Shown here: in pieces, positions 1-64,000 of the stretch
How the letters are laid out: each line of letters opens with the position of its first letter
Numbering within the stretch: position 1 is the stretch's first letter
DNA from: a virus
Taxonomy: Duplodnaviria > Caudoviricetes
Strand: one strand, 5' to 3'
IMG/VR virus record: IMGVR_UViG_3300048598_000287
Location: 192,001 to 256,000 of that record
DNA length: 64,000 bases
Position numbers and translations under genes: made by a program
Notes under the pieces: model-generated
The model's database searches: none
What the model saw: only the letters and a program-made list of their open reading frames with translations
What the model was told of the DNA's origin: nothing

Positions 1-1
1 C

Positions 2-3000
2 ATATGCCAAAGTAATCGTCCTAACCGTATCGTCTATGGCGACGGCTTCTCCGGTTACCGTAAATGTCATCACATGCTCATTATCACTGGTATTAGCCAT
101 TCCAGTAAGTTCTACTGATATGTCAGTATCTACGTTTGGAATAGATATGACTACCTTGCTATGATTTCCGGCAGAATCAGTAAATTCGAATGATGAATTC
201 CCGAATTTCTTTATCGTTACTGATAATTTTATGAATTTATTTCCGACAAGCTGTATATCGGTAGGAATTTTGCTTCCATTAAGCAAAACGATATCATTAA
301 CATCAGACACATACATATCAAATGGCGTATTATATGACTGAATGAGAGAATTAACATAAATTACAGGCGGCTTCTCATCTATCTGAATATACATACGGTT
401 AGAATAACTTCCGGTATCAATTCCGGTATCTTTTATAGTAATGGATGTAAGCGGATTATACATGTATAATGGCTGTACCCCAGCACCACCTATCTTGCCA
501 TTTATATAAGTGATCTCATCATCAGAAAACTTGACGTAAGTGATCGCCGAAGGATCAAATTCAGTGTCAGAATATCGGGGAACATATGATTTCGTAATCT
601 GTATCCAGTCATAATCCGATCCATCTTCAGATATAACCATATAATAATTTTCAGCATAGTGGATATACGATGGATCATTAGAATCAATGGGAAAATTTGA
701 TCCATGTCCAGCGGCATATATTCCGGTAGATATGAAAGTGACAATGTCTCCGCTAAGAAATTCGCTGCTCACCTTAAATTGAGTCGCCGTTGCCGTATTC
801 CTGACTTCAAGCACTGGTAATTGCTTCTGTAAATCAAAGTCACTCCTGTAATTGAACGTCCAGTTTCCTGATGTATTTTGTAACTGAGCGGTCACACCTG
901 ACGCCGATACTCCATCTTCCCATGTAACAGATCCAAGAACAGCGGTGGCGGTTCCGCTCAATGATCCCATGTTTATTCCCTTTAGAGTCAATGTATCATT
1001 TGGCCCTATATGTTGGAACCTGTCTCCATCATCTCCTATGGTGACATCCGTTAAGATGACCGGCGCGACAACTTCCGAGGCTTTTCCGTCTTCGGTATAT
1101 CTAACATTTAGCAAAGTATTTATGTTATTAGTGTGTCTTAGATCAAATTCAGAACTTTGCGGATAAGGAAACTTATCGGACTCAGAGACGGATACTGTGG
1201 AGCTAGGGGTGGATATAAGCGATGCGTCAATTGATACTTCAACATCGGATACATTATATGTTGATATCATTCTGGACTTATTTCTGATTATTGCCCCGCG
1301 TTCCTCTCGAAAACTTGTTGATGAATATGGACATGTGAAGTATAATTTATTTCCGGAAAGTTCAGAAACTACGGCCTCAGTGGTGTCATATCCAGTAGTA
1401 TTCAGAACTTCTATTATATCGCCAGGGGAAAACATTGGCCAGCTTCTTACGTACATGATTTTTCCGCTAGTCAAAACATCAGTATTTATAGTTGCGGCAA
1501 ACCTAGAATTAGCCAAATCAATGTCGATTGAATCACAGACTACATACATATATGTATTGTCAATCGATACGACCGGAGTTTTCTTCGCAAAAATTCCGGT
1601 TGAAATGACCATATATGGCCATTCTTCATTATTTTCCTTTGTAAGAAAGGTAAGATTAGTTGCAGTAGAAGTATCCGATATAGTGACATACAGAGATCTG
1701 CTAGACTTTCCGGTAATCATGTTAAGTGTGAAGTCCTGGTTTATCTCGAATCTTGAATATGTATTTGTAAATCCTGTAGTATAATTTCCAAAATCGCGTG
1801 TCGATAATGTTCCTACATTAGAATCCTGTAGATTTATCTTAGATGCAAAAGATGAATTGATTGCGTCTTCATTCCATGCATCATCAGATACGGAAAATGC
1901 CCTAAGATTCATGCTTGCATTATTAGCATTCGAACTCTTTCCATATATGCTGAATTCGGACACTATACCGGAATTCACCGCGCTATCATAATTATTAGGA
2001 ACAGGAAAATGAACTATCGGGTATGCCTGCCCTTTTATCGCCGATATAGGTGTAGTATCGCCATAAATGGCAGTATCCGCCGACTGAGTGGAATAATATG
2101 TATCACGGTCAGCATAAAATAATGAGGTCATGTCACAATGGGAAACCGCAGTTGCCGGAGCAGCTATGGAGGAGTCCAGATTATAAGGCACGCTTCCGGA
2201 TGGAAGGCGAGGCGTATATATAAGAGTGCATTCCGTTCCTGCAGGAATTCCTGATGAATCTGAATATATCGCCGATATAGAATTACCGCTTACAGCAGAT
2301 ATTTTAATCATCTTTATATATGAAGAATCGCCGAACTTTACTGATATATTATCGCCTGATTCAAAATTATGCGCTCCGCTGGATGTGGTCAATGTAAGAA
2401 GATTTCCTGAATATGAATATGTAGCGCTTTCTTCATATGGACTTAGCTTCCAGACTTCTAGATAAAGATCATTCCATGTGGAGCTAGTGTATTCTATAGC
2501 CGATGTAATAATTTTAGGATTATGATATGTAGAATATGTGAATGTGGTAGAAGTAGGAACCCCGGTAACATAGAAATCGCCAAGATATCTTTCCCCGGAA
2601 GCCTTTCCAAAAAGCCGGTTGGCAGAAACACTGCTGGAAAATATTGTAGCACACATCCCGACCGAAAGCCCATGAGGAGAAGATGTAGTGACGGTCACCT
2701 CAGACGTATTATTTATATCTGTTGCCAGCGTAGTGGTCTTTATATCTGAAATCTGTATCGATGACACCCGCTTTTCGACAAGAAGATTCATTGGATTTAT
2801 TATCTGTGTATTATATTCGTTATATGAAAATGAAGTAGTCAGATCATATGGGTTAAAATATATATTGTCCGCATTTGATGCGCTTATGAGCTTAAACCAT
2901 GCCTCCGAATTAGATGGCATGTTCCCTACCGTGAGAGAAGAATTTATTCTAAGACTAATTTCAGCATCAAACCGCTTTCCGCGGGTTGATTCTATGATAT

Positions 3001-3298
3001 TTTCATAATCAACAGATAGGTCTATCCTAGGCGGTCTTCCCGGAATTCTCCAGTCATTGTATGATCCATATACAGATAATATTTGAGACCCACTATCTAC
3101 GTTTATTCCAGTATTTGCACTGATGGATGACAGAAGCGCGAACGTTCTGAAAAAATGCCGTATTCTGAGATTTTGTATTACGGTGTCTGCATCGGGATCA
3201 CCGGCATTTGTGAAAAAATCGTATTTTTCTTTATAATACTGGGCATCTCCGCTAGAGAAAACGTCCTTAGAATTTTGCACTTTTAAATTTATTGCCAT
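2..3298 (-). CDS. Large virion structural protein (tail/baseplate-associated); 3' end lies outside the window
   Basis: ATG at 3298 (MAINLKVQNSKD...), with TATAAACTA at 3332-3340 upstream. The frame is open where spot-checked and is missing from the ORF track, consistent with no stop in the window. Ser/Thr-rich, with a VTVTTSSPHGLSVG motif of the type seen in phage tail/baseplate proteins. Confidence 0.65.
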   Translation of the reverse strand, partial: MAINLKVQNSKDVFSSGDAQYYKEKYDFFTNAGDPDADTVIQNLRIRHFFRTFALLSSISANTGINVDSGSQILSVYGSYNDWRIPGRPPRIDLSVDYENIIESTRGKRFDAEISLRINSSLTVGNMPSNSEAWFKLISASNADNIYFNPYDLTTSFSYNEYNTQIINPMNLLVEKRVSSIQISDIKTTTLATDINNTSEVTVTTSSPHGLSVGMCATIFSSSVSANRLFGKASGERYLGDFYVTGVPTSTTFTYSTYHNPKIITSAIEYTSSTWNDLYLEVWKLSPYEESATYSYSGNLLTLTTSSGAHNFESGDNISVKFGDSSYIKMIKISAVSGNSISAIYSDSSGIPAGTECTLIYTPRLPSGSVPYNLDSSIAAPATAVSHCDMTSLFYADRDTYYSTQSADTAIYGDTTPISAIKGQAYPIVHFPVPNNYDSAVNSGIVSEFSIYGKSSNANNASMNLRAFSVSDDAWNEDAINSSFASKINLQDSNVGTLSTRDFGNYTTGFTNTYSRFEINQDFTLNMITGKSSRSLYVTISDTSTATNLTFLTKENNEEWPYMVISTGIFAKKTPVVSIDNTYMYVVCDSIDIDLANSRFAATINTDVLTSGKIMYVRSWPMFSPGDIIEVLNTTGYDTTEAVVSELSGNKLYFTCPYSSTSFREERGAIIRNKSRMISTYNVSDVEVSIDASLISTPSSTVSVSESDKFPYPQSSEFDLRHTNNINTLLNVRYTEDGKASEVVAPVILTDVTIGDDGDRFQHIGPNDTLTLKGINMGSLSGTATAVLGSVTWEDGVSASGVTAQLQNTSGNWTFNYRSDFDLQKQLPVLEVRNTATATQFKVSSEFLSGDIVTFISTGIYAAGHGSNFPIDSNDPSYIHYAENYYMVISEDGSDYDWIQITKSYVPRYSDTEFDPSAITYVKFSDDEITYINGKIGGAGVQPLYMYNPLTSITIKDTGIDTGSYSNRMYIQIDEKPPVIYVNSLIQSYNTPFDMYVSDVNDIVLLNGSKIPTDIQLVGNKFIKLSVTIKKFGNSSFEFTDSAGNHSKVVISIPNVDTDISVELTGMANTSDNEHVMTFTVTGEAVAIDDTVRTITLAY

Positions 3299-3331
3299 AT
3301 TTCACCAATACCGACGTATCCCAATCGGAAA

Positions 3332-3340
3332 TAGTTTATA
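3332..3340 (-). promoter_or_regulatory. Late promoter motif TATAAACTA
   Basis: Exact motif upstream of ATG 3298. Confidence 0.75.
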
Positions 3341-3377
3341 ATGCCGGCGAGAAACCTGGCAGATGAACTTTGGACCG

Positions 3378-4238
3378 TCACCAACACTCGCGATCTGATT
3401 CTAACTGATTTTTACGCAAATGCATAAGAATATGGGATCCTATGGCGGAAGTCATGTCGGTAAGATCATTTTCAATAGAATCCACCGGAAAATATTTAAG
3501 CATTTCTTCTGCAATTGTAAAATATTCGGGACTGTTATTTGTCCATGCAGTATATACGAATCCATCGCTTCCGCTAACGAGGCCTATATTCCGTACGGCA
3601 GGATTACCCCCCACTCCGATAAGATAGATGATCCCGTCAGGATTGTCAGAATATGATATCGTACGTCCTTCAGCGCTATAATTTTTATCTAGTTGAAGTG
3701 CATCCATGGAAGATCCATCCAATGCATATACATCTATTATTCCGCCATTAGGAAGGGTAATCGTCCTGATTGCGGATAGATTAGAATCAACTATCACTGT
3801 GCCAAGCATAGACTTGTCAATCTGAGCATCAGGGGAAACATTACCATTCCTTGCCGGAGAAAGCGCCTCATCTATGTGTTCCATGTCATATGCAGATCCT
3901 AGATTATAGACGTTATCATTATTGTAATTAAATACGTCACTGATGAATGTTCCTCCATCAGGCGATTCTGCAATTGAATCTTTATCTTTTCCATACAGCC
4001 TATAGGCAGTGGAAAAAACAAACGGGATGCCGGCAAAATATGAAAAATAGATGGGTTCAAGAGAATATTCACCAGGACCTCCACGAACTATGAATATCGG
4101 CACTATCTTATTTGCAAATGTTTCATCTGAAATAATGGTATCCAGACATGATGCAAATTCTTCCACCAGGCCATTATGGGCAAAATCGTCTGCATGATTG
4201 GTGAAATCCGATAAATATATATAGAAGTCAGACATCAT
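3378..4238 (-). CDS. Hypothetical protein (286 aa)
   Basis: Long ORF overlapping the stop of the upstream gene; no recognised motif. Confidence 0.7.
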   Translation of the reverse strand: MMSDFYIYLSDFTNHADDFAHNGLVEEFASCLDTIISDETFANKIVPIFIVRGGPGEYSLEPIYFSYFAGIPFVFSTAYRLYGKDKDSIAESPDGGTFISDVFNYNNDNVYNLGSAYDMEHIDEALSPARNGNVSPDAQIDKSMLGTVIVDSNLSAIRTITLPNGGIIDVYALDGSSMDALQLDKNYSAEGRTISYSDNPDGIIYLIGVGGNPAVRNIGLVSGSDGFVYTAWTNNSPEYFTIAEEMLKYFPVDSIENDLTDMTSAIGSHILMHLRKNQLESDRECW

Positions 4239-4576
4239 TGCACAAGCTTCTTCAATGGTTTGATAACGGTATCGATGTAATTTGGCGTAATATTTTTATT
4301 ACCTTCTTTCGAAGAGATAAAATCGTTTACTCCCGTGCGGATAGCCTCCGGAATGTCGCTTTTATTAAATTCAGTAGAAAAATCATTCGTTATCTCAATA
4401 AGCTTTCCCTTCTCGATAACAGCCCCCGCCTTCTTGATATCGTTAGCCGTCGGAAGAAATATATCGTTGAACCGGTCTATGCTAAGACGTATTTCAATCG
4501 TGCATGGAATGACATTTATATATCGTCCTATAGCGATTCTGTCTGTCATTGTAAGTTTCAATTTTCCATCATCCAT
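4235..4576 (-). CDS. Hypothetical protein (113 aa)
   Basis: ATG with AGGAG RBS; an AAAAATGTATTTTAAT motif lies upstream (4623-4638). Confidence 0.7.
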   Translation of the reverse strand: MDDGKLKLTMTDRIAIGRYINVIPCTIEIRLSIDRFNDIFLPTANDIKKAGAVIEKGKLIEITNDFSTEFNKSDIPEAIRTGVNDFISSKEGNKNITPNYIDTVIKPLKKLVQ

Positions 4577-4664
4577 TGTTGTCTCCTTGGTTTAAAACTA
4601 GCGCAATCCATACGCGGTTTAAATTAAAATACATTTTTACTGACAATAGCATCCGCGAATATTA

Positions 4665-4673
4665 TATAAACTA
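4665..4673 (+). promoter_or_regulatory. Late promoter motif TATAAACTA
   Basis: Upstream of the portal operon. Confidence 0.75.
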
Positions 4674-4706
4674 CTATAGAATATAGAAAAATAATTTATT
4701 TCAGCC

Positions 4707-4922
4707 ATGAACGAACATTTGCAGACATATAATGGAATTCCTGTTTTTGACGTTCCGATAGGGGATTTTCTGATGGTGATTGATGCCGAAGCCAATGGAA
4801 AACGGCTTTTGTCAAAAAACTTATCAGATGAATCATTGCGCGCGTTTTATATAGCGGAAAGAAAGCCTGCATTTTATGTGATCTTTGGCGGAGTAAGGGT
4901 AAGATACCCTAAAAAGGAGTGA
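4707..4922 (+). CDS. Small hypothetical late protein
   Basis: Lies between TATAAACTA (4665) and the portal gene. Confidence 0.55.
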   Translation: MNEHLQTYNGIPVFDVPIGDFLMVIDAEANGKRLLSKNLSDESLRAFYIAERKPAFYVIFGGVRVRYPKKE

Positions 4923-6625
4923 CCATGCTTTTTAAATCTAAGAAAAAACCAGAAAACATAGCTTCCCTGGTAATGACTCATGTAAGGGATTATGGAGAAA
5001 ATAATCCCAAGGGAGAACTGTTTGACCGGGCATTTAACGGAGAAGACACCCACCGAAGCATTGTAAATTCCAGAAACTCCGTCGGACAGGGATCCAGTCA
5101 GATGATGTATCCCAACGGTCTTTCTCCCGATGGCTTCTCCACATACATGCCGTCGATGATGATAAATGACGGAACGGTAGATCCATCCAGAGTCCAGGAC
5201 GCCATAGCAGAAAACCAAGTACAGCTATACTGGCGTAATAATGTAGAACGAAAAATGAAGTACAATATCATCGCTACACGATCCGAGGTGAACGAAGCAC
5301 TTACTCAGATATGCAACGAAGCTGTATATACCGATGATCTTGGAGATATATGCTCCCTTGAAATAAATTCCTATGCAAACCTAGGCGAAACTACCAAAAG
5401 TGGGTTGCAGACCGTGTTCAAACGGGATGTATTGAGAAAGATATGCAAATTTCAGCGCACCGCATGGAATTACATGAAAAAAATGCTTACAGAAGGCCGA
5501 CTGTTCCTTGAAGTCATATATGATGAGCAGTCTCATGAGATAACAGGCCTTAATCTTCTGCCGGAAGAGAACATGATCGTAATTGTGCAGGATAACCTAA
5601 TAATAGGCTATAGGCAGATGATAACAGGAAATTATTCACATACCGGAAAGAACTATATAGATTTTTCGCCTAACCAGATTCTTTTCCTTTCTCTTGACTT
5701 ATATGGACCGGGTGGGGTAAATGATCCTAGATCCATACTTGAGCCGGCAGTCAAGGCTCATAATCAGCTTAGCACCATAGAGGATTCCGTGGTTATGTAC
5801 CGCGTGCTATGGGGATCTGAGAAAATGGTACTTAAAGTGGACGTCGGAGGGATGCCCAAGCCTCAGGCAGAAAAGCATATGAAGGATCAGTCCAAGATAT
5901 TCTCTCGGCAGATTGACTATAATACCACCACAGGAGAAATAACTAACTGGGGAAAGGCAATAGGGTTGTCGGAGCACTTTATTATTCCTGTAACTGGAAA
6001 CGGAAGCGGATCTAATATAGAAAGATTGGCTGGCGGAGATCAGCTTGGAAATATAGACGACCTTAAATTTTTCAAGAGAAATCTGGTGAATTCCATGATG
6101 GTTCCTCTTGGAAGGATAACTGCTCTTGCCGGAGATTCAGTAAATTATTCAAACGGAAAGATAGGAGAGGTCACCCAGGCGGAAGCATCGTTTGCACGTC
6201 TAATCCAAAGATATCAGGCTCCGATAGAACAGGCATTGGTAAGACTATTCATCATGGTGCTTAATACAAAGAAGGAATTTTCCGACACATTAAAACTAGA
6301 AGAAAACTTTGACATAAAATTCAAACGCAGCAATGGATTCCAGAGCTATATCGATGCCGATGTATGGACATCTCGCCTAACAGTATTCAGTTCAATGATG
6401 GAATTCTGCGTAAAGGATGATGCCCCGAATAACCCGCTTTCACAGGAATATGCCCTTCGATATGGATTGCGTATATCCGATGCCGATCTTACGCTGAATA
6501 AATCCTGGAAAGAGCATGAACAGAATGTCATGCTAGGAGAAAATTCAGGAAGCGGCAATGCCGGAGGATCTAACGAATTCGGCGGAGGAGATATGGCCCC
6601 TGCGCCTATGAGTGGAACAATTTAA
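4919..6625 (+). CDS. Portal protein, T4 gp20-like (start may be ATG 4925)
   Basis: IEDSVVMYR...KVDVGGMPKPQAEKHMKD, LGNIDDLKFF and EASFARLIQRYQ correspond to conserved gp20 blocks; 568 aa. Confidence 0.92.
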   Translation: MTMLFKSKKKPENIASLVMTHVRDYGENNPKGELFDRAFNGEDTHRSIVNSRNSVGQGSSQMMYPNGLSPDGFSTYMPSMMINDGTVDPSRVQDAIAENQVQLYWRNNVERKMKYNIIATRSEVNEALTQICNEAVYTDDLGDICSLEINSYANLGETTKSGLQTVFKRDVLRKICKFQRTAWNYMKKMLTEGRLFLEVIYDEQSHEITGLNLLPEENMIVIVQDNLIIGYRQMITGNYSHTGKNYIDFSPNQILFLSLDLYGPGGVNDPRSILEPAVKAHNQLSTIEDSVVMYRVLWGSEKMVLKVDVGGMPKPQAEKHMKDQSKIFSRQIDYNTTTGEITNWGKAIGLSEHFIIPVTGNGSGSNIERLAGGDQLGNIDDLKFFKRNLVNSMMVPLGRITALAGDSVNYSNGKIGEVTQAEASFARLIQRYQAPIEQALVRLFIMVLNTKKEFSDTLKLEENFDIKFKRSNGFQSYIDADVWTSRLTVFSSMMEFCVKDDAPNNPLSQEYALRYGLRISDADLTLNKSWKEHEQNVMLGENSGSGNAGGSNEFGGGDMAPAPMSGTI

Positions 6626-6663
6626 CATACTGAAAATTTTCTGAACATCGTTGATTTAATTAG

Positions 6664-6690
6664 AAAAATCCCGCAAAAATGGGATTTTTT
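6664..6690 (+). terminator. Intrinsic terminator after portal
   Basis: aaaaatccc-gcaaaaat-gggatttttt hairpin with T tract. Confidence 0.5.
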
Positions 6691-6790
6691 AATTTCAATG
6701 CAGATTTTTGCCATATTTTTTTGCTGCGTAAATAGCTCAATAAACTTAAAGTAGAAACCAAGAACAGCGCCAGTGTGCGCAAGGTATATT

Positions 6791-8284
6791 ATGCAGCAAT
6801 TCAGACCAAAATGTGCAACGTCAAAGTGGAGACCCATTCTAGAGTCCAACCTTGGCAAGAAGATCACCTCCCGTGCCGATGCAGCAGTGATATCCACTCT
6901 GCTTGAAAACGAGTGCCGCCTCAATAAGGGATTCCTCCCAGAATCAGCGAACATTTCCGCTGATGTGGCGCAGTATCAGCAATATGCGCTTCCCCTCGTG
7001 CGCAGACAGTTTCCTGAACTGCTTGCCATGCAGACGGTGGCCACCATTCCGACAACGACTCCTAACGGAATTTACTTTGCCCTTCGTTTCCTCTATGATG
7101 ACGAAGCCCCGAAGACCGTCGGTTTCCGTAAGGGTCTCAAGAAGGAAATCGGATATGATCTCGTAGCTGATCATACCGGAGTAAAAGGAACGTTCAATCC
7201 CTGGACGACAACCTCTGGAGAAATGCTTTCCAACTATTCCGAAGGAACCTTCGGAGGCGGAACGTTCAATGGCATGTCCAAGAATTCCGCAAATGGTACT
7301 GGCGATGCATATCTAACCAATAACTTCGGCGATCAGTCCGGCGTTGGCGATTATTATGATGCTGAATCAGGCCATTATAATATCAAGAAAGCCTCGATCA
7401 AGGTTGTTTCCGGTTCGATAAGAGTCGGTACAAAGGGCATCAAGTCCCATTACACCCTTGAACTTCAGCAAGACATGGCAGCTGCTCATGGTCAGGACGT
7501 GGAAGCTCTTCTCCTTGAAGGCCTCCAGTTCGAAATCCAGCAGGAAATCGACCGTGAAATTCTTGCCGCTATGGTTTCTGTAGCCCAGAATCCAAAGTTC
7601 GGTGGTGAATCCGCGATTACGGTTGACCTCTCCGCAAAAGCCAATTTCAACGACGGTCGTTGGGCGGCTGAAAAGATTGCCGGCGGTATCGTCAATACCA
7701 TCATCGGCGTGGCCCGCAAGCTTTCTCTGACGACCCGCATGGGCTCAGGAAACTTCGCGATTTGCTCTCCGAGCATCGTCGCTGCAATTTCCACGCTTAA
7801 TAACGGTATCTACATCCCGACTTATCTCGGAACGGATGCAGCTGTACAGCCGGGTGGCGGAGTAAGCGATGCAGGATCTCTTCTTAATGGTCAGATCAAG
7901 CTCTATCAGGATATTTATTCCTGGCAGGACTATGCGCTGGTCGGATTCAAGGGACCACGTCAGGGAGAATCGGGCATCATATTCATGCCGTACATCCCAT
8001 ACATCTTCTGCAAGACCGCAGGTCAGGAAGATGCATCTCCTCGTCTCATCGTGAAGTCCAGATACGCGATCGTCGCTAACCTTCTCGGTTGCGGACTCTT
8101 CTACCGTGTCGTGCGCTTCATCAACAATGACCTCCTCGGTGTCTCCTTCACGGGCGACATTCCTTGGGAATCCAATGAAGGTCCTACGACCGAAGTGACC
8201 CTGGATACTGTCGGCACATCCGATAATGCCGGGCATACACTTGACCGTCCGTTCAATACGGCGGCTCAGGAAGAGGTCTGGTAA
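6791..8284 (+). CDS. Major capsid protein, T4 gp23-like
   Basis: LPLVRRQFPELLA, GIYFALR, TLELQQDMAAAHGQDVE...EIQQEIDREI, GIIFMPYIP and KSRYA motifs; ATG 6791 follows AAGG. Confidence 0.95.
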   Translation: MQQFRPKCATSKWRPILESNLGKKITSRADAAVISTLLENECRLNKGFLPESANISADVAQYQQYALPLVRRQFPELLAMQTVATIPTTTPNGIYFALRFLYDDEAPKTVGFRKGLKKEIGYDLVADHTGVKGTFNPWTTTSGEMLSNYSEGTFGGGTFNGMSKNSANGTGDAYLTNNFGDQSGVGDYYDAESGHYNIKKASIKVVSGSIRVGTKGIKSHYTLELQQDMAAAHGQDVEALLLEGLQFEIQQEIDREILAAMVSVAQNPKFGGESAITVDLSAKANFNDGRWAAEKIAGGIVNTIIGVARKLSLTTRMGSGNFAICSPSIVAAISTLNNGIYIPTYLGTDAAVQPGGGVSDAGSLLNGQIKLYQDIYSWQDYALVGFKGPRQGESGIIFMPYIPYIFCKTAGQEDASPRLIVKSRYAIVANLLGCGLFYRVVRFINNDLLGVSFTGDIPWESNEGPTTEVTLDTVGTSDNAGHTLDRPFNTAAQEEVW

Positions 8285-8306
8285 TCGCAAGGTTGCTGAA
8301 CTTATG

Positions 8307-8336
8307 AAAAGGGTCCCTCGAAAGAGGGCCCTTTTT
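8307..8336 (+). terminator. Intrinsic terminator after major capsid gene
   Basis: aaaagggtccctc-gaaa-gagggcccttttt. Confidence 0.85.
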
Positions 8337-8401
8337 GTATTTTAAATGGCTGAATTCATCTCTCCGGGATAAAGTCCGGAAGTTTTCTTCCGCAAATCTT
8401 A

Positions 8402-8410
8402 TATAAACTA
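8402..8410 (+). promoter_or_regulatory. Late promoter motif TATAAACTA
   Basis: Upstream of the HExxH/Nudix operon. Confidence 0.75.
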
Positions 8411-8432
8411 TATGCGTATTATATTGCATATA

Positions 8433-9719
8433 ATGAAACGAGCACTTGAATTATACGAATCGGTTAAGAGAATGGGCATGAATGAATCCCAGTGCAGGGC
8501 CGTGCTCAAACTATCGGCAGCCATATTCGAAAATGCAAGCGAATTCGAAGATCTAGAATTCGCTGACACAGTAATCAATGCAGTACGTGATTCAGATATA
8601 TATTCTGACATATCCATTGCAATAAGCAGCAAATTTAATGGAAATATCTCAGAAATGCAGGAAGAGTTCGGCTTCCTGTCAAAACGGATTGTCATTTTCA
8701 TTGACGATGGAAAAATTACCGGGTTCCCTGATACGACGCAGAAATATTCATATTCCATCATGGAATATATGTCATCCATAAATAAGGGGAATGCGGTCAA
8801 ACCCGATTTCATGAATCATCAGCACGTCATCTGCATAAATTATAGCATGTATAAGCATGCCAATGCAACAGGAATGTTCTACCCAGGATATGGGAATCTA
8901 GCATATATCGATATATATCTGTTAAAACTAATGAAAAGCCCGTATTTTATTACTTTGCTAAATGAGGCATCTGGGAAATCTCCGTCAGGCAAAATGTACG
9001 ACGCCATGATGCAGCTATTCTCTGACTCCGAAGAAATACTTATACATGAAATAAGCCATTATATAACGGCATATAAAGAAGCCGGAAACACAAAAGGAAC
9101 CCGCCACGATTATAAAAAAATATTGGGAAATCTTGACGAAAAGGAATCGGAACGGTATAAAAAAGGAGACATAAGTCATTTTTATTCCAGTGATTCCGGT
9201 GATGACGAATATTATAAATTGTTATATAACACCGATGATGATGAAATAAACAGCTGTATAAAAGAATGCGCATATTGGTCGATAATTAAAGAAAAAGACA
9301 TAATTAGCAAATCATCGGAATTAAATTCAGACATGTCAGATGAATTCATGAAAAAAACATATGAAACAATATATAAGCGAATGTCAAATGAAATGATATC
9401 ACGGGTAAGCGAAACGCTGGATTTCAAGCGAAACAAATACCCGGTTAACCTTAGAAACAAGATAATGAAACGTATATATTATGTATCAGTGACATTTGCC
9501 GAATATGCAGTACGGTTTCCTGATCAGGCAAAAACGGAATCCCTGGCGGATACTTTGCATGGTATAAGCAAGATGGATTCGGCAGGATTTGATTTCGCCA
9601 TGAAAATAAATCCCGACTCGCCTTATGCAGAAGATATAAATAACGATGCCATGAATATAAGGAAAAAATCACATGGAATGAAAGGATTTTTTGCCAAGCT
9701 GTTTGGAAAAGAGGAATGA
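8433..9719 (+). CDS. Late protein with HExxH motif (possible zinc metallopeptidase) and shared N-terminal leader
   Basis: LIHEISHYI motif with a downstream DEINS. Promoter at 8402-8410 makes ATG 8433 more plausible than 8412. Confidence 0.6.
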   Translation: MKRALELYESVKRMGMNESQCRAVLKLSAAIFENASEFEDLEFADTVINAVRDSDIYSDISIAISSKFNGNISEMQEEFGFLSKRIVIFIDDGKITGFPDTTQKYSYSIMEYMSSINKGNAVKPDFMNHQHVICINYSMYKHANATGMFYPGYGNLAYIDIYLLKLMKSPYFITLLNEASGKSPSGKMYDAMMQLFSDSEEILIHEISHYITAYKEAGNTKGTRHDYKKILGNLDEKESERYKKGDISHFYSSDSGDDEYYKLLYNTDDDEINSCIKECAYWSIIKEKDIISKSSELNSDMSDEFMKKTYETIYKRMSNEMISRVSETLDFKRNKYPVNLRNKIMKRIYYVSVTFAEYAVRFPDQAKTESLADTLHGISKMDSAGFDFAMKINPDSPYAEDINNDAMNIRKKSHGMKGFFAKLFGKEE

Positions 9720-10297
9720 TGAAAAAGACATATGCAATATTTACAGAATCCGTCATTAAAATCGGATTACCCTATGTTCAGGAAACCGCGATCATTGCGC
9801 TTGGAAATACATTATTGGAATTTGTTGATCCAAGAAATGATGTTGATCATCCGTCATGTTCCTCCGGTCTTCTTATAACAGATGGAAAGGTATTCCTTGC
9901 GGAACTTCCATATGGAAATATGAAAGGGAAATCTAAACAATATGATCTACCTAAAGGTCATGTGGAAAACGATGGAGAAACCGTAAAGGATGCGGCATTC
10001 CGGGAAGCCCTGGAAGAAACAGGATATAACTGGCAGAAGTATTATGAAAATGCTCATGGAGTATTCCGTAAGCCAGTTCCTTTTCGCAAAGGAAATAATC
10101 TGATGCTATATCGCATTAATCTAGAAGAAATGCCGCCACTTGATTCATATGCATGCAAAAGTTACTTTCACGATGAAAAAAAGAACGCGGCAATGCCTGA
10201 AGCTTGCGCATATGAATATCTACCGCTTAAAGAAATAGGAAAATGGCTATGGCCAGAATTTGACAAGACATTCAAACGGGAAGGAATACGGTTTTAA
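9716..10297 (+). CDS. Nudix hydrolase with N-terminal leader
   Basis: Nudix box PKGHVENDGETVKDAAFREALEETG. Confidence 0.85.
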   Translation: MMKKTYAIFTESVIKIGLPYVQETAIIALGNTLLEFVDPRNDVDHPSCSSGLLITDGKVFLAELPYGNMKGKSKQYDLPKGHVENDGETVKDAAFREALEETGYNWQKYYENAHGVFRKPVPFRKGNNLMLYRINLEEMPPLDSYACKSYFHDEKKNAAMPEACAYEYLPLKEIGKWLWPEFDKTFKREGIRF

Positions 10298-10387
10298 AAG
10301 TAAAACTCATATTAAAATGTTTCACGTGAAACATTTTAATATGATGTGCGAAAACCCACCCCGATCTTTAGGAACGGGGTTGCTAGT

Positions 10388-11086
10388 TCATTTATTATCA
10401 CAGAGCGGCGGATCGCTCTTTGTGGCAGGTTTAGCGGCTATGGAATTGTCCCTTGGCTTCGATATTTTCTTTTTAGTGGTTGGACTTTTCTTTTTTATAA
10501 ACTTTGGCAATTCTTTATCTATATTAGCGCACTGTTTAATTGCTTCAATATTTTCATACTCTTTCTTCTCTAAATATTTTCTATATGAGTCATTACTCAT
10601 ATTGGGATCCCTAAACGGGGCCTCGGCAGCACTTGGGGTATCACGATCCGTATCACCACCACCATTACTGATGCGAACATTTGGATCCGGAATTGTATTA
10701 ACTGTATCGGATGGATCTGTTTGAGCCCCTATATGACCGCTGAACTGATTAATGAACGATGGCATATCATTCACCCGGTTTATTCCAGTTTCAGATGCCG
10801 ACCAATTTTTTACATCGTCCACGGACATTGCCTTATGCGATGACATATCATTCACTCGGGTTATTCCCCGTTCAGATGTTGGCATTTTTTTTACATCGCC
10901 CATGTGCATTGCCTGATGGTTACCATATGTATTACCAGTCGAAGGACGCGGTTCTACGGTTGGGGCAGTAGAACCTGTCGGCGTCTTATCAAACCCGATT
11001 TTTTTGTAATAATGCAGCAGTATCTCTGATATGTTGCTTGTAGCCGATGCAAGATCGGCGAGAGTTTTAATCATGCTAGTTTCCAT
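10388..11086 (-). CDS. Hypothetical protein with two 27-aa repeats
   Basis: ATG 11086 after AGGAG; two imperfect 81 bp tandem units at about 10758-10919. Confidence 0.65.
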   Translation of the reverse strand: METSMIKTLADLASATSNISEILLHYYKKIGFDKTPTGSTAPTVEPRPSTGNTYGNHQAMHMGDVKKMPTSERGITRVNDMSSHKAMSVDDVKNWSASETGINRVNDMPSFINQFSGHIGAQTDPSDTVNTIPDPNVRISNGGGDTDRDTPSAAEAPFRDPNMSNDSYRKYLEKKEYENIEAIKQCANIDKELPKFIKKKSPTTKKKISKPRDNSIAAKPATKSDPPLCDNK

Positions 11087-11158
11087 ACAGTCTCCTGAAA
11101 AAAATGTATATTCAACTGATGATAATATATATTTTATGCTAAACAATAGGATACTCAT

Positions 11159-11608
11159 ATGATATCGTCAGGACTTCTTATAACAGATGGAATCCGTTTC
11201 TTGGCAGAGCTTCCTCTATACCAATCTCCCATAGATCATGGATATGATCTTCCAAAAGGACATGTCGAGCCATTTGATGCCGATTATAGAGCCAGTGCAT
11301 TCCGGGAAGCCAAAGAAGAAACCGGGCATGATTTTGATGCATACATGGATATGGCCGTTCCACTATCTGATTCGCCCGTTAAATATATAAAGGGAAAGCA
11401 GATAATTATTTATCTACTTAAACTCTTACCGGAAGATATGCCGGAAATTTCAGAATATCATTGTGACAGTTTTTTTGCCGATAAGAAAACAGGAAAGCAA
11501 TCACCCGAAGTAATTGCATATGAATACAAGCCGCTTAAAGAAATACGCAGATGGCTTTTCTCAAGTTATGGGAAAACTTTCGATATTCTTAAAATATTCA
11601 CAGAATGA
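11159..11608 (+). CDS. Nudix hydrolase, paralog of 9716-10297 without the leader
   Basis: PKGHVEPFDADYRASAFREAKEETG; shares SSGLLITDG..FLAELP and YDLPKGHVE with the upstream paralog. Confidence 0.85.
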   Translation: MISSGLLITDGIRFLAELPLYQSPIDHGYDLPKGHVEPFDADYRASAFREAKEETGHDFDAYMDMAVPLSDSPVKYIKGKQIIIYLLKLLPEDMPEISEYHCDSFFADKKTGKQSPEVIAYEYKPLKEIRRWLFSSYGKTFDILKIFTE

Positions 11609-11635
11609 AAAATCCCGGCAATGCCGGGATTTTTT
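11608..11635. terminator. Bidirectional intrinsic terminator
   Basis: aaaaatcccggca-a-tgccgggattttt between convergent genes. Confidence 0.8.
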
Positions 11636-12791
11636 AATCCTGATCGCTTACCATATTTCTTTCATGCCTAGAACCTATATATAACAATCCGATGTTGATT
11701 GTATATAGCAAAACACATACAGGAAGCAAAACATTAATATCAAGGTGTTTTAGAAACAACGCCGCTATCCCTGCGAATCCCCATCCGCTAAGAGTAAACG
11801 AATGAATTGTTGATGTATTGTTTATGCCGTATTTATCCGCGATAAAACTAGGAAGAAGAGAGAATCCTCCGCCGTAATTCATATTAAGTATCATAATCAT
11901 TATAACGAACATTATAGTAGATGGAAAGAAAATAGATCCCATGCATATCAGCGCGCTTAATGCAAATACGATAACATACGGAAACCATCTGTTAGTATGA
12001 TCACTTATCCATGCGAATCCAAACCTTCCGCCTGCATTGAAAACTGCGCTCAATGTGCAAAATACCGTTGCAAGTCCTATTTCTACCCCTAAATGCTTAT
12101 ATAGTTGGGCTTCCTGTGAAATGAAGGCAAGACCGCATGCGATGTTCAGGAAGAAGAACAGGCAGGTTGAAATATATGGCAACGTGAATGCAATATTCTT
12201 AAGCTTTACAGTTTCGACATTTTTTGCCATATAGTTAACGGGAAATTTACAGAAAAGAAAGGCGCAGATGACCAGCGGTATAAGATATATCCCGGTAAGT
12301 ATGTAAAATGCATTATCTATTGAGAAATTACTTGTCAGATATGTGTAAAGCGGACTTGAAAATGATTTGGCAAGTCCGAACGAAAGTATAGCTATTGCGC
12401 TTGCTACCGCTTTGTTATGTCTGAAATACAGCATCAACGTTTTTATTGGTGCCACATATCCAAGTCCGCAGCTGCATCCGAACAGGAATCCGTAGGAAAT
12501 GTAGAACAGTGTAACGCTATGTATATGGCAGGCTAGTCCGCTAAGCATGAATCCAGATGCGAACAGAACGACTGACATGACATATACCTTTTTAGGATTC
12601 TTCTCGACGAATTTTCCCATGAACGCCGCGGATAGTCCAAGAAACAATATTGCAAGAGAAAACGCAAATGACATGTCATGATTTAACACTGCTGTCACAT
12701 GGCTTGAAAGAAGACTCCACGCATATACCTGACCTATGCATAGCGAAAGAAAAATTGTTGCCAGGACTGTCCTTATCTGAAGGATTTTCAT
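11634..12791 (-). CDS. MFS transporter, oxalate:formate antiporter (OFA)-like
   Basis: About 12 hydrophobic segments; IGQVYAWS, FLGLSAAFMGKFVEK, GLGYVAPIKTL, FNAGGRFGFAWISD and YGGGFSLLPSFIADKYG motifs. Confidence 0.85.
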   Translation of the reverse strand: MKILQIRTVLATIFLSLCIGQVYAWSLLSSHVTAVLNHDMSFAFSLAILFLGLSAAFMGKFVEKNPKKVYVMSVVLFASGFMLSGLACHIHSVTLFYISYGFLFGCSCGLGYVAPIKTLMLYFRHNKAVASAIAILSFGLAKSFSSPLYTYLTSNFSIDNAFYILTGIYLIPLVICAFLFCKFPVNYMAKNVETVKLKNIAFTLPYISTCLFFFLNIACGLAFISQEAQLYKHLGVEIGLATVFCTLSAVFNAGGRFGFAWISDHTNRWFPYVIVFALSALICMGSIFFPSTIMFVIMIMILNMNYGGGFSLLPSFIADKYGINNTSTIHSFTLSGWGFAGIAALFLKHLDINVLLPVCVLLYTINIGLLYIGSRHERNMVSDQD

Positions 12792-12876
12792 ATATACCTC
12801 TCTATTTATGTTATTAGACGCCGTATGATATTCTTTGAATGCACATAATTCAATGATTCTATAAGAAGTCTAATAA

Positions 12877-13026
12877 CATGATACAGAAAATATAATGAAT
12901 CAATGGAATATATGCAAGACTGGAAGTTAATAAAGATATAATTTATATGAAGGATATAAACTATTAATATGATTGTCCTATCGACACAACATACACTCAA
13001 GTTCGCTAATGCAAGAAAGCAGGATG
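12877..13026 (+). repeat. tnpB-like element 5' end, copy 1 (contains late promoter and first 19 codons)
   Basis: Gap-free 150 bp match to the reverse complement of 24878-25027, with about 20 mismatches counted by eye. Confidence 0.9.
12955..12963 (+). promoter_or_regulatory. Late promoter motif TATAAACTA in tnpB-like end
   Basis: 5 nt before ATG 12969. Confidence 0.7.
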
Positions 13027-13565
13027 AAATTCTCATCCTGCTGTCTGAATGGCGCAGAGTGATGCAGCTGATCTGTGACGACCTGTGGAGTAACGGATAC
13101 TGCTGGATGGAAGACGGATGCATCCATGAGTTCAATGTACGCAAATTCAAGCTCTCATTACCTAAATACCTGGACTACAACCGTTTCAGCATAGACACGT
13201 GGCTAAGCGGACGTATGCTCAGTTAATTGGTCACGTGGCTAAGCGGACGTATGCTCAGTTCATTGGTCACGCAGCTAAGCGGCAAGCTCCGTGCAATGCT
13301 AAGCAAGCAGTCGGCGCGGATATATGTATTTGACAGGCTATGCGGACAGGGCGAATACAGCGAACGGCTCTGGGCAAAGATAGAAGAATCGATGCCGAAG
13401 AAGCCGGATTTAAGTGATGCGGGAATAGAGATCAGCTCTAAATGCGCGGATTTCATGGAAACGCCCGGTGGAAAGTTCTACGGATACGTCAGGATCAAAT
13501 CTACGGGACGAGAACACGTCAGGATTCCCATCTGCAGGCATTCCAGGCTGAAGAAATACACGGAC
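12969..13565 (+). pseudogene. tnpB: TnpB/Cas12f-like RNA-guided nuclease, N-terminal remnant
   Basis: STQHTLKFANARK...TWLSGRMLS...KPDLS...GYVRIKSTG..VRIPI resembles the N-termini of phage-borne TnpB-like proteins (recalled, not searched). In-frame TAA at 13224-13226; no RuvC or Zn-ribbon half; runs into a GC-rich repeat. Confidence 0.6.
13196..13283 (+). repeat. 36 bp tandem duplication inside tnpB remnant
   Basis: cacgtggctaagcggacgtatgctcagtt(a/c)attggt twice, plus a partial third unit. Confidence 0.95.
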
Positions 13566-13737
13566 GGAACCCGGGAACGCCCGGAAAGGTGACGATGTGC
13601 TCAAACGTTCCCGGAGGCTCATTGCACCGGCCCCGCGGGAAATGTAGATTAGACACGCGGAGCGGTGCCGGATCCGCCCGGGGTCGCTGGGCGATGAACC
13701 TCGGGATCTTGCGCCGCAGGTTAGCTAGTCGTTAGGC
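13562..13737 (-). repeat. GC-rich imperfect palindrome, partial attC-like site (copy A)
   Basis: Starts GCCTAAC (RYYYAAC) on the minus strand and has an internal hairpin. Roughly 80% identical, inverted, to 18680-18827. No matching L'/R' end seen. Confidence 0.5.
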
Positions 13738-13856
13738 GAACAAAAAATAAAGCCAGAAAACGCCATTCCTAATATCAAAACAGTCCAGTCGTCCATGACT
13801 GGGCAATATGCATCAGGAGCCCATATTTGCCAAAAAAAATGTATATTTTAAGTAAC

Positions 13857-15509
13857 ATGATAGCTAATATAAACGAACACAAAAGTCGCATAGCGAAGCA
13901 CATCAAGGATAACGGGGTTTATTACACACCTGACAATCTTGCTGACTTTGTTGCACGCGCAGTTTGGAGGAATATTGGAAATCATAAAGTCGGCACCGTA
14001 TTTGATCCTGCTGTAGGCGAAGGGAGCTTATTGAAGGCATTGTTTAAGTATGCCCCAAATAAGACCATTAGTTACAAAGGTTCAGATATAGATCAAGATG
14101 CTATTCAATCATGTATTACGAATGAGGCATTTGGTAGTGAGTTTAAATTTTCAGTTAAAGATTTTGTAGAATCAATTGACCAATCATTTGGCCTGTTTCA
14201 AGATATTAATGTTGAATATTCTGATGTTATAATTATGAACCCGCCTTATGTAAGAACTCAGAATCTTTCAAATGAAAAAATTAAGACTGTTGCAAAAGAG
14301 CTAGGATTAACAGGGCGTGTTGATTTAGCACATGTATTTATTGCTGGTTCTGCACGGTTTTTGCGAGCAGGTGGAATACTTGCTGTAATTACTTCGAATA
14401 AATTTATGCAAACTCTTGCAGGAGAGGGTCTTCGAATCGTCATAAAGAATGAATTTGAAATCTGTGAAGTCTGGGACTTTGGAGATACAAAACTATTTGG
14501 CGCGGCGGTTCTTCCAATGGTTATGGTTTTGCGAAAGAAACCATGCGAAAATGGACAGGGTGAATTTTATTCTTGTTATAAATGTAATGAAAATCAAAAC
14601 AGGAATTTACCAGTCGAAAACGACAGTCTAATTAATGAACTTATTAGCGCGGGCTTTACTATCAACTGCGGTTCATTACTTAATGGAGCTAGCGAAAATC
14701 GTAAAGTCTGGGTATCTTCAGATGAACAAACAAATAAGTTTCTTGATTCAGTGAAAAAGAATTGCTGGAGAACATTTGGAGATGTATCAAAAATATCTGT
14801 TGGAATCAAGACAACTGCCGATGATGTATTTATCAAGCAAAACTGGAATAGCTTTATACCAAGACCAGAGCTACTTAAACCGCTAGTGACACATGAAGTG
14901 GCTGGAAATATTTATCCTTCCGATATCCAGTCAACCCGCTCCGTATTGTACACACATGAACGTGATGGCGCAAAAAAAAGACCTGTAGATCTTTCTCTAT
15001 ATCCAATCTCTAAAAAATTCCTAGAATCCAATAGAGCACGCCTTGAATCTAGAGATTATATAAAGAAAGCAGGTAGACTTTGGTATGAAATTTGGGTGCC
15101 ACAGGATCCAGCAGTATGGTCAAAGCAAAAAATCGTATTTCGTGAAATTTCAGAGTTGCCACAATTTTGGCTTGATAATAGTGGCTCTGTTGTAAATGGC
15201 GATTGCTATTGGATTGCATTTGATGAATCTGCTCATCCAGATCTTATTTGGTTAATGCTTGGAATTGCCAATTCTGCATTCATTGTTAAATATTACGATG
15301 TTGTATTTAATAATAAAATATATGCTAATCGTAGGCGATTTATGGCTCAATATGTTCAAACATTTCCAATACCAAATCCTGAATCAAAAAGCTCTAAGGC
15401 CATTATTGATTTAGTCAAAGTGATTTTCAACGATAGACTTCCTCAAGAGTCTTGGGCTCATAAGTTAGATACACTTGTTAATAAATCATTCGGATTAGAT
15501 AAATCCTGA
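13857..15509 (+). CDS. Type II N6-adenine DNA methyltransferase (gamma class, TaqI/Eco57I-like), intact
   Basis: GVYYTP, FDPAVGEG (motif I), MNPPY (motif IV), and a C-terminal TaqI_C-like region (KIVFREISE). Confidence 0.9.
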   Translation: MIANINEHKSRIAKHIKDNGVYYTPDNLADFVARAVWRNIGNHKVGTVFDPAVGEGSLLKALFKYAPNKTISYKGSDIDQDAIQSCITNEAFGSEFKFSVKDFVESIDQSFGLFQDINVEYSDVIIMNPPYVRTQNLSNEKIKTVAKELGLTGRVDLAHVFIAGSARFLRAGGILAVITSNKFMQTLAGEGLRIVIKNEFEICEVWDFGDTKLFGAAVLPMVMVLRKKPCENGQGEFYSCYKCNENQNRNLPVENDSLINELISAGFTINCGSLLNGASENRKVWVSSDEQTNKFLDSVKKNCWRTFGDVSKISVGIKTTADDVFIKQNWNSFIPRPELLKPLVTHEVAGNIYPSDIQSTRSVLYTHERDGAKKRPVDLSLYPISKKFLESNRARLESRDYIKKAGRLWYEIWVPQDPAVWSKQKIVFREISELPQFWLDNSGSVVNGDCYWIAFDESAHPDLIWLMLGIANSAFIVKYYDVVFNNKIYANRRRFMAQYVQTFPIPNPESKSSKAIIDLVKVIFNDRLPQESWAHKLDTLVNKSFGLDKS

Positions 15510-16104
15510 TGGTATTGGTATTTGTAGCTTTGTATTCTTGACCTTTCCTTCAAATCGAGGAAAGAACTTAAAGAACTCTTTACCAGAGCACAAATAGTAA
15601 TTTTCAATAGTTAGGCTATCCTCAAGAATTGATGCGTAAATAATGAGGTAGCGAACCATATACGCAAGATAGGGTGTTTTCCAAGCAGCATCAATTACAA
15701 AATCCTCATCAGGCTGATGGAGCCCCAAATCAATTGTTGGAGATGTTTGAAGCTTAATCTCTAAAAGTTGATTTGGGATATCTGGAAACTGACCACTATC
15801 TTGCCCAATTTCATAGCAAAGTAAGCGACAAATCTTTTCATGAAGATAATATCCTCTATTTCGATCATCGGTCATTCCTCCATAAGGAAATTGCATTAAG
15901 AGCAGAGGCTTGAGTTGCTGGCCAATCTCATCAATTGTTAATAGTGTTCTCGGGATTGGTTCGTCTAAGCACGATGCTTGAGAATTAAATTTAAGAGATG
16001 TTCCTTTTGGCCTTACTTCAAAACTATCAGAAGAAAGTATACGAGATGTAAGTTGCTTAGGCTCTAGTCTTGCTTGATATTTATGTGTAAGTGTTCCAGT
16101 TTTA
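15495..16104 (-). pseudogene. Putative cognate restriction endonuclease, 5'-truncated by IS256
   Basis: Convergent with the MTase; GQFPDIPNQLLEIKLQ fits a PD-(D/E)xK motif. The frame stays open upstream of ATG 15896 (KTGTLTHKYQAR...) right up to the IS end at 16105. Confidence 0.7.
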
Positions 16105-17449
16105 GATAATGCAACCCTTTTTTCTGTAAATTTATTTCTTCACTTTCTTCATCGCTTTGGGGTTTAAGTAAATCTTACCATCAGTCCATTCGTCGTTTTG
16201 CTCCATAAGTAGAGCACCAACAAGCCTTAGACATGATTCATCATTAGGGAATATCCCTACGACACGGGTTCTACGACGTATTTCTTTGTTCAGTCTCTCT
16301 AAACAGTTGCTAGTCCTGATCTTGCGCCATGCATCCTGTTTGAAGGCATAGAAAGTCATTCCGTCTTCATAGTTCGCTTCTAGCCAAGAGCTGAAATCGG
16401 AGGCCCGCTTGCGGTACTGCCCTATTATTTTCTTGGCCACGGCTCTGGCTTGTTCGAGGGTCTCTTGTCCATAGATACGGCGCATGGCTTCGCCTATCTC
16501 TTTGCGCATGTCGTTTCTTGGCACCCTGTTCTGGGCGTCTTGTGCCATATGGAAAAGGCATCGTTGCCAAGGGACTGATGGAAATACTGCTTTGCGGGCA
16601 TTACGAAGTCCTGCGTGATCATCGCTTATAATCAACTCCATTCCTGTAAGACCCCTACCGGTTAATGACTCTAAGAATTGTCTCCAGTTTGTTTCGGCTT
16701 CACTGCTAGAAGTGTCTACACCTAAAATCTCTCGCTGGCCCTTCGCATTGAGTCCAACTGCGATCAGTATGGCCCGATCGCATACTTGACCGTCCTTGCG
16801 TACTTTCTGATATTGAGCGTCCAGCCATACGACTTGCATGGGGCCCAGTTCTCGGCTCCTGAATTTCTGCACCTCCGCATCAAGGCCCTGCGCTGCCTTG
16901 GAGACCTGGGATGAGCTTATTTCAAGCCCGCAGAGTTTCTCCAGTATCCTTGTGACCTTTCGGGTCGATACGCCTTGCACATACATTTCTGCCAGAGCTA
17001 AGCGTAACGCCTTTTCAGATCTTGTGGCTGCCTCTAAAGACTTGGGATAAAACCCACTTTCTCGGGTTTGCGGAATGTCTAAGGCTACTTTTCCTAAACC
17101 TGTCGTTATTGATCGAGGTTTAAACCCATTAGCATAGTCCATACGCTCATCAGTACGCTCATAGGGTTGTGCTTTCAGGTAGCTTGATCGTTCCACTTTC
17201 ATTGCCTCATTCATCATAATCCGAAATAAGTCGAGGATTGCATCAGGGCCTCGCTCCACAAGCATGTTTAAAATGTCTGCGGAATTTGTATATTCAGCAT
17301 TGGAGTTCTTCATCTGTTTTCCTTTAGTTGAAGTTTGTCGTAATTCCAAAACTAAAAGAATTGAAGGACTCCATCTGGCCCTTCCCCAATCACCGTAGGG
17401 TGACTTGGTGGAGGGGCTGATGAATTTACAGAAAAAAATTTACACTATC
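16105..17449 (-). mobile_element. IS256-family insertion sequence (1345 bp)
   Basis: Imperfect terminal IRs (gataatgcaac...ttctgtaaat / gatagtgtaaa...ttctgtaaat) around a transposase gene; flanks show no target-site duplication. Confidence 0.92.
16132..17349 (-). CDS. IS256-family DDE transposase
   Basis: AEMYVQGVSTRKV, WLDA, ISDDHAGL, WQRCLFH and TSNCLERLNKEIRRRTRVVGIFPN motifs. Confidence 0.95.
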   Translation of the reverse strand: MELRQTSTKGKQMKNSNAEYTNSADILNMLVERGPDAILDLFRIMMNEAMKVERSSYLKAQPYERTDERMDYANGFKPRSITTGLGKVALDIPQTRESGFYPKSLEAATRSEKALRLALAEMYVQGVSTRKVTRILEKLCGLEISSSQVSKAAQGLDAEVQKFRSRELGPMQVVWLDAQYQKVRKDGQVCDRAILIAVGLNAKGQREILGVDTSSSEAETNWRQFLESLTGRGLTGMELIISDDHAGLRNARKAVFPSVPWQRCLFHMAQDAQNRVPRNDMRKEIGEAMRRIYGQETLEQARAVAKKIIGQYRKRASDFSSWLEANYEDGMTFYAFKQDAWRKIRTSNCLERLNKEIRRRTRVVGIFPNDESCLRLVGALLMEQNDEWTDGKIYLNPKAMKKVKK

Positions 17450-17850
17450 GAATCTTCGGCAGAGACGTAGTTGATTTCGAATTCGTTGACACCGAAAGAA
17501 TGGATGATGTTTTTTAGTTCCGAAATCAGTTTCTGCTCAATGTAAGTCCTGGCATTTTTGCGAAGCTTGTCACGCTGATTCTTGTTACTTTGGGTTATAC
17601 CGAAAAAAGATTTGTCAATGGCAATGTCGATATCTTCGGAAAAGCGTCGAATGAGCTTCCATCCTTTGCTGAGGGATGTTCCTCCTTTGAACGAAAAGGA
17701 TCCTTTGCAGGAGGACAAGGAAAGAGCCTTGAGAAGGGTGGTCACCCACCAGTCTTTTTCGATGATTGTGTCACTGACACCGGTTTTCTCCGAGGCTTGC
17801 TCGAGAAGTGTCCTTTTTTCGGAGAGGGTGTATTTGCTCCATGAACTCAT
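17450..17850 (-). pseudogene. AbiEii/AbiGii-family nucleotidyltransferase toxin, 3'-truncated by IS256
   Basis: IEKDWWV and FKGGTSLSKGWKLIRRFSEDID motifs; only about 134 codons precede the IS terminus. Confidence 0.85.
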
Positions 17851-18458
17851 GTCAAGGCTCCTTTGACTGTGCAGCGCATCCACGTCGGCATTAAAAGGAT
17901 GTCTTTTTCAAAGGATTTTTCTTTGGAGCAGGCTAAAACGAGTTCTATTATCCTTGCACGTTGTTTTTCGGAAATATCATTTTCTCCGATTTCCTTGAGT
18001 GCAAGCATAAGCAGTAGCATTCTCTTGTCATTGAACAGAGCGTATTTCGCGGTTTGTCGCTTTAAGATAATGCTTCTTTTGCCAATTTTGATAGTTCTTG
18101 ACGATCCGGTGGTGACGAATTCTTCTTTTGTCGGAACCTGGTCGGAAAGGCCGAGAGCGTTTGCCGCGGTGACCCCAGCAGGAACAATGTCGACTTTGTC
18201 CCTTTCGGCAATTGCATATGCGATTTCTTCAAGGGATGGGAATTCTGTCCCGAAACGATTTTTTTTCGGATACAAGTAAACGCCGCCATATAGACGAATG
18301 AGATCTCCGCCCTTTGCCATTCTCGAAAAGGCTCGGGTTATGGCGGATTCCTCGCCAATGGAAGCGTAGTCCTTGACACAATGAATCTTGCCTCGGCCTT
18401 TGGCCTTGATGACTTCCTGAAGTTTTTTTGTCAGGTCTTTTTGCATGTTTTTATTCAC
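17847..18458 (-). CDS. DUF6088/AbiEi-like type IV antitoxin, intact
   Basis: N-terminal wHTH-like region (AFSRMAKGGDLIRLYGGVY) and AANALGLSDQVP motif; overlaps the start of the AbiEii gene. Confidence 0.8.
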   Translation of the reverse strand: MNKNMQKDLTKKLQEVIKAKGRGKIHCVKDYASIGEESAITRAFSRMAKGGDLIRLYGGVYLYPKKNRFGTEFPSLEEIAYAIAERDKVDIVPAGVTAANALGLSDQVPTKEEFVTTGSSRTIKIGKRSIILKRQTAKYALFNDKRMLLLMLALKEIGENDISEKQRARIIELVLACSKEKSFEKDILLMPTWMRCTVKGALT

Positions 18459-18497
18459 CCTTATGTCCGAAATTTAGTAAAAAAATCAGACATAAGG
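18459..18497. promoter_or_regulatory. Inverted repeat, candidate AbiE autorepression operator
   Basis: ccttatgtc...gacataagg immediately upstream of the antitoxin start; AbiEi proteins are known to bind promoter IRs. Confidence 0.5.
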
Positions 18498-18676
18498 AAA
18501 TCTCGCCATAAATAACTATCATATTCTGTTTTTGAATTTAACATTCATTTTAAATTCCCGCTTAAACATTTTTCCCACTTATGTTATTATAGTACCTTTT
18601 CCTTTCTCCATTGGTGTAAAAATAAATTTTCTCACCTTTTTCCCCAGTTGTGCTATCATATTCTACGCTATTATAA

Positions 18677-18827
18677 TCATAACGACTAACTAACTCACAG
18701 CGCAGGATCCCGAAGAAGTCCATCGCCTAACGCCCCCGGGCGGATCCGAGCCAGCTCCGCGTTCCAAATCTACATTTTTTGCGGAACCGGTCCAATGAGC
18801 TTCCGGGAACGTAAGAGCCCATTGTCA
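18677..18827 (+). repeat. GC-rich partial attC-like site (copy B)
   Basis: Begins tcaTAACgactaactaac; inverted homolog of 13590-13734; merges into the DHH gene. Confidence 0.5.
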
Positions 18828-19450
18828 GGCAGGTCCTTTATGTCAAGGGAAGAATATTCTTTATCCAGGTCTATGGCATGCTGCTTAAGCCATTCGGATT
18901 CTTCGGGTGTCATTTCAGTATGTCCGTCAGAATATGCCTGTATCCATGAGTCGAAAGTATATTTTTCCTTGAACAGTTCAGTTATTTCCTGCGCCTTCGC
19001 AAATCTTGGATCATTTTTCTGCCACCGATCAAACACGTCCACATATCCGATAAGTACAGAAAGATGGATAAGGTCAAAATGCGCCTTGAAAAAATCATAG
19101 CATAGCATAGCTCCGCACTTTGATGTATCTATGATGATTCCATTGGCCGGATCATTATATTTCATAGCCGTGGGGTGATGGTCAAGGACAAGTATAGGAA
19201 GTCCGGTGCCACGAAGTATCCCCATTATCTTTTCAGGATAATAATCAGATGCGATTATACAGTCATATCCATCGGATATGGCAGGAATCTGTTCGCCTAC
19301 GCTTTCTTCTACATACCCATACCGCATTTCAATATACGTTATGTCATGATATACATTCTTCAGAACTAGATGCGATGCAGCGCCGTCCAAATCATAATGG
19401 GTAAGGTTAAGCACTTTAAGCGTAGGATTTTAAAAATATTCAAGATTCAT
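18813..19450 (-). pseudogene. DHH-family phosphoesterase pseudogene
   Basis: THYDLDG and LDHH motifs. In-frame ATG 19450 is followed by TAA at codon 7 (MNLEYF*NPTLKVLNLTH). The 3' end is replaced by repeat copy B and no DHHA1 region is present. Confidence 0.75.
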
Positions 19451-19500
19451 ATGTTTGTCCTATTGGGTTTTGAATGGATGAAAGGGAACTATATAATTTT

Positions 19501-19878
19501 CTAACGAAGGCATTCACATTTTTTAAGTGCATCTGATATCTCCTCACGGTCGGCAAGAGATGCTGAATCGGGAAGATGATCGAGTACGAAATCAATATAT
19601 GTATGCATTGATTCACATTTTGATTGATCATCCATATTTGTGTCAATTTGTTCTTCCAGGTCATCAATGTGGCCATCGATATCGCTAAGGCATTCCTTGA
19701 TGGATACTGCATCAAGCTGATTAACGATTTCGGTAAGCAGATCGGTAACCTGTTTCATTGTATATGTAGAACCCGGATCCGTTTTAGCAATCTGGGACAT
19801 CTTTTCAGACAGCAGTCGGCTCGTGTTGTCTATATATTCTTCGGCATCATCGGTATGTACTGCTAAATAATGATACAT
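19501..19878 (-). CDS. Hypothetical protein (125 aa, acidic)
   Basis: ATG after AAGGA; co-oriented with neighbours. Confidence 0.65.
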   Translation of the reverse strand: MYHYLAVHTDDAEEYIDNTSRLLSEKMSQIAKTDPGSTYTMKQVTDLLTEIVNQLDAVSIKECLSDIDGHIDDLEEQIDTNMDDQSKCESMHTYIDFVLDHLPDSASLADREEISDALKKCECLR

Positions 19879-19914
19879 ATGAATCCTTTTTTGAATGGGT
19901 ATCCGTTAATATAG

Positions 19915-19944
19915 AAATACATAGCCACGAGTGGCTATGTATTT
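19915..19944. terminator. Hairpin / probable terminator
   Basis: aaatacatagccac-ga-gtggctatgtattt, a perfect inverted repeat. Confidence 0.55.
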
Positions 19945-19956
19945 AAATTAAACGCA

Positions 19957-20271
19957 TCATCGCTTTGCAAATTTTGTCATCTTATCGCAAATCGTGCATA
20001 TAAGCTTGACATCATCAACGCGCATATGGCTAAGTTCTTTAATGCCAGATATGGCGTCTACGTTTTTCTTAAGTTCTTTCATGGTCTCATCGGCATCAAG
20101 CGTAACTCCGCTCAACTTAGCTGATTCAAACAATGCATCGATGAGTCCGGAGGATTTAAGCACCGCCATCCTACGATCACTGTCCCATATATCATCATTT
20201 TCTGATGAAGTTGTATTGCTAGACGTATTCCTAGAAAAGAATGCGTCTATTATTGATTTTATTATGGTCAT
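19957..20271 (-). CDS. Hypothetical protein (104 aa)
   Basis: ATG after AAGGAG. Confidence 0.65.
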   Translation of the reverse strand: MTIIKSIIDAFFSRNTSSNTTSSENDDIWDSDRRMAVLKSSGLIDALFESAKLSGVTLDADETMKELKKNVDAISGIKELSHMRVDDVKLICTICDKMTKFAKR

Positions 20272-20283
20272 TTTATCATCTCC

Positions 20284-22086
20284 TTATGGTTTAATGAAAT
20301 TTCTTAATATTATGCAATTCGGAATTTTCTGAATATCCGTATTATCGGCGCGCGTGTCACTTATACTCTTGCTATCGACTCTGTCATAATAATTGCATTC
20401 TTTATTATCCGGTTCGTTTACCGTCAATGGCATTACGCGTTGACTATCGGCGGCAACTTTCTTCCTTATATGCTCCATGGCGGCGCATAGGAATTTTTCG
20501 AATCTTTTTGATAGCTCGGTTGTTTTATCAAATGCATCGTAGCATTGGAAAACCGGGGATTTTTTATCCGATTCGGTGAAAAAATCAAAATTAACTTCAG
20601 CGCATACAGTTTTCCAATTGAAAAACATGGATTTCCTATTTATGAGGGATCCAAGGCAATGGTGAAATTTCACCACATATGCCCTCATCTGAAAGGTAGT
20701 CTTTATACGGAAATGTTCAATATACCACGGCATTTTATATGGGCATTTCATTATGTCATCATTAGGTATTATATTAAGTGCAGATTCGGCCATCGCCCTT
20801 TCATGTATTTCAGAACATTGCTTTAAAACAGTTTTCGCCGTCTTTCCTGAAGGAATGCATAATGGTATCTTTCCGTCGAGTTCCTTTATTATAGTTAACG
20901 CATCATTTAGATATGTATTAAAATCATGGATAAGCCCTAGCCGTATATGATATTCAGTTGTATCTTTTGAGTCTGGCTTAAAAAATTCAAACATTGATAA
21001 AAATGCACGTTTATCAGTAGATATTTTGATAAGGATTTCGGATATTGTTTGCCGGTTTAATTCAGTCATACGGTAATATTCAGCATCAACAGGCTCATCC
21101 GCAGCCTCCATACTATCATCTATGTCCGTATCCTCCATGATATCGTGCTGGTTACCATGGATTTTTCCTAAATTTTCATATGCTGAATTGATGATAAGCC
21201 GTGAATCATTGTTCAAAGCCCTGCATGTTCCCGTAGCATTTGCTTCCGATGTGAACGGTATGTTAAGAAAATTTTTACAATAGTATATAGATGGGATTTT
21301 GAGAAGATACCTGGATGTTGCTGGTTTACATAATACAGTGTCATATGAATCAGAAGAACAATATTTATGCGGGTTTTCATCAGGTAAAGAAGACGTCAAC
21401 TTATATGTCCATTGTTCCATGGTATCAAAGAAAAGAACATATTTAGGAAACTTTCTGTTCATCTTCTGAAAAATATTCTTTATTTTCTTATTTACTGCTG
21501 CACGAGAAGAACATTCTTTAACATCTATTGCTGTATTATTAATACGGCAGATCAGGACGCCAAAATTAGGTTCCGAATGTTTAGAAATATCTGCTAAAAG
21601 CTGCATCCCGCAATCCGATAGCATTGCCAATTTAATAATGTTCTCTTCAAGCCAATAATGAGTCATATATGACGCATTGATGTTCATTGACCTAGCGCGA
21701 GAAAGTATTTCCTGTATACGGGCAATCATTAAACTGTCAATGCCTAGCCAAGGTGCATATTTATCGATGATGAGCCTTTTAGCTGAATCAGATAATACAT
21801 ATTCATAGATATCATTATTGTCACTGGAATCAGTATGACAATTTATTCTTAGCGGATCGTTATATTTCACATCAATATATGTCCGGTATTTATCGCAGGC
21901 AAAAAATAGTCGCATGTTATCATCAGACATGTTGCAGTCTACATAATCAGAAACGCACAAGATTTTATTTGCATTTAAAGCAGGAGCATCAGAGGCATTT
22001 ATGAAATCAGACCAGTGTAAATAAAATGTTCCATTTGATATACTATCTTTGCTATAACGCATTTGGCATCCTGTATTTGCTTCCAT
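20284..22086 (-). CDS. Hypothetical protein (600 aa), weak PcfJ-like C-terminus
   Basis: Long ORF; FHHCLGS resembles the PcfJ HHCV motif, weakly. Confidence 0.6.
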   Translation of the reverse strand: MEANTGCQMRYSKDSISNGTFYLHWSDFINASDAPALNANKILCVSDYVDCNMSDDNMRLFFACDKYRTYIDVKYNDPLRINCHTDSSDNNDIYEYVLSDSAKRLIIDKYAPWLGIDSLMIARIQEILSRARSMNINASYMTHYWLEENIIKLAMLSDCGMQLLADISKHSEPNFGVLICRINNTAIDVKECSSRAAVNKKIKNIFQKMNRKFPKYVLFFDTMEQWTYKLTSSLPDENPHKYCSSDSYDTVLCKPATSRYLLKIPSIYYCKNFLNIPFTSEANATGTCRALNNDSRLIINSAYENLGKIHGNQHDIMEDTDIDDSMEAADEPVDAEYYRMTELNRQTISEILIKISTDKRAFLSMFEFFKPDSKDTTEYHIRLGLIHDFNTYLNDALTIIKELDGKIPLCIPSGKTAKTVLKQCSEIHERAMAESALNIIPNDDIMKCPYKMPWYIEHFRIKTTFQMRAYVVKFHHCLGSLINRKSMFFNWKTVCAEVNFDFFTESDKKSPVFQCYDAFDKTTELSKRFEKFLCAAMEHIRKKVAADSQRVMPLTVNEPDNKECNYYDRVDSKSISDTRADNTDIQKIPNCIILRNFIKP

Positions 22087-22186
22087 ATATTCTTTTGCTA
22101 AAGTTCATCAGTAATTCTTTAATATAGTAAAAAATAACCGTTATGTCAATGCTATTTTAAAAAATCGCCTGATGTTCCGAATTCCA
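21999..22186. repeat. Direct repeat copy 1 (188 bp)
   Basis: Matches 25023-25207 with 5 substitutions and 2 small indels. Confidence 0.95.
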
Positions 22187-24935
22187 CTTTGGGGAGGGCA
22201 TCGACGATGTCCATGGTTTTGATGCTTAGGTCGATGACAGAAAGGAGGGTGTCGAGGATGTAGCGGGGGTTTTGGTGTTCTTTTGCCCAGTCGTTGCAGT
22301 CGTTTGTGATTAGGCTCGCTTTGTCCTGGGTGACGGCATAGCGCTCGACTATCCAATCGATGGCGGATTTACCGTTTACGATGTAATCGTAGGCACGGGC
22401 GGGAATGTTTTCAATGGTGATCTGAGGGTTGTAGAGAATCTTGAATTTGTCGGACTTGCCTGCGAAGCGCATTTTGTCAGGAATGCGGAAATACTTGTAG
22501 TCTTCAGGGGTGCCGCTTGCGCTTTTGTCCCCTGCGATGTTTATGCCGAGTTTTTTGGCGAGCGCCCTGGCCTCGGCGGTGGATTTCTCATAATTCAGAT
22601 GGAGACCGGCTAGGGCGCGGCCCGCTTTTTCAAAGGCGGCGAAATCTTCGTAGCCGGAGACGAAAATGATTTTCGGGAGCGATTTCTTGAGGTCGTCTTT
22701 GAAAGTTTCCCGGTAGTCCTTGCTGTGGAGGAACCCGTAGACGTAATAGAAGATGTTTTCTTTGGTGATTTTTTTGTTTGCACCGTAGATGCGTCTGGCT
22801 TCAGCTAGAGCCCAGTTGGAGACCCCGTCTTTCCTTTCAAGTTCCTGTGCAAAGAGGTCGCCTTTATTTTGTTCCGAATAGTAATGGAACGGGAAACATT
22901 GACTTTTCCCTATGAGTTCAAGGTCAGGAAGAGTATTTGAAATGATACAGGAAAAATCTTTGGTTACGCCAATTCCAGAAACGCAGATGACGAGGTTTTG
23001 CGTATCGGGGGTGGGGAAAAGACGAGGGCTAAGGCCAAAGCACTCTATTAAATCATTTTGAGCATATAAATTTTGTTTTTGAAAGGGTCGATAAGATCCC
23101 AATCTTACAAAATCATCGGAATATTCAATATTTTTTCCATTGACTAGTGATTTTTTTAGTCCGCGTGTCCAACTTATTTTTGTTGGATCACTGCTGAGAA
23201 TGTCTTCCAGTTTCTTTCCTGATTTTACTGCTTTTTTATATAATTCCCGCTGAGAATTGTAGAAATCTACACATGATTTCATATTCTTTTGCAGGTTTTT
23301 CTCCGAGAATGAATAAACCCAAGAATCTCTATTTGTAGCCACACCAATAGCATTTGTTTCAAACAAACTTTTTGTTCCCGTGTCAAATTTCTTTTCAGGA
23401 GCAAGTGGTGTTAGCGTATCAAATACGCCGCCACGTTGGTTGATCCAGTCGGCTTTTTCGTTGGGTGTAATTTGTTCCCACTTTATATGTTGAATGGATA
23501 CAGCTTCTTTCAATATTTCCAGTTTACGCTCCCGGGTCAGGTAGTCGCCGATGTCGTGGTAATGGATTTCGCAGGGCCGCCCTTTCTTCGCGGGATTGTA
23601 AACGAGGAAGGTGATGGTCACGGGAGTACGGCTGCCGCTCCCGAATATTTTGCCGCCTTCTTTCCTTGAAAGTTCTCCGCTCGTCCGCTGGTTCCCTCGT
23701 AGGTTGAGTACCCAGATGCCCGTGAACTCTTCGACCAGACATTTCCGCATACCGTCCTGCCCGTTGCCGTCCAACCAGCCGCCATTGGAGATAAAGGCGA
23801 CGATGCCGCCTTCCTTGTTCTTTTGAATGCGGTCGCTTGCAAAACGGAATGCCTTGATATAGGAATCGTAAAGGGATTTTTTCAGGTTTGCGGTGGATTT
23901 CGCGGCATAGCTATCTTCAACCCTGGCGTCCAATACAGGGTAGCTTAAATTCTGGGCGTTGTCGTTTGCGCTTTTTTGCCCTACGGAATAGGGCGGGTTC
24001 CCGATTATCACGCGGACAGGAATTCTACGCTGCCGTTCCACTTCCCTGTAGTTGTCATCAAAGTAGCCATCCAGCTTCGCCGCCTCCTGGCTGCTTCCGT
24101 CATCGCTTTCCGCCGTCTGGAAGGTATCGGTCAGGCAGATTCCGTTAAAGGGCAGGTATGCGGCCGACTTGTTCAAATCGTGGTAGACGCTTTCGATGTT
24201 CACGTCGGCAATGTAATAGGCGAGCAGCACGATTTCATTCGCGTGGAGTTCCTTTTTGTATTTGCGCTCCATGTCCTCCTTTTGAATGAGTCCGCTCTGA
24301 AGGAGCCTCGTGATGAACGTGCCCGTTCCCGTGAACGGATCCATGATGTGAACGTCGCGGTTCGTCAGATCGGTTTTGAATTCATCGTGCAGAAGAATAT
24401 TCACGGAATGGATGATAAAGTCAACGCACTCGATCGGCGTATAGACTATGCCCAGTTTTTCAACCGTGGTCGGGAACGCGGATTTGAAGAACTTTTCGTA
24501 GAGTTCCTTGATGACTTTCTGCTTGCCTTCGAGGTTATCGAGCTGTCCGACGTTTGTGCGCACGGAGGTATAGAATTTTTCCAGTTCCCCGGCCTCTTCG
24601 TTCACGCCCTGCTTCTGGAGTTCCCTGATGACGCGGGCCATGGTACGCGATATGGAATTGTTGTCGACGAACTTGTAGTCGGCGAACAGGGCGTCGAATA
24701 CAGGCTGCGTGATCATGTGCTGGGCGAGCATCTGCACCGCGTCGTTTTCGGTCACGGAATTGTTGATGTTCTTCCGGAGCGCCGCCAGATATTTTTCAAA
24801 GAGCTGCTTTGTCCGGCTGTTCTGCTCCGCTCGCAGGTAGTCAATCCGGGCGATGTATTTCTTCGCGATGACGCCGACATCCTGCTTTCTTGCATTCGCA
24901 AAATTGATCGTATGATTTGTTGAACGGGCCATCAT
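22152..24935 (-). CDS. Chimeric orphan methyltransferase: tnpB-like N-terminus, type ISP MTase/TRD, and tail of the neighbouring phage gene
   Basis: GIVYTP, DPFTGTGTF, IIGNPPY, KSQCFP, YVYGFLHS and YIVNGKSAIDW are type ISP (LlaGI/LlaBIII-like) C-terminal motifs; no nuclease or helicase domains. Starts MMARSTNHTINFANARKQD and ends EFGTSGDFLK. Confidence 0.88.
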   Translation of the reverse strand: MMARSTNHTINFANARKQDVGVIAKKYIARIDYLRAEQNSRTKQLFEKYLAALRKNINNSVTENDAVQMLAQHMITQPVFDALFADYKFVDNNSISRTMARVIRELQKQGVNEEAGELEKFYTSVRTNVGQLDNLEGKQKVIKELYEKFFKSAFPTTVEKLGIVYTPIECVDFIIHSVNILLHDEFKTDLTNRDVHIMDPFTGTGTFITRLLQSGLIQKEDMERKYKKELHANEIVLLAYYIADVNIESVYHDLNKSAAYLPFNGICLTDTFQTAESDDGSSQEAAKLDGYFDDNYREVERQRRIPVRVIIGNPPYSVGQKSANDNAQNLSYPVLDARVEDSYAAKSTANLKKSLYDSYIKAFRFASDRIQKNKEGGIVAFISNGGWLDGNGQDGMRKCLVEEFTGIWVLNLRGNQRTSGELSRKEGGKIFGSGSRTPVTITFLVYNPAKKGRPCEIHYHDIGDYLTRERKLEILKEAVSIQHIKWEQITPNEKADWINQRGGVFDTLTPLAPEKKFDTGTKSLFETNAIGVATNRDSWVYSFSEKNLQKNMKSCVDFYNSQRELYKKAVKSGKKLEDILSSDPTKISWTRGLKKSLVNGKNIEYSDDFVRLGSYRPFQKQNLYAQNDLIECFGLSPRLFPTPDTQNLVICVSGIGVTKDFSCIISNTLPDLELIGKSQCFPFHYYSEQNKGDLFAQELERKDGVSNWALAEARRIYGANKKITKENIFYYVYGFLHSKDYRETFKDDLKKSLPKIIFVSGYEDFAAFEKAGRALAGLHLNYEKSTAEARALAKKLGINIAGDKSASGTPEDYKYFRIPDKMRFAGKSDKFKILYNPQITIENIPARAYDYIVNGKSAIDWIVERYAVTQDKASLITNDCNDWAKEHQNPRYILDTLLSVIDLSIKTMDIVDALPKVEFGTSGDFLK

Positions 24936-25027
24936 ATAAATAGTTTATATCCTTCATATAAATTATATCTTTATTAACTTACACTCTTGCATATATTCCA
25001 TCAATTTACTATATTTTCTGTATTATG
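24878..25027 (-). repeat. tnpB-like element 5' end, copy 2
   Basis: Homolog of 12877-13026; contains TATAAACTA and the ATG of the chimeric MTase. Confidence 0.9.
24941..24949 (-). promoter_or_regulatory. Late promoter motif TATAAACTA upstream of chimeric MTase
   Basis: 5 nt before ATG 24935. Confidence 0.7.
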
Positions 25028-25207
25028 AAATCAGACCAGCGTAAATAAAATGTTCCATTTGATATGCTATCTTTGCTATAACGCATTTGCATCCTGTATT
25101 TGCTTCCATATATTCTTTTGCTAAAGCTCATCAGTAATTCTTTAATATAGAAAAATAACCGTTATGCCAATGCTATTTTAAAAAATCACCTGATGTTCCG
25201 AATTCCA
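25023..25207. repeat. Direct repeat copy 2 (185 bp)
   Basis: Contains the 3' end of gene 25173-26699, the intergenic region, and a frameshifted 5' stub of gene 20284-22086. Confidence 0.95.
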
Positions 25208-26699
25208 TCCGTTCCTCTTCGGTAAATGTAGGAATTTCAATATTTGAAAGGGCGTCGTCAAAAATTTTCTTAGCTGCTGAAGCATATCGTTCATCTACGA
25301 TAATGCTGTCATGAACGGTGCAGACAGGACAATGTAAGTTATTTTTAATATTTTTGTAAACTATTCCAAATACAAGATGGCTTTCTGTACGTTGAAGTTC
25401 ATGCGCCAAAGCTGTATGATTTTTATATTTAATTAGCTGTATTACCTTATAAAGAGAAGGAAACTCTGCTTTCCATATATATTGAATGGCTTTAACGAGC
25501 CGATGCTTCTTGTGAGAGAAGAACGGTCCGCAGAAAAGGCATGTGAGAAATTCTTTCTTGACTTCAGAACGGTCGCATGAAAGACACATAGAATCATTAA
25601 GAAAAGAAAGAAAATGTTCATAAAGAGAACCAGAAACAAGAAGTGAACGATAGGAAGAGAGGTCAGAGTGGAAAGTTTTAATGAAAGAAGAAGTAAATAA
25701 AGTGGAATAATGTGAGTAATCAAATTTCATATCTATATATGAATCCACAATATGTTCTCGCCCGTCATAATGTGATATGAAGTTATCGAACACCTTGTAT
25801 AGAAAAGCTCCCTGAGAACTTTTAATGTCAATTCCCACAGTTGGACGTCCATCACATAATATACAGTTTTTTCTGACTTCTTTTTTTATCTGCGTTATGT
25901 TTGTATGGACTCGTCCATATGCGTCTCTTTTGCAATATATAGAATATGGATCATTGACATATCCGTCAAATGCGTCAACCTTGTGCAATTCTTCAGACAT
26001 TCGTTCGGCTGATATCTTATTTTTTGATACCATATCTGATAATATTCGATGGCTTTTATCTTTATCTATTGAAAAATGCTGTAAATCTTCATATAGTTCC
26101 CTGATTTGTGGAAGACTCATCTGTTCTTTCTTTACTTCTTCTGCATGAAGCGAAAGCCTTCTATAAAGTCTTGGATTTGAAATTTTAATTACCCGGACTC
26201 CGCCCTGCCTTTTTGGAATGTCGCCTGATGTCTCCTGATTTTTTGTAATCAGATATCTATGGACATATAACAGGAAATCTGAAGTGAACCAATAGTGCTT
26301 ACATTTTCCTTTCACTTCTTTCGTACCTTTTATATATGAGTCGCTTCTACCGATGATGCCCATTTGTATAAGGATTTTTACATATTTTAGATAGTTAGAT
26401 CCTATTATTCGATTGTATATGCGTGAATATATAGGAACCGCCCATCGTGTAAGATCTATAGGCCATCCATGTTTCATTGCTATGTTGAATGCTATCTGAT
26501 ATCGTCGATATATCGTATTTATGATGTACAGAAGGTATTCATAGTTTTCCGCTATGCTTCCAGATAGCTCATTATTGGTTTGCATATATTCAAATATACG
26601 GTTAGGCACAAGCATCTTGTCGAAAGTGTATAAGCTGTCCGACTCTGCGAAGTGGTCTAGTACGTTTATTGAAGAAAATGCGTTTTTTGTCATCGCCAT
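25173..26699 (-). CDS. Divergent family-A polymerase-like protein
   Basis: YGRVH, GIDIKSSQ (motif A-like), RSEVKK (motif B-like), LQRTES and TVHDSI (motif C-like) in the expected order; no exonuclease motifs seen; start uncertain. Confidence 0.55.
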   Translation of the reverse strand: MAMTKNAFSSINVLDHFAESDSLYTFDKMLVPNRIFEYMQTNNELSGSIAENYEYLLYIINTIYRRYQIAFNIAMKHGWPIDLTRWAVPIYSRIYNRIIGSNYLKYVKILIQMGIIGRSDSYIKGTKEVKGKCKHYWFTSDFLLYVHRYLITKNQETSGDIPKRQGGVRVIKISNPRLYRRLSLHAEEVKKEQMSLPQIRELYEDLQHFSIDKDKSHRILSDMVSKNKISAERMSEELHKVDAFDGYVNDPYSIYCKRDAYGRVHTNITQIKKEVRKNCILCDGRPTVGIDIKSSQGAFLYKVFDNFISHYDGREHIVDSYIDMKFDYSHYSTLFTSSFIKTFHSDLSSYRSLLVSGSLYEHFLSFLNDSMCLSCDRSEVKKEFLTCLFCGPFFSHKKHRLVKAIQYIWKAEFPSLYKVIQLIKYKNHTALAHELQRTESHLVFGIVYKNIKNNLHCPVCTVHDSIIVDERYASAAKKIFDDALSNIEIPTFTEEERMEFGTSGDFLK

Positions 26700-26827
26700 A
26701 CAATATACATTTTTCTGAATCATTTTTGGCAAAATTCATGAAAAATGGCAGTTATGCTCATTAAAAACGTATTTTAATGGTGCAGAGCACCTTGGTAAGG
26801 AAATGCTAATGGTTTCGGAGATAACAG

Positions 26828-28549
26828 ATGAACGCATATTTTGATTTTTTAGAAGGAAATTCGTCGGTTGTGACCGTTTCCGGAGGAAGTGACACGGCAA
26901 TGCGTCGCGTATATAGTTTTATGAACGGGGCCATAAAGTATCATGACAAGCAGGCCGAATATAGCGATGAATATAAATATGGTTTCGGAGATAATTTTGT
27001 TAATTTTTATGATAGAAAAACCAATTCGCTGCCAATAGGACTTATTCCGAGATTATGTTCTCTTATAAAGGGACAGTTTCCTGATATTACGATAGGGCTT
27101 TCTCCTCGCATCCGTTCGATGTTCACCCCTCCGGTTCACCTTAGCAACGAAGACATACTTAAGTATGCAGATACGCTTAATATACATGACCGTAAGAGTG
27201 GACACGCGATGTCTCTTTATGATCATCAGCTTAAGCTAATATATGAGGCGATGAATCATAGAAGAGGATCATTGAAGGCGTGCACATCGGCAGGTAAATC
27301 ATTGGCCATGTATGTCATGACAAGATATTTGAATGAAGTCGAGCATAGGAAAGTACTGATCGTAGTTCCTAATCAGGGTCTGGTACTTCAGCTTTACAAT
27401 AATTTTTATGACGATTATGGCTGGGATGATGCTGGAAATACATGCACGCTTATATACAGTGATTCCAAGGATAAGGTCACCGCTGCTAAAAAGAAGAAGC
27501 TGGCTGAGCTTAACATGGGAGAACAGGCGATGCTTAAGCCGGTGACTATTTCCACATGGCAGAGTCTTCAGCATAAAGAGCCGGAGTTTTTCAAATCATT
27601 TCAGGCAGTCATAGTGGACGAGGCGCACGGTACCAGGGGAATTAAACTACGGACGATACTTGATTTATGTATTAACGCAGATAATTTCAAGATAGGCGTG
27701 TCCGGAACGCTTCCTGATGATGGTCTTGACGCAGGATATATAGAATCATCATTAGGTAAAAAATACGACATAGTGAATCTTAATGAATTGGTCGAGAAAG
27801 GACTGCTTACTCCTGTTAAGGTGGTCGCTCTTTTTGTGCCTTATCCTGTGGATTGCCGCCCTATGATATGTTATTCCAAGTTCGATGAAGAATACTCCAT
27901 CGTTACTGGAAACCGTAGCCGGCTTGACATAATGGACATGCTTATCGGAAGCGGAAAAATAACGACATCGCAGAACACCGTTATACTTTTCAGAAACATA
28001 ACTCCTCTTGAGACGATGCTGTCTTATTTATCTGAAACACATCCGGAATTCAAATATCATGTGATAAAGGGAGAAATAAAGGCGTCTGAAAGAGAGTCCA
28101 TAAGGAACATGATGGAAGACAGTTCTGGAAATATACTCATCGGTACATATGGATGCCTACAGGCCGGGATGAACATAAAGAATCTGGATAATCTGGTTTT
28201 CGGAGATCCTGGAAAGTCAATGTATATGATTTGCCAATCGATAGGAAGAATTGTGCGGAAGAATTTTGGAAAAGAGGTGGCTACTTGCTATGATATAGTT
28301 GATGATGCATCCTATCTAGTTCATGGACGTAAAAGAGGAAATTACATGAGGCAAAACTGCATGGTAAGGCATTTTGGAGAGCGGATGAAATATTACGAGA
28401 ACGACCATATTCCGGTTACTACGGTTGATCTTTCCGGGATTGTAGATGCCGATATAAAAATAGATGACATAAAGAAAAAGCGGAAGGAAAAGGCCGATAG
28501 GAAAGGCAAAAAACCCAATAAAATGAAAGGATACCGTAGGCAGTTTTAA
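26828..28549 (+). CDS. uvsW: SF2 DNA helicase, UvsW-like
   Basis: CTSAGKS, ISTWQSL, VDEAH, SGT and QSIGR motifs. Confidence 0.88.
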   Translation: MNAYFDFLEGNSSVVTVSGGSDTAMRRVYSFMNGAIKYHDKQAEYSDEYKYGFGDNFVNFYDRKTNSLPIGLIPRLCSLIKGQFPDITIGLSPRIRSMFTPPVHLSNEDILKYADTLNIHDRKSGHAMSLYDHQLKLIYEAMNHRRGSLKACTSAGKSLAMYVMTRYLNEVEHRKVLIVVPNQGLVLQLYNNFYDDYGWDDAGNTCTLIYSDSKDKVTAAKKKKLAELNMGEQAMLKPVTISTWQSLQHKEPEFFKSFQAVIVDEAHGTRGIKLRTILDLCINADNFKIGVSGTLPDDGLDAGYIESSLGKKYDIVNLNELVEKGLLTPVKVVALFVPYPVDCRPMICYSKFDEEYSIVTGNRSRLDIMDMLIGSGKITTSQNTVILFRNITPLETMLSYLSETHPEFKYHVIKGEIKASERESIRNMMEDSSGNILIGTYGCLQAGMNIKNLDNLVFGDPGKSMYMICQSIGRIVRKNFGKEVATCYDIVDDASYLVHGRKRGNYMRQNCMVRHFGERMKYYENDHIPVTTVDLSGIVDADIKIDDIKKKRKEKADRKGKKPNKMKGYRRQF

Positions 28550-31437
28550 AATCCGAACACTTCCCGCCTCGCTTTAGTTTTGCGAAGTTTTTGCTTATCT
28601 TCCGACATCCTGGACTTTAGTTCTTCATCTTCCTTCTTGCGGGCCTTTGCCTCGATGGATTTTATCGACGGAGAACTGTTTCCATATAGGTTGATTCGCA
28701 AAGATGCTTCGGTTATCGATATTTTTTCCATTGCCGATTGTATGTTATCGGAATCCATGGAATTTGACAGCTTTGACGATATTATAGGAATAAGTTCCGA
28801 TGATATGGAAGAATCAAGAAGATCTATCCTTGACTTGACCATTGTTAGCAAGGATTTCAGATGAGTAGCGTAGTTGAACGTTATTCCTGAATTGATTGAT
28901 ATGTATTTTTTAATGTCGCCAATTTCAGACGCAGATATTATGCCATCCTCATCTGTTCCATTAGAATGCTTGATGAGATATATGGACCTAGCAAGAATAT
29001 CATACATCATGGCGTTGAATAAATATTCTTTTTCGCATGGGGATCCTCCATATGTATATCTTTTCCCGGTAAGGGTCATTTGTCCACTGGATATTAGGAT
29101 CAGTGTCTGAGCGGTAGGATATGTGTATGACTGTTCGAATGCTGGCGGGATGTCATCTGAATTCCGTATGGCATCATTATAAAGTCTTATTATGGATTCT
29201 ACCAAGGTTCCTATTGAAAGCACATGCTGCTTATGTTCGTCCTTTGCGTCTTCCGTTTCTGGAAGAGTCCTTGCAGAGAAAATCTTTTCAACTATTCGTA
29301 TTGTATCATTATCTTTTCCCAGTTCGGCATAGATGGATTGCTTTGTTTCTGCATTCATCTTTCCTGCCGCTTTTAATGTCTCCTGTATTTCATCGCATTT
29401 GTTATCGATGACCGTGTTATATTTTAACGATATGGATGAATAAAAGCCCTGCTGTGATACATTCCATTGATTCAGATGGCTATTTGAGCTGAGCGTTTGC
29501 TGTATGACGGACTTATAATTGGCGAGATCTTTCTTGGATATCTGGGTCGAGTTTATCGGAGATATGTTTTCTCCGATTCCCGAATTTATGACATCGATGA
29601 CTTCATTGAGAGTGCCGATTTTTTTAATACCATCCATGAACGGCGCCGCTGCGGCTTGCAAGGTTTTCAATAGAATGTCTTTTCCTTCCGCCAATGAAGG
29701 CTTATCTGGATACTGGATGTCTTCTTCTGAAAATGACCCTAGTTCACGCTGAGACATATGTCTCCAGGTATCATTCGTATTCATCGCATATCCACAATTA
29801 CGCATTGCGGTGGATATCGATTCATTATATCCTGACGGTATGGGCTTTCGTTTAATTGAATCAATTTTTTCCGGCGCATCGGACGATATGGATGCCTTTC
29901 TTTCATCTTCGTCTAGCATTTCATTGTTTTCAAGAAATTCTATTGTTACACTTAAATCGCTGTCTCCTGAATATGATGCTATTGGGATATATTCTCCATC
30001 TTCTGCAATTCTGATGATTTTCTCAACTACGCCGTCAAATCCGGACAGGTCATATGATATTCCGTTTCTTAATATTTTCGGATTGAACGATGATCCGCGA
30101 CGTAGATTTGCAACATCAAGTTTAGCCACTCTTGCCATGGCATATAGGGTTTTAGCAAAATTTGTCATTTCGGTTTCATTTCCGAATTCCACTGTTTTGT
30201 TATTTTGTAACTCATTTGAATAACCGTCAATGATCTGTTGTATTTCCACTTTTTTCTGGCATATGGGGGCATTACATTTTCCTGCAGGTTCTCCGGAAAG
30301 GATATTTTCCAGAGCGGATACATTCTCCGGCCCGGCAGACACGATTTGCCCTATTAGGGACATTATGACCGGAACAGCCATATGTTCGGAATCTTCCTTT
30401 CCTATGGAATCGTCTATATGACCATTTGTCACTGTTTCAAGCATCTTTCCTATGGCCATCTGCGGATTATTCGTTGGAGTAAGAGTTTCCGGCTGTGCAG
30501 TTATGTCAGTGTTGTCTGAATTACTAGATTCTGGACCGTAGGTCAATGAATTAAATACGGAAGATGACTCGCCATCATCATTTGTATGGGCCATCCCGGA
30601 TTCGGTATTATTGAATTCGTTCTTGCTGACGAACATCACGAAATAATTCTTGAACGCATCATACTGATCCTTTTCAAGGAGTATTTTTTTTCTCTGCCCG
30701 TCCATTATTTTTGGCGATGGCAATCCAAGAGGGGACATTATATTGTACATTACCTGCATGAACAGTTCTAGATTAGATTTTCCGCTGAATTGCTTATCTT
30801 CTTTTGCCAGGACAAGCTCTATGACTGGTATGGTAGTTCCATTTTCTCCACTACCGTTAGGGTTCATCTTGAATGTTCCGTCAAATCGGCTGTCTGCAAA
30901 GTTTTTAAGCGTATCCACTATGCTTCTTGCAGTTTTAATCGCGGTGCGGGTCTTGTCAATAGAAGCATATTTATATTTTTCGTCGAATGCAGCGAATTCA
31001 GATGATGCGAACACTGATTTTGTATATATAGAAACGAAATATCCAGCTAGTTCACCGCCTGTAGAAAGCGCATCTTGGACGAATGCTCTCGGTTGGAATG
31101 CTTTTATTGCATTGGCTATTTTTTTACCTTCATATAGACGGATCATTGATTTTGGCGTTTCTGGAAGAAATTTGAATGATGAATCCGATTTGCTAGGATC
31201 CGTTAGGGATGGAATTATAGCATTCAACGAAAGCCGTTTCTTTATCTCTCCTATGCTGGCAGATGATGTTTTCTTATCGGTGTTTCCAACCATGGCGTTG
31301 ATTATTTCGTCGGTGAGAAGATCGACGGTTTCCGGGGTATAGAGCTCGTTAAGATATCCATTATGCAGTTCCTTTCCCGGAATCGTGGTTCTTATATAAT
31401 ATATCAATGCATATAGTTTTTGAAGAGTATTGAACAT
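28546..31437 (-). CDS. Large hypothetical late protein (963 aa)
   Basis: Long ORF downstream of TATAAACTA (31464-31472). Confidence 0.7.
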   Translation of the reverse strand: MFNTLQKLYALIYYIRTTIPGKELHNGYLNELYTPETVDLLTDEIINAMVGNTDKKTSSASIGEIKKRLSLNAIIPSLTDPSKSDSSFKFLPETPKSMIRLYEGKKIANAIKAFQPRAFVQDALSTGGELAGYFVSIYTKSVFASSEFAAFDEKYKYASIDKTRTAIKTARSIVDTLKNFADSRFDGTFKMNPNGSGENGTTIPVIELVLAKEDKQFSGKSNLELFMQVMYNIMSPLGLPSPKIMDGQRKKILLEKDQYDAFKNYFVMFVSKNEFNNTESGMAHTNDDGESSSVFNSLTYGPESSNSDNTDITAQPETLTPTNNPQMAIGKMLETVTNGHIDDSIGKEDSEHMAVPVIMSLIGQIVSAGPENVSALENILSGEPAGKCNAPICQKKVEIQQIIDGYSNELQNNKTVEFGNETEMTNFAKTLYAMARVAKLDVANLRRGSSFNPKILRNGISYDLSGFDGVVEKIIRIAEDGEYIPIASYSGDSDLSVTIEFLENNEMLDEDERKASISSDAPEKIDSIKRKPIPSGYNESISTAMRNCGYAMNTNDTWRHMSQRELGSFSEEDIQYPDKPSLAEGKDILLKTLQAAAAPFMDGIKKIGTLNEVIDVINSGIGENISPINSTQISKKDLANYKSVIQQTLSSNSHLNQWNVSQQGFYSSISLKYNTVIDNKCDEIQETLKAAGKMNAETKQSIYAELGKDNDTIRIVEKIFSARTLPETEDAKDEHKQHVLSIGTLVESIIRLYNDAIRNSDDIPPAFEQSYTYPTAQTLILISSGQMTLTGKRYTYGGSPCEKEYLFNAMMYDILARSIYLIKHSNGTDEDGIISASEIGDIKKYISINSGITFNYATHLKSLLTMVKSRIDLLDSSISSELIPIISSKLSNSMDSDNIQSAMEKISITEASLRINLYGNSSPSIKSIEAKARKKEDEELKSRMSEDKQKLRKTKARREVFGF

Positions 31438-31463
31438 CCGAAATCTCGGCTTAACGTCGAAGA

Positions 31464-31472
31464 TAGTTTATA
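31464..31472 (-). promoter_or_regulatory. Late promoter motif TATAAACTA
   Basis: Upstream of the 963 aa gene. Confidence 0.75.
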
Positions 31473-31542
31473 TATGCGGCGTGCCGGAATTGCTTCAGAA
31501 TAATGTATATTCCAATATAGCGGAACATGCGGGAAAATACTT

Positions 31543-32928
31543 ATGTCATATGAAGTAGAAACATATAAATACGATACACGCCGGCTGATGGTTGTCGATT
31601 GGTCGAGCGTTGCATACCAGAACATTTTTTCCATAGGATCCGGAAGAAATGCGGGAAAATATGGGGTGCTTACTCAGGAAGATGAACTTCGCCTATGGCG
31701 AAACAAGATGGTAGTTTCTATGTATGAATTCATCCAGGCGTTTAATCCACTGAATATAATAATAGCGGTAGATGGAGAATCTTGGAGAAAATCGTATGTA
31801 AAGCAATATTATAATGACAATGCCATTGTATATTACGATGATCATGCGATGTATACTGAAGCTGATAATTATGGCTATAAGATAATGAAATGCGGTGAAA
31901 CATATATAGTTGAACGTGTTGAAACCAAGAAGTTTTCAATATTCAGGAATCTTAAGCATTGCTTTCTTGGGCAGCTTCCTGCTGACAAAAATGCGCTTAT
32001 ATGGAACCTGTATGAAAAGGAAAGCAGACCGATAATTCATTCATATAAAGGAAAACGTAAGTTTTCTATGTGGGACGTGGTTACTCCTAAGGATGTATGG
32101 AGGAAACATAAGGATGAATTTGCATTCACTATCAGTAAATTTTTCCGCTCTATCCCGATCAGGGTATCTGGTGCCGAAGGCGATGACGTGATATATAATT
32201 CTGTCCAGGCGCTTAAGAATGAATATCAAAGCATTGTCATAGTCACCCGGGACAGTGATATGCTTCAGATAGATGTTCCTAATCTTAAAATATATGACCA
32301 TCTGAATGATAATTTCATGACATGCACATCGCCCAGCGAATATCTTGCCACTAAGATTTTACGTGGAGATTCCAGTGATAATATTCAGGGAATGTCAATA
32401 GATGATCCAAAGAATCCTGGATTTCCGAAATCAAAACAGATCGGGGAAAAGGGGGCAAAGACGCTTTTGGAATCCGGTGAGAATGTGTATGAAAAGGCTA
32501 AGCGAGAAGGATGGCTTAAACAATACACGCGTAATGCTGACCTTATAGATCTTAGTCATACCCCAGAATCTATTAAAGAAAAAATTGCAGAATTATGCAT
32601 ATTTTCTCCGAACCCCCCAGATGACATTAATGGCATGTCCAGTCTTGGGATAACGCAGAAAGTAATTGATTTATGCATAAATCTTAGGAGCAGGGGATTT
32701 TATTCTTTTCTTCCCGCCGACTGCGCATCGTCAGTAAATATATCATTTGAAAATGAACGTAAACAGCAGGAAGCACATATTGAAAACATAAAGGACGCAA
32801 TGACATCCCCAATATCGGCGCCTTCTGTTGATGATATAGTGTCGCATATGTCGCCTGAAAATGATATGATAAGGGATTTCAAGAAGATAGATGTTTTCCC
32901 TGATCCGCTTGGCGAAGTGCCGTTTTGA
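31543..32928 (+). CDS. rnh: 5'-3' exonuclease / T4 RNase H-like
   Basis: VVDWS, YKGKR, EGDD, RDSDMLQ and GDSSDNIQG motifs. Confidence 0.88.
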   Translation: MSYEVETYKYDTRRLMVVDWSSVAYQNIFSIGSGRNAGKYGVLTQEDELRLWRNKMVVSMYEFIQAFNPLNIIIAVDGESWRKSYVKQYYNDNAIVYYDDHAMYTEADNYGYKIMKCGETYIVERVETKKFSIFRNLKHCFLGQLPADKNALIWNLYEKESRPIIHSYKGKRKFSMWDVVTPKDVWRKHKDEFAFTISKFFRSIPIRVSGAEGDDVIYNSVQALKNEYQSIVIVTRDSDMLQIDVPNLKIYDHLNDNFMTCTSPSEYLATKILRGDSSDNIQGMSIDDPKNPGFPKSKQIGEKGAKTLLESGENVYEKAKREGWLKQYTRNADLIDLSHTPESIKEKIAELCIFSPNPPDDINGMSSLGITQKVIDLCINLRSRGFYSFLPADCASSVNISFENERKQQEAHIENIKDAMTSPISAPSVDDIVSHMSPENDMIRDFKKIDVFPDPLGEVPF

Positions 32929-32962
32929 CAAAATGTATTTTAATATGAAATGAGGAATTATT

Positions 32963-34156
32963 ATGAATCCTAGCGTATGTTTGTTATCAAGAATATCTAG
33001 TCAGTCTAAAGATGATTTTATGCGGTGGTGTGCATATCATTCCACCATTGGATTCCGGAAAATTTATATTTTTTCGGATATTCAGCCTGAATGGTATGAA
33101 GAGGCTAAAAAAGAAATTATTGAAAAGTATCATGACTTTTCTTTTATCCGTGTTGACGTGAAGTGGAAAAGAATGAGCGAAATGATCCGTTCATTTTGCC
33201 AGCATTGCGTTAACGGTGATTGGGGAATGGTCATGTCTACCGACGAATGGCTGTTTTCTTCTAAGAAAGCCGAATTTGACATAAGGAAGCTGATATCATA
33301 TGTGATTCAGAGAAATCATGCACATGCGGTTACCATATATAAAGAATATGTCCGTAAAACGGATTCCGGATTTATGTCAAAGAATTATGGGACATATTCG
33401 CTTAATACCGGCAAATTTCCCGTATCAAGTTCGGTTCTGTTCAGTGTTCAGGATGCTAATTCTAATCCTCTTTCCGGGCCGGCGATGCCTTCAGAAAGAG
33501 ATCTATGGATTGACACCAGATGGGAAAAAATGACGCAGAACCGACTTATGTCGGAGATGCCTGAATTTTCCAAGTGTTCGGTAAAAATAATGAAAGTTGT
33601 TTCCGATGAGGACATAAATGATGCAGGAGCAGAATCTGAATTCAATTTTAATGAAATCCAGTTTGGCACGTATTTTTCTGGCAAATTTCCTGATGTTTTT
33701 TCCACGAATCCGTCTAGTCCTGTTATTGAAGATGTAATTAAATCTGATCCGTCTATTAAGAATGAAAATATACCGTTTACAGACGACGGCGCAGTGATAG
33801 GTAAGGTGCTTACCGGAATAATGCAGGAAGAATCACTCGAAGGCATCATCAATGACATGAAATCATATCCCATTCATGTAAGTGAATCTGATTTGAAGCT
33901 GATATATGAACGAGAGGCCCGCAATGTAATCCGTGATAATGCGCCATATAGGACCCTTCTTGAAATGCTGTCAAAAGGCGCTAAGCAGAAAGATATTTTG
34001 AAGGCTATTAGAGTATCCCCAAAGACGCTTAAAAAGATGAAAGGAATTCTTGAAACAATTCCTGCTGTGATCAAGAATGAATTTTCTGATGAACCAGAAC
34101 CGGCATCTTTTAATAAAGAAGAGGAAATCGGAAGCTCTTCAAAAGATGAGATGTGA
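32963..34156 (+). CDS. Hypothetical protein with GT2/GT92-like N-terminus and possible C-terminal HTH
   Basis: WCAYHSTIGFRKIYIF and STDEWL resemble glycosyltransferase motifs (degenerate DxD); QKDILKAIRVSPKTL is HTH-like. Confidence 0.45.
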   Translation: MNPSVCLLSRISSQSKDDFMRWCAYHSTIGFRKIYIFSDIQPEWYEEAKKEIIEKYHDFSFIRVDVKWKRMSEMIRSFCQHCVNGDWGMVMSTDEWLFSSKKAEFDIRKLISYVIQRNHAHAVTIYKEYVRKTDSGFMSKNYGTYSLNTGKFPVSSSVLFSVQDANSNPLSGPAMPSERDLWIDTRWEKMTQNRLMSEMPEFSKCSVKIMKVVSDEDINDAGAESEFNFNEIQFGTYFSGKFPDVFSTNPSSPVIEDVIKSDPSIKNENIPFTDDGAVIGKVLTGIMQEESLEGIINDMKSYPIHVSESDLKLIYEREARNVIRDNAPYRTLLEMLSKGAKQKDILKAIRVSPKTLKKMKGILETIPAVIKNEFSDEPEPASFNKEEEIGSSSKDEM

Positions 34157-34221
34157 TCGGATGAAAAACGTATTTTAATCATGATCGGCAATGTCGCCGG
34201 CATAATATTAACGGATGGATT

Positions 34222-35475
34222 ATGGCAAAGAAAAAGGATGCAAAAGAAGCAATTGACGATGAATTTTCATTTTTTGACAAGGTAAAGACACTTGATAAAT
34301 ATGTCGATGCCGGGTATGAAATGGAAGACTACGGAACGATAGATAGTGGATCGTATGCCCTTAATGCTGCCCTTAGTGGTGATATTTTCGGCGGATTTAA
34401 TCTTAATAAGCTAGTGATGGCAGCAGGCCTGAAGGGTTCCGGAAAATCATTCATCGGAAAATTCCATTATGCCAAACAGCTTATTGACAAGGGATATTTC
34501 ATATATTATTATGATTCTGAAAATGAATGTACGGAAAAGGATCTAATAAATAAGTTCGGATTCATCCCGCATCACTTTAAGCTTATTCCGATTAATACCA
34601 TAGAATTCCTTACAGAATCCGTAATGGGACTTATAACCCAGTTTGAAGAAGATAAGGGAGCCAGTTACAAGAATAAACGTAAGGTGGCGATCGTTATTGA
34701 TTCCCAGGGAATGCTCACCACTGAAAAGACTAAGGAAGACGTAGCAAAGGGAAGCAATAAACAGGACATGACAGGAGCTAAGCTTCTGAAACGTTTTTAT
34801 AAGCTAGTTACCGTGCGTCTTGGACGCCTGGGAATTCCTGCTTATATAACGAACCATATGTATAAAGATCCTTCCATTATGTATGGTGATCCGACATCTA
34901 TCGCTGGCGGAGAAGGTGCGCTGTATGCATGCAGCACCATCTTCAAGCTTACAAAGACGTATGGAAAGAAGGATGAAAATAGCGGGGAAGTCCCATATGT
35001 AGTACTCAATGCCCTGGTAGTGAAGTCCAGAACATGTAAGGAAAAGTGGGGTGTTCCTATCCTTCTTGATTATAAGACTGGCCTTAACAGATATTATGGA
35101 CTGCAACGGTTTGCACAGGATGCCGGACTTATTTGCGAATATTCAGCAAAGGAATATCCTGAGCTGCCACAGCCTGTGGTAAATGGAAGAAAATTCGCGG
35201 GAAAGAGCTGGGTAATCATGGATCCAAAGATTCCTGAAGGCGAACGAAAAGTTTGCCCTGAAAAGGATCTGTATCGCGGAGATGCAATCGGGACCATCCT
35301 TAATGAGATAAATGCGTATGTCATCGAGAATTATAAGCTTCATTCTCCCAGCGAGTTCAATTACAAATCGTCTGATGACATTGAACTTGCATTCACGGAT
35401 GACGATGTAAGCAAGGCGGAAACCGAGATCGAGCAGAAAAATGAGGCAGATGCCACGCCGCGAAATGATGATTGA
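34222..35475 (+). CDS. uvsX: RecA-like recombinase UvsX
   Basis: DSGSYALNAALSG, GLKGSGKS, YYDSE, IDSQGML, TNHMY and AGGEG motifs. Confidence 0.92.
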   Translation: MAKKKDAKEAIDDEFSFFDKVKTLDKYVDAGYEMEDYGTIDSGSYALNAALSGDIFGGFNLNKLVMAAGLKGSGKSFIGKFHYAKQLIDKGYFIYYYDSENECTEKDLINKFGFIPHHFKLIPINTIEFLTESVMGLITQFEEDKGASYKNKRKVAIVIDSQGMLTTEKTKEDVAKGSNKQDMTGAKLLKRFYKLVTVRLGRLGIPAYITNHMYKDPSIMYGDPTSIAGGEGALYACSTIFKLTKTYGKKDENSGEVPYVVLNALVVKSRTCKEKWGVPILLDYKTGLNRYYGLQRFAQDAGLICEYSAKEYPELPQPVVNGRKFAGKSWVIMDPKIPEGERKVCPEKDLYRGDAIGTILNEINAYVIENYKLHSPSEFNYKSSDDIELAFTDDDVSKAETEIEQKNEADATPRNDD

Positions 35476-35480
35476 TCATG

Positions 35481-35505
35481 AAAGAGGCCATCAGGCCTCT
35501 TTTTT
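35481..35505 (+). terminator. Intrinsic terminator
   Basis: aaagaggcc-atca-ggcctctttttt. Confidence 0.8.
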
Positions 35506-35566
35506 CTATTGCAAAAGTCACCGGATGTTCTATATTTGTATCATATTTAATTGATGGGTAAATATT

Positions 35567-37054
35567 ATGGTAGTTTCTGATCTGAGCGATTCCGAATATG
35601 TGCTGCGCTGTTTTTTTGAAGATGAAAATATACGCCTACACATCGTTGATAAGATGAAAGAAGAATATTTTGATGACAAGGGGGACAAACAACTAGTCTC
35701 GTTGATAAATATGTTTGCAAAGAAATACAAGAGATACCCAAGCGCACAGGAACTTATAACAGGGCTTAATCAGAATGCCGGATATGGAGAAGATGCCAAG
35801 GCGAAGCTTCTTAGGATAACTAAAGATATAGGACATATAGATCCAGAGTATCGAAAGACTCTTATCGAGAACTATTTTCAGTTCACTATTTCGCAAAATA
35901 TGATGGAAGAATATGCATTATCAATGCATGACAAAAATCCGGAAAACATGCGCGCCATTATGCCTAAGATGCGGGAAGCTCTTAATTTCAGGCTTAACGT
36001 GGACATGGGACTTCATTATATCAGGGATGTATCCATTGCCAAAAGGGCTCTTGGCGATATGACGAAGAGCATTCCTTCATGCATCGGAGAAATAAGAAAA
36101 TACACGAGCGAGACTCCCGATGCAAAGGATACATGTGGAGGATATTTTAGAAAATGCCTATCAGTAGTTGGCGGAACATCTGGCGGTGGAAAGTCTATGT
36201 TCATGGTGAACGAGGCGGCATATGCCGCTGTCATGGGATATAATGTTGTGTATATCAGCCTTGAACTTGATGCGGCAAAAATATGGGAACGCGTCACCAG
36301 CGCAATAATTGATGTTTCACGCTATGAGATAATGGAAATGAGCGATGATGCCATAACAGTTAAGCTAGAAAACGCTCATGATAACTCAATACCTCATCCC
36401 GGAAATCTGTTCATAAAATGGATGGCGACAAGAAAGACCACGCCATGCGATATAGAGTCTTATCTAAATGAACTGGAACAGGCAGAAAATATAAAGGTAG
36501 ATTTACTTGTGGTTGATTATATAGGAATAATGAGTCCGGATCATGGTACGGTGCCGGCAAACGCCGGATCATATGACAGAATTCTTTATTCGGCTGAGCA
36601 ACTTAGAAATATCGCGGTAAATCGTGATATGGCCGCTCTTACCGGAACACAGCTGCAGAGAAGCGGATACCGTATCAAAGATGTGGGATTGGACAATACG
36701 TCTGAATCAATGGGTCTTCCTAACACATCTGATCTTTATATTTGTATAGTTCATGATGTTGCAATGAAGAAAGCCGGATATCTGTGCTATACCATATCAA
36801 AGAACCGGTTCGGATCTAGCGACGTTAATTTCTATACAAAAGTAAATTGGGCTCATATGAGAATATCTGATATAGATGAGGATGACATGCAGATTATAAA
36901 TCAGATAACGATGGAACAGGAAACTAAATCTGCGATGAACATGCCAGGACAATATCCTGCTAGACCACAGCAGCCTAAAGCAGGTAATCAGGACATTTCA
37001 TCCATCCAGGATAAAAAACCAGGACACCCCATTAATATTGCGAAGCTGTATTAA
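35567..37054 (+). CDS. Replicative DnaB-like helicase, T4 gp41-like
   Basis: GTSGGGKS, YISLEL, VVDYIGIM, TQLQR, SESMGLP and KNRFG motifs. Confidence 0.92.
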   Translation: MVVSDLSDSEYVLRCFFEDENIRLHIVDKMKEEYFDDKGDKQLVSLINMFAKKYKRYPSAQELITGLNQNAGYGEDAKAKLLRITKDIGHIDPEYRKTLIENYFQFTISQNMMEEYALSMHDKNPENMRAIMPKMREALNFRLNVDMGLHYIRDVSIAKRALGDMTKSIPSCIGEIRKYTSETPDAKDTCGGYFRKCLSVVGGTSGGGKSMFMVNEAAYAAVMGYNVVYISLELDAAKIWERVTSAIIDVSRYEIMEMSDDAITVKLENAHDNSIPHPGNLFIKWMATRKTTPCDIESYLNELEQAENIKVDLLVVDYIGIMSPDHGTVPANAGSYDRILYSAEQLRNIAVNRDMAALTGTQLQRSGYRIKDVGLDNTSESMGLPNTSDLYICIVHDVAMKKAGYLCYTISKNRFGSSDVNFYTKVNWAHMRISDIDEDDMQIINQITMEQETKSAMNMPGQYPARPQQPKAGNQDISSIQDKKPGHPINIAKLY

Positions 37055-37082
37055 AATGGAAAAAAATATATTTTAATTAAAA

Positions 37083-37520
37083 ATGTATAGGGCCGCTATG
37101 TTTTCGATATTGGATGACGTGCAGAAAGAAAATATTTGCAATAGAATAGAGATTATGTTCGCTACACCGTCGATTAAGGATGGTGCATGCGGGATATTTA
37201 CAATGCCCGAAGTCCTTATAAAAGAGCGGGCCGCATATTTTAACGAATGCATTTTGACCGTCTATGAAGTTCTCCATTCAGGAGATTCCCATATCTGCAT
37301 GTTCGAAGTGATTTCGTCTCTTGACTCATTTTTTGACCTAGATTTTTTGGTTAAGAACGTTCTGTCAGAAGATATTCTTGATATCATAGTAGATGAGATA
37401 ATGGATGATCTTATGATAAATAATAAAATGTCTAGGCTTGACATTAGTAAATCAAGCCTTCCTCCATCCATACAGGAAAAGATAATGGAAAGATTTAATA
37501 AACGTGAGGAAAAGGTATGA
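37083..37520 (+). CDS. Hypothetical protein; possibly gp33-like late transcription co-activator
   Basis: The ORF is real-looking. The gp33 idea rests only on position near gp32 and a weak helical pattern. Confidence 0.35.
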   Translation: MYRAAMFSILDDVQKENICNRIEIMFATPSIKDGACGIFTMPEVLIKERAAYFNECILTVYEVLHSGDSHICMFEVISSLDSFFDLDFLVKNVLSEDILDIIVDEIMDDLMINNKMSRLDISKSSLPPSIQEKIMERFNKREEKV

Positions 37521-38218
37521 AAAATCATGTAATACGCAGTTCAGAACTTAAACAAATAACTGAATTTAAAGAAAAATCTAGTAAGCAGCTGAAATCATTA
37601 AATGATGATTTATACATTCTTGCTAATGGAGGTGGAAAATGCTCCTCCCTGGATAAGACGGCATTCATGCCTACAGGTCCTAAGGCATATCAGCTTACGG
37701 AAAGCAAACAATATCAAACCTGGCTTATCACTAGAAGGGAAGCTACTGGAAATCCCATGCTAGGAAAGGATTATTTTTCGGCGGCACCGGAATATGGAGA
37801 GACATCAGAAAAAGAATACGAAAAAGTGCTTAATGATAAAGAGTCCACCAATGTCGTTGAAGATTATGTGGATGAAACCGGAAAATCCAGCATCAGGATA
37901 AAAGAAGATTATGATCCTAACGGCGCCAATTCAGTGGATGATACCGAGGAAATGGGCGAAGATGAAAAGCAAGTATTTGATTTTGCTGCGATAAAGGATA
38001 CTGTCATAGGTCATCTTGAATGGAAAATGGATGATATAATGGATGCTGTAGAGGATGCCCTAGGAGAATTACACTCCGATGATGAAAATTACCATCAGCC
38101 AGAGAATCTTAGGTCGGTGGTGGAAGAAATGCAGCATATAGAAAAGGCTAAGCTTCTTACCTATAAGGAAGTCCACCCATCGCTTTTGCCGGATGAGTCA
38201 AATGTATCAAAAAAATAA
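37517..38218 (+). CDS. Hypothetical acidic protein (233 aa)
   Basis: Long ORF coupled to the previous gene. Confidence 0.7.
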   Translation: MKNHVIRSSELKQITEFKEKSSKQLKSLNDDLYILANGGGKCSSLDKTAFMPTGPKAYQLTESKQYQTWLITRREATGNPMLGKDYFSAAPEYGETSEKEYEKVLNDKESTNVVEDYVDETGKSSIRIKEDYDPNGANSVDDTEEMGEDEKQVFDFAAIKDTVIGHLEWKMDDIMDAVEDALGELHSDDENYHQPENLRSVVEEMQHIEKAKLLTYKEVHPSLLPDESNVSKK

Positions 38219-38326
38219 TATATATCTGATGCCATAAATGAAGCAAAAGTGAATAAATTATATGCGCACGACTATCGTGCATATAAACAATGTGCATGAT
38301 TTAATTTCAGTAGTAAAGGTAGTAAT

Positions 38327-39583
38327 ATGAATAATATGATTAATGCTGATATCGACCTGAATTATTCACCTACGAGTGATGCTTCAGGAATCCAGCAACC
38401 ACGTTCCACAGAGGAATCCGCCCAGAGAGATCCTAGACTCTGGTCTACATCTCTTACGGATGAAGTAAAGTCCTATTTTGCCCAACTCCGGATCCTTCCA
38501 AATCCAACACCAACGTCTGATGGAAAGGTTACCTTGAACGGATATCCGTCCAGATGTATTCAGAAGCATAAAATCCGTATTGGAAATTCTAAGTATTTGA
38601 CCGCAAAGTGCCTTAAGACTAATAATCCGGATGCATACTGCCCGTATTGTGACTGGGCATGGAAGCGGTATGATATGCTTAAGAAAGCTAATGAAAGCAA
38701 TCCGTCTGCGGAACTGTCTTCGGAGATCAAGAAAAATCTGCATAATCTCCCGTTTGAAGTATGGGCCAGCAATATTCTTCTCCGGAATGATCAGGTTCAT
38801 CCAGAACTGAATGGGCAGGTGAAAATCTGGGAACATTCGCAGAAGGTGAATGACATTATTGATTATCCGCGTAATCCGGAAGAAGTGGAAAAGCGTAAAG
38901 CGGCTAGAAAAAAGAAGACCATGGCTCCTGCAATTAATCCGCTTGCCTTGCAACAGGTAAAACGGTTTTATCCAGATCATCCAACTTCCGGGCATGACTT
39001 CATTGTTAGTTGCCGCGAATCTGACAATATCATCGATGGCAATAAGCGTCCGTTGGCTACTTATGAAGGAAGCGCATTTATTGATGATGCTAGTCCTATT
39101 GCCGCCACTCGTGAAGAGGCTATCGCAATCTTGAATCAATGTGTAAATTTGAATGATTATGCTGCAGAAGGTATAGAATCAGTAGAACAGGCTAAGGCAC
39201 ATCTGCATAACTGGCTTAGCTCTACTTCTGACGATGTGGAAACCGGTGCTGATAATGCTCAGCCTACTGGAAATGTTCCTGCTGCCAGGGCAAACCCTAA
39301 TGTGACTCCTGTTTCTGGAGCGGCATTCGCCCCTGGATACACAAAGCATCCGGCTGCTTCTTCGGTATCTGCGCCGAATAACCAATATGCTGCTCAAGCG
39401 GCGGCTCCTCAGACTGCGGATGATTGGCTGTCTGGAACACCGATATCTCCGGCTACCGTGAATAAGCCTGTTCCTGCGTCTAATATGGCAATGCCGGCGG
39501 CCCCTGCATATTCCGCTCCTGCTGGAACACCGATTAATCAACCGATGGCACCAGGCGGATTTACCGATGACCTGCCGTTTTGA
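38327..39583 (+). CDS. ssDNA-binding protein, T4 gp32-like
   Basis: LRILP, Zn-site-like H...CLKT...CPYC, NILLRNDQVHPELNGQVKIW; Pro/Ala linker and DDLPF tail. Confidence 0.85.
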   Translation: MNNMINADIDLNYSPTSDASGIQQPRSTEESAQRDPRLWSTSLTDEVKSYFAQLRILPNPTPTSDGKVTLNGYPSRCIQKHKIRIGNSKYLTAKCLKTNNPDAYCPYCDWAWKRYDMLKKANESNPSAELSSEIKKNLHNLPFEVWASNILLRNDQVHPELNGQVKIWEHSQKVNDIIDYPRNPEEVEKRKAARKKKTMAPAINPLALQQVKRFYPDHPTSGHDFIVSCRESDNIIDGNKRPLATYEGSAFIDDASPIAATREEAIAILNQCVNLNDYAAEGIESVEQAKAHLHNWLSSTSDDVETGADNAQPTGNVPAARANPNVTPVSGAAFAPGYTKHPAASSVSAPNNQYAAQAAAPQTADDWLSGTPISPATVNKPVPASNMAMPAAPAYSAPAGTPINQPMAPGGFTDDLPF

Positions 39584-39589
39584 TCAATG

Positions 39590-39618
39590 AAAAAGGGTGC
39601 GCCAAGCGCACCCTTTTT
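39590..39618 (+). terminator. Intrinsic terminator
   Basis: aaaaagggtgcgc-caa-gcgcacccttttt. Confidence 0.85.
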
Positions 39619-39662
39619 GTTGTAATGGAAAAATGTATTTTAAATAAAACAACGAGTATAAT

Positions 39663-40754
39663 ATGATAGTATTAAATTGCGTCTCATCTTCTCTTAGAAT
39701 AATGGCCAGCATTCTTTCTGGACTAAATGATTATTCTGAACCGGTAAAAATGACATTTAATGAAAAGTCTATCCGGCTTACATTAAAATGCGGCCTGTCA
39801 TTTGATGTTGATGTGAGTGAAGAATCTGAAGATATGGAAGGATTTCCAGAAGGAAGCGTCTGTTATGTGAGCGCTAAATATCTAGGGATATCCATCAATG
39901 CATGCATAGACTCATCATGTATGATGTTGATTAAAGAATCGGACGGAACTATTCATCTTGGCGCTGATCAAGTAAAGTCAGCTGATGGATCCGATGAATT
40001 CGGATATGAAGTGGAATTTAAGTCAGTTGATCCATTTGATGAGAAACCGTTTTCTGACGGAGGAATATCATTCACAATGGAACAGAGCGATATGGTGGAG
40101 CTTATGGGAATATCCGAATCATTCGGAAGTGTTGACATATGCAGAAACACCGGAGTCGTGTCATATAGATCAGGAAATGATATTATTACGGTAGTTACCA
40201 AGTATAATATCAGTAATGCAGGAAATTCCAAGTCATCTCCTAATTTTGAAATAAATTTGACGGAAGAAATAGTGCGCATGCTAGCTTTTATGGGAAATGG
40301 GACTATAGATATATCCATCGATGAAACTAATTCATTGATCAAGGCAGATGACGGAAAGATGCAGCTTATAGCAAGTTATGAAAAAAGAAAGTATGACACT
40401 GCAACGTTTAAAAATGGAAATACTAAATTCATAATATCCGGTAATGATTTTGGCGCTATTATTCCAGCGTTGTGTGGGAGCCTTTCCGAAAAATCTAATG
40501 ATGAAAAGATAGACTTTAATTGGGTGTCAACAAATTCCGTTGGTGTATCGTGGAAGAATCCATATGGGGAAAGTTATATTAATGTGGAATGCGGGGATTC
40601 TAATAAGTTCGAGCCATTCTCCATTGGATGTTCTACTCTAGCCATACTTCTTGGGGCGGTGCATGATTCATCCGTAATGTTCTGCGAGAACGGTGATGGG
40701 AAGAATATTGCATTATGCACATGTCGTAGATATCAGCGAAAGTTAATTTTTTGA
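39663..40754 (+). CDS. Hypothetical protein, possibly sliding-clamp fold (DnaN-sized)
   Basis: 363 aa, acidic, alternating helix/strand pattern, within the replication cluster; function inferred only. Confidence 0.4.
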   Translation: MIVLNCVSSSLRIMASILSGLNDYSEPVKMTFNEKSIRLTLKCGLSFDVDVSEESEDMEGFPEGSVCYVSAKYLGISINACIDSSCMMLIKESDGTIHLGADQVKSADGSDEFGYEVEFKSVDPFDEKPFSDGGISFTMEQSDMVELMGISESFGSVDICRNTGVVSYRSGNDIITVVTKYNISNAGNSKSSPNFEINLTEEIVRMLAFMGNGTIDISIDETNSLIKADDGKMQLIASYEKRKYDTATFKNGNTKFIISGNDFGAIIPALCGSLSEKSNDEKIDFNWVSTNSVGVSWKNPYGESYINVECGDSNKFEPFSIGCSTLAILLGAVHDSSVMFCENGDGKNIALCTCRRYQRKLIF

Positions 40755-40840
40755 TACAATGACCGGCTAATGCCGGTTTTTTGTTGCCATAACTGAAAAA
40801 ATATGTATATTTAACTGAACTTAACCAAATAGAGTCATTT

Positions 40841-41752
40841 ATGGGAAAAATTCATATAAGTCCGGAATTTTTTAATATACTTAAAACGACCAATTCAATG
40901 ATGAAGATGAAGGCCGTGCTTATATTTAAAGGAAAGACGTCGGACAATAGATACACCGGAAAATATTATTTTAACGCAATATGTGACAGCGCGTTGATTC
41001 ATGTTATACTTACTGATAATGACGTATCATTTGATGATGACCGTTTTCAGATAGCGTCTCTTAATGATTTCATAAAGTATGCGGAAACCGCAGGTTATCC
41101 AAAATGTGACATATCGGTCAGAAGAGAAAGATCTATACGAGGAATGGAATATGATAACATCATATTCAATGGGCGGGATAAAGAGGCCCGTATCGGGGTT
41201 GCTGATGACAGTGTATATGTCGATAATAATTATATGAAGATTTTCAGTGATCGCAGTGCCGACAAACTTAGGTTTGTAGCTAAACTTGGATTTAATCCTT
41301 CCGCAATGAGTGACATCGCAAAAGATATAAAACTGATGAAGTCTTGCAAAGCGGTATCCGTCGCTGTCGATGAGAAATTTAATTGTAAGTTTCTTATAAA
41401 GGGAAACGGAACCCAGCAGATAACCAGAAAAATAGATTCCCGGTATTTTTTCATTGAAAATGAACAGTTCTGTAAGGAAGCGTTCAATGAGAAGACCCCT
41501 CAAAGATTATTTCCTTCTGGGGCATTCAGATTCATCGATACCTTCGGGGAAGATACAGAGATTGAACTTAGGCATTATAAATCGGCATCAAATGACATTT
41601 TGACAATGAAGGCCTATATACAAAAGAATGGCGCTATAATTGATTTGACGTCCACCGAAAAGAATCCACCGAGAAGCAAGATAGAAATAGTCATTGGATT
41701 CAGTGAACTTCAGTATAAGTTGGTTTCTAATGTGGATTATGTAAACGGATGA
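40841..41752 (+). CDS. Sliding clamp, T4 gp45-like
   Basis: ISPEFFNILKTTNSM and FQIASLNDFI resemble gp45 N-terminal blocks; adjacent to the primase gene. Confidence 0.6.
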   Translation: MGKIHISPEFFNILKTTNSMMKMKAVLIFKGKTSDNRYTGKYYFNAICDSALIHVILTDNDVSFDDDRFQIASLNDFIKYAETAGYPKCDISVRRERSIRGMEYDNIIFNGRDKEARIGVADDSVYVDNNYMKIFSDRSADKLRFVAKLGFNPSAMSDIAKDIKLMKSCKAVSVAVDEKFNCKFLIKGNGTQQITRKIDSRYFFIENEQFCKEAFNEKTPQRLFPSGAFRFIDTFGEDTEIELRHYKSASNDILTMKAYIQKNGAIIDLTSTEKNPPRSKIEIVIGFSELQYKLVSNVDYVNG

Positions 41753-42864
41753 GTAATTTTCAGGATATTCCGGATTCAGATTTGGAATCCGCAGTGCGTG
41801 AGGCATACGGCGATCAGGACCTTGTGGAAGATGTCGGTTTTTTTAATTTTGTATGCCCATATTGTGGAACCATTTCTGAAAATCCAATGGCAAAAATAAA
41901 GCGGAAGGCATATGTATATACAAACACATGGATGTTCATCTGTTATAAATGCCTTAGGGAACACCATGTGATGGTGGATTTTAAAGAATCATATCCTGAA
42001 ATTTACAAGAGACTTATTTTTCAGAAATATGGACATCATGGGCAGAAAAAACAGCCATCATATAAAAAGGTATATATCAATGGCGCATATAACTTTAAAG
42101 ATGGAGAACTCGTTCCTCTTGATGATCTATATGACGCAGATGCTATCCGTGCTGCTGATTTCTGCCGTAAGCGGAATATCAGGCAGGATGTATATTCCAG
42201 ATGGTTTGTATGCAAGAGAGGCAAGCAATTTTTAGATAGAAATCCTGATGGTAGCGTTAAGCTTAATAAGCTTGGCTTTCCAATAGGAAATGAATATGGA
42301 AACCGGCTTATAATTCCATACTATCGATTCGGCGGGACATGGATACAGTTTGATGCGAGATCGCTAGATCCTAATAATACGCTGCGCTATAGAAATTATA
42401 CCGGGGCAAAACGAGAGTTATATAATGGTGATTTCATTCATTTTGACCGCCAATTTTATATTCTTGAAGGATCAATCGATTCAACGTTTATTAAAAATTC
42501 GGTTGCTATAGGTGGACTTCAACACTTTATGTCATTTGTTAATGAGAATCCTGATATATTGAAATATAAGAAGAACTGCACGATTCTTTTTGACGCTGAT
42601 GACCCTGGGATAAGTGATTTAAGAAAAGTCATGAAACTTGGGTTTAACTGGTTTGATTGGTCAAAACTTATAAATGACAATAAGGATTCTGCGTCGTATG
42701 GAAAGCCTGTAAAGGATGTTAATGACGCGGTTTTAAACTGCAGCTCAATAAAGATGACATCAGATGGATGTATAGACCCGGAATTCATATCTGGGAGGAC
42801 ATATTCTTCTGAAGCAGGAATAATGATGCTTAATCTTAAGTATGGAGCTCCTAAGAAGCGTTAA
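41749..42864 (+). CDS. DNA primase, T4 gp61-like
   Basis: CPYC...CYKC zinc finger, RLIIPY, and TOPRIM motifs EGSIDS and FDADDPG. Confidence 0.9.
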   Translation: MSNFQDIPDSDLESAVREAYGDQDLVEDVGFFNFVCPYCGTISENPMAKIKRKAYVYTNTWMFICYKCLREHHVMVDFKESYPEIYKRLIFQKYGHHGQKKQPSYKKVYINGAYNFKDGELVPLDDLYDADAIRAADFCRKRNIRQDVYSRWFVCKRGKQFLDRNPDGSVKLNKLGFPIGNEYGNRLIIPYYRFGGTWIQFDARSLDPNNTLRYRNYTGAKRELYNGDFIHFDRQFYILEGSIDSTFIKNSVAIGGLQHFMSFVNENPDILKYKKNCTILFDADDPGISDLRKVMKLGFNWFDWSKLINDNKDSASYGKPVKDVNDAVLNCSSIKMTSDGCIDPEFISGRTYSSEAGIMMLNLKYGAPKKR

Positions 42865-45163
42865 GCTTATCATTATGGTCTTTAGCATAGGCATTATCCC
42901 AATTGCTACTATCTGAAAGATTGCTATTGGATATTTTTACCGGAACATTAGGAAGAATCTTAGATAAGTCTATCTCGCTATTATCAAATTCGGATAGGCT
43001 AGGATCATCCTGAGATACTTCTAGGTGAATACAAGGATCGGTTTCAACTGGTCCATAACCTTTGGGAGCGAAAAATTGTCTGAGAACGGTCTGATACGAA
43101 TTATCTTTTTTACCACGGGTAGTATTTTTATATGTTTGTGATGAGAGATAGCATATGGTTGAAAACTTTTTAAGTTGCGCTTCGGTCACTTTAGGATTTT
43201 TAGCATATACTACGCTTGTCGCTATATCTGCGCATTGAGCTTCTTTAGGATCTCTTGTATGATTTGACACTGGATTATTGGTACCGTATGCCTTGCATTT
43301 AGCTATCATTGCGTCTAACGCTGCATCGGCGCCAGAAGAATTGGACGGGAACGGGTATTTTGCATATGCCTGCGTATATGCCGAATTTCCTGCCGAATCC
43401 GTAACAATCCTTCCGTTTTTTGCCACTTTTGGAGTCATTCCAGTATCACCCTTTCCATAATATTTATACCATATTCTTGCATATTCGTCATTCACCGATT
43501 TTCCTTTAGCTGCATATGAACAGTTGGGCTGCCCGGTTTTTTGCATGTTCCTGAACATTATTTCCGCTTGTTTTTCCGGGCTCCTATATAATGACGTTAC
43601 CATTACATATTTAACTCCGGCCAGCCGGCATAGGTAAGTGATCACATTTTTAGTACGTGTACTCATATTTCCTTCTTGGGCTTTGACGTCTATGGTTACG
43701 TCAGTCGCCGGAGGAGCGCTAGAAGCCTTATTTTCATGAACAAGTATGGTTGATTTGAAGAGACCTGGAAGATTTCTGGAAACCATCGAGATTCTTTTAC
43801 ACTTGCTGTCTATTTTTGCTGGGTCTTCCCCATATTCAGGAGGATTGAATCCAACGTATTTATATATTAGATTGGCTTCATCTACTCGGCGTTTTCTCAT
43901 TTTTGCATCAAGCGTTTCAGGATTTGTAGCAAAGGTAAGCCGGGAAAGTATATCGGCTATGTAGGTGAAATATTTATTTGCAATTTTGTCATCTCTAGGA
44001 ACGCCTTCCACTGTTATGGATGATGTCATATTGGCATCTGATACAACCAGTTTGCCATTTAGTATGTATCTATCGCCTTTAAGAGGAACAATGGACATGG
44101 GCTTTGAATATCCTATATGGTAAGACATTCCTGTTCTAAGGCAATAACTAAGGAATGACGATGTGGAGAATGATGAATTATCGCATACGAAACCGGTAGT
44201 TTTAAGATAACTTACCAGGGCAGTCTTTACAGCATCCGGGCATGAATTATGAGAAAGCATTCCCCAATGATAATACGGCCAGTTTTGGGTGTATATTATG
44301 GCACCCCATACGGAAAGCTGTATATATCTGTAATATGAAAAGCGCATCTGATCATTCGTAAGAGATATTGCCTTTTCTTTATCCGATAATGAGTTTGTTG
44401 ATTTTTTTGCTGATGCGCTCAAAATAAGTTCAAACTGTTCCTCTGTTATTCCTCCTTTTAAGTCTCCCTGCGGTTCTCCTTTTTCGTCCACGGTGATTAC
44501 GGCGAATATCTTTTTAAGTACCATTAATTTTGAGGTTCCGCCTATATTAAGAGGTATTCCTGCACCAATCATAAGTGATCCGGACGATTCATATATTGAG
44601 GCGCTTTTCTTTAATTCGTGATCATACAGAAATGACCAGTCAGGCATAAAATGTCCGGGAGGAAAACATGATCCCATGCTTATGGGAAGTCCGCCTAGTC
44701 CAATTAAAAGAGGTGGCATGATATCTATATCATATGGATTAAGCCCCATCATGGCGGCATTCGCCGTATACATTCCTTCTGCCGATGCCCCTATAGGAGC
44801 AAGAGCCTCTGTCGCGCTTAATCCAGATTTGATAGCGTCCGTCTGGGCTTTTGTGCATGTAAGATATCCATCAAGCTTATTGACGATTTCTTCCATTTTG
44901 GTGGACATGACGCCATAACTGTCATTTCCTAGAAAATCTTTCATCATATCGGAAATGGCGCTTGCAAGGGCGCTCATCCTACGCTTATTATAATCGGGGA
45001 CAGAATCTCTTTGCCATTGAGTTAGCCCATTGTCTTCATCATCTATATCATAGAATCCATATTTATTCAATATCGAATAAAAGGTTCCTTCCCGTTCCGA
45101 TGTCCTTGATGCGGCATCATCTATGGAAGTTTTTAACTCACCCGTGTAATGACCCGCTATCAT
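42851..45163 (-). CDS. Putative virion-associated peptidoglycan hydrolase (C-terminal M15-like peptidase)
   Basis: VTSLYRSPEKQ, SNH...ADI and IHLE motifs; RKRRVDEANL resembles the C-terminus of GH24 lysozymes. Confidence 0.55.
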   Translation of the reverse strand: MIAGHYTGELKTSIDDAASRTSEREGTFYSILNKYGFYDIDDEDNGLTQWQRDSVPDYNKRRMSALASAISDMMKDFLGNDSYGVMSTKMEEIVNKLDGYLTCTKAQTDAIKSGLSATEALAPIGASAEGMYTANAAMMGLNPYDIDIMPPLLIGLGGLPISMGSCFPPGHFMPDWSFLYDHELKKSASIYESSGSLMIGAGIPLNIGGTSKLMVLKKIFAVITVDEKGEPQGDLKGGITEEQFELILSASAKKSTNSLSDKEKAISLTNDQMRFSYYRYIQLSVWGAIIYTQNWPYYHWGMLSHNSCPDAVKTALVSYLKTTGFVCDNSSFSTSSFLSYCLRTGMSYHIGYSKPMSIVPLKGDRYILNGKLVVSDANMTSSITVEGVPRDDKIANKYFTYIADILSRLTFATNPETLDAKMRKRRVDEANLIYKYVGFNPPEYGEDPAKIDSKCKRISMVSRNLPGLFKSTILVHENKASSAPPATDVTIDVKAQEGNMSTRTKNVITYLCRLAGVKYVMVTSLYRSPEKQAEIMFRNMQKTGQPNCSYAAKGKSVNDEYARIWYKYYGKGDTGMTPKVAKNGRIVTDSAGNSAYTQAYAKYPFPSNSSGADAALDAMIAKCKAYGTNNPVSNHTRDPKEAQCADIATSVVYAKNPKVTEAQLKKFSTICYLSSQTYKNTTRGKKDNSYQTVLRQFFAPKGYGPVETDPCIHLEVSQDDPSLSEFDNSEIDLSKILPNVPVKISNSNLSDSSNWDNAYAKDHNDKLNAS

Positions 45164-45870
45164 TTGCGTCTCCTTAATTTTATCATTAGATCGCCGTTTT
45201 CGCCATTATTCTTACCGCTGTTTCCTTTTCCAATGAATCTATAGTCCATCGTTTTTCCGTCATGATAGAATGACATAGTTACGTCTTTTTTAATATATCC
45301 GGTACCGCCGCATATATTGCATGCTTCCTTTACTTCAAGACCTTTTCCCATGCAGTTCAGGCATTTTGTAACGACATCCTTTGCACCTTCGCTGGATGAT
45401 ATTACTGACCTTATTTTCCCTTTTCCCCCGCATTTAGGGCATTTTCTGAATTTGCTGGCCCCGGTGCCGGAACAATTATAACACATCGAATTTCGTGAAT
45501 ATGTAATTGGAATTTGCCCTGGCATAAAGAGCTTTTCTTTAGAAATCCGGATGGTTTTAGTTATATTACGTCCTTTTTTCTGCATACTTTTTCCAGTAGG
45601 CTTTTTACCGAAGTTTTTGGCTATATTACATTCTCCGAAAAGCTTTGACCATAAGGTGAAGTCAGAATGGAACGAATGCTCCTTATCATATTTTGCCCTG
45701 AGTTCCTTAGTTTTTATAAGATCATATGCTTCTGTTATATCTGCCATTTTACTTGCGGTGTCTGCACCGGAATGATCTGGATGATATTTTATGGCAAGCG
45801 ATCTATATGCTTTTTTAATGTCATCATCTGACATTTCCCGGGTTACGCCCATTGTTATATATGGATCCAT
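45160..45870 (-). CDS. dnaJ: DnaJ-like co-chaperone (J domain plus zinc finger)
   Basis: KYHPD and four CxxCxGxG repeats; 236 aa, lacks the G/F linker. Confidence 0.9.
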   Translation of the reverse strand: MDPYITMGVTREMSDDDIKKAYRSLAIKYHPDHSGADTASKMADITEAYDLIKTKELRAKYDKEHSFHSDFTLWSKLFGECNIAKNFGKKPTGKSMQKKGRNITKTIRISKEKLFMPGQIPITYSRNSMCYNCSGTGASKFRKCPKCGGKGKIRSVISSSEGAKDVVTKCLNCMGKGLEVKEACNICGGTGYIKKDVTMSFYHDGKTMDYRFIGKGNSGKNNGENGDLMIKLRRRK

Positions 45871-45893
45871 GCTAAGCCTCGTTTTTCAATAAA

Positions 45894-45946
45894 TAGTTTA
45901 TAATGCAGTGAAAGGCAGTTTTCGGATATCGCCGGAGTATAAACTA
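45894..45946. promoter_or_regulatory. Divergent pair of TATAAACTA late promoters
   Basis: 45894-45902 (-) and 45938-45946 (+). Confidence 0.75.
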
Positions 45947-45971
45947 TATTCGCACGAATTAGGGCTGAATA

Positions 45972-46319
45972 ATGAATTGGAAAAAGCAAGTTAATAAATT
46001 ATACAGCAGAAAAACGGGAAGAAAGGCACGGATGTTTCCAGGATCTGTTGGCATGGGATACGGACCTGCTTATCCGGATTCTGGAAATTTCGATATGTCG
46101 TCCGTTCCTGGAGGATCAGCCGGAGATGGCGGTATGTCTGGCGGTTCTGCTGCCATAGGTGAATCAATTGAATCGGGAAATGAAGATGACGATCTTTTGA
46201 TGAGTGATGATGATAAGCTTCTATATGCGATTCGTGGAATAATTGAAAATGCCAAAATAGCATATGAGTCAATCTCCGGAGTGCCATATGAAGATGATGA
46301 ACAATCGGAAGGGAAATAA
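45972..46319 (+). CDS. Hypothetical late protein (115 aa)
   Basis: Follows TATAAACTA at 45938. Confidence 0.65.
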   Translation: MNWKKQVNKLYSRKTGRKARMFPGSVGMGYGPAYPDSGNFDMSSVPGGSAGDGGMSGGSAAIGESIESGNEDDDLLMSDDDKLLYAIRGIIENAKIAYESISGVPYEDDEQSEGK

Positions 46320-46324
46320 CTAAT

Positions 46325-48250
46325 ATGAAATCAGAATTGTTTGCAGATACTGTGGATGATATATATCAGAAGAGCTTATCAGACGTTCCGGAGGAAAATT
46401 TTCCTATAACAGATTTCCTTAATGATGAATTTGTGTCTGACTTTATAACGGCATTTAATGGAAGCAAACTCAATGGTGATTCTTTGACACCGGAAATGGT
46501 TAAGTCATTGTTTTCTGAAATAGAGGAAGATAGAAATGCAGTTAATTCTGATGCTATGCATACTGGAATATCTGATATTTCTGATGATATGTCTATATTG
46601 CAGAATTTCATAGATGGCAAGCGCAGATTCGATTCTATGGTTAATACCGCATATCATGATGTATGCAATTCAGGAAACGGTAAGGACTGTGCTGAAATGA
46701 TAGCCAAGGTAAGAGACCGTATGGCAAAACCGGCTCTTATATCTGGAGATACCCAGAATGTAAACTTATCGGATTATGAATCCGTCGGAAAGTATTATTC
46801 TGGAATAGGCCTTTTATCAGGAAATGATGGTACTGCTTTTAACATGCAGTATGCAATGAATCATCCTGAAGTATCCGAAGAATTTTTAGCCCTAATATCC
46901 TCCATAGTAAGCAAGACATATACAGTCGCCGATCTAGATGCTCTACGATGGGCAGCTAAGATATCAAAGCCATATTGGACGGCAAGAAAATCAGGAAAAT
47001 ACCAGGATAGCCAGTCTAAGGAAATCGCTGATAAGCTTGGCGATTTATACATGGCAACGACGGTTAGTTACAGGGCAATAATGTCAAATTCGGAAAAATC
47101 GGATGGTAAAATATCTGATTCAGACGGATATCTATATATAGTAAAGCCACTGATAATTACAGGTAAGATGACGTATTCTGATGATGGAAACATGATAATT
47201 TCTGAAAAAAGTGTGGATTCATCAGACATATCATCAATGATGGATAAAATAGAATCCGCCGTGTTTTCATTTTCCGGATATACGGATGAAACCCATGTGC
47301 TTTCATATCCTTCTGGAGCAGTGGAAAATGCAAGCTCGCTAGAAAAATATATACATCTTGTTAATAAGGTTAAATCGGCTGGTAGCGATGGATACCGGCT
47401 TATTAACATAGTGAAACTATATATTCTCGCTATGGCATTTGCCACTGAATTTGATGGAAGATCGGCGGTGCCCTCAATTGAATCAGAAAAAAAGATAGAG
47501 GCATACATAGGGGATATGTGCACTAAGTTCAGTGAATTTAACATATCTAAAAATGATATATTCAATATATACATATTGTTCACCTCTTCCATCCCAAGAC
47601 TTCCGTTTGAAAAATACGTAGCAAGGAAAAAGGACTTATATAATGGCATTTATGAATTTGTCGATCAATGCCGGGAAAATGAGATAACCGACACATCTAT
47701 GGAAGAAAAGGCAGATACCATGAATGTGATCAATGCGATTAATGGAAAGTTTTCTACTGTTCAGATTAACTTAAAGACATCCAAGATAACGGTATCTCAT
47801 GAAATAACTGATTCCGATGTATTTTCCATATGTGACTTTTTAGGTGAATCCCTTACATCATCCATTAAAAATGAAAACCGATTCATGAATTATATCGTCG
47901 GCTCCGTGTTTAAGGACTTTTCTCAGAAAATTAGTACAGGAATATCTAAGCCTATTTCCGATGCCGTTGTTACATCTGCATTTTGCAGAGAAGAATTTAA
48001 CCGGCTAATGTCAATTGGTAAAAAGATGAATTACATCATATCTCCACAGCAGGGAATTTATTCTCTTGATGTTAGCAAATCCAAGGATAAATCATTCGCG
48101 GATTATTCTGAAGAGCTGCGAAAATATGTAAGAAACTGCTCGTATGATGCTTTTGTTAAAGAGTTCGGAAAATCTCCGGAAAATGGGTTCTCCCTACGTT
48201 ATGTAAGCATGATGAATAAGATGATTGGGAAAAATGCGGAGAACGCATAA
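46325..48250 (+). CDS. Hypothetical late protein (641 aa)
   Basis: Long ORF in a late operon. Confidence 0.7.
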   Translation: MKSELFADTVDDIYQKSLSDVPEENFPITDFLNDEFVSDFITAFNGSKLNGDSLTPEMVKSLFSEIEEDRNAVNSDAMHTGISDISDDMSILQNFIDGKRRFDSMVNTAYHDVCNSGNGKDCAEMIAKVRDRMAKPALISGDTQNVNLSDYESVGKYYSGIGLLSGNDGTAFNMQYAMNHPEVSEEFLALISSIVSKTYTVADLDALRWAAKISKPYWTARKSGKYQDSQSKEIADKLGDLYMATTVSYRAIMSNSEKSDGKISDSDGYLYIVKPLIITGKMTYSDDGNMIISEKSVDSSDISSMMDKIESAVFSFSGYTDETHVLSYPSGAVENASSLEKYIHLVNKVKSAGSDGYRLINIVKLYILAMAFATEFDGRSAVPSIESEKKIEAYIGDMCTKFSEFNISKNDIFNIYILFTSSIPRLPFEKYVARKKDLYNGIYEFVDQCRENEITDTSMEEKADTMNVINAINGKFSTVQINLKTSKITVSHEITDSDVFSICDFLGESLTSSIKNENRFMNYIVGSVFKDFSQKISTGISKPISDAVVTSAFCREEFNRLMSIGKKMNYIISPQQGIYSLDVSKSKDKSFADYSEELRKYVRNCSYDAFVKEFGKSPENGFSLRYVSMMNKMIGKNAENA

Positions 48251-48259
48251 GGAGGCGAT

Positions 48260-49639
48260 ATGTCGGCAAAACTTGAACTTTATAAATATACAGGAAAGGA
48301 TGGCGATTTTGGCACTCATGTGGAAAGTCTTGGCATAAAAAGAATAGATACCTGTGTGCCTTCGGTATATTCTTCGGAAGCTCTTGACGGGGATACAAAG
48401 CCATCTGATGATGCAAGTGATTGTTCCACCTATTGTATATACCGTCCTGATTCTCCAGAATGTAAAGCCTATTCATTCGAATGTGTTTTTAAACTGGTTC
48501 TGAAGGATGCTCCTGATTACCAGCTTAGCAATGTCAGACTTTATCCTGTTGGTCCAAGACCGGCAGGAGACGATACCGCTCGCTTATATATAGGTAATTC
48601 AGTTGATTATCATAAACCCACCAATAGTAAGTCAGCTCTTGCCATAAATGACATATGGGAATATTCAAAGGATAATCCGTTTTATCTTACGGTGGCAGGA
48701 AATTCCGGGCAGATTCTGGATTACCGCATAACGGATACTTCATACAATGTAGAATGGAAGGATTTCGGATATGGAAATGTTATGGTTCTTAATGGGGTTA
48801 GACAGCCCATGATACCAGTAGCTAACAGGCAAGATGGAATTCCTGCTGACGTCGTGTTTAAAAATCATACTTTTATGAAAGAAAATGCTGATTTCATATG
48901 GTTTGCAGATCCGTCCACCGGAGAAAATATAACGGATGCAATTTCCAAAACGCAGGTGATAGATGGAATTCAGACTACCACCGTTAGTGTGGGAATAGAC
49001 ATCATGGCAAAATATCCAGGCGGAATAGTATATTTTATACCTCATGCCGCAGAAACCACCGGTTATTTTATGAACTGGGCGGTTATGCCTTCGCAGGCGC
49101 TTCCTGGCGGGAAAATAGTTGACAAGATCATTGAAACGCATGATGTTACAGTATCATGCGATGCATTTGGAAATCCTGCGTATTTTATAGACGGATCCAT
49201 TAGACCGATGATAACTCTTTCTCCTGGAGTTATATATCGATATTTAAACCATTCAGGAGATGCTTTTCCTATGAGATTTTTGAAGGATGGAAGAATTCCT
49301 TCTGCAGATAATGTGGATAATGTTGCTACCGACGGTATAAATGTTCTTAATGGTGGTACTGATCAGGAAGAAATATTTATTGATCCTGAAGTGACAATAA
49401 AGCATGCCGCTAGAATATCGGCATATCAGGCAGTATGTGGAGTAGGACTTGGAAATATGGTATTCGTTCATCCAGTATGCATGATAGGAAATTACAATAT
49501 ATGCCGTCCTATGGGGTCCATATACAATCCTATGCTTGCTGGAGAGACGGATTACGTATATCTTCAGCTTGAAATAGATGGAAGCACTCATCCAGGATAC
49601 TGCGTCCCTGATATAAAGATTGAATATGATGAGAATTAA
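48260..49639 (+). CDS. Hypothetical, probably virion structural protein (459 aa)
   Basis: AAGGAGG RBS; beta-rich composition; late operon. Confidence 0.6.
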   Translation: MSAKLELYKYTGKDGDFGTHVESLGIKRIDTCVPSVYSSEALDGDTKPSDDASDCSTYCIYRPDSPECKAYSFECVFKLVLKDAPDYQLSNVRLYPVGPRPAGDDTARLYIGNSVDYHKPTNSKSALAINDIWEYSKDNPFYLTVAGNSGQILDYRITDTSYNVEWKDFGYGNVMVLNGVRQPMIPVANRQDGIPADVVFKNHTFMKENADFIWFADPSTGENITDAISKTQVIDGIQTTTVSVGIDIMAKYPGGIVYFIPHAAETTGYFMNWAVMPSQALPGGKIVDKIIETHDVTVSCDAFGNPAYFIDGSIRPMITLSPGVIYRYLNHSGDAFPMRFLKDGRIPSADNVDNVATDGINVLNGGTDQEEIFIDPEVTIKHAARISAYQAVCGVGLGNMVFVHPVCMIGNYNICRPMGSIYNPMLAGETDYVYLQLEIDGSTHPGYCVPDIKIEYDEN

Positions 49640-49661
49640 TTTTCTGGTTAAACTCAAAGAG

Positions 49662-49670
49662 TATAAACTA
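49662..49670 (+). promoter_or_regulatory. Late promoter motif TATAAACTA
   Basis: Upstream of the scaffold-like gene. Confidence 0.75.
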
Positions 49671-49677
49671 TGTGTAT

Positions 49678-51282
49678 ATGAATCGTTTTATGAGGAACAA
49701 AATGACTAACGATAACAAAAAGCCAACAGTGATGGAGTTGAATTACGCATTTGACTCATCGCCGGTGATGTTTGAGTCTATTATGAATGAAGCCCCAGTT
49801 CAGTATGGCCCACAGGAACTGGAAGGCGATACGGTGACAACGCCAGAAGGCGACGAGGTCGTTGATCCTCGTGGCATAATGGATGTCAATGTATCGGCTC
49901 CTATTCAGTCAGGTCCGGTATTCAATTCTGACGTGGAGCCGATTTCCAATGAAGATGGCGATAAGTATATGAATGAGTTTGAGGACTATATACAGAACCT
50001 TCATAAGATAGAGATTTCTGATGAAGACCTTGATGTAGCCGGAGCAACTATTCAGATGCTTAATAACACGCGTCAGGATGTTACCGGATTTATCCGTCAG
50101 CAGATTGCCGATGCCACCGCTCGTCTAAATACCCAGAACAGCAATCCGGCTATGCCGGACGGTGTTTCTTCCGATATGACAGGAGAAGGAAGGCTTCCCT
50201 CTGATACGGTTGATAACAATACGGGTGTTTCTGCCGGTGGTGAGCTTAACGGATCCGTAGCTGAACCGTCCGCTGACATTGGCGGAATGGAAGTAAAACC
50301 GACAACTCATCTTACCCCTGAACCGGATGAACAGAGTCCGTCCGAACAGGTTAGCGGACTTGAGAATGTCGATCTCGGGCTTGGAGGAGGCGAACCTAAT
50401 GTAGAACCGTCTACCGGAGATGCCGGTGCGGGAGAATCAGCTACGGAAGGTGTTCCTTCTGGAGAAGCCGAACCGTCTACTGAAACCAATATACCTACCG
50501 ATGAAGGCACAGCAGAAACGGAATCAGGATCGGATGATACGGATAATTATGATCCATTTAAGGATTTGACATCTGATGAATCAACCGAGCCAAAGTCCGC
50601 CGAACCAAAGGTAGAAGATACTAAATCCGAGGAAACTTCAGGAGAAACAGAACCTCCCGCCAAGGATGAAGAAAATGCCCCCGATAAAGAAAAGTCTGAA
50701 AAAAAAGAAGAACCGCCTGATAATGAAGATACCGACAAAGAAAAGAAAGACACGGCTCTTACTGAATCTGTAGAAGCCGCCAGAAAGAGCTTTTCTGCTA
50801 AGCTTGAATCAATCCTGGATGATTATAGAAAGAGAAAGTCAATCCGCAATGCTAAGATTCAGTGTGAATCTATCGTAGCTAATGCGAATAAGAAGCTTGC
50901 TGATTCTGATCATGCCATAATGGATAATTCAGCTAATGAAAAATCGACCAAGATCAAGGCTAAATGCGAATCAATTATCAAGGCATATAATGATTCAACG
51001 AAGGAAAAGGACCTTACCGCCAAACTGGAATCCATCATATATAATTATAAGGCAACTAAAGAGGCGGAAGCAAAAAAGCCGAGCGCTGCAGTAAAGCCAA
51101 TTAATGAAGCCGCCGAGATGTCCGCATTGAAGGCAAAATGCGAGTCCATCATATCTCGTGCAACCCGTTATGACAAGCTTACCGCTAAATGTGAATCGAT
51201 CGTCAATGGATATCGTGCAACGGAATCTAACGCCGAGGCAGCGAAGAAAATAATCGATAAATATAATGCGACATTGGCATAA
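49678..51282 (+). CDS. Putative prohead scaffold/core protein
   Basis: Own late promoter and terminator; very acidic disordered middle; C-terminal helical repeats (K/Q)(C/L)ESI; start uncertain. Confidence 0.5.
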   Translation: MNRFMRNKMTNDNKKPTVMELNYAFDSSPVMFESIMNEAPVQYGPQELEGDTVTTPEGDEVVDPRGIMDVNVSAPIQSGPVFNSDVEPISNEDGDKYMNEFEDYIQNLHKIEISDEDLDVAGATIQMLNNTRQDVTGFIRQQIADATARLNTQNSNPAMPDGVSSDMTGEGRLPSDTVDNNTGVSAGGELNGSVAEPSADIGGMEVKPTTHLTPEPDEQSPSEQVSGLENVDLGLGGGEPNVEPSTGDAGAGESATEGVPSGEAEPSTETNIPTDEGTAETESGSDDTDNYDPFKDLTSDESTEPKSAEPKVEDTKSEETSGETEPPAKDEENAPDKEKSEKKEEPPDNEDTDKEKKDTALTESVEAARKSFSAKLESILDDYRKRKSIRNAKIQCESIVANANKKLADSDHAIMDNSANEKSTKIKAKCESIIKAYNDSTKEKDLTAKLESIIYNYKATKEAEAKKPSAAVKPINEAAEMSALKAKCESIISRATRYDKLTAKCESIVNGYRATESNAEAAKKIIDKYNATLA

Positions 51283-51307
51283 CTGAAGAATGATTCATAT
51301 ATTGATG

Positions 51308-51334
51308 AAACGGCGGGCAATACCCGCCGTTTTT
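51308..51334 (+). terminator. Intrinsic terminator
   Basis: aaacggcggg-caata-cccgccgttttt. Confidence 0.85.
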
Positions 51335-51361
51335 GTATTAATCCAAAATATCGCAAATCAT

Positions 51362-51370
51362 TATAAACTA
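51362..51370 (+). promoter_or_regulatory. Late promoter motif TATAAACTA
   Basis: Upstream of the baseplate operon. Confidence 0.75.
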
Positions 51371-51381
51371 GTTATGAAATA

Positions 51382-54000
51382 ATGGCGGATATCATGGCAA
51401 ACAGCATTTCACGAAAATATACCAATATATCATATGATGACATACGCGATAACCTGATAACGATATTGAAGGCAAAGGGCGGGAGACTTGCCGATTATAG
51501 CACATCATCGTATGGACGTATGCTGCTAGAGATGTTCTCTGGAACTGCCGATCTTATGGCATATTTTGCTGAAAGTTCATTTAACAATGCTTTTTTGGAA
51601 ACGGCATATAGCGATCCGGCCATTTATGCCGGTGCAAGAATGCTAGGATATAGTATCCGGCGTCCGGTTCCTGCTAAAACCGCATTTGCGATCCAGACAA
51701 AAAAGACAGGCGTATATGGAAAGATAAAAGTGTATATACCTATGGGAACACAATTCAATCTAGGAACAAGCATAATAACCGCGGTTACTGACAGCGAATG
51801 GGTATATGACCGGAATGAAGACACCGGGGAGACTGGGCTTCTTACGTTAAGTTCTGGGAATTGCGTATGTGCGGAAGGATATTTCAAGACGGTGAATTTT
51901 GTATCTTCAGGGACGCAGAATCAGTCATTTATAATTCCTGATACCGGATTCAGCGATTATTTCGGGGATAATGATCCAAACTATACGGATGATCACCTAT
52001 TTGAAGAAAGAAAAAATTCATTCACATCAGTCACTACAGATGCTTCACTGGTCGATAATTTTGACAGCACTGATGCTATAAATGGAAATATTTATTGGAG
52101 GATATCCAGACGCGGAATAACTGATCCGACAACGGAAAATACGGTGAATGATATAGAGGCCTTTGTTGACGGAGAAAATTTTACCACTAATTATACATCT
52201 CTTATTGAAACATCAAATGACGGTTATGTTCAGATGAAATTCGGGGATGGCCTCAAATCTGCCATACCTTATGGCGAAATTGTGGTAAAATATTTTTACA
52301 CCAATGGCGAAGCAGGAAATCTTATAAATGTTTCCGGGACTAAAATAACCCCCTATAAAACCAGCATTCATATAAGAAATGAATATGAGAACGAATCTGA
52401 TATAACGCTTGACGATTTGACATTTGCCTTGACGACAGATCTTAAGGGAGGACTTAACATTGAATCCAAGGAATCTGTCAGGATTAATGCCCCGGCTATA
52501 TACAGTACCCTTGACCGATTGGTTAATAAGCTTAGCTATCAGATATTCCTTAGTAGATATGCAGATATAAAATACGCGAACGCGTTTGGTGAAGATGTGC
52601 TTAACACCAAACTTCCGGACGGTACACTTGACATAAAATACATGAATCAGGTCCGGTTTACTGCAATAAAGGATTTATATCGGCTTAAAGATGAAAAGTA
52701 TTATCCTACTGCTCCTGATGAATATTTTCTTTCCGGCTTCAAGGTAAACGGACTGATGTATATATGGCAATATGACAATCAGACTATGCCAAACAAGACA
52801 AGCGCGTATAAATTCCGTACTGCCATGGAAGACATGGTTACCACATTATCGTCTAAACTGGTTAAGTCTCTCGGGACTACATATGATGGCACTGCATCCG
52901 ACATGAAATCTCTTATTATGGATTCTATGTCCGGTACATATGATGATATCACTGTTTTACCTTATATAGACACAGTTTTCGGCGTAAAATTTACCCCTTA
53001 TGACTTTGTAGAGTCGGGGAGTGAAATATACAGCATACTTAAAGAACTTACCCGCAGAGGAATGATGACTATAGGATCCGGATATCATCTTTATGTATAT
53101 CCGGTTGTGCATAACTATAAGATAAAGATGGATCTAGTACTTTTCCGTGGAAATAATTTCAGCGATATAAAGGATAAGATAAAATATAGCGTATATAAAT
53201 ATTTAAAGGAAAGCACGGATTTCCGCACTGGCATATATAGGTCAAAAATTGCACACCTAGTTCATACTTTTCCAGAGGTTGCCGGTGTTAACGTGACATT
53301 CGAGGCAGCAAATGATACATATTCCGGTCTTGACCTGACTTCTCTTACATGGCTAGGCGATGCAACCGGCGAATATATATCATCCGGATCAATAAGTCTT
53401 AATGGATTCGACATATCGCTTGATTATACTCATAAAGCTTCCGGTAAGTCATCATATGCGGAAACCCTTATGTTTTCCGTGGGCGGGCAGACTGAGAATG
53501 CGGCGTTGATAACGGCATATTATAAGAAATATCTAGCTACAGTGTCGAATGATTCATATGTGATAAAGAGCGGTATAACTGAAGATGACATTGACAAATT
53601 TGTCGCGTATATATGGAACCTTCTAATGCAGTCCATGATGAAACCTATATATCAGATATATAAGGATACCAGGAGCACGGGAGATCTTGACAAGGCTAAC
53701 CGATATTATGACGTGATAGAAGCGATAAAGGGATGGTCAATAAGTTCATCAGGCACCCTGGAATTCATAGAAACCGATAATATAAAATCCATGACGGAAA
53801 CCGGAGGAAAATACATGTATGATTACATACGGTATGGGCTGGAATATGTGAAGCTCGTTCGTAATGTCCTTCTATACAAGGTGGCCACCGGTGTAATTGA
53901 CTCTGATGGAAACATAACTAATTATTCAATGGATAACGAGATAGCACAATGTGAGATTCTTCCTGAAGACATAACGATTTCATATGATAACAATGTATAG
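51382..54000 (+). CDS. Baseplate wedge protein, T4 gp6-like
   Basis: SYDDIRDNL, FLETA, ARMLGY, FGDG, YFYTNGEAGN and GGLNIESKESVRINAP motifs. Confidence 0.88.
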   Translation: MADIMANSISRKYTNISYDDIRDNLITILKAKGGRLADYSTSSYGRMLLEMFSGTADLMAYFAESSFNNAFLETAYSDPAIYAGARMLGYSIRRPVPAKTAFAIQTKKTGVYGKIKVYIPMGTQFNLGTSIITAVTDSEWVYDRNEDTGETGLLTLSSGNCVCAEGYFKTVNFVSSGTQNQSFIIPDTGFSDYFGDNDPNYTDDHLFEERKNSFTSVTTDASLVDNFDSTDAINGNIYWRISRRGITDPTTENTVNDIEAFVDGENFTTNYTSLIETSNDGYVQMKFGDGLKSAIPYGEIVVKYFYTNGEAGNLINVSGTKITPYKTSIHIRNEYENESDITLDDLTFALTTDLKGGLNIESKESVRINAPAIYSTLDRLVNKLSYQIFLSRYADIKYANAFGEDVLNTKLPDGTLDIKYMNQVRFTAIKDLYRLKDEKYYPTAPDEYFLSGFKVNGLMYIWQYDNQTMPNKTSAYKFRTAMEDMVTTLSSKLVKSLGTTYDGTASDMKSLIMDSMSGTYDDITVLPYIDTVFGVKFTPYDFVESGSEIYSILKELTRRGMMTIGSGYHLYVYPVVHNYKIKMDLVLFRGNNFSDIKDKIKYSVYKYLKESTDFRTGIYRSKIAHLVHTFPEVAGVNVTFEAANDTYSGLDLTSLTWLGDATGEYISSGSISLNGFDISLDYTHKASGKSSYAETLMFSVGGQTENAALITAYYKKYLATVSNDSYVIKSGITEDDIDKFVAYIWNLLMQSMMKPIYQIYKDTRSTGDLDKANRYYDVIEAIKGWSISSSGTLEFIETDNIKSMTETGGKYMYDYIRYGLEYVKLVRNVLLYKVATGVIDSDGNITNYSMDNEIAQCEILPEDITISYDNNV

Positions 54001-54008
54001 AGGATACC

Positions 54009-57000
54009 ATGGCAACTAATCCAATAGCAATAAATGCGTGTGGAAAATTCAGATTTATCGATTTCATGAACTATATCCCGGATTTTCTTAAAGAAGAAAA
54101 GGACGTGGTCACTCTGATGCAGATATTCAGCGATTATCTGAATAATGCATACCGTAACATAGAAGATTCCACCAAGTTCACTTTCAGTTTTCTCACGACC
54201 GAATCAATGATGAAGACATGTAAATCCGGGGTAGACGATCTGGTAAATAAGCTTTCGGCATGCTCCGATAATGACCTATATGTATATTATCTTTCCATGC
54301 CACGCACAAACGTAAATTCTAATTCCATCGAGAAACTTTCTTATGCAACGGCGTCGATATATTATGATGGATCCATGAAGGATATATTGCCTATAAATAT
54401 CGTCACTGACACACTTTCCACTTCTATATCTGATGGAGATGTCCTGTATATAAAATTCAATGATGGAAATACGTATCCATATTATGTAAATATGACTGAT
54501 GGGACAATAGTCATAGAGCAAAAAAGATATTCTCAGGATCCATTTAAATCAACGCTCAATGTGATGATCGATGGCTCTCCGAGAATAGTGAAGTTCATTC
54601 CTAAAGATGTAGGAGAAACGATATCATCATATGTCGGACAGCTAGGAGAAGTGGATATATATGAAATAAAATTTGATCTGACGATAAATACGGTCGAAAA
54701 CGCGGCTTCTCATTATGTAAAGACTATAGGAAACGAATCCGTTGAGATAGATCTTTTCGGATACACCAGTGGAAACCATGGGGCGTATTCTGATTATGTA
54801 AAGATTCCTTACATGAATGATAAATCCATATTTGAGTGGCGTGATGGAAATCCTACTGGCGTATTTTATTTCAGCGATCTGTATGAATTTGAAAATGGCA
54901 CCGATTCATCAATATACAAGGAATACCATATAGATAAGATGTATGTGACTGGCGATGGGTATACATGTTATCTTACGCTGTCCAGCGCCCCGTCGTTTGC
55001 CGTAAATGATACATTTCGCATAGACAGCAGTGAAATAATAGGAACAAGCGCATCAGCTGATGTCACTCTTTATGGTGAATATACAGTAAGAAACATCATA
55101 GGAAACGTAGTGATAACATCATTATCAAGCAAATTGGAGAACAGTCCGGTTACTAGAAAAATGACATCATATAATCGGTTGTATAAATATTCGATAAATT
55201 ATGCAAGGTCGGAATATGATGTTACATCGATAACACCCATGCTTAAATGGAGCCGGTTAGATTCCATAGGAACGCCATCTATATTATCCGGCGATAGATT
55301 ATATACATATGATGCCATCGAAAATAAACAGATAGGATATCTTACATTTTCTGATATTTTTCAGTATGAGACAGGTACTTCCGGATCCGATATCATATAT
55401 AAGAATGTGGTGTCTAAATATATACACATTCCATCTGCCATGAAACTTGATACATTCTCTCCTGTATATATGGAATATTGCCCATACATAAGTACATTAT
55501 CAGCGGAAGAAAAGGCTTGGATAACGGCAAACGCTGGATATTTAAACCAGCCGGTTTCTGGATATGATTCATCGGCGGACAAAATGCTTTTCCGTCTTCT
55601 TATGGACAACTCAAATGTAGGATTCAAGATAAGCGGGGCCACCATAACAAAAGCGGTTGCCGATAAGATCCGACTTAAAGTATATTCTATAAATGGAGCA
55701 TTTGGAACGGCATATACCGCAACGGCAGATAATACGGACGCAGTCATTTTTTCAAAATCAATTCCTGAATCGGGCGATATTTGCCTGCTATCGAGAATTG
55801 TCCTTGATACAGAGGCATCTGCGTATTCCACTAAGACAAAGATTAGCAAAATATACAATGTAGTCACCGTTGAACAGATGGATAGTGCTTCCGGAAAATA
55901 TCATGTATATTTTTCTGATAGCATTCCAGAAGACCCTACTAACACATTATCTTCATTTATAAGTGTATCATTTCTTAAACGTTCAGAAGATGCCGCCATG
56001 GCGGTTGCCGACGGTACCATAACTGACTTATATTTATATTGCAAATATGTATACGGGGATATATATAGTCATGATTATTGGATGTCTGATTCCGGACAAT
56101 TTGCATTAAAATGTGCATATACCGATGAGCTTGGTAATGTGTCGGATATAGTGAAATTTTCGCTGGGAAATCAATATTCTGCAGGGGATCTTGTTTACCG
56201 TGATGATAAGAAAAAAGTATATAAGGTAATGCTAGAAATAACGGGTACGGAGACCTTGATGGAGATAACCGAGAAGGGATTGATGTATCCATATATGTAT
56301 AATGTGGCAAAGATAGGAACGAAGACGGTTTATAATGATTATATGAAAGGCATATATAAGGCAGGATCACTAACATATGGGAAATCCCCAGATCTTTCAG
56401 AATATTCTGATTATTCTAATGCAATGAGCACGTTTTTTTCCGCTAAGGCGGAAGACAATTCTCTTATTTTTGGATGGAAAGACCGGGAATATCTGCTTAA
56501 TCATGCAAATTACAATACGGAAGGAAAGGCAAGGAATGGATTTGCCGAATTTTATACCACAGGCGAAGAATATGACATCGTTTTGAAGAATTTGGAATAC
56601 TATTCGATAGCAACTACCATTCCTGATGAGGGGGTGTTACTTAAAGGATTGACAAATGAAATATCAGAAACGTCTTCAAGTTACATAACGGCTGCCAGAC
56701 AGACGGATGGCTCATATATTGTAAGCGTAAGGATTGATAGCCATGGATTTCCTGATAATTCGCGCATTCGGGTTTCCGGAGCAGGAACGTCAGACTATTT
56801 TGTATTTGACACTCCGGATAATGAATTTGATGTGATAACGGTAGTTGATAAGAATAATTTCACATTCGCTAGAGAATCCGATTGCCTTGATGACATGGTT
56901 CAGGGAAATACCGGATTCCAGGTAACTTATTACCGGTCAATTTATAATCCAGTTACCACGGCGGCATATTATTTTTCCGCTGATTCAACGCATTCTGCAA

Positions 57001-59147
57001 ATTATCTATACATTACCACAAAATATCCTCATGGATATTCGACTTATTCAAAAGTAACCCTTATAAATATGCCGACAACGGCAGAAAATGCAGGATGGAT
57101 ATCTAATTCAATCAATACTGATCATAACATAAATAAGATAGTCAATGATTATACATATGCCATTTATCTAGATCCGTCTAACGTTCCGGTACGGATGTCA
57201 TCCGGTGTGCTTAAATACACTACCGGAACAACTACAAATAATAATCAGCTATATGATTCATATTCAGTTGAGTATCCTGAGGATGGTGATGTCATAAAAA
57301 TAGGAGATACTTATTATAAGGTTTCTTCTGGGGAATGGGTTCAGCTTTCCGGAGATACTATAGAAACGCCATTCATTATTTATACTCATCAGAATCTGTT
57401 TGATGTAACTTCAACCAATCCGCAAAGCGCAGTAGGGGATAGCAATGAGATAGAATCCATAATATTTGATGGAATTGATGAAGTAACCGTTATAGTTAGA
57501 AACACAATGGATCTTTATGCTGGGAAGAGCTGTGTGTATGTCCATGATGTGTATCCAATGGCATATAATGGCAGGTTTGTAGTTAATTCAGTATTGACAC
57601 CAAGAATGTTTACGTATAAGGTTTCTCCAGGAAAAATAACGGAAACTAAAGGAAGAACCATAAATAACGGAAAGATGAAATGTGAGGAAGGAAAATGGTT
57701 CCGTTATGAAGTTAGCGAAGTCGAACTTAGTAGGAAATCCGTATATGACATATATAAATATGGAAAGAAAACGGTGAATCACATAACTGACATTGCAACG
57801 GATAATTATATAGCCACTGAATCGGCACATGGGCTGAATGCAGGGGATGGAATAGTTATATATAAAGACGGCGCATATGTCAACGCCGTTGTCGATACGG
57901 TTATTTCTAAAAATTCTTTCAGTTATCTTGGGGCTCCTGACGGGGATTATTCTGGAGGATATGTATTCAAGGGAATATATATAGCGGCTTCCACTCATGC
58001 GGATGACGTTAATCCATCCGGACTATATTCACAATATATAGCTTCGCTTGACCGGACATATACGTTTTCGGAAGGCGACATCGTGTTCGCTAATGATAAT
58101 TTGGCTGACGACATGCCTAAGACATATATAGCTAGGGAAGGAATATGGACTCCATGTACGGAAAAGCGTATAATGAAGATACATAAGATAGACATAGATA
58201 AATATCATAACGCAGCATGGGATACTGCTGATACACTGGTTGATATCGATGAATACATATATCGCCCATATTCTTATCCTGAAGTGGTTGCACAGATGGG
58301 TGTCGATCTTGATGAGGGGGAGAGTTCATATGTTATGCCTTTTCATATCCGTAACTATAATTTTGCCGGACCATATATAGAACATCTTGATAGCACGGTT
58401 CTTCCGGAATATCAGTTCAACTCAAAGAAGGATTATGCTTCTGTGGCGCAGAGAAGCGATTTTTCGGATACTGATTTCAAGGGTATTCCGGACATGAAAT
58501 ATCCCCTTGTAGAAAAACTTGAACGTCTTATCTATCTCCGTGATGCCCAGGTGATAGATTATGATCTTATAGGATATCTTGCCAGATTCATGGGATATGA
58601 CATAACTGATGCTAAAAATGAGATTGAGGCAAGTATAATGTACAGAACCCCGGAGGATAAAGAGAAAGCCGTCAGGGAGACCGTATCTAACTTGCCGCAG
58701 GTTTATACGCTTGGCGGAACACAGTCCGGATTAGAAATGCTTCTTGAAACTTTTGGCGTTGTTGCGGATGTTATAGTAAAATGGACAAATACAGAATCAC
58801 CATATGGCGAACTGATAAACGAGGATGATGTAAGGGCAAGGCAGGATGCCGATTATGAAAACGGAAAGTATGGCAACTGGGTCCCTACACCTCATGTAGC
58901 AGTTAAAATAAGTGCCACTGAAAACTATAAGAATGGAATGATAGATGACGCGTCATACGTCACTTTAATAAAGAACATAAAAGCATTTAAACCTATTCAG
59001 ACGGTTTTTGACGAGTTCATAAAATATGTAGAAGCGGATAGGGGAAAAATATATGTTAGTAATGCATCATTCATAACGTCAGGACGGATGAGCATTAACA
59101 TGAATTGTGAAATCGATCCAGAAGATGAATCAGGAATATGCGGGTAG
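54009..59147 (+). CDS. Large baseplate wedge protein (gp7/gpI-like), 1712 aa
   Basis: Follows the gp6-like gene; N-terminal IPDFLKE; C-terminal YLARFMGY...GGTQSGLEMLL; internal HG-containing beta repeats. Confidence 0.65.
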   Translation: MATNPIAINACGKFRFIDFMNYIPDFLKEEKDVVTLMQIFSDYLNNAYRNIEDSTKFTFSFLTTESMMKTCKSGVDDLVNKLSACSDNDLYVYYLSMPRTNVNSNSIEKLSYATASIYYDGSMKDILPINIVTDTLSTSISDGDVLYIKFNDGNTYPYYVNMTDGTIVIEQKRYSQDPFKSTLNVMIDGSPRIVKFIPKDVGETISSYVGQLGEVDIYEIKFDLTINTVENAASHYVKTIGNESVEIDLFGYTSGNHGAYSDYVKIPYMNDKSIFEWRDGNPTGVFYFSDLYEFENGTDSSIYKEYHIDKMYVTGDGYTCYLTLSSAPSFAVNDTFRIDSSEIIGTSASADVTLYGEYTVRNIIGNVVITSLSSKLENSPVTRKMTSYNRLYKYSINYARSEYDVTSITPMLKWSRLDSIGTPSILSGDRLYTYDAIENKQIGYLTFSDIFQYETGTSGSDIIYKNVVSKYIHIPSAMKLDTFSPVYMEYCPYISTLSAEEKAWITANAGYLNQPVSGYDSSADKMLFRLLMDNSNVGFKISGATITKAVADKIRLKVYSINGAFGTAYTATADNTDAVIFSKSIPESGDICLLSRIVLDTEASAYSTKTKISKIYNVVTVEQMDSASGKYHVYFSDSIPEDPTNTLSSFISVSFLKRSEDAAMAVADGTITDLYLYCKYVYGDIYSHDYWMSDSGQFALKCAYTDELGNVSDIVKFSLGNQYSAGDLVYRDDKKKVYKVMLEITGTETLMEITEKGLMYPYMYNVAKIGTKTVYNDYMKGIYKAGSLTYGKSPDLSEYSDYSNAMSTFFSAKAEDNSLIFGWKDREYLLNHANYNTEGKARNGFAEFYTTGEEYDIVLKNLEYYSIATTIPDEGVLLKGLTNEISETSSSYITAARQTDGSYIVSVRIDSHGFPDNSRIRVSGAGTSDYFVFDTPDNEFDVITVVDKNNFTFARESDCLDDMVQGNTGFQVTYYRSIYNPVTTAAYYFSADSTHSANYLYITTKYPHGYSTYSKVTLINMPTTAENAGWISNSINTDHNINKIVNDYTYAIYLDPSNVPVRMSSGVLKYTTGTTTNNNQLYDSYSVEYPEDGDVIKIGDTYYKVSSGEWVQLSGDTIETPFIIYTHQNLFDVTSTNPQSAVGDSNEIESIIFDGIDEVTVIVRNTMDLYAGKSCVYVHDVYPMAYNGRFVVNSVLTPRMFTYKVSPGKITETKGRTINNGKMKCEEGKWFRYEVSEVELSRKSVYDIYKYGKKTVNHITDIATDNYIATESAHGLNAGDGIVIYKDGAYVNAVVDTVISKNSFSYLGAPDGDYSGGYVFKGIYIAASTHADDVNPSGLYSQYIASLDRTYTFSEGDIVFANDNLADDMPKTYIAREGIWTPCTEKRIMKIHKIDIDKYHNAAWDTADTLVDIDEYIYRPYSYPEVVAQMGVDLDEGESSYVMPFHIRNYNFAGPYIEHLDSTVLPEYQFNSKKDYASVAQRSDFSDTDFKGIPDMKYPLVEKLERLIYLRDAQVIDYDLIGYLARFMGYDITDAKNEIEASIMYRTPEDKEKAVRETVSNLPQVYTLGGTQSGLEMLLETFGVVADVIVKWTNTESPYGELINEDDVRARQDADYENGKYGNWVPTPHVAVKISATENYKNGMIDDASYVTLIKNIKAFKPIQTVFDEFIKYVEADRGKIYVSNASFITSGRMSINMNCEIDPEDESGICG

Positions 59148-60370
59148 CTATGATTTTCGATGAAAATGTTTTCTATGATGCGGTGGTCGTTACTAATAAA
59201 GTGGACCCTAATATGAGAGGGGGGGTTCAGGCTCGTATAATAGGATATACTGATGAGATAGATGATGAGTCTCAGCCATTCGTATATCCAGAATTAAACT
59301 GCGCGGCGGCAGTTCCGGAAAAAGGTTATTACCTTAGGGTAAAATTTGAGCATGGAAACGTCATGTCTGGACGATATGTCGCCGTATCACAGACGAAATC
59401 TGGATTTTATCCTGATGAATATTCCGCTACGACATCATATCCAAACGTATCCGTATATAATATGGGCGGAGACGGATATGTAAAGACATATGACAGGGCA
59501 AAGCAGGTTACCCAGATAGATTGTCCTAATGGCGCGCATGCCACATGGGATGGTGACGGGAACATTATCATGACAAGCGATAAAGCATATGAACATGCAG
59601 GAGATGGAGCTAGACAGGAGGCAGGAAAGGCCGAACATAATGTTCTTACCGAAGCTACTATTGATATATTCACCTGTATGCCGGTAGGCGCAGGAACTCT
59701 TCATCAAGGAAGCGAGTATCTTACTATCCCTCATGTTTCAGCAAGGACGATAAAATCATATTCTTCACCATCCGCCGACCCTTCTACTGACGATGCGGTT
59801 CCTATGGTATCCGGTGATCCATCAGCCATTACACTTCCTATAAATAACGCCAATGGCGAAAAGGTGGATGAGGTGGAACTTTCTCTTACTAAAAACTATA
59901 TATCCAGAGTTGATAAGAAAATAGATAAAATCATAATCGGGGTCAGCGATGTCAAAAGCTTCCCGGCAATGGCTGAAGAATTCATGAAACCAGGATCTCA
60001 ATCAAGTGCTCATTATCTGATAGGAAGAATTGACGGTGATCCTGAAATTGCTTCGGAAACGGTAAACAAAACGCTTACTAACAGCGGATTCTTACAGTTC
60101 ATTCAGCTTGACCAGGATGCATATTATGCCGGAGGAGTGTATGATTCAACTGGAGAATGCGCGAACAAGAATGCCGTGTCCATTGTGCTTATAGCATCGG
60201 AAAATAAGCTGTCCAGTATAAGCGGATATACGCAGTTTCAAAAAGATACGGTCAAGGAACTTATAGTTCATATAAGGACTACTGCAAAAGATGATACCAT
60301 CCCTGTTGTGCTGGCAAGCACATTGTCCGGGGTTCCTAAACTTCCTGCTATAACGGAAAAGTTTGAATAG
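59138..60370 (+). CDS. gp5/VgrG-like OB-fold baseplate protein fused to a degenerate amidase-like domain
   Basis: N-terminal VVVTNKVDPNMRGGVQARI; C-terminal SSAHYLIGR, DAYYAG, NKNAVSI and TQFQ motifs. Confidence 0.6.
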   Translation: MRVAMIFDENVFYDAVVVTNKVDPNMRGGVQARIIGYTDEIDDESQPFVYPELNCAAAVPEKGYYLRVKFEHGNVMSGRYVAVSQTKSGFYPDEYSATTSYPNVSVYNMGGDGYVKTYDRAKQVTQIDCPNGAHATWDGDGNIIMTSDKAYEHAGDGARQEAGKAEHNVLTEATIDIFTCMPVGAGTLHQGSEYLTIPHVSARTIKSYSSPSADPSTDDAVPMVSGDPSAITLPINNANGEKVDEVELSLTKNYISRVDKKIDKIIIGVSDVKSFPAMAEEFMKPGSQSSAHYLIGRIDGDPEIASETVNKTLTNSGFLQFIQLDQDAYYAGGVYDSTGECANKNAVSIVLIASENKLSSISGYTQFQKDTVKELIVHIRTTAKDDTIPVVLASTLSGVPKLPAITEKFE

Positions 60371-60396
60371 AAAATGCCCGGAATACGGGCATTTTC
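60370..60396. terminator. Bidirectional intrinsic terminator
   Basis: gaaaatgcccg-gaata-cgggcattttc between convergent genes. Confidence 0.8.
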
Positions 60397-60415
60397 ATTA
60401 CATAATTTGCATCAA

Positions 60416-61387
60416 TCACATAGAAAATAGATCTGCGTCTTCGCTGGATTTCGAATCATTCACTGTTTTCTTTGCATGGATACGGTCTAATGAGCGTTTT
60501 TTTATATTATTCATATAATCTTTGCTACTCAGACTGGCGAACATGTTAGGTTTCGCTGTCGTTCCCGATTTAAGCTTTCTTGTAATAACCCTGAAGAAAT
60601 CAGACATGACTGATTCAACTTGAGATTTGTCTTCGAACGGAGAGAATTCATCCTCCAGGGTATCATGATTATATCCTATAGGATCTGTCGGGGATGATTT
60701 TCTATATGTTTCATATGCTTCTCCCGTGCCTTTTTCTTCTGCTATTTTCTTAAGCTCTTCCATGGTGAGTTCATGAGCATTCTCACGGTCTTTAATGTCT
60801 TCATATCCGGATTTAGAAGAAAATTCATTATTGAATGCCGAATCAATTGCATCTTTGGCAGGTATGATTTTTGCACTTTTAGGAGAAGTCACCTTTGTTG
60901 TGTAGTCATTGGTTTTTTCCTGTATATTTTCAAGGATCTTTTTTATCTTGTTCTTATTTGATTCCACTGAAAGTTCGGACGGACTCATATTGCTATTATA
61001 ATTGACTGAGAATGATTTAAGCAATATTATCAACTTGTTGATGTAATGAGCAAGTGATATCGGCTTACCATATTCAATATATGAATCAATGAGATCTTTT
61101 CCGAAGCTAGTTGATGATTCTGCTGTGTGCTCGTTGGGATGGGTTTCTACGGGCGGTTCTTTTTGAATGTCGTCCCCTAAGTTTAATTCATTCTGCTCAT
61201 CACTGGTGGGAAGGACAGTGCCATATTCATCTGATTCCGGGTTTGAAATATCGTCTTCCGGATAATCAGAAAAGGAATGCGATGATTCAAAACACGTACG
61301 ATATAGATTACATATCGTCATATAATCGTTATTGCCAAGTCCAAGCTTTGATATAGCGGATTCAAATAATGATAATGAAGTTTTCAT
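60416..61387 (-). CDS. Hypothetical late protein with shared N-terminal leader (candidate internal head protein)
   Basis: TATAAACTA at 61412-61420; N-terminus MKTSLSLFESAISKLGL...CFES. Confidence 0.65.
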   Translation of the reverse strand: MKTSLSLFESAISKLGLGNNDYMTICNLYRTCFESSHSFSDYPEDDISNPESDEYGTVLPTSDEQNELNLGDDIQKEPPVETHPNEHTAESSTSFGKDLIDSYIEYGKPISLAHYINKLIILLKSFSVNYNSNMSPSELSVESNKNKIKKILENIQEKTNDYTTKVTSPKSAKIIPAKDAIDSAFNNEFSSKSGYEDIKDRENAHELTMEELKKIAEEKGTGEAYETYRKSSPTDPIGYNHDTLEDEFSPFEDKSQVESVMSDFFRVITRKLKSGTTAKPNMFASLSSKDYMNNIKKRSLDRIHAKKTVNDSKSSEDADLFSM

Positions 61388-61411
61388 GAAAGTTGCACGC
61401 TAATTTAATAA

Positions 61412-61455
61412 TAGTTTATATATCTGGCATGAAAAGCGCATCGCATTATAAACTA
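61412..61455. promoter_or_regulatory. Divergent pair of TATAAACTA late promoters
   Basis: 61412-61420 (-) and 61447-61455 (+). Confidence 0.75.
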
Positions 61456-61479
61456 TGATCGTAACTGAGAGAGTATAAT

Positions 61480-64000
61480 ATGGCAAGAAGAACGCAGATA
61501 ACTAAACGGGGTCTTGAATTACTGGCATCCAGCTCGAAGGCGACAGGCCAGCACTGGTGGATCGGCTGGTATTCCCTGGCATACGTTCCTCAGGAAATGA
61601 AAAATGATTCCGGAGAAGTCATAACATCAAGCTCCACCAAGCTTACGACTGGCGGAGACATGATATACAATATCTTTCAGGGCGACATGAAGGGTGACGG
61701 ATACGCCTATTCAGATACTAATTCTAAGTTTGGCATGGTGAATTATGACAGCAATGTGAAAAAGAATTATAGGTATGTCCTTGATTCGTCTGGAAGAAAC
61801 AATCTTGTTACATGGGTGGACGGGGATTCCGGACTTAAAGGCGCATATGTATATCGCGGGGTTCAGATATCATCTGATTCAGGAACAGTAGAAAAAACAT
61901 CTTCCAACATACCGGTTCCGGCACCGCTTTTTTATACAGGGGCATCTCCTGCAGAGCGTGGATATTCATCAACTGGAATGTCGGCTTTCCTTAAAGCAGG
62001 AAAGACGGATGACGTATCTAATTTTTTCCCCACGGATACTGTAGGTACGGTAACGGTTCCTAGAATATCTACGGATTTTAGAAAATACAATGCATACAAG
62101 TCAGGATTCAGTGTTGGCGGTGATACCGGAAGTTATTCCGGAAATCTTCCTATAACGGGAATGGACGTCGATGGATGGCTAGCTTCAGATCAGACATACA
62201 CACAGGGTGACAGCACAGACATGAGCTATGACTATAATGCGTATTGCCATGAATACTGGAAAGCACTTAGCATATCCAATTTTAATCGATATTGTGCCCC
62301 GGTGAATAATTCCGGATTGTCATATGACGATGATACAGGATGTCGTAACATGGCAAAGGTTACAAAATATTTTCCGGTTTACGCCTATGATGTTACAAGT
62401 ACGGAAACGACTGACAGTAATGAATATGTTACTGGAATACGGATCAAGATAAAGATTAACTTGATGGCGAAGTCATCTTCATCGGAACCATATTATTCAC
62501 CGGCAGAAGCTAATGAAGATGGAACAGGAGTAGCCTCTCTTACCGATGCATTCTCTAATGTAACTGATGGTGCAGGGAATCAGATATTCGCATCAAACAG
62601 CATTTCTTTCAAGTTCAACCGTATGGGAATTTATGCGGTTCCAATGAGGCAGTATGGATGCACTGATAATAATGCGACCAATGCCCAGTATCAGATAGAT
62701 ACAGAATCTGAACCGGTGCTTTTCGCAATATGCGATTTAGATGCAACGACGACTATTAGTGATGCCAGTGACGGTCTTAATGAGTTTGAATCAGATGTGT
62801 TCTTCGATCTTTCTTCCGCAGTTGCCGATTCTGCCGTTATCAGGGAAAGCGCGGTATTCTATAATCTTTATTCGGATGACTCCATTGAATGGTATAAAAA
62901 TCAATTGATCGCAAACGCGTCAACTGCGGAAGCGGTCACTAACATGCAAATAGAACTTGGATATCTAAAGAATAAGTCATCTTCTTCAGGAACGTGTTGC
63001 CCTAATGCGGCGGGAAAAAGTGAGGAAAAATCAACATATAGTGGGCTTAGGAACCTAGTAGATGCCAAGGATCTTAATTCGAATTCAGTGAGAAACCGAC
63101 TGGCATATGAAGAAGGAGAAGATATCTCTGCCATATATGATTCGGTAACATCGGCGGCCAATTTTGTGGGAACTACAAATGGCAACTTAATCATAAGGGA
63201 ATCTGCTGGCGGAACTGCTATGCTTGCCGGAGGATTTTCCGGAGCACAGACAGCAAAAGAAACGGTAGTCACCTTTGATAATAAAATATTTATCTATCAG
63301 GTAATTGATGATACCCTTGCTTATACAAGAGCATATGGCGTGCCAAAAACAAATATCGGTAAATATTCCATATTGACGTGCCCATATTATGAACTGTCCT
63401 CGGTTGCATTAGATGAAAGTAATTCACGCGATGTTTATGAATATGATGATAATACGTATAATCCATATATAAATAAGACAACCCAGATTACGACTATATA
63501 TAGAACGGGCATCTATGCTAGTAATAATAAGGCTACTATAACAAAATCCTCAGAAGGAATATCTACGACGACGGTCGTGGATGGAGTTACGACAACTACT
63601 GACGGGATGTCATTGATCGCATCAGATAGTGATTTGGTTAATGAGATTAGCGCCGAGTTTAATGATCACGAAACAGAAAGGGCATATACATTCCCATATG
63701 AGCATAATCAGGATGGAACCGTTTATAAGGCAGTCACCTATAAATTTCCAAGGGCATTATTTTATAAAGTATCGACATCGTTATTTACCGATATAAATAA
63801 TAGAATCTCCTCAACGGGATGGAAAATTCCAACTAAAGCAGAATGGGCATATATAATAAATGCCACTGATAATGATTTTATAAAGAGATTCCGGGGAGAA
63901 ACCCCATATTGGGCAGGAATAACCGATTCCGGCACTGGAGGAACATATCCGTTAGGAGGCGTATATCAAAGCCATTCCGGATGGGGAATCACGTATGGAA
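61480..64000 (+). CDS. Tail fibre-like protein, runs off the window; FISUMP-like motifs near the window end
   Basis: ATG 61480 after a late promoter and GAGAG. TQITKRGLELLA resembles tail-collar fibre N-termini; QDGTVYKAV...GWKIPTKAEW is in the same frame. Confidence 0.65.
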   Translation, partial: MARRTQITKRGLELLASSSKATGQHWWIGWYSLAYVPQEMKNDSGEVITSSSTKLTTGGDMIYNIFQGDMKGDGYAYSDTNSKFGMVNYDSNVKKNYRYVLDSSGRNNLVTWVDGDSGLKGAYVYRGVQISSDSGTVEKTSSNIPVPAPLFYTGASPAERGYSSTGMSAFLKAGKTDDVSNFFPTDTVGTVTVPRISTDFRKYNAYKSGFSVGGDTGSYSGNLPITGMDVDGWLASDQTYTQGDSTDMSYDYNAYCHEYWKALSISNFNRYCAPVNNSGLSYDDDTGCRNMAKVTKYFPVYAYDVTSTETTDSNEYVTGIRIKIKINLMAKSSSSEPYYSPAEANEDGTGVASLTDAFSNVTDGAGNQIFASNSISFKFNRMGIYAVPMRQYGCTDNNATNAQYQIDTESEPVLFAICDLDATTTISDASDGLNEFESDVFFDLSSAVADSAVIRESAVFYNLYSDDSIEWYKNQLIANASTAEAVTNMQIELGYLKNKSSSSGTCCPNAAGKSEEKSTYSGLRNLVDAKDLNSNSVRNRLAYEEGEDISAIYDSVTSAANFVGTTNGNLIIRESAGGTAMLAGGFSGAQTAKETVVTFDNKIFIYQVIDDTLAYTRAYGVPKTNIGKYSILTCPYYELSSVALDESNSRDVYEYDDNTYNPYINKTTQITTIYRTGIYASNNKATITKSSEGISTTTVVDGVTTTTDGMSLIASDSDLVNEISAEFNDHETERAYTFPYEHNQDGTVYKAVTYKFPRALFYKVSTSLFTDINNRISSTGWKIPTKAEWAYIINATDNDFIKRFRGETPYWAGITDSGTGGTYPLGGVYQSHSGWGITYG

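What the first reader, a model, noticed from the sequence alone, without database searches (positions are those of the whole stretch)
12877..25207. Disarmed-defence region: three captured defence systems each keep only the protective half
Seen: (1) an intact type II MTase (13857-15509) whose convergent endonuclease is cut at its 5' end; (2) an intact DUF6088/AbiEi-like antitoxin whose AbiEii toxin is cut after about 134 codons; (3) a type ISP enzyme lacking nuclease and helicase, with an open 927-codon MTase-TRD frame. Established: orphan MTases protect phage DNA from restriction, and AbiEi-type antitoxins neutralise AbiEii toxins. Inference: the phage stockpiles host immunity genes as counter-defence, and selection keeps the protective genes and removes the toxic ones. 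Caveat: one IS256 rearrangement accounts for both (1) and (2), so there may be only two independent events.
Basis: partly seen in the sequence, partly recalled or inferred. Interest (0 to 1): 0.85.

Follow-up and report, generated by a model that had tools for sequence, protein, structure and literature searches.

The report
Jumbo-phage island of captured methylase genes
A sewage jumbo phage carries a fast-changing island where insertion sequences have pasted in pieces of bacterial defence loci; the two DNA-methylase pieces look like ordinary phage anti-restriction genes (one of an unusual type ISP origin), and the antitoxin piece looks like a passenger.

Summary
(1) An M.BseCI-like type II methylase is intact, and its convergent endonuclease lacks about 130 N-terminal codons. 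(2) AbiEi is full length, and AbiEii stops at about codon 134. (3) A type ISP enzyme is reduced to coupler-MTase-TRD. One IS256 (16105-17449, no target duplication) abuts both cut genes.

New points:
- An intact donor M-R-C locus is 100% identical over 2375 nt.
- The ISP piece is fused in frame to the first 19 codons and upstream region of a TnpB-type IS.
- The ISP piece lies between 188-bp direct repeats, and one relative has the empty site.

Near-identical phages from other sewage samples show that the island is in flux. Most lack the AbiE block. About a quarter of the contigs tallied carry a frameshifted methylase. One relative has a different methylase plus ISL3 in the same slot.

The "counter-defence stockpile" reading is therefore plausible for the methylases. 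It is unsupported for AbiEi. Survivorship bias could produce the "protective half only" pattern without any selection for counter-defence.

Another first-stage reader of this scan noted the same TnpB-linked captures on this same stretch. Phage orphan methylases are already known; the ISP-derived, TnpB-fused form is a new variant.

The parts
12868..13580 (+). TnpB-type IS remnant, copy B: left end plus codons 1-192, with a 36-nt tandem duplication (13196-13267) that introduces a stop
   Evidence: 87% nt identity to genome 97477-96795. tblastn of the intact 432-aa copy A gives residues 1-192 at 85%. Copy A has the Pfam Cas12f1-like TNB domain.
13590..13734 (+). Repeat b, an inverted copy of 18680-18827 (78%). 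Its inner end is joined to the captured R-M DNA through 5 nt of microhomology.
   Evidence: No coding signal and weak fold z-scores. Unexplained.
13857..15509 (+). Intact M.BseCI-like gamma-class N6-adenine type II methylase. It contains an A8 tract at 14965-14972.
   Evidence: The A7 frameshift allele is seen in L086/L087.
13730..16104 (.). Captured R-M block, 100% identical to donor contig L091
   Evidence: blastn gives 2375 of 2375 nt identical. L091 continues with the intact 333-aa REase and an HTH C protein.
15495..16104 (-). Endonuclease remnant, residues ~131-333 of 333. The frame is open, but the first ATG is at 15896.
16105..17449 (-). IS256-family element (1345 bp, ends begin GATA, transposase 17313->16132), with no 8-bp target duplication
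   Evidence: Pfam Transposase_mut E 9.5e-113. The limits come from variants that share exactly this block. Flanks are shown.
17450..17850 (-). AbiEii toxin remnant, ~134 native codons, cut at the IS256 end
   Evidence: Pfam 2-70 of 238 and PADLOC 3-120 of 309. Sequence.
17847..18446 (-). Full-length AbiEi/DUF6088 antitoxin-type gene
   Evidence: Its 90% cluster holds only this contig plus a 209-aa fused form.
18680..18827 (-). Repeat b', overlapping the 3' end of a short DHH-like ORF (18770-19414)
   Evidence: Positions 18710->17977 are also present in L096-L100.
21999..22186 (-). Direct repeat DR1: last 10 codons of the 519-aa gene, the intergenic region and the first 29 codons of the 600-aa gene
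22152..24935 (-). 927-codon ORF. It consists of 19 TnpB codons, the type ISP coupler-MTase-TRD unit, and a tail of 8 residues (GTSGDFLK) read from DR1.
   Evidence: DPFTGTGTF and NPPY are kept.
24878..25036 (-). TnpB-type IS left end, copy C: ~100 nt upstream plus codons 1-19. It supplies the start codon of the ISP frame.
25023..25207 (-). Direct repeat DR2 (96% to DR1). Its copy of the 600-aa gene start is frameshifted.
   Evidence: Relative L088 has one repeat copy and no insert.

Best explanation
This is a real, hypervariable accessory island of a T4-like jumbo phage from sewage.

Shown: pieces of bacterial or plasmid defence loci sit next to TnpB-type IS left ends. The junctions where both partner sequences can be read, or nearly so, carry 5-11 nt of microhomology. 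This fits illegitimate recombination rather than transposition. IS256 has reshuffled and eroded the pieces.

Inferred: two of the retained genes act as orphan methylases that pre-methylate phage DNA against the corresponding host restriction enzymes. These are the M.BseCI-like MTase and the type ISP coupler-MTase-TRD unit. The ISP unit would be expressed from the TnpB upstream region and start codon.

Inferred: the AbiEi gene and the stubs of the endonuclease and AbiEii are passengers of one IS256 rearrangement. AbiEi is not a maintained counter-defence gene.
For: Phage identity: portal, Gp23 and gp32; 277-kb virus record.

Capture from a cellular or plasmid donor: L091 is 100% identical over 13730-16104. 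It carries the intact REase, a C protein and a YefM/YoeB-like pair, and its flanks do not match the phage.

ISP fusion: TnpB codons 1-19 are followed by ISP sequence starting at LlaBIII residue 720. An 11-nt microhomology lies at the 3' junction.

Independent assemblies: contigs from other samples span both ISP junctions, or for L101 (which starts inside DR2) the TnpB-ISP and 3' junctions: L002, L086, L087, L101, L105, L106. L093 spans the R-M/IS256 junction.

Methylases look competent: both are full length with motifs I and IV.

Methylases recur: L101 has a different MTase in the same slot, directly downstream of the same TnpB left end. L086 and L101 have a further Eco57I-like gene nearby.

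The ISP frame is open in three allele groups. ATCGAT occurs 104 times, observed/expected 1.13.

AbiE as passenger: it was found only in this contig, is absent in the V2 relatives, and occurs elsewhere only as a truncated fusion.
Against:
- The MTase carries a frameshift (A8 to A7) in 8 related contigs, so it is dispensable at least at times.
- L088 lacks the ISP insert.
- The low dN/dS of ISP alleles (0.15-0.4) comes from clustered recombination tracts, so it does not prove selection in the phage.
- N-terminally shortened ISP ORFs are common in databases and may be pseudogene pieces.
- The host is unknown.
- Three junctions of this contig have no independent support: IS256|AbiEii', TnpB'|b and b'|DHH ORF.
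Confidence: 0.6

Rival explanations
1. Neutral wreckage. The island is IS-driven junk in a large tolerant genome, and none of the three 'protective' genes does anything for the phage. Protective halves remain only because a nuclease without its methylase, or a toxin without its antitoxin, would kill whichever cell carries it. Only such remnants can be observed.
For: - Nested erosion among near-identical genomes. The RE remnant is 204 codons in this window and 92 in the V2 relatives. The TnpB remnant is 192, 49 or 1 codons.
- AbiE is lost in most relatives.
- The MTase is frameshifted in 8 contigs.
- There is no target duplication at any IS256 copy.
Against: - Two unrelated methylases occupy the same slot in different relatives, and a third sits in a second slot.
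- The ISP piece is in frame at both ends and open in every readable allele.
- The upstream region of the R-M block is kept in three different junction contexts.
Confidence: 0.25
2. Full stockpile. All three genes, AbiEi included, are selected counter-defence genes, and the toxic halves are removed by selection.
For: The pattern holds three times out of three in this genome. AbiEi is full length with its own upstream region. Phage-encoded antitoxin mimics are known for other systems, e.g. DarTG (bioRxiv 10.1101/2023.12.14.571748, listed).
Against: The whole AbiEi gene is seen only in this contig. Relatives lack it or carry a truncated fusion. One IS256 event explains two of the three truncations. 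From my own knowledge, not tested here: AbiE is described as a type IV system in which the antitoxin does not bind the toxin, so cross-neutralisation of a host AbiEii is uncertain.
Confidence: 0.1
3. Assembly artefact. The arrangement in this contig, at least the path RE'-IS256-AbiEii', is a mis-join across a repeated IS256 in a metagenome.
For: IS256 (1345 bp) has at least four different right-hand neighbours in different contigs: AbiEii', TnpB', GmrSD and a second TnpB locus. No other contig holds the IS256|AbiEii' junction.
Against: Both outer sides of the two halves run into single-copy phage backbone, so one phage genome must hold both halves. The R-M/IS256 and b'/AbiE junctions are seen in other samples. 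The ISP junctions are seen in at least six contigs.
Confidence: 0.05

Closest known systems
Phage orphan DNA methyltransferases used against restriction (general class; from my own knowledge, e.g. T4 and P1 Dam and the Bacillus phage multispecific MTases)
   Same: A phage-borne MTase without an active cognate nuclease, homologous to bacterial R-M methylases. The likely target site is abundant in the phage genome.
   Different: Here the donor R-M locus is caught at 100% identity with the nuclease stub still attached. The gene is polymorphic (intact or frameshifted) in the population.
[quoted passage not shown]
   Same: The coupler, gamma-class MTase and TRD align end to end (E 4.5e-207) and keep motifs I and IV. 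This is the same 'coupler-MTase-TRD unit' that PMC4872093 used as a separate molecular-replacement search model.
   Different: There is no Mrr nuclease and no SF2 ATPase. The N-terminus is replaced by 19 codons of a TnpB gene, and a C-terminal tail of 8 residues comes from a neighbouring phage gene. Only two ISP-like matches at 40% identity exist in 50,697 phage records.
AbiE type IV toxin-antitoxin / abortive infection system (AbiEi + AbiEii)
   Same: Gene order, ATGA overlap and a full AbiEi.
   Different: The toxin is cut at about 40% of its length by IS256. The locus is in a phage, and intact AbiEi is seen in one contig only.
IS256-family elements and the rearrangements they cause
   Same: Mutator-type DDE transposase and imperfect terminal inverted repeats. 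Adjacent genes are cut exactly at the IS ends.
   Different: It resides in a virulent-type jumbo phage genome. No target duplication is seen in any of the four contexts.
Phage-encoded antitoxin mimics (e.g. the anti-DarTG factor of a Vibrio cholerae phage, bioRxiv 10.1101/2023.12.14.571748)
   Same: The idea that a phage carries the neutralising half of a host toxin-antitoxin defence.
   Different: No evidence here that AbiEi is kept or used. It is a direct copy of a bacterial-type antitoxin, not a mimic.

Membership tests
Type II R-M methylase, M.BseCI-like (gamma-class N6-adenine) | Full-length catalytic domain with SAM motif I and catalytic NPPY, plus a TaqI_C-type specificity domain | tested here: met
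   PDB 7qw5 E 1.6e-108, residues 19-541 to 6-555 of 585. Pfam Eco57I, N6_Mtase and TaqI_C. DPAVGEG and NPPY seen in the translation.
Type II R-M system (complete) | Intact cognate endonuclease next to the methylase | tested here: not met
   Only residues ~131-333 of 333 remain. The intact form is seen in donor L091.
Type II R-M methylase | Methylates ATCGAT (specificity and activity) | not testable with these tools
   Specificity is inferred only from similarity to M.BseCI.
Type ISP R-M enzyme | N-terminal Mrr-family nuclease | tested here: not met
   No Mrr_cat_2 hit. The alignment starts at LlaBIII residue 720.
Type ISP R-M enzyme | SF2 helicase-like ATPase | tested here: not met
   No ResIII, DEAD or Helicase_C in the 927-aa frame. 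tblastn finds no other ISP piece in the 277-kb contig.
Type ISP R-M enzyme | Coupler + gamma MTase + ISP-type TRD | tested here: met
   Pfam ISP_coupler 7-125 of 126 and Type_ISP_C 2-341 of 342. PADLOC 736-1643 of 1646.
AbiE toxin-antitoxin | Full AbiEi antitoxin | tested here: met
   PADLOC AbiEi 3-192 of 202 and DUF6088 2-165 of 172.
AbiE toxin-antitoxin | Full AbiEii nucleotidyltransferase toxin | tested here: not met
   Covers 3-120 of 309 (PADLOC) and 2-70 of 238 (Pfam), and ends at the IS256 border.
IS256 family | Mutator-type DDE transposase and terminal inverted repeats | tested here: met
   Transposase_mut E 9.5e-113. Ends GATAATGCAAC... and ...GATAGTGTAAA (reverse complement).
IS256 family | 8-bp target-site duplication of a simple insertion | tested here: not met
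   Flanks are CAGTTTTA and GAATCTTC here, and also unlike in four other contexts.
TnpB / IS605-type element | RuvC-type nuclease with a C-terminal TNB zinc ribbon | tested here: inconclusive
   Intact copy A (432 aa, elsewhere in the genome) has the PF07282 TNB domain, E 3.9e-14. The two copies in this region are 5' fragments only. The right end and guide RNA were not identified.
Phage anti-restriction orphan methylase (functional class) | Phage DNA is methylated by the enzyme and thereby escapes the matching nuclease | not testable with these tools
   Needs a methylome or plating tests.

The most novel reading that the evidence does not exclude
The left ends of the phage's TnpB-type IS copies work as a capture-and-express platform. 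Host methylase modules land just downstream of them repeatedly: the ISP fusion at codon 19, the M.BseCI-like gene after codon 192, and a third methylase after codon 1 in relative L101. All would be driven by the IS upstream region. In addition, the ISP specificity domain is refreshed by gene conversion from host ISP genes. The alleles differ only in clustered TRD tracts, and one tract lies near recognition loop VI by approximate mapping. This would let the phage track its hosts' restriction specificities.
Probability: 0.15. Interest if true: 0.8.

Novelty: new variant of a known kind. Interest (0 to 1): 0.5.

Why it matters
Phage orphan methylases are textbook. It is rare, though, to catch the capture with the donor locus at 100% identity, the nuclease stub still attached, and a population of near-identical phages showing the later erosion step by step.

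The type ISP-derived methylase-specificity unit is a form not represented among 50,697 deposited phage genomes, apart from two distant hits. It is fused in frame to a transposon gene start. If it is active, it would show that single-chain restriction enzymes can be disarmed into protective methylases.

The case is also a caution. A 'protective half only' pattern need not mean selection for counter-defence, because the opposite remnants cannot survive.

Tried and rejected
- Nucleotide searches of 11000-29000 against deposited phages and plasmids found nothing.
- A single-protein scan of viral contigs with the 519-aa neighbour found no relatives.
- The genome-contig scan with the MTase gave only ~40% relatives, so no host clue. 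It did show the conserved convergent nuclease partner.
- Exact-pattern scans for the IS256|AbiEii' junction and for AbiEii' itself in viral and metagenome contigs found nothing. No AbiE donor was found.
- I considered that repeats b/b' are a TnpB right end or guide RNA, or an integron attC site. There is no similarity to copy A's 3' end, the fold z-scores are weak (-1.1 and -1.8), and the core-site match is only partial. I dropped the idea.
- I first read the 114-aa antisense ORF 12806-13150 as a phage paralog family. It is the antisense of the TnpB 5' region.
- The promoter and terminator scan was uninformative: 36 sites against 32 expected.
- I first took the dN/dS of the ISP alleles as evidence of selection. 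I downgraded it once the differences proved to be clustered recombination tracts.
- IS256 protein matches in plasmids were at most 50% identical, so they gave no host clue.

Full report
**What the window is.** The window is bases 192001-256000 of a 277-kb linear IMG/VR virus record that CheckV estimates as 66% complete. It encodes a T4-like portal, the Gp23 major capsid protein, gp32, a DnaB-like helicase and a UvsW-like helicase. Near-identical genomes (about 99.4% nt) occur in sewage and wastewater metagenome assemblies.

**Checking the three observations.**

(1) Methylase and endonuclease.
- The MTase at 13857-15509 is a full-length homologue of M.BseCI (E 1.6e-108).
- It keeps both catalytic motifs and matches a PADLOC type II MTase model end to end.
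- The convergent frame downstream was searched against 1.84 billion representatives. It matches only the C-terminal part of a ~333-350-aa family.
- tblastn with the best hit shows an open, 91%-identical match to residues ~131-333. The match stops exactly at the insertion sequence.
- That family is a PADLOC type II REase. It lies convergent and full length beside the MTase in 72 of 80 bacterial loci.

(2) AbiE.
- AbiEi is complete (PADLOC 3-192 of 202).
- AbiEii covers only 3-120 of 309.
- The two genes overlap in ATGA.

(3) Type ISP.
- The 927-codon frame aligns to LlaGI and to LlaBIII residues 720-1576 of 1578, that is coupler, MTase and TRD only.
- DPFTGTGTF and NPPY are intact. There is no nuclease or helicase domain.
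- No other ISP piece exists in the contig.

**The insertion sequence.** Comparing variants that share exactly one block defines IS256 as 16105-17449. Its ends are imperfect inverted repeats that begin GATA. One end abuts endonuclease codon ~131 and the other abuts AbiEii codon ~134. The 8-bp flanks differ.

**The donor.** Contig L091 was reported from three samples. It is 100% identical to 13730-16104. It then continues with the rest of the endonuclease (333 aa) and an HTH controller protein. Upstream it carries a YefM/YoeB-like pair. Neither flank matches the phage. The R-M piece was therefore taken very recently from a cellular or plasmid locus in which the nuclease is whole. No donor was found for AbiE. 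The nearest full-length ISP gene is only 80% identical in protein.

**A TnpB-type IS frames the region.**
- That sequence is the left end and 5' coding part of a TnpB-like gene. An intact 432-aa copy lies about 95 kb upstream in the genome and has the TNB zinc-ribbon domain.
- Copy B (12868-13580) keeps codons 1-192 and has a 36-nt duplication that introduces a stop.
- Copy C supplies about 100 nt of upstream sequence and the first 19 codons of the 927-codon frame.
- The 3' end of the ISP piece joins the last 10 codons of the neighbouring 519-aa phage gene through an 11-nt microhomology, again in frame.
- The whole insert lies between 188-bp direct repeats, 96% alike.

**Junctions.** The junctions where both partner sequences can be read, or nearly so, carry 5-11 nt of microhomology (the ISP 3' junction is read against an ~80%-identical stand-in for the donor). 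No microhomology could be tested at the ISP 5' junction because the true donor is not available. These features fit illegitimate, template-switch-like recombination rather than transposition.

**Population variants.**
- Independent contigs from other samples span both ISP junctions: L002, L086, L087, L105, L106. L101 starts inside DR2 and covers the TnpB-ISP and 3' junctions only.
- L088 has a single repeat copy and no insert. It is either an empty site or a pop-out.
- The common form of the left slot (V2: L084-L090, L092, L094, L095) reads: 125-aa gene | MTase | 92-codon nuclease stub | IS256 inverted | TnpB codon 49. It has no AbiE block and no DHH-like ORF.
- V2 cannot be the ancestor of this window, because the window keeps more of the nuclease and of TnpB.
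- This window also cannot give V2 by deletion alone, because the V2 junction keeps at least one donor-specific base that this window lacks.
- L093 joins the same MTase-stub-IS256 unit to a second TnpB family at about 45.5 kb of the genome. In L092 the IS256 abuts a GmrSD fragment.
- L101 has ISL3 and an unrelated 537-aa gamma-class MTase in the same slot, joined right after TnpB codon 1 and co-oriented with it.
- L086 and L087 carry an A7 instead of an A8 tract at 14965-14972, which splits the MTase. That allele is on 8 contigs.
- The whole AbiEi gene is found only in this contig. In L096-L100, positions 18710->17977 (AbiEi residues 1-154) are fused in frame to a YD-repeat paralog at a distant locus.

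**Selection.**
- Pairwise dN/dS among the three ISP allele groups is 0.15-0.40.
- However, all differences fall in two short tracts of the TRD, 22551-22839 and 22889-22979, and the rest of the gene is identical.
- These tracts are imported, so the ratio reflects selection wherever they came from.
- What remains as evidence for function is as follows. The frame is open in every readable allele. It is in frame at both ends. Methylases recur in this island.
- By approximate mapping onto LlaGI numbering, the L101 tract lies near recognition loop VI. This is an inference.
- ATCGAT is not avoided in the phage: 104 sites, observed/expected 1.13. A matching host nuclease would therefore be a real threat.

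**Verdict.** The region is real and the three 'halves' are as described. The best reading has three parts.
- It is an IS-driven, fast-turnover accessory island.
- The two methylases probably serve as anti-restriction genes, which is a known strategy. The ISP-derived, TnpB-fused form is a new variant.
- The AbiEi gene and the two stubs are by-products.

The 'only protective halves' pattern is also what survivorship alone would give.

Still unverified:
- methylation and expression;
- the host;
- three junctions of this contig's particular arrangement;
- the nature of the b/b' repeats.

Another first-stage note on the same stretch (e1-5710950) had already pointed to the TnpB link. I tested that here and it holds.

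Noticed in passing
window 11634-12791 (-): An MFS transporter gene (NCBIfam L-lactate MFS transporter E 6e-62, below its cut-off; also oxalate/formate type) sits inside the phage. It is kept in relatives L086, L088 and L101. This is an unusual phage cargo gene.
   Followed up: partly
window ~11080-11111; L086 15297-17333; L101 10771-12770: Relatives carry a 2-kb insert between the two NUDIX genes. [quoted passage not shown] This may be a further, possibly split, methylase slot.
   Followed up: partly
window 13590-13734 and 18680-18827: Inverted 145-bp repeats (78% alike) bound the R-M'+IS256+AbiE' block. Both captured blocks start at their inner ends. They are not coding, not clearly structured and not related to the TnpB 3' end.
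   Followed up: partly
window 13725-13740; L091 846-862; L086 9860-9880; L093 40-55: The left end of the captured R-M DNA has three different partners (repeat b, DHH-ORF codon 4, and an unknown sequence), all within 15 nt of the same donor position. This suggests either a recombination hot spot or a constraint to keep the MTase upstream region.
   Followed up: partly
window 14965-14972: The A8 homopolymer inside the MTase is A7 (frameshift) in L086/L087 and in 8 contigs in all. A second A8/A7 tract at 13825-13832 lies in the 5' region. This could be slipped-strand on/off switching or simple decay.
   Followed up: partly
window 22551-22839 and 22889-22979: ISP alleles of related phages differ only in these two tracts of the specificity domain (13% divergence in the first and about 40%, 36 of 90 nt, in the second) and are identical elsewhere. 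These are mosaic imports from unknown homologues.
   Followed up: partly
L096 5321-5950 (also L097-L100); genome ~25.9 kb: AbiEi residues 1-154 are fused in frame to the C-terminal part of a YD-repeat paralog inside the phage's YD-repeat gene array, in five samples.
   Followed up: partly
L092 3427-4053; L093 3767-3833; L105 13972-14324; genome 45.5-46.7 kb (L109 1026-2222): The IS256 right end abuts a GmrSD_N fragment in one contig. In others it abuts a second TnpB family (398 aa, OrfB_IS605 + TNB). Several IS families seem active in this phage lineage.
   Followed up: partly
window 18770-19414 (-): A 214-aa ORF matches only the N-terminal half of a DHH phosphoesterase (phrog_4771 positions 23-182 of 363). 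It runs into repeat b' and is absent from most relatives.
   Followed up: no
window 45160-45870 (-): A DnaJ-like gene (J domain plus CXXCXGXG zinc domain) lies in the phage replication/late region.
   Followed up: no
window 13196-13267: A perfect-register 36-nt tandem duplication inside TnpB remnant B carries an in-frame stop.
   Followed up: yes

Follow-up and report, generated by a model that had tools for sequence, protein, structure and literature searches.

TnpB nucleases of the IS605 and IS607 families cut the transposon-free target beside the TAM, with a guide derived from the DNA flanking the right end, and are not known to cut inside their own 5' coding region. In ISEcp1- and ISCR-type capture, an insertion sequence carries neighbouring DNA along and provides it with a promoter; the element stays intact and reads through its own right end. 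Orphan DNA methyltransferases acquired by phages from host restriction-modification systems provide anti-restriction through self-methylation. The window studied here, a 64,000-nt stretch within the 277-kb contig of a large T4-like phage, contains a strain-variable island in which host methyltransferases have accumulated. An earlier note had proposed that phage-resident tnpB-like elements serve as entry points for host DNA, for example through repair of nuclease-induced breaks, and can donate a promoter and a start codon. This interpretation was supported in part, the TnpB-driven mechanism was not: the foreign DNA seems to have come in through ordinary transposition of insertion sequences and through joins at short homologies.

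Setting and strain variants of the island

Relatives of the phage carry Gp23, the T4 portal, UvsW, RecA and DnaB. In three of them (L014, L016 and L020), P0122, a DHH-family gene and an MFS transporter gene are adjacent, DHH lying directly after P0122 and MFS after DHH. Homologues of P0122 (60% aa identity) adjoin UvsW in related phages, and the gene beyond P0122 in the window (26828–28546) is a UvsW-like helicase; the MFS gene of the island has 68% aa identity to the one following DHH in related phages. The arrangement at this site differs again in L018 and L021. Neither TnpB nor defence genes were found there in any of these five relatives. In the phage under study, the P0122–DHH–MFS stretch is expanded to a 12.4-kb strain-variable island (Table 1). 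Its three accessory ORFs have no counterpart in distant relatives and differ among strains by deletions and frameshifts.

Table 1. Features of the island, in coordinates of the window
Feature	Coordinates	Strand	Evidence or remark
MFS transporter gene, phage backbone, left boundary of island	11634..12791	-	Pfam MFS_1
Left-end nt 1–12 repeated in inverted orientation (GTCTAATAACAT), 42 nt from A	12808..12826	-	inverted repeat I12
Left end A of decayed IS607-like solo-tnpB element, 101 nt non-coding before ATG	12868..12968	+	boundary common to B and C; motif in L004/L024
tnpB-A remnant, TnpB residues 1 to about 192–204	12969..13580	+	85% aa identity to TnpB-C
IRa, GC-rich (63%) 148-nt non-coding unit 5' of MTase1	13590..13734	+	inverted partner of IRb
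MTase1, intact Type II N6-adenine DNA methyltransferase	13827..15509	+	Pfam, PADLOC
Cognate Type II restriction endonuclease, C-terminal fragment	15495..16139	-	PADLOC REase_II
IS256-family insertion sequence	16105..17449	-	NCBIfam transpos_IS256, 355 bits
AbiEii toxin, N-terminal fragment only	17440..17883	-	PADLOC AbiEii positions 2–120 of 309
AbiEi antitoxin/transcriptional regulator, intact	17847..18458	-	PADLOC AbiEi positions 3–192 of 202; Pfam DUF6088
IRb, diverged partner of IRa, likewise 148 nt and GC-rich	18680..18827	-	abuts truncated DHH (J2)
DHH-family backbone gene, truncated after ~residue 216 of 320–327	18812..19450	-	tblastn with L014 DHH
Three accessory ORFs (125, 104 and 600 aa, the last P0123)	19501..22086	-	
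R1, direct repeat	21999..22186	-	96% identity to 25023–25207
P0001, 927-aa chimeric methyltransferase	22152..24935	-	Pfam ISP_coupler, N6_Mtase, Type_ISP_C
Left end B and first 19 codons of tnpB-B	24878..25036	-	homology to A and C
R2, partner of R1, native position at end of P0122	25023..25207	-	
P0122, 519-aa backbone gene, right boundary of island	25173..26732	-	homologues, synteny

Strains with empty alleles were compared on backbones 98–99.6% identical. L030 has an intact DHH gene, the intergenic region and MFS without left end A and block 1, and the intact 320-aa DHH allele is also present in L029. At the other site, the L047 allele consists of P0122, one R and P0123, without the Type ISP block and without left end B past nt 14. 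In L028-type variants, A is kept only to its ATG (nt 104) and is followed 137 nt later by an unrelated Type II methyltransferase (MTase2); this arrangement is the commonest allele (49 index blocks). In L036 and L037, IRa and MTase1 are flanked by IS5 ends and a 4-bp target duplication (AATA); this unit is inserted in P0123, in the opposite orientation and with no left end nearby. The insertion sequences populating the island are IS256, ISL3, IS5 and IS1595, ISL3 and an IS1595 fragment being found in variants.

Left ends of two decayed IS607-family elements

The earlier note had aligned the starts of the two foreign blocks without gaps over 150 nt, and this alignment was reproduced exactly: 8 of the first 95 nt and 12 of the following 55 are mismatched. 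Homology extends 9 nt further upstream, to 159 nt with 86% identity (12868–13026, plus strand, against 25036–24878, minus strand); A and B are distinct family members. The longest identical run is a 42-nt core, which is better conserved than the coding part; overall A and B differ by 14%. In the 277-kb contig, the left end matched only A, B and a third copy, C (E 1e-47 to 1e-75), and the likeness of A and B is therefore not due to chance. Copy C is intact (genome positions 96034–97477, minus strand, about 100 kb away) and encodes a 432-aa TnpB with the motifs GADQG, ENV, CxxC..CxxC and DADINAAKN. Homology between A and C spans 12868–13580 (87% DNA identity, 85% aa identity over TnpB residues 1–192); that between B and C is restricted to 25036–24878, that is, 19 codons. 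The three copies differ from one another by 13–18%.

That the shared segment might be an ordinary phage promoter with a gene start is contradicted by its boundary, which falls at the same base in A, B and C, and by the terminal motif GTCTnAnnnCATnATAC, which related elements of other phages (L004 and L024) also carry at their left ends. L004, L024 and copy C have conserved termini at both the left and the right end. The right-end motif GACTAACTCT of the family occurs once in the contig, at C, and tblastn with TnpB-C detected no 3' (RuvC) half of tnpB in the contig outside C; A and B thus have neither a RuvC half nor a right end, as had been noticed. No tnpA was found in the phage contig. The frames were said to break off after about 200 (A) and 19 (B) codons. 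This is correct for both, and the frame of A is already closed at codon 86 by an in-frame TAA (13224–13226) within a 36-bp tandem duplication (13196–13267). The resulting 85-aa ORF with its duplication (tnpB-A') was found on 6 contigs.

The relationship to TnpB was confirmed by Pfam (Cas12f1-like_TNB, 53 bits, cutoff 26.3) and by PDB chains of TnpB and Cas12f (E 7e-11); the NCBIfam guided_TnpB match (E 9e-19) was below that model's cutoff. The gene of the nearest cluster representative, P0014, starts 5 bp after an IS607 serine transposase gene (178 bits, cutoff 110). The inverted copy of GTCTAATAACAT, which is also found in L028, is taken to be a putative relic of another IS607-like insertion. 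The intact copy that the earlier note suggested looking for is C; Rfam detected neither of the guide RNA families RAGATH-18 and IS605-orfB. A third cargo is found behind A in L028-type strains, and searches of IMG/VR and JGI metagenomes for the left end gave no copies beyond A, B and C. The tnpB elements have a GC content of 46–48% compared with 41% for the phage, so they too probably came from outside. Overall, A and B are shown to be the left ends of two independently inserted, decayed, non-autonomous IS607-family elements.

Captured defence genes

MTase1, in block 1, combines an Eco57I-type catalytic domain with a TaqI_C specificity domain (Pfam) and covers positions 7–575 of 579 of the PADLOC MTase_II profile (E 1.5e-162). 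It keeps its own 92-nt leader plus IRa, which moves together with it in L036. IRa has 78% identity to IRb (18827–18680), and no open frame is common to the two. The endonuclease fragment (PADLOC REase_II positions 148–356 of 359, E 1.4e-47) lacks the N-terminal ~120–147 residues and is cut at IS256; relatives in the same 90% cluster have the full length of 333 aa. IS256 separates the endonuclease and AbiEii fragments and occurs in at least 2 contexts in the phage population. No target duplication was seen when its terminal repeats and flanks were read, and it was not found in 401 Bacteroidales genomes. The far end of block 1 lies inside the DHH gene, cut at about codon 216.

Block 2 contains P0001, which opens in frame at the ATG of B and consists of tnpB-B codons 1–19, a Type ISP coupler, methyltransferase and target-recognition region, and the last ~8–11 codons of P0122. 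It aligns with LlaGI 556–1404 (E 4.5e-207) and LlaBIII 720–1576 and occupies PADLOC profile positions 736–1643 of 1646. The fusion is real, since at least 9 contigs carry the exact protein sequence. From its domain content, P0001 could act only as a methyltransferase. Full-length Type ISP genes come no closer than about 56% identity, and a search for a donor bacterium found none. The far end of the block is a duplicated tail of P0122: R1, composed of the last 11 codons of P0122, the intergenic sequence and nt 1–14 of left end B, forms with R2 a 188-bp duplication whose copies diverge by 4%; a mosaic allele with one R also exists. Expression of P0001 probably relies on promoter or ribosome-binding signals of left end B, and a kept left end may supply transcription and translation start signals. 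Of the donation proposed earlier, the start codon is borne out by P0001. No sigma-70-type promoter was predicted in the left end, and promoter donation is therefore something that we infer.

In each captured module, the killing part is truncated according to PADLOC profile coverage (the endonuclease, the AbiEii toxin and the nuclease-motor half of Type ISP). The protective parts, namely the AbiEi antitoxin and two or three N6-adenine methyltransferases, are intact.

Junctions and origin of the island

Two junctions could be compared with an outside reference, J1 and J6, and both have microhomology of 4–10 nt; J4 and J5 (24877/24878) have no donor sequence. At J1 (13571–13580), 8–10 nt are shared, C(C/T)GGGAACGC, against L036 and copy C. 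J6 has (G)TATG and is best explained by loss of DNA in the phage itself, as L047 and L048 keep a longer IS1595 flank on the same backbone. Similarity at J1 and J2 is imperfect and at most 10–19 nt. We consider it probable that the locus as a whole is an IS-rich counter-defence island with decayed IS607-like ends, formed by IS activity, microhomology joins and selection. Host restriction-modification and toxin–antitoxin DNA would have entered and been reshuffled via an IS5 composite transposon, IS256, ISL3 and IS1595; the junctions would have arisen by microhomology-mediated illegitimate recombination or deletion, and phage selection would have retained the protective parts. The tnpB remnants would be junction sites because they were dispensable DNA. 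Against this explanation counts a pattern more regular than a purely neutral model predicts: three junctions lie in or just after the tnpB 5' region, at codon 1 (L028), 19 (B) and about 200 (A), and the methyltransferase is co-oriented with the left end after all three, although the chance of this is 1/8 (p = 0.125, n = 3) and tnpB accounted for roughly 40% of the dispensable DNA of the presumed ancestral island. The search that found no donor bacterium, the R1/R2 duplication, which the explanation leaves aside, the left end with no predicted promoter and the chance of a mis-join across IS256 also weigh against it.

On another reading, the junctions would be ordinary and the left end, with promoter, ribosome-binding site and ATG, would have been retained non-randomly, as a selected slot into which strains swap methyltransferases, because it drives any anti-restriction gene placed behind it. 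All three methyltransferases have the orientation of the left end. A is kept to nt 104 in MTase2 strains and over 713 nt here, B to codon 19; the 42-nt core is conserved above the coding part, and the MTase2 arrangement is the commonest. MTase1, however, has its own leader with IRa and is also found inverted in P0123 without a left end, no promoter is predicted, signals of neighbouring genes may forbid further deletion of the left ends, and the co-orientation rests on three cases; we regard such a slot as possible but rather unlikely. Capture of host DNA by repair of TnpB-induced breaks, followed by use of the left end as promoter and start codon, is very unlikely, although three different cargos lie behind truncated tnpB 5' ends in the population, P0001 is in frame with the tnpB start and an intact TnpB is encoded in the same genome. 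Known TnpB of these families cut the TAM-adjacent empty target and not their own 5' coding region, and over 16 nt the presumed guide of C (16–20 nt flanking its right end) differs by at least 3 mismatches from every other site in the contig. The RuvC half is missing from A and B, the other block ends lie in DHH and the P0122 tail, J1 and J6 have microhomology, MTase1 also moves by an IS5 composite transposon without TnpB, and both sites have empty alleles. The searches of IMG/VR and JGI metagenomes gave no further left-end copies, and the protein collections searched contained no fusions or long proteins with this TnpB N-terminus.

The GC content of the tnpB elements and the 13–18% divergence of A, B and C would fit separate imports from hosts, with IS607-like elements beside defence islands providing homology for one crossover, the other being illegitimate, and with the joints formed in the host and imported whole. 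We find this very unlikely too: all contigs that carry MTase2 or P0001 have the phage backbone, J6 points to a phage-internal deletion, and searches found neither the TnpB subfamily nor the tnpB–cargo joints in bacteria. Least credible of all is that the foreign blocks are chimeric joins at repeats of a metagenome assembly. The contig is metagenomic, and a mis-join across the repeated IS256, which here has no target duplication, may exist in it; the B block with both repeats nevertheless has the same assembly on at least 9 contigs from different samples, tnpB-A' with its duplication recurs on 6, A and B have no identical run beyond 42 nt and differ by 14%, and the short, imperfect similarity at J1 and J2 would not suffice for an assembler to join them.

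Compared with described systems, the elements resemble the IS607 family in a TnpB with RuvC and zinc-ribbon motifs, in conserved termini and in having no terminal inverted repeats; they are unlike it in that no tnpA was detected in the phage contig and two of the three copies are a left end with 19 or about 200 codons. As in ISEcp1 and ISCR capture, an IS end lies upstream of the captured gene and is co-oriented with it, whereas the elements in this phage have lost the tnpB body and the right end, and their joints are by microhomology. IRa–MTase1 bounded by IS5 ends with a target duplication in L036 and L037 corresponds to an IS5 composite transposon; the window, in contrast, has no such structure, and MTase1 is joined to tnpB-A' and then to the endonuclease fragment. 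The coupler, N6-adenine methyltransferase (NPPY) and target-recognition domains of P0001 align end to end with LlaGI, but it lacks the Mrr-type nuclease and helicase motor (about 735 residues), its N-terminus is from tnpB and its last ~8–11 residues are from a phage gene. Finally, the island is like phage orphan methyltransferases in that a lytic-type phage genome carries methyltransferases that are intact and have no working nuclease beside them, with the difference that here alternative alleles are kept among strains and the disarming is still visible, as an endonuclease fragment, an IS-cut toxin and a half-enzyme.

Identity of the tnpB-like left ends

The gap-free 150-nt alignment of A and B, the two broken tnpB left ends, was reproduced with the mismatch pattern described in the earlier note, and the homology was found to extend 9 nt farther upstream (159 nt in total, 86% identity; see table). 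Exactly one additional copy, designated C, was present in the 277-kb contig, of which the window covers bases 192001–256000. Copy C is intact; the earlier note had recommended looking for an intact copy with an omegaRNA. Its product of 432 aa contains the RuvC-I, -II, and -III residues (motifs GADQG, ENV, and DADINAAKN) and a TNB zinc ribbon (CSDCG..CPHCG, CxxC..CxxC); A and B lack that half altogether. The product matched Pfam PF07282 (Cas12f1-like_TNB; 53 bits, cutoff 26.3) as well as solved TnpB and Cas12f chains in the PDB (E 7e-11), and scored 67.9 bits (E 9e-19) with NCBIfam guided_TnpB, under the 100-bit cutoff. A matched C with 87% DNA identity and 85% amino acid identity (residues 1–192), and B matched C through codon 19 and no farther. 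Neither the 3' half of tnpB nor a right end was found for A or B, in agreement with the earlier reading. The remaining frame of A (tnpB-A') is closed at codon 86 by the TAA of a tandem duplication not mentioned in the earlier note, leaving an 85-aa ORF that was found on six contigs. Outside the window, a weak tblastn match (E 0.02) to the TnpB zinc-ribbon region was observed.

The nearest cluster representative of this TnpB, P0014 (64–66% identity), is located 5 bp 3' of a 194-aa gene in phage contig L024, the product of which matched NCBIfam transpos_IS607 (178 bits, cutoff 110). Conserved left (GTCTnAnnnCATnATAC..ATATAG) and right (TTYGACTAACTCT) termini are common to copy C and to its relatives in L004 and L024, two phage contigs of 444 and 48 kb; A and B have the left terminus only. 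Since P0014 lies beside an IS607 transposase gene and the termini are shared, the 150-bp segment is an IS607-family left end plus the tnpB start and not the ordinary phage promoter and gene start that had been considered as an alternative. The initial identification as TnpB was thus borne out, and motifs, profiles, neighbouring transposase, and shared termini narrow it to the IS607 type. A sigma-70 promoter scan of both left ends gave no sense-strand match. No tnpA was detected in the 277-kb contig by tblastn with the TnpA of L024, where a serine recombinase gene does precede tnpB; copies A, B, and C are therefore non-autonomous derivatives.

The last ~220 nt of tnpB and the right end were unusually conserved at the DNA level in three diverged copies and included a terminal hairpin and six compensatory pairs (three sequences only), which is suggestive of a candidate guide RNA. 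No match to known guide RNA families was found in Rfam.

Composition of the island

The phage is T4-like, and its relatives have Gp23, Portal_T4, UvsW, RecA, and DnaB. Three relatives (~60% amino acid identity) share the order UvsW, homologue of P0122 (the 519-aa gene right of the island), DHH (325–327 aa), MFS, and NUDIX; two further relatives are without DHH and MFS. No TnpB or defence genes were present at the P0122/MFS site in any of these five, so the 12.4-kb stretch that separates P0122 from MFS is an island specific to this lineage, located at a plasticity hotspot. As assembled and read on the minus strand, it begins with repeat R2 and left end B, followed by the chimeric methyltransferase P0001 and repeat R1. 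Next come the ORFs of unknown function (P0123, 104 aa, and 125 aa), DHH cut at residue ~216, and IRb; then intact AbiEi, the N-terminal fragment of AbiEii, IS256, and the C-terminal fragment of a Type II REase; and finally intact MTase1, IRa, and tnpB-A' with left end A.

Positions of the features (in the window unless another sequence is named)
Feature	Position	Description
Relics upstream of MFS	12808–12826; L030:14458–14652	nested, IS607-like, intergenic
Left end A	12868–13026 (+)	
Left end B	25036–24878 (-)	
A homologous to C	12868–13580	
Duplication in tnpB-A'	13196–13267	36 bp; first copy TAA, second TCA; in-frame TAA at 13224
Copy C	genome 96034–97477	
Zinc-ribbon match	genome 45660–45761	
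J1	13571–13580	tnpB-A joined to natural upstream flank of MTase1
J2		IRb joined to DHH at codon ~213–216; imperfectly similar stretch
J4		last Type ISP codons joined to final 8–11 P0122 codons at TGGAATTC
J5		tnpB-B codon 19 joined to coupler
IRa	13590–13734	148-nt non-coding unit, GC 55–63%
IRb	18680–18827	inverted copy of IRa, 78% identity
REase fragment, ORF of the P0327/P0328/P0330 cluster	15498–15896	
P0123	20284–22086	600 aa
IS5 composite target	21794–21797	4-bp AATA, duplicated in L036 and L037
EFGTSGDFLK, P0001	22152–22186	
EFGTSGDFLK, P0122	25173–25207	
Helicase	26828–28546	573 aa, UvsW-like
NUDIX insert	L039:3778–5972; L042	~2.2 kb; corresponds to window ~11080–11285

PADLOC profile coverage showed that all protective parts of the island are whole and all killing parts are cut. 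MTase1 is complete (profile positions 7–575 of 579), and positions 148–356 of 359 remain of the endonuclease, so the two do not form an intact Type II R-M pair. AbiEi is likewise complete (3–192 of 202). AbiEii retains positions 2–120 of 309, being cut by IS256, and with this truncation the locus does not have a full AbiE type IV toxin-antitoxin system. The REase cluster (P0327, P0328, P0330; 90% identity) includes full-length relatives of 333 aa on other contigs (26 kb at most, one from NCBI), which may reveal the donor context. IS256 was absent from the 401 Bacteroidales genomes sampled and had only weak matches among plasmids.

The consensus fold of IRa and IRb retained all 36 predicted pairs despite the 22% difference; one change was compensatory and four were one-sided (two sequences only). 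The unit had no match in Rfam or IMG/VR, and it accompanies MTase1 in two strain variants (L036 and L037). Its interpretation as a native DHH tail was rejected: the DHH homology ends at residue ~216 of 327, and no open frame is common to both copies. The idea that IRa provides tnpB-A with its guide RNA or right end was likewise rejected, as IRa is unlike the 3' end of copy C and its relatives and moves with MTase1 in L036.

P0001 (927 aa) aligned with LlaGI residues 556–1404 and with PADLOC profile positions 736–1643 of 1646 and no others. The N-terminal Mrr-like nuclease and SF2 helicase motor of Type ISP enzymes are lacking; the coupler (ISP_coupler, E 5.5e-40), the gamma-class N6-adenine methyltransferase (N6_Mtase; motifs DPFTGTGTF and NPPY), and the C-terminal specificity domain (Type_ISP_C, E 2.9e-105) are present. 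The protein does use the tnpB start, so the start-codon donation proposed initially holds for it. The fusion is real, because at least nine contigs, assembled from different samples, encode the identical protein and have the same repeats. The donor/host search gave Type ISP genes of ~56% identity as the closest. The possibility that a 573-aa helicase is the lost half of the Type ISP enzyme, separated from it by an inversion, was rejected, as the helicase is UvsW-like and syntenic in relatives. The C-terminal peptide EFGTSGDFLK is common to P0001 and P0122, and among the ORFs of at least 80 aa in the contig no other ended in DFLK. If functional, this tail would bind the methyltransferase to P0122's partner.

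P0123, of unknown function, is 592 aa long in other strains, split in two, or just 73 aa. As it is variably shortened or split and served as the target of an IS5 composite in L036 and L037, it appears dispensable. At the other side of the island, the intergenic DNA upstream of MFS seems to have been struck repeatedly by IS607-like elements. It contains nested relics, namely an inverted 12-nt left-end terminus in the window and in L028, and an inner left end with 32 codons of an IS607 tnpA (MRIKLSKYSRENGFRYQTG..) in L030. An extra insert between two NUDIX genes in L039 and L042 contains another Eco57I-type methyltransferase (354 aa) and an ORF of 312–336 aa; this phage thus has a second site at which methyltransferase content varies.

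Strain variants and proposed assembly of the island

The evidence we consider weightiest came from strain variants with a backbone 98–99.6% identical to the window. An empty allele of site A was found among variants with an intact DHH of 320 aa (L029 and L030): in L030 the intergenic region and MFS come after DHH, without left end A and block 1 (the MTase1/REase/AbiE stretch), and the L029 contig stops ~260 bp past DHH. In the L028-type variants (49 index blocks), left end A ends at the ATG, MTase2 follows 137 nt farther on, then ISL3, and DHH is missing. MTase2 is a Type II methyltransferase unrelated to MTase1 (24% identity) and is the third cargo identified, located downstream of left end A. 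Its upstream flank is longer in L047 and L048 and proved to be the 3' portion of a transposase gene of IS1595. Because these contigs retain the longer flank, J6, the L028 junction, is best read as a within-phage deletion, with (G)TATG as the microhomology shared by the tnpB start and the IS1595 transposase gene. In L036 and L037, IRa-MTase1 and IS256 lie within an IS5-bounded composite transposon (IS5 ends at 250 and 5684) inserted in P0123 with target duplication. Composite transposition as the arrival route of MTase1 is thereby shown directly, and the window's own arrangement does not have this composite structure. The empty allele of site B was found in L047, where a single, mosaic R, nearer to R1, links P0122 to P0123 without a Type ISP block.

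R1 and R2, the 188-bp direct repeats flanking the P0001 block (96% identity), each combine the P0122 tail, the intergenic stretch, and 14 nt from the start of left end B. Possible origins are Campbell-type integration of an R-bearing circle, a template-switch duplication with later loss of the second tnpB-B, or recombination between diverged lineages. At J1, a microhomology of 8–10 nt, C(C/T)GGGAACGC, was revealed by comparison with copy C and the longer-flanked L036. Since Type ISP alignments of P0001 start already at residues 17–18 (KQD vs. SKD in LlaGI), J5 fits a short shared stretch around GATG. Taken by position, each block thus has one of its junctions within tnpB and its second within ordinary phage DNA.

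The earlier note had proposed that tnpB-like elements act as entry points through which host DNA is captured. This was not supported: the far junctions lie in ordinary phage DNA, the presumed guide of copy C lacks a close match elsewhere in the contig, and in strain variants MTase1 is carried by the IS5 composite. The TnpB nuclease cuts the transposon-free target beside a TAM, with a guide from the right-end flank, which would not explain breaks at codons 1, 19, or 200. In the rest of the contig, the presumed guide of copy C gave no match having fewer than 3 mismatches over 16 nt. The differing cargo that the earlier note had asked about was found in this phage population, with MTase2 as a third in the strain variants. 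The 22-mer core of the left end was absent from IMG/VR, and JGI metagenomes gave only copy C from the same phage. Close relatives were not found in IMG/VR with TnpB, P0122, the IR unit, or the full-length REase, nor were there matches in isolated phages and plasmids (megablast/blastn with the flank, the 11.3-kb interior, and the MTase1 leader). Proteins in which this TnpB N-terminus is fused to something else were not found: none exceeded 756 aa, and no fusion was evident in 197 cluster representatives, surveys which 19-residue fusions like that of P0001 would escape.

We propose instead that the island was hit repeatedly by insertion sequences (IS607-like, IS256, ISL3, IS5, and IS1595), that host R-M and toxin-antitoxin DNA would arrive by composite transposition and illegitimate joins, and that microhomology-mediated deletions would next strip dispensable or harmful DNA, tnpB bodies included. 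We roughly estimate that tnpB accounted for about 40% of the DNA which the presumed ancestral island could spare, so that three of six junctions inside tnpB are unremarkable. All three methyltransferases (P0001, MTase1, and MTase2) are co-oriented with a left end. This orientation leaves a slim chance that a decayed IS607-like left end, with its promoter, ribosome-binding site, and ATG, is a selected, reusable expression slot for anti-restriction methyltransferases. It is equally doubtful that strains install different methyltransferases in it, either fused (the Type ISP half) or downstream (MTase1 and MTase2). If this were true, ends of selfish elements would be exapted time and again as slots into which counter-defence genes are plugged.

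Relation to known systems

This is a well-documented counter-defence island that varies among strains and encodes an unusual chimeric methyltransferase derived from Type ISP, reduced to its methyltransferase part and beginning with the start codon of a transposon. The specificity with which P0001 methylates DNA should reveal the recognition site of a host Type ISP enzyme and hence point to the host. As far as we are aware, phage genomes rarely contain insertion sequences; here, five families were active in a single phage island. The locus gives a strain-resolved record of a large lytic-type phage converting host defence DNA to counter-defence, with empty, intermediate, and final alleles preserved. 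As the capture mechanism is unsupported, no new class of system is opened; the locus is a variant of kinds already known, phage orphan methyltransferases and insertion-sequence decay.

Follow-up and report, generated by a model that had tools for sequence, protein, structure and literature searches.

Type ISP enzymes are single polypeptides, and LlaGI and LlaBIII are examples with entries in the PDB. The coupler, the methyltransferase (MTase) and the target-recognition domain (TRD) of LlaGI have been treated as one structural unit (PMC4872093). Phage theft of host methylases to escape restriction is already an established principle. A precedent for the acquisition of host methylase domains is lactococcal phage phi-50, which carries the amino domain of LlaI, a methylase of plasmid pTR2030 (cited in PMC4190342). 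In phi-50 and the 936-type phages, a lytic phage carries a methylase or methylase domain derived from a host restriction-modification system, without the nuclease and presumably for self-protection (PMC4190342).

The locus described here is of the same kind but differs in several respects. Its source was a Type ISP enzyme, a single polypeptide that was truncated at the coupler. A phage tnpB supplied the start and the promoter, a phage gene supplied the stop, and both a duplication of 185 bp of the target and strains with the empty site have been preserved. Among sequenced phages, an ISP-like MTase-TRD is a great rarity, with 2 in 50,697 records. We consider it probable that the gene encodes an orphan N6-adenine MTase acting in anti-restriction, whose coupler, MTase and TRD were captured from a bacterial Type ISP gene by microhomology-guided joining.

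Phage record and surroundings of the cassette

The window, that is, the whole stretch of 64,000 nucleotides analysed, is part of a 277-kb virus contig (the full record, 66% complete). Genes of Gp23 and the T4 portal are located inside the window and identify the phage as T4-like; the host phage of the chimera is a large T4-like (jumbo) phage. A block of about 3 kb with about 51% GC is enclosed by a direct repeat of 188/185 bp and contains one ORF of 927 amino acids (22152–24935, minus strand; P0001). The higher GC content of the MTase block noted in the first-pass annotation was confirmed: it is 49–54% in the block versus 29–39% in the flanks, apart from a dip to 35–38% at about 22850–23400. 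The features of the locus are summarized in Table 1.

The MTase shares the window with T4-like capsid and portal genes, and no cognate nuclease adjoins it: the flanking genes A and B contain no nuclease or any other family. The helicase gene (26828–28549) adjacent to the cassette region is a conserved phage gene that cassette-free relatives have as well. No family was matched by an Rfam scan of positions 12500–27000. It should be mentioned that foreign or broken genes accumulate in this region, namely a truncated AbiEii, an IS256, a degraded tnpB and an MTase that is split in some strains.

The record derives from a metagenome assembly, and repeats and a GC jump are located at the borders of the block, as would be expected if phage and bacterial reads had been joined at the repeat into a chimeric contig. 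However, the same chimera was found at the same place, with identical junctions, in independent assemblies (ENA, Logan and JGI) from different samples and in contigs of up to 170 kb, and the junctions are in frame within a continuous ORF. The probability of such an artefact is negligible.

Table 1. Coordinates of the features of the chimeric MTase locus (positions in the window)
Feature	Position	Strand	Description
Methyltransferase codons 1–19	24879..24935	-	From tnpB start
Methyltransferase codons 20–920	22176..24878	-	Coupler, gamma-class N6-adenine MTase and target-recognition domain; bacterial Type ISP origin
tnpB-derived 5′ region	24936..25036	-	Element left end and promoter-like TATAAACTA
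Degraded tnpB copy 2	12868..13580	+	Closest in-window relative of the methyltransferase 5′ part
Upstream repeat copy	25023..25207	-	Gene A last 11 codons and stop, intergenic spacer, gene B 5′ stub
Downstream repeat copy	21999..22186	-	Methyltransferase last 7–10 codons and stop, spacer, intact gene B start
Gene A	25173..26732	-	Conserved phage gene; donor of C-terminal tail, stop codon and downstream spacer
Gene B	20284..22086	-	Lineage-specific ORFan; 5′ end duplicated by insertion
Polymorphic patch in methyltransferase	22551..22839	-	289 bp; two haplotypes, 39 nt and 10 amino acids apart

Organization of the methyltransferase

P0001 consists of three parts. Its N-terminal 19 residues correspond to the beginning of a tnpB-like ORF at 12969 (plus strand), and gene A ends with the same 10 residues as P0001, EFGTSGDFLK. 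Between them, Pfam detects ISP_coupler at residues 18–136 (PF22240, 5.5e-40), N6_Mtase/Eco57I at 140–406 (PF02384/PF07669) and Type_ISP_C at 524–895 (PF18135, 2.9e-105). The catalytic motifs DPFTGTGTF and NPPY are intact. The ORF, the Pfam matches and the matches of both termini bear out the earlier description of an in-frame chimera of a tnpB start, a Type ISP part and a gene A tail.

Residues 17–919 are homologous to LlaGI and LlaBIII (E values of 4.5e-207 and 1.2e-187), and the coupler, the gamma-class N6-adenine MTase and the Type ISP C-terminal TRD are common to these enzymes and P0001. In contrast to them, P0001 has foreign N- and C-termini, is located on a phage, and has neither the Mrr nuclease nor the SF2 ATPase; in the closest full-length relative, which carries Mrr_cat_2, these two make up about 630 residues at the N-terminus. 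Pfam found no nuclease family and no ResIII, DEAD, Helicase_C or TNB domain in P0001. Because the nuclease and the ATPase are missing, P0001 cannot restrict.

The breakpoints were mapped by alignment with the closest full-length Type ISP protein, as the first-pass annotation had proposed. Residues 18–920 of P0001 align to residues 630–1534 of this 1535-residue protein with 80% identity. The alignment shows an ISP part cut at the start of the coupler, with the native 3′ end kept to the last two codons. This best donor match, 80% identical in amino acids, is only 75% identical in nucleotides. In species-representative genomes, the best match had 56% identity (Prevotella and Bacteroidales MAGs).

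Bacterial stand-alone ORFs having the coupler, the MTase and the TRD (858–994 residues) resemble P0001 in domain set and length. All 12 homologues shorter than 1000 residues begin inside or just before the coupler, at varied starts, and nine of them, BLAST-aligned to near their own end, stop 0–4 residues from P0001 residue 915–920. Unlike P0001, these ORFs lack the tnpB-derived start and the TSGDFLK tail; bacterial homologues natively having the termini of the chimera, named earlier as grounds for rejecting the capture, were not found. Most of the stand-alone ORFs may be pieces left by genes that were broken or split.

The AlphaFold2 model of P0001, built from a 30-sequence alignment, had a mean pLDDT of 60.7, with values below 50 for residues 1–18, residues 920–927 and much else, and was of too low quality to be informative. 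A role of the EFGTSGDFLK tail as a sliding-clamp-binding motif was considered but is not supported: a search whose PF02916 control was uninformative detected no gp45-type clamp family in the 277 kb of this 66% complete record. The tail is not conserved in gene A homologues of 62% identity.

The tnpB-derived start and its promoter-like motif

The tnpB-derived part of the cassette amounts to 159 nt and comprises the left end, the promoter-like motif and 19 codons. It is 86% identical to window positions 12868–13026 (plus strand) and 82% identical to genome positions 97313–97477 (minus strand). Compared with TnpB, an IS200/IS605-associated RNA-guided nuclease, the cassette retains no more than the initial 19 codons and 101 nt upstream; the RuvC/TNB domain and the right end are missing, and no RNA was matched in Rfam. 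The intact tnpB copy of the phage encodes a Cas12f1-like TNB domain. The left boundary of the homology is the same in all three copies, including the cassette. In every contig inspected, the intact copy and its neighbour had the same surroundings. The left-end pattern was absent from viral_contigs, and searches of viral_contigs and genome_contigs for relatives of TnpB and of gene A found none; as a result, the limits of the tnpB element cannot be defined from other insertions.

The TATAAACTA motif is located at 24941–24949, 6 nt before the ATG of the MTase, and occurs 12 times in the window versus 0.76 expected. The genome has 45 occurrences of the pattern TATAAACT, of which 35 immediately precede ORFs, among them a tail-sheath-stabiliser gene and a lysozyme-domain gene. 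The proposal of late expression agrees with a motif that also precedes genes of structural type, but it fits less well with the spacing, which is usually 24–28 nt from the ATG. Because of the 6-nt spacing, the timing and even the use of the MTase start are presumptive.

Truncated tnpB 5′ fragments that share one left end are abutted by two independent foreign blocks. One is the ISP MTase at 24878; the other, at 13590, is an island that is bounded by a 145-bp inverted repeat and carries an Eco57I-like MTase. Copy 2 of tnpB is cut off at 13580, beside this second island. It is conceivable, as a rather speculative idea, that resident tnpB genes are capture platforms: breaks there would seed acquisition of host defence DNA by template switching, and the left end, which provides a late-type promoter and a start codon, would express the captured protective half.

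The direct repeat and genes A and B

The two copies of the direct repeat (188 and 185 nt) are 95.7% identical and are the only ones in the 277-kb record. In the global alignment they differ by five substitutions, all of which are transitions, and two indels of 2 nt and 1 nt, in exact agreement with the earlier count of five transitions and two indels in a repeat of about 185 bp. A sigma-70-like promoter is located at 22121–22149, in the spacer of the downstream copy.

Homologues of gene A (27–63% identity) are syntenic beside the helicase in T4-like contigs, and gene A has no Pfam, PHROG or named Atlas family. The start of gene B has a 1-nt deletion in the upstream repeat copy and is intact in the downstream copy. 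This deletion had been taken to leave a frameshifted stub of gene B upstream. The deletion is present, but if the second ATG (22062) is the true start, it falls in the leader and the frame of the stub is unaffected. Strain L009 has ATA in place of the first ATG of gene B, and the second ATG is the start chosen by gene callers. The statement that the event rescued an interrupted phage gene is literally true, but the gene in question is lineage-specific and frequently split in carrier strains. In exact look-ups, neither the 600-residue nor the 592-residue form of gene B was on record.

Joins of the chimera

The 3′ join is within an 11-nt stretch, TGGAATTCGGA (22176–22186), that is common to gene A and the ISP part. 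Native Type ISP homologues end with GA(T/G)TTCGGAGAG followed by the stop codon. The microhomology described previously for this join is supported. A search for inverted repeats, which terminate a classical transposon, found none at the cassette ends, and no transposase is located within the cassette. The duplication is 185–188 bp, versus 2–15 bp for the target-site duplication of a classical transposon.

The third join, between gene B and tnpB, is at the very boundary where the homology of the other two tnpB copies begins. This join may be an old element-insertion junction and not a microhomology join; an earlier insertion of the element, whose 3′ part was then replaced, would explain its position no less well than a third template switch. 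If it is such a junction, the cassette might have been formed in two steps, in which tnpB transposed into gene B, and a later break inside tnpB was repaired from a host ISP gene and then from a sister genome at the tail of gene A. By this route, tnpB from codon 20 to its end would have been replaced and the 185-bp duplication made, and the function would likewise be that of an anti-restriction MTase. A boundary common to the other copies is unexpected for a random template switch, and foreign DNA also adjoins another truncated tnpB 5′ fragment, which shares this left end. On the other hand, the first 14 nt at the boundary are of the gene B version, GTCTGATTTCATAA, and not of the element version, GTCTAATAACATGA, and the match of 10 of 14 nt between them resembles a microhomology join. 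Furthermore, no strain with a full tnpB at the cassette site was found, and the intact tnpB stays at its one place, with no relatives found elsewhere. The two-step route seems possible but is on balance unlikely, and joining by template switching is preferred below.

Comparison of strains

Strains that are about 99% identical are polymorphic for the cassette: it is present in at least nine contigs, and three contigs (L018, L024 and L025), located via exact-protein look-ups of gene A, have an intact empty site and encode an identical gene A protein. An exact-pattern search for the empty site in IMG/VR and JGI metagenomes found nothing. Across eight strains, the cassette has two singleton SNPs in about 2.4 kb, whereas the flanks differ by 0.6–1.2%. 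Between the window and one other carrier (L008), 29 of 4900 nt differ on the left and 18 of 1480 on the right, but none of 2368 in the cassette. Since the cassette is near-invariant while the flanks differ, a recent single capture followed by spread through recombination is suggested; the cassette probably moves among co-infecting strains by homologous recombination via its flanks.

The upstream repeat copy is 100% identical among all carrier strains, and the repeat variants form a mosaic pattern across strains, which means that recombination acts on the repeats. An open frame despite repeat divergence had been taken as a sign of selection. This argument is weak: with almost no SNPs in the cassette and diverged flanks, the divergence of the repeats reflects standing polymorphism and recombination between copies and between strains, and not age.

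Excision through the repeats, also suggested earlier, is possible, and empty-site strains exist. However, their haplotype is of the downstream-copy type at all three sites specific to the upstream copy, which fits the ancestral site at least as well. The same haplotype bears on a Campbell-type event, in which a circle carrying the cassette and one 185-bp copy was integrated by a single crossover and the reverse crossover excises it as a mobile module. Flanking direct repeats are the expected product of such an event, and the presence/absence polymorphism and the mosaic variants are consistent with it. The lack of all three upstream-specific variants in the empty sites would, however, confine the crossover to the first 19 nt or so; a circle junction was not observed, and two illegitimate joins would be needed beforehand anyway, so that the extra step explains nothing more. 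We regard this event as improbable.

The ORF is intact (925–927 residues) in full-length cluster members. Comparison of the two haplotypes of the polymorphic patch shows what is apparently a gene-conversion tract from another ISP homologue, and the cassette seems to keep exchanging sequence with host ISP genes. The change is mostly synonymous, since the 39 nucleotide differences cause only 10 amino-acid changes. From the open ORF in full-length copies, the frequent splitting of gene B and the mostly synonymous patch, the function of the MTase appears to be maintained. A neutral fragment of host DNA, hitch-hiking in the phage and open by chance, would have no anti-restriction role; the gathering of foreign and broken genes described above is what such a remnant would predict. 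Against it, a frame of 2.8 kb is open in every full-length copy while gene B decays, the catalytic motifs and the 3′ end are complete, the cut coincides precisely with a domain boundary, most changes in the conversion patch are synonymous, and the near-zero diversity of the cassette against diverged flanks resembles a sweep. A neutral remnant is thus very improbable.

Proposed capture route and function

In the preferred reading, the nuclease and the ATPase motor of the Type ISP gene would have been left behind at capture. The captured fragment, which came without its own start, would be transcribed and translated from the left end of the resident tnpB, using the TATAAACTA motif and the first 19 codons, and it terminates in the last seven codons, the stop codon and the spacer of gene A. 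The joins were probably made by illegitimate, microhomology-guided joining, in which the microhomology proposed earlier for the 5′ join (ggatg) is a candidate. The likeliest route would be template switching during recombination-dependent replication. With the return join placed 185 bp upstream of where the switch began, this stretch would have been duplicated.

The enzyme is predicted, from its domains and motifs, to methylate one strand of an asymmetric site on the phage DNA. Hosts having a Type ISP enzyme, or another enzyme, of the same specificity would then no longer restrict the phage.

Biological significance

Because phage capture of host methylases is established, the value of this locus is in the mechanism and the example, and not in a new concept. 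The natural record that it preserves of a lytic phage converting a host defence gene into a gene of predicted counter-defence function is unusually complete: all three parents of the chimera are identifiable, at least one microhomology join is readable, and sister strains retain the empty site. A recent sweep is indicated by how little the cassette varies. The Type ISP coupler, MTase and TRD can persist together as a stand-alone gene, and P0001 is a candidate route by which phages may escape Type ISP restriction.

Composition of the chimeric gene

The direct repeat, the open reading frame and its three-part make-up, as described in the first-pass annotation, were all borne out. The two repeat copies enclose a foreign block of about 3 kb (the cassette); they differ by five transitions and two indels and occur nowhere else in the record. 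P0001, the chimeric methyltransferase (MTase) of 927 aa, begins with 19 tnpB-like residues, and its last decapeptide is the same as that of gene A, which flanks the cassette on the upstream side of the minus strand. The GC content rises from about 33–37% outside to about 51% inside the block.

Pfam assigns a coupler, an N6-adenine MTase and a Type ISP C-terminal domain to P0001, and detected no nuclease or helicase domain. The DPFTGTGTF and NPPY motifs are uninterrupted. The closest match among 5.8 billion proteins is a full-length Type ISP enzyme of 1535 aa (80% identity), of which residues 630–1534 align with residues 18–920 of P0001; LlaGI and LlaBIII match residues 17–919. This means that the fragment spans from the first coupler residues to one or two codons short of the native stop. 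It corresponds to the coupler-MTase-TRD unit, which the study of the LlaGI structure (PMC4872093) handled as a single body.

It should be mentioned that the variable core of the TRD (22850–23400) has a GC content of 35–38%, inside a gene of otherwise 50–54% GC. This core shares only 54% identity with the closest full-length ISP enzyme but 76% with another fragment. The GC content and the identities suggest that the specificity region was swapped earlier, in the donor lineage.

The three joins

In two close homologous genes, the native ISP 3' end reads ...(D/E)FGE-stop, encoded by GA(T/G)TTCGGAGAG, and other ISP homologues stop at about the same point. Judged against these native ends, the 3' crossover lies inside TGGAATTCGGA (22176–22186), the cassette having GTGGAATTCGGAACA and gene A ATGGAATTCGGAACA. 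In other words, this is a microhomology join, and the foreign part at the C-terminus of P0001 is confined to TSGDFLK and the stop. A clamp-binding role of this tail found no support. At the 5' join, tnpB codon 19 (...AAGCAGGATG) is followed directly by the ISP coupler (TCGGCG). Some homologues have (R/K)DVG at this position, so that a few bases common to both parents are plausible here. The best nucleotide match to a possible donor reaches 75% identity.

The tnpB homology of the cassette (25036–24878) begins where the homology between the intact and the degraded tnpB copy begins. In the first 14 nt at the gene B–tnpB boundary, the cassette has the gene B version, which matches the element version at 10 of 14 positions. 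Either a switch at a microhomology or an earlier insertion of the element, which left a scar, could explain this join. A two-step route, in which tnpB was inserted first, is a rival explanation of the cassette; no other insertion site of this tnpB was found in the sequence collections searched.

The joins would be products of template switching in which the return fell 185 bp upstream of the point of departure; such a return leaves a duplication, not a deletion. Campbell-type integration of a circle is a further rival route. T4 has recombination-dependent replication, and by analogy template switching is likely in this T4-like phage.

Strain comparison

The comparison of strains was the most informative part of the analysis. 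The chimera cluster at 90% contains 20 sequences, and its full-length members (925–927 aa) are 97–100% identical and have the same context. They come from several projects, on contigs of up to 170 kb, which excludes an assembly error. Exact-protein look-ups of gene A gave carrier contigs and, in addition, three contigs without the cassette (L018, L024 and L025), in which gene B begins 184 nt after gene A. The empty site is thus preserved intact, and the cassette is polymorphic for presence and absence. The empty-site haplotype is of the downstream-copy type: none of the three changes confined to the upstream copy is present. Between the two copies of the window, several further differences correspond to polymorphisms also segregating in the downstream copies and empty sites; therefore, the repeat divergence is not a clock.

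By flank distance, the empty-site strains fall among the carriers, with 3–9 differences per 4.9 kb to L008, L020 and L023, against 28–29 to the window. Beyond 22840, on the upstream side, the cassette shows two singleton SNPs in about 2.4 kb among eight strains. Between the window and L008, no difference is found in 2368 nt of the cassette, whereas the left flank has 29 in 4900 nt and the right flank 18 in 1480 nt; about 17 cassette differences would be expected at the flank rate. This near-invariant cassette between differing flanks indicates that it arose once and recently, and that homologous recombination carried it across strain backgrounds. The pattern is compatible with positive selection.

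In the MTase, a 289-bp tract (22551–22839) occurs as two haplotypes, 39 nt but only 10 aa apart, in cassettes that are otherwise identical. It is a gene-conversion tract from a diverged, functional ISP homologue, presumably a host ISP gene.

Gene B, on the downstream side, is a lineage ORFan of 600 aa with only one distant homologue among 5.8 billion proteins. In contrast to the cassette ORF, several carrier strains have it in two pieces or in a shorter form (454+149, 261+335, 236+327 and 548 aa; loci including L019 and L020). In L009, ATA replaces its first ATG, so that translation probably begins at the second one (22062).

Expression signals

A promoter-like 9-mer, TATAAACTA, lies in the tnpB-derived leader, 6 nt before the ATG of P0001, a distance at which the transcript would have almost no leader. 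The window contains 12 copies of the 9-mer (0.76 expected), and TTTTCTTCCGCAAATCTTA often stands ahead of it. For the 8-mer core, TATAAACT, the genome has 45 sites, of which 35 are just upstream of ORFs, usually 24–28 nt before the ATG. Two of ten tested motif-preceded genes have PHROG names, a tail sheath stabiliser and a lysozyme-domain protein, both virion-type. The late promoter of T4 is TATAAATA, and the likeness of TATAAACTA to it makes late expression of P0001 plausible.

The same arrangement is found ahead of both tnpB copies and of a divergent tnpB paralogue near 46.7 kb of the genome. These resident paralogues have a conserved promoter/start module in common. The divergent tnpB-like gene (genome about 46400–46780, minus strand, outside the window) starts with MMEAIRQIDLKVNARKTDK... 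and is preceded by GGATATAAATTATATAAATGATGG.

The downstream repeat copy provides the stop of the MTase and restores the gene B spacer with a sigma-70-like promoter. In this strain and L009, the promoter in the downstream copy (22121–22149) is near-perfect, TTGACA-17-TATATT. The upstream copy (25142–25170), L007, L008 and the empty sites have TTGGCA in place of TTGACA.

Genomic neighbourhood

The window covers bases 192001–256000 of an IMG/VR virus record of 277 kb, which has a GC content of 41%. More distant relatives have the order 963-aa gene, helicase, gene A, DHH, MFS, NUDIX and Gp23. In this phage, the interval between gene A and MFS is occupied by accessory and foreign DNA: the cassette, gene B with two small ORFs, a shortened DHH gene, AbiEi/AbiEii pieces, an IS256-family transposase, an Eco57I-like MTase and a degraded tnpB.

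Features of the window and of the tnpB copies (window positions unless marked genome)
Feature	Position	Strand	Remark
T4-type portal	4919-6625		within window
T4-type major capsid protein	6773-8284		within window
Degraded tnpB	12868-13580	+	
Second foreign island	13590-18827		~145-bp inverted repeats at both ends
Island inverted repeats	13590-13734 / 18680-18827		about 80% complementary
Eco57I/TaqI_C-type MTase	13827-15509		in second island
133-aa ORF			in second island; no family
IS256-family transposase	16132-17349		in second island
AbiEii/AbiEi-like pieces	17440-18458		in second island
DHH-family gene	18770-19414		214 aa; 325-327 aa in related phages
Gene B	20284-22086	-	
Downstream repeat copy	21999-22186		
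P0001	22152-24935	-	927 aa
Upstream repeat copy	25023-25207		
Gene A	25173-26732	-	
Intact tnpB	genome 96072-97477		
TATAAACTA sites	3332, 4665, 8402, 12955, 24941, 31464, 45894, 45938, 49662, 51362, 61412, 61447		

At its 3' end, the DHH gene runs into the right-hand inverted repeat of the second island, so that it appears to have been truncated by insertion of the island. In L007 and L018, the segment 13730–15773 and the IS256 gene (aligned from 16105) are inverted and joined to 19402. The degraded tnpB, truncated to a 5' fragment, shares its left end with the tnpB part of the cassette and stops 10 nt before the second island. Because this is the second such fragment beside foreign DNA, tnpB elements might act as platforms on which foreign DNA is captured and expressed; two cases make this no more than a lead, and a rather improbable one.

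Function and comparison with known captures

A stand-alone MTase of the Type ISP kind would hemimethylate an asymmetric site and thereby protect the DNA of the phage against enzymes that share its specificity. Anti-restriction capture of a host methylase by a phage is of a known kind, with phi-50/LlaI and the MTases of 936-type phages as precedents (PMC4190342). Few sequenced phages have an ISP-like MTase-TRD (2 of 50,697 GenBank records, both 11-kb Listeria entries). Compared with the known captures, several aspects are new. The captured part comes from a Type ISP enzyme, a single polypeptide, that was cut at the coupler, and the gene derives from three parents, with the promoter and start of tnpB. 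Furthermore, a 185-bp duplication was left and the empty site is preserved, and exchange with host ISP genes seems to be continuing.
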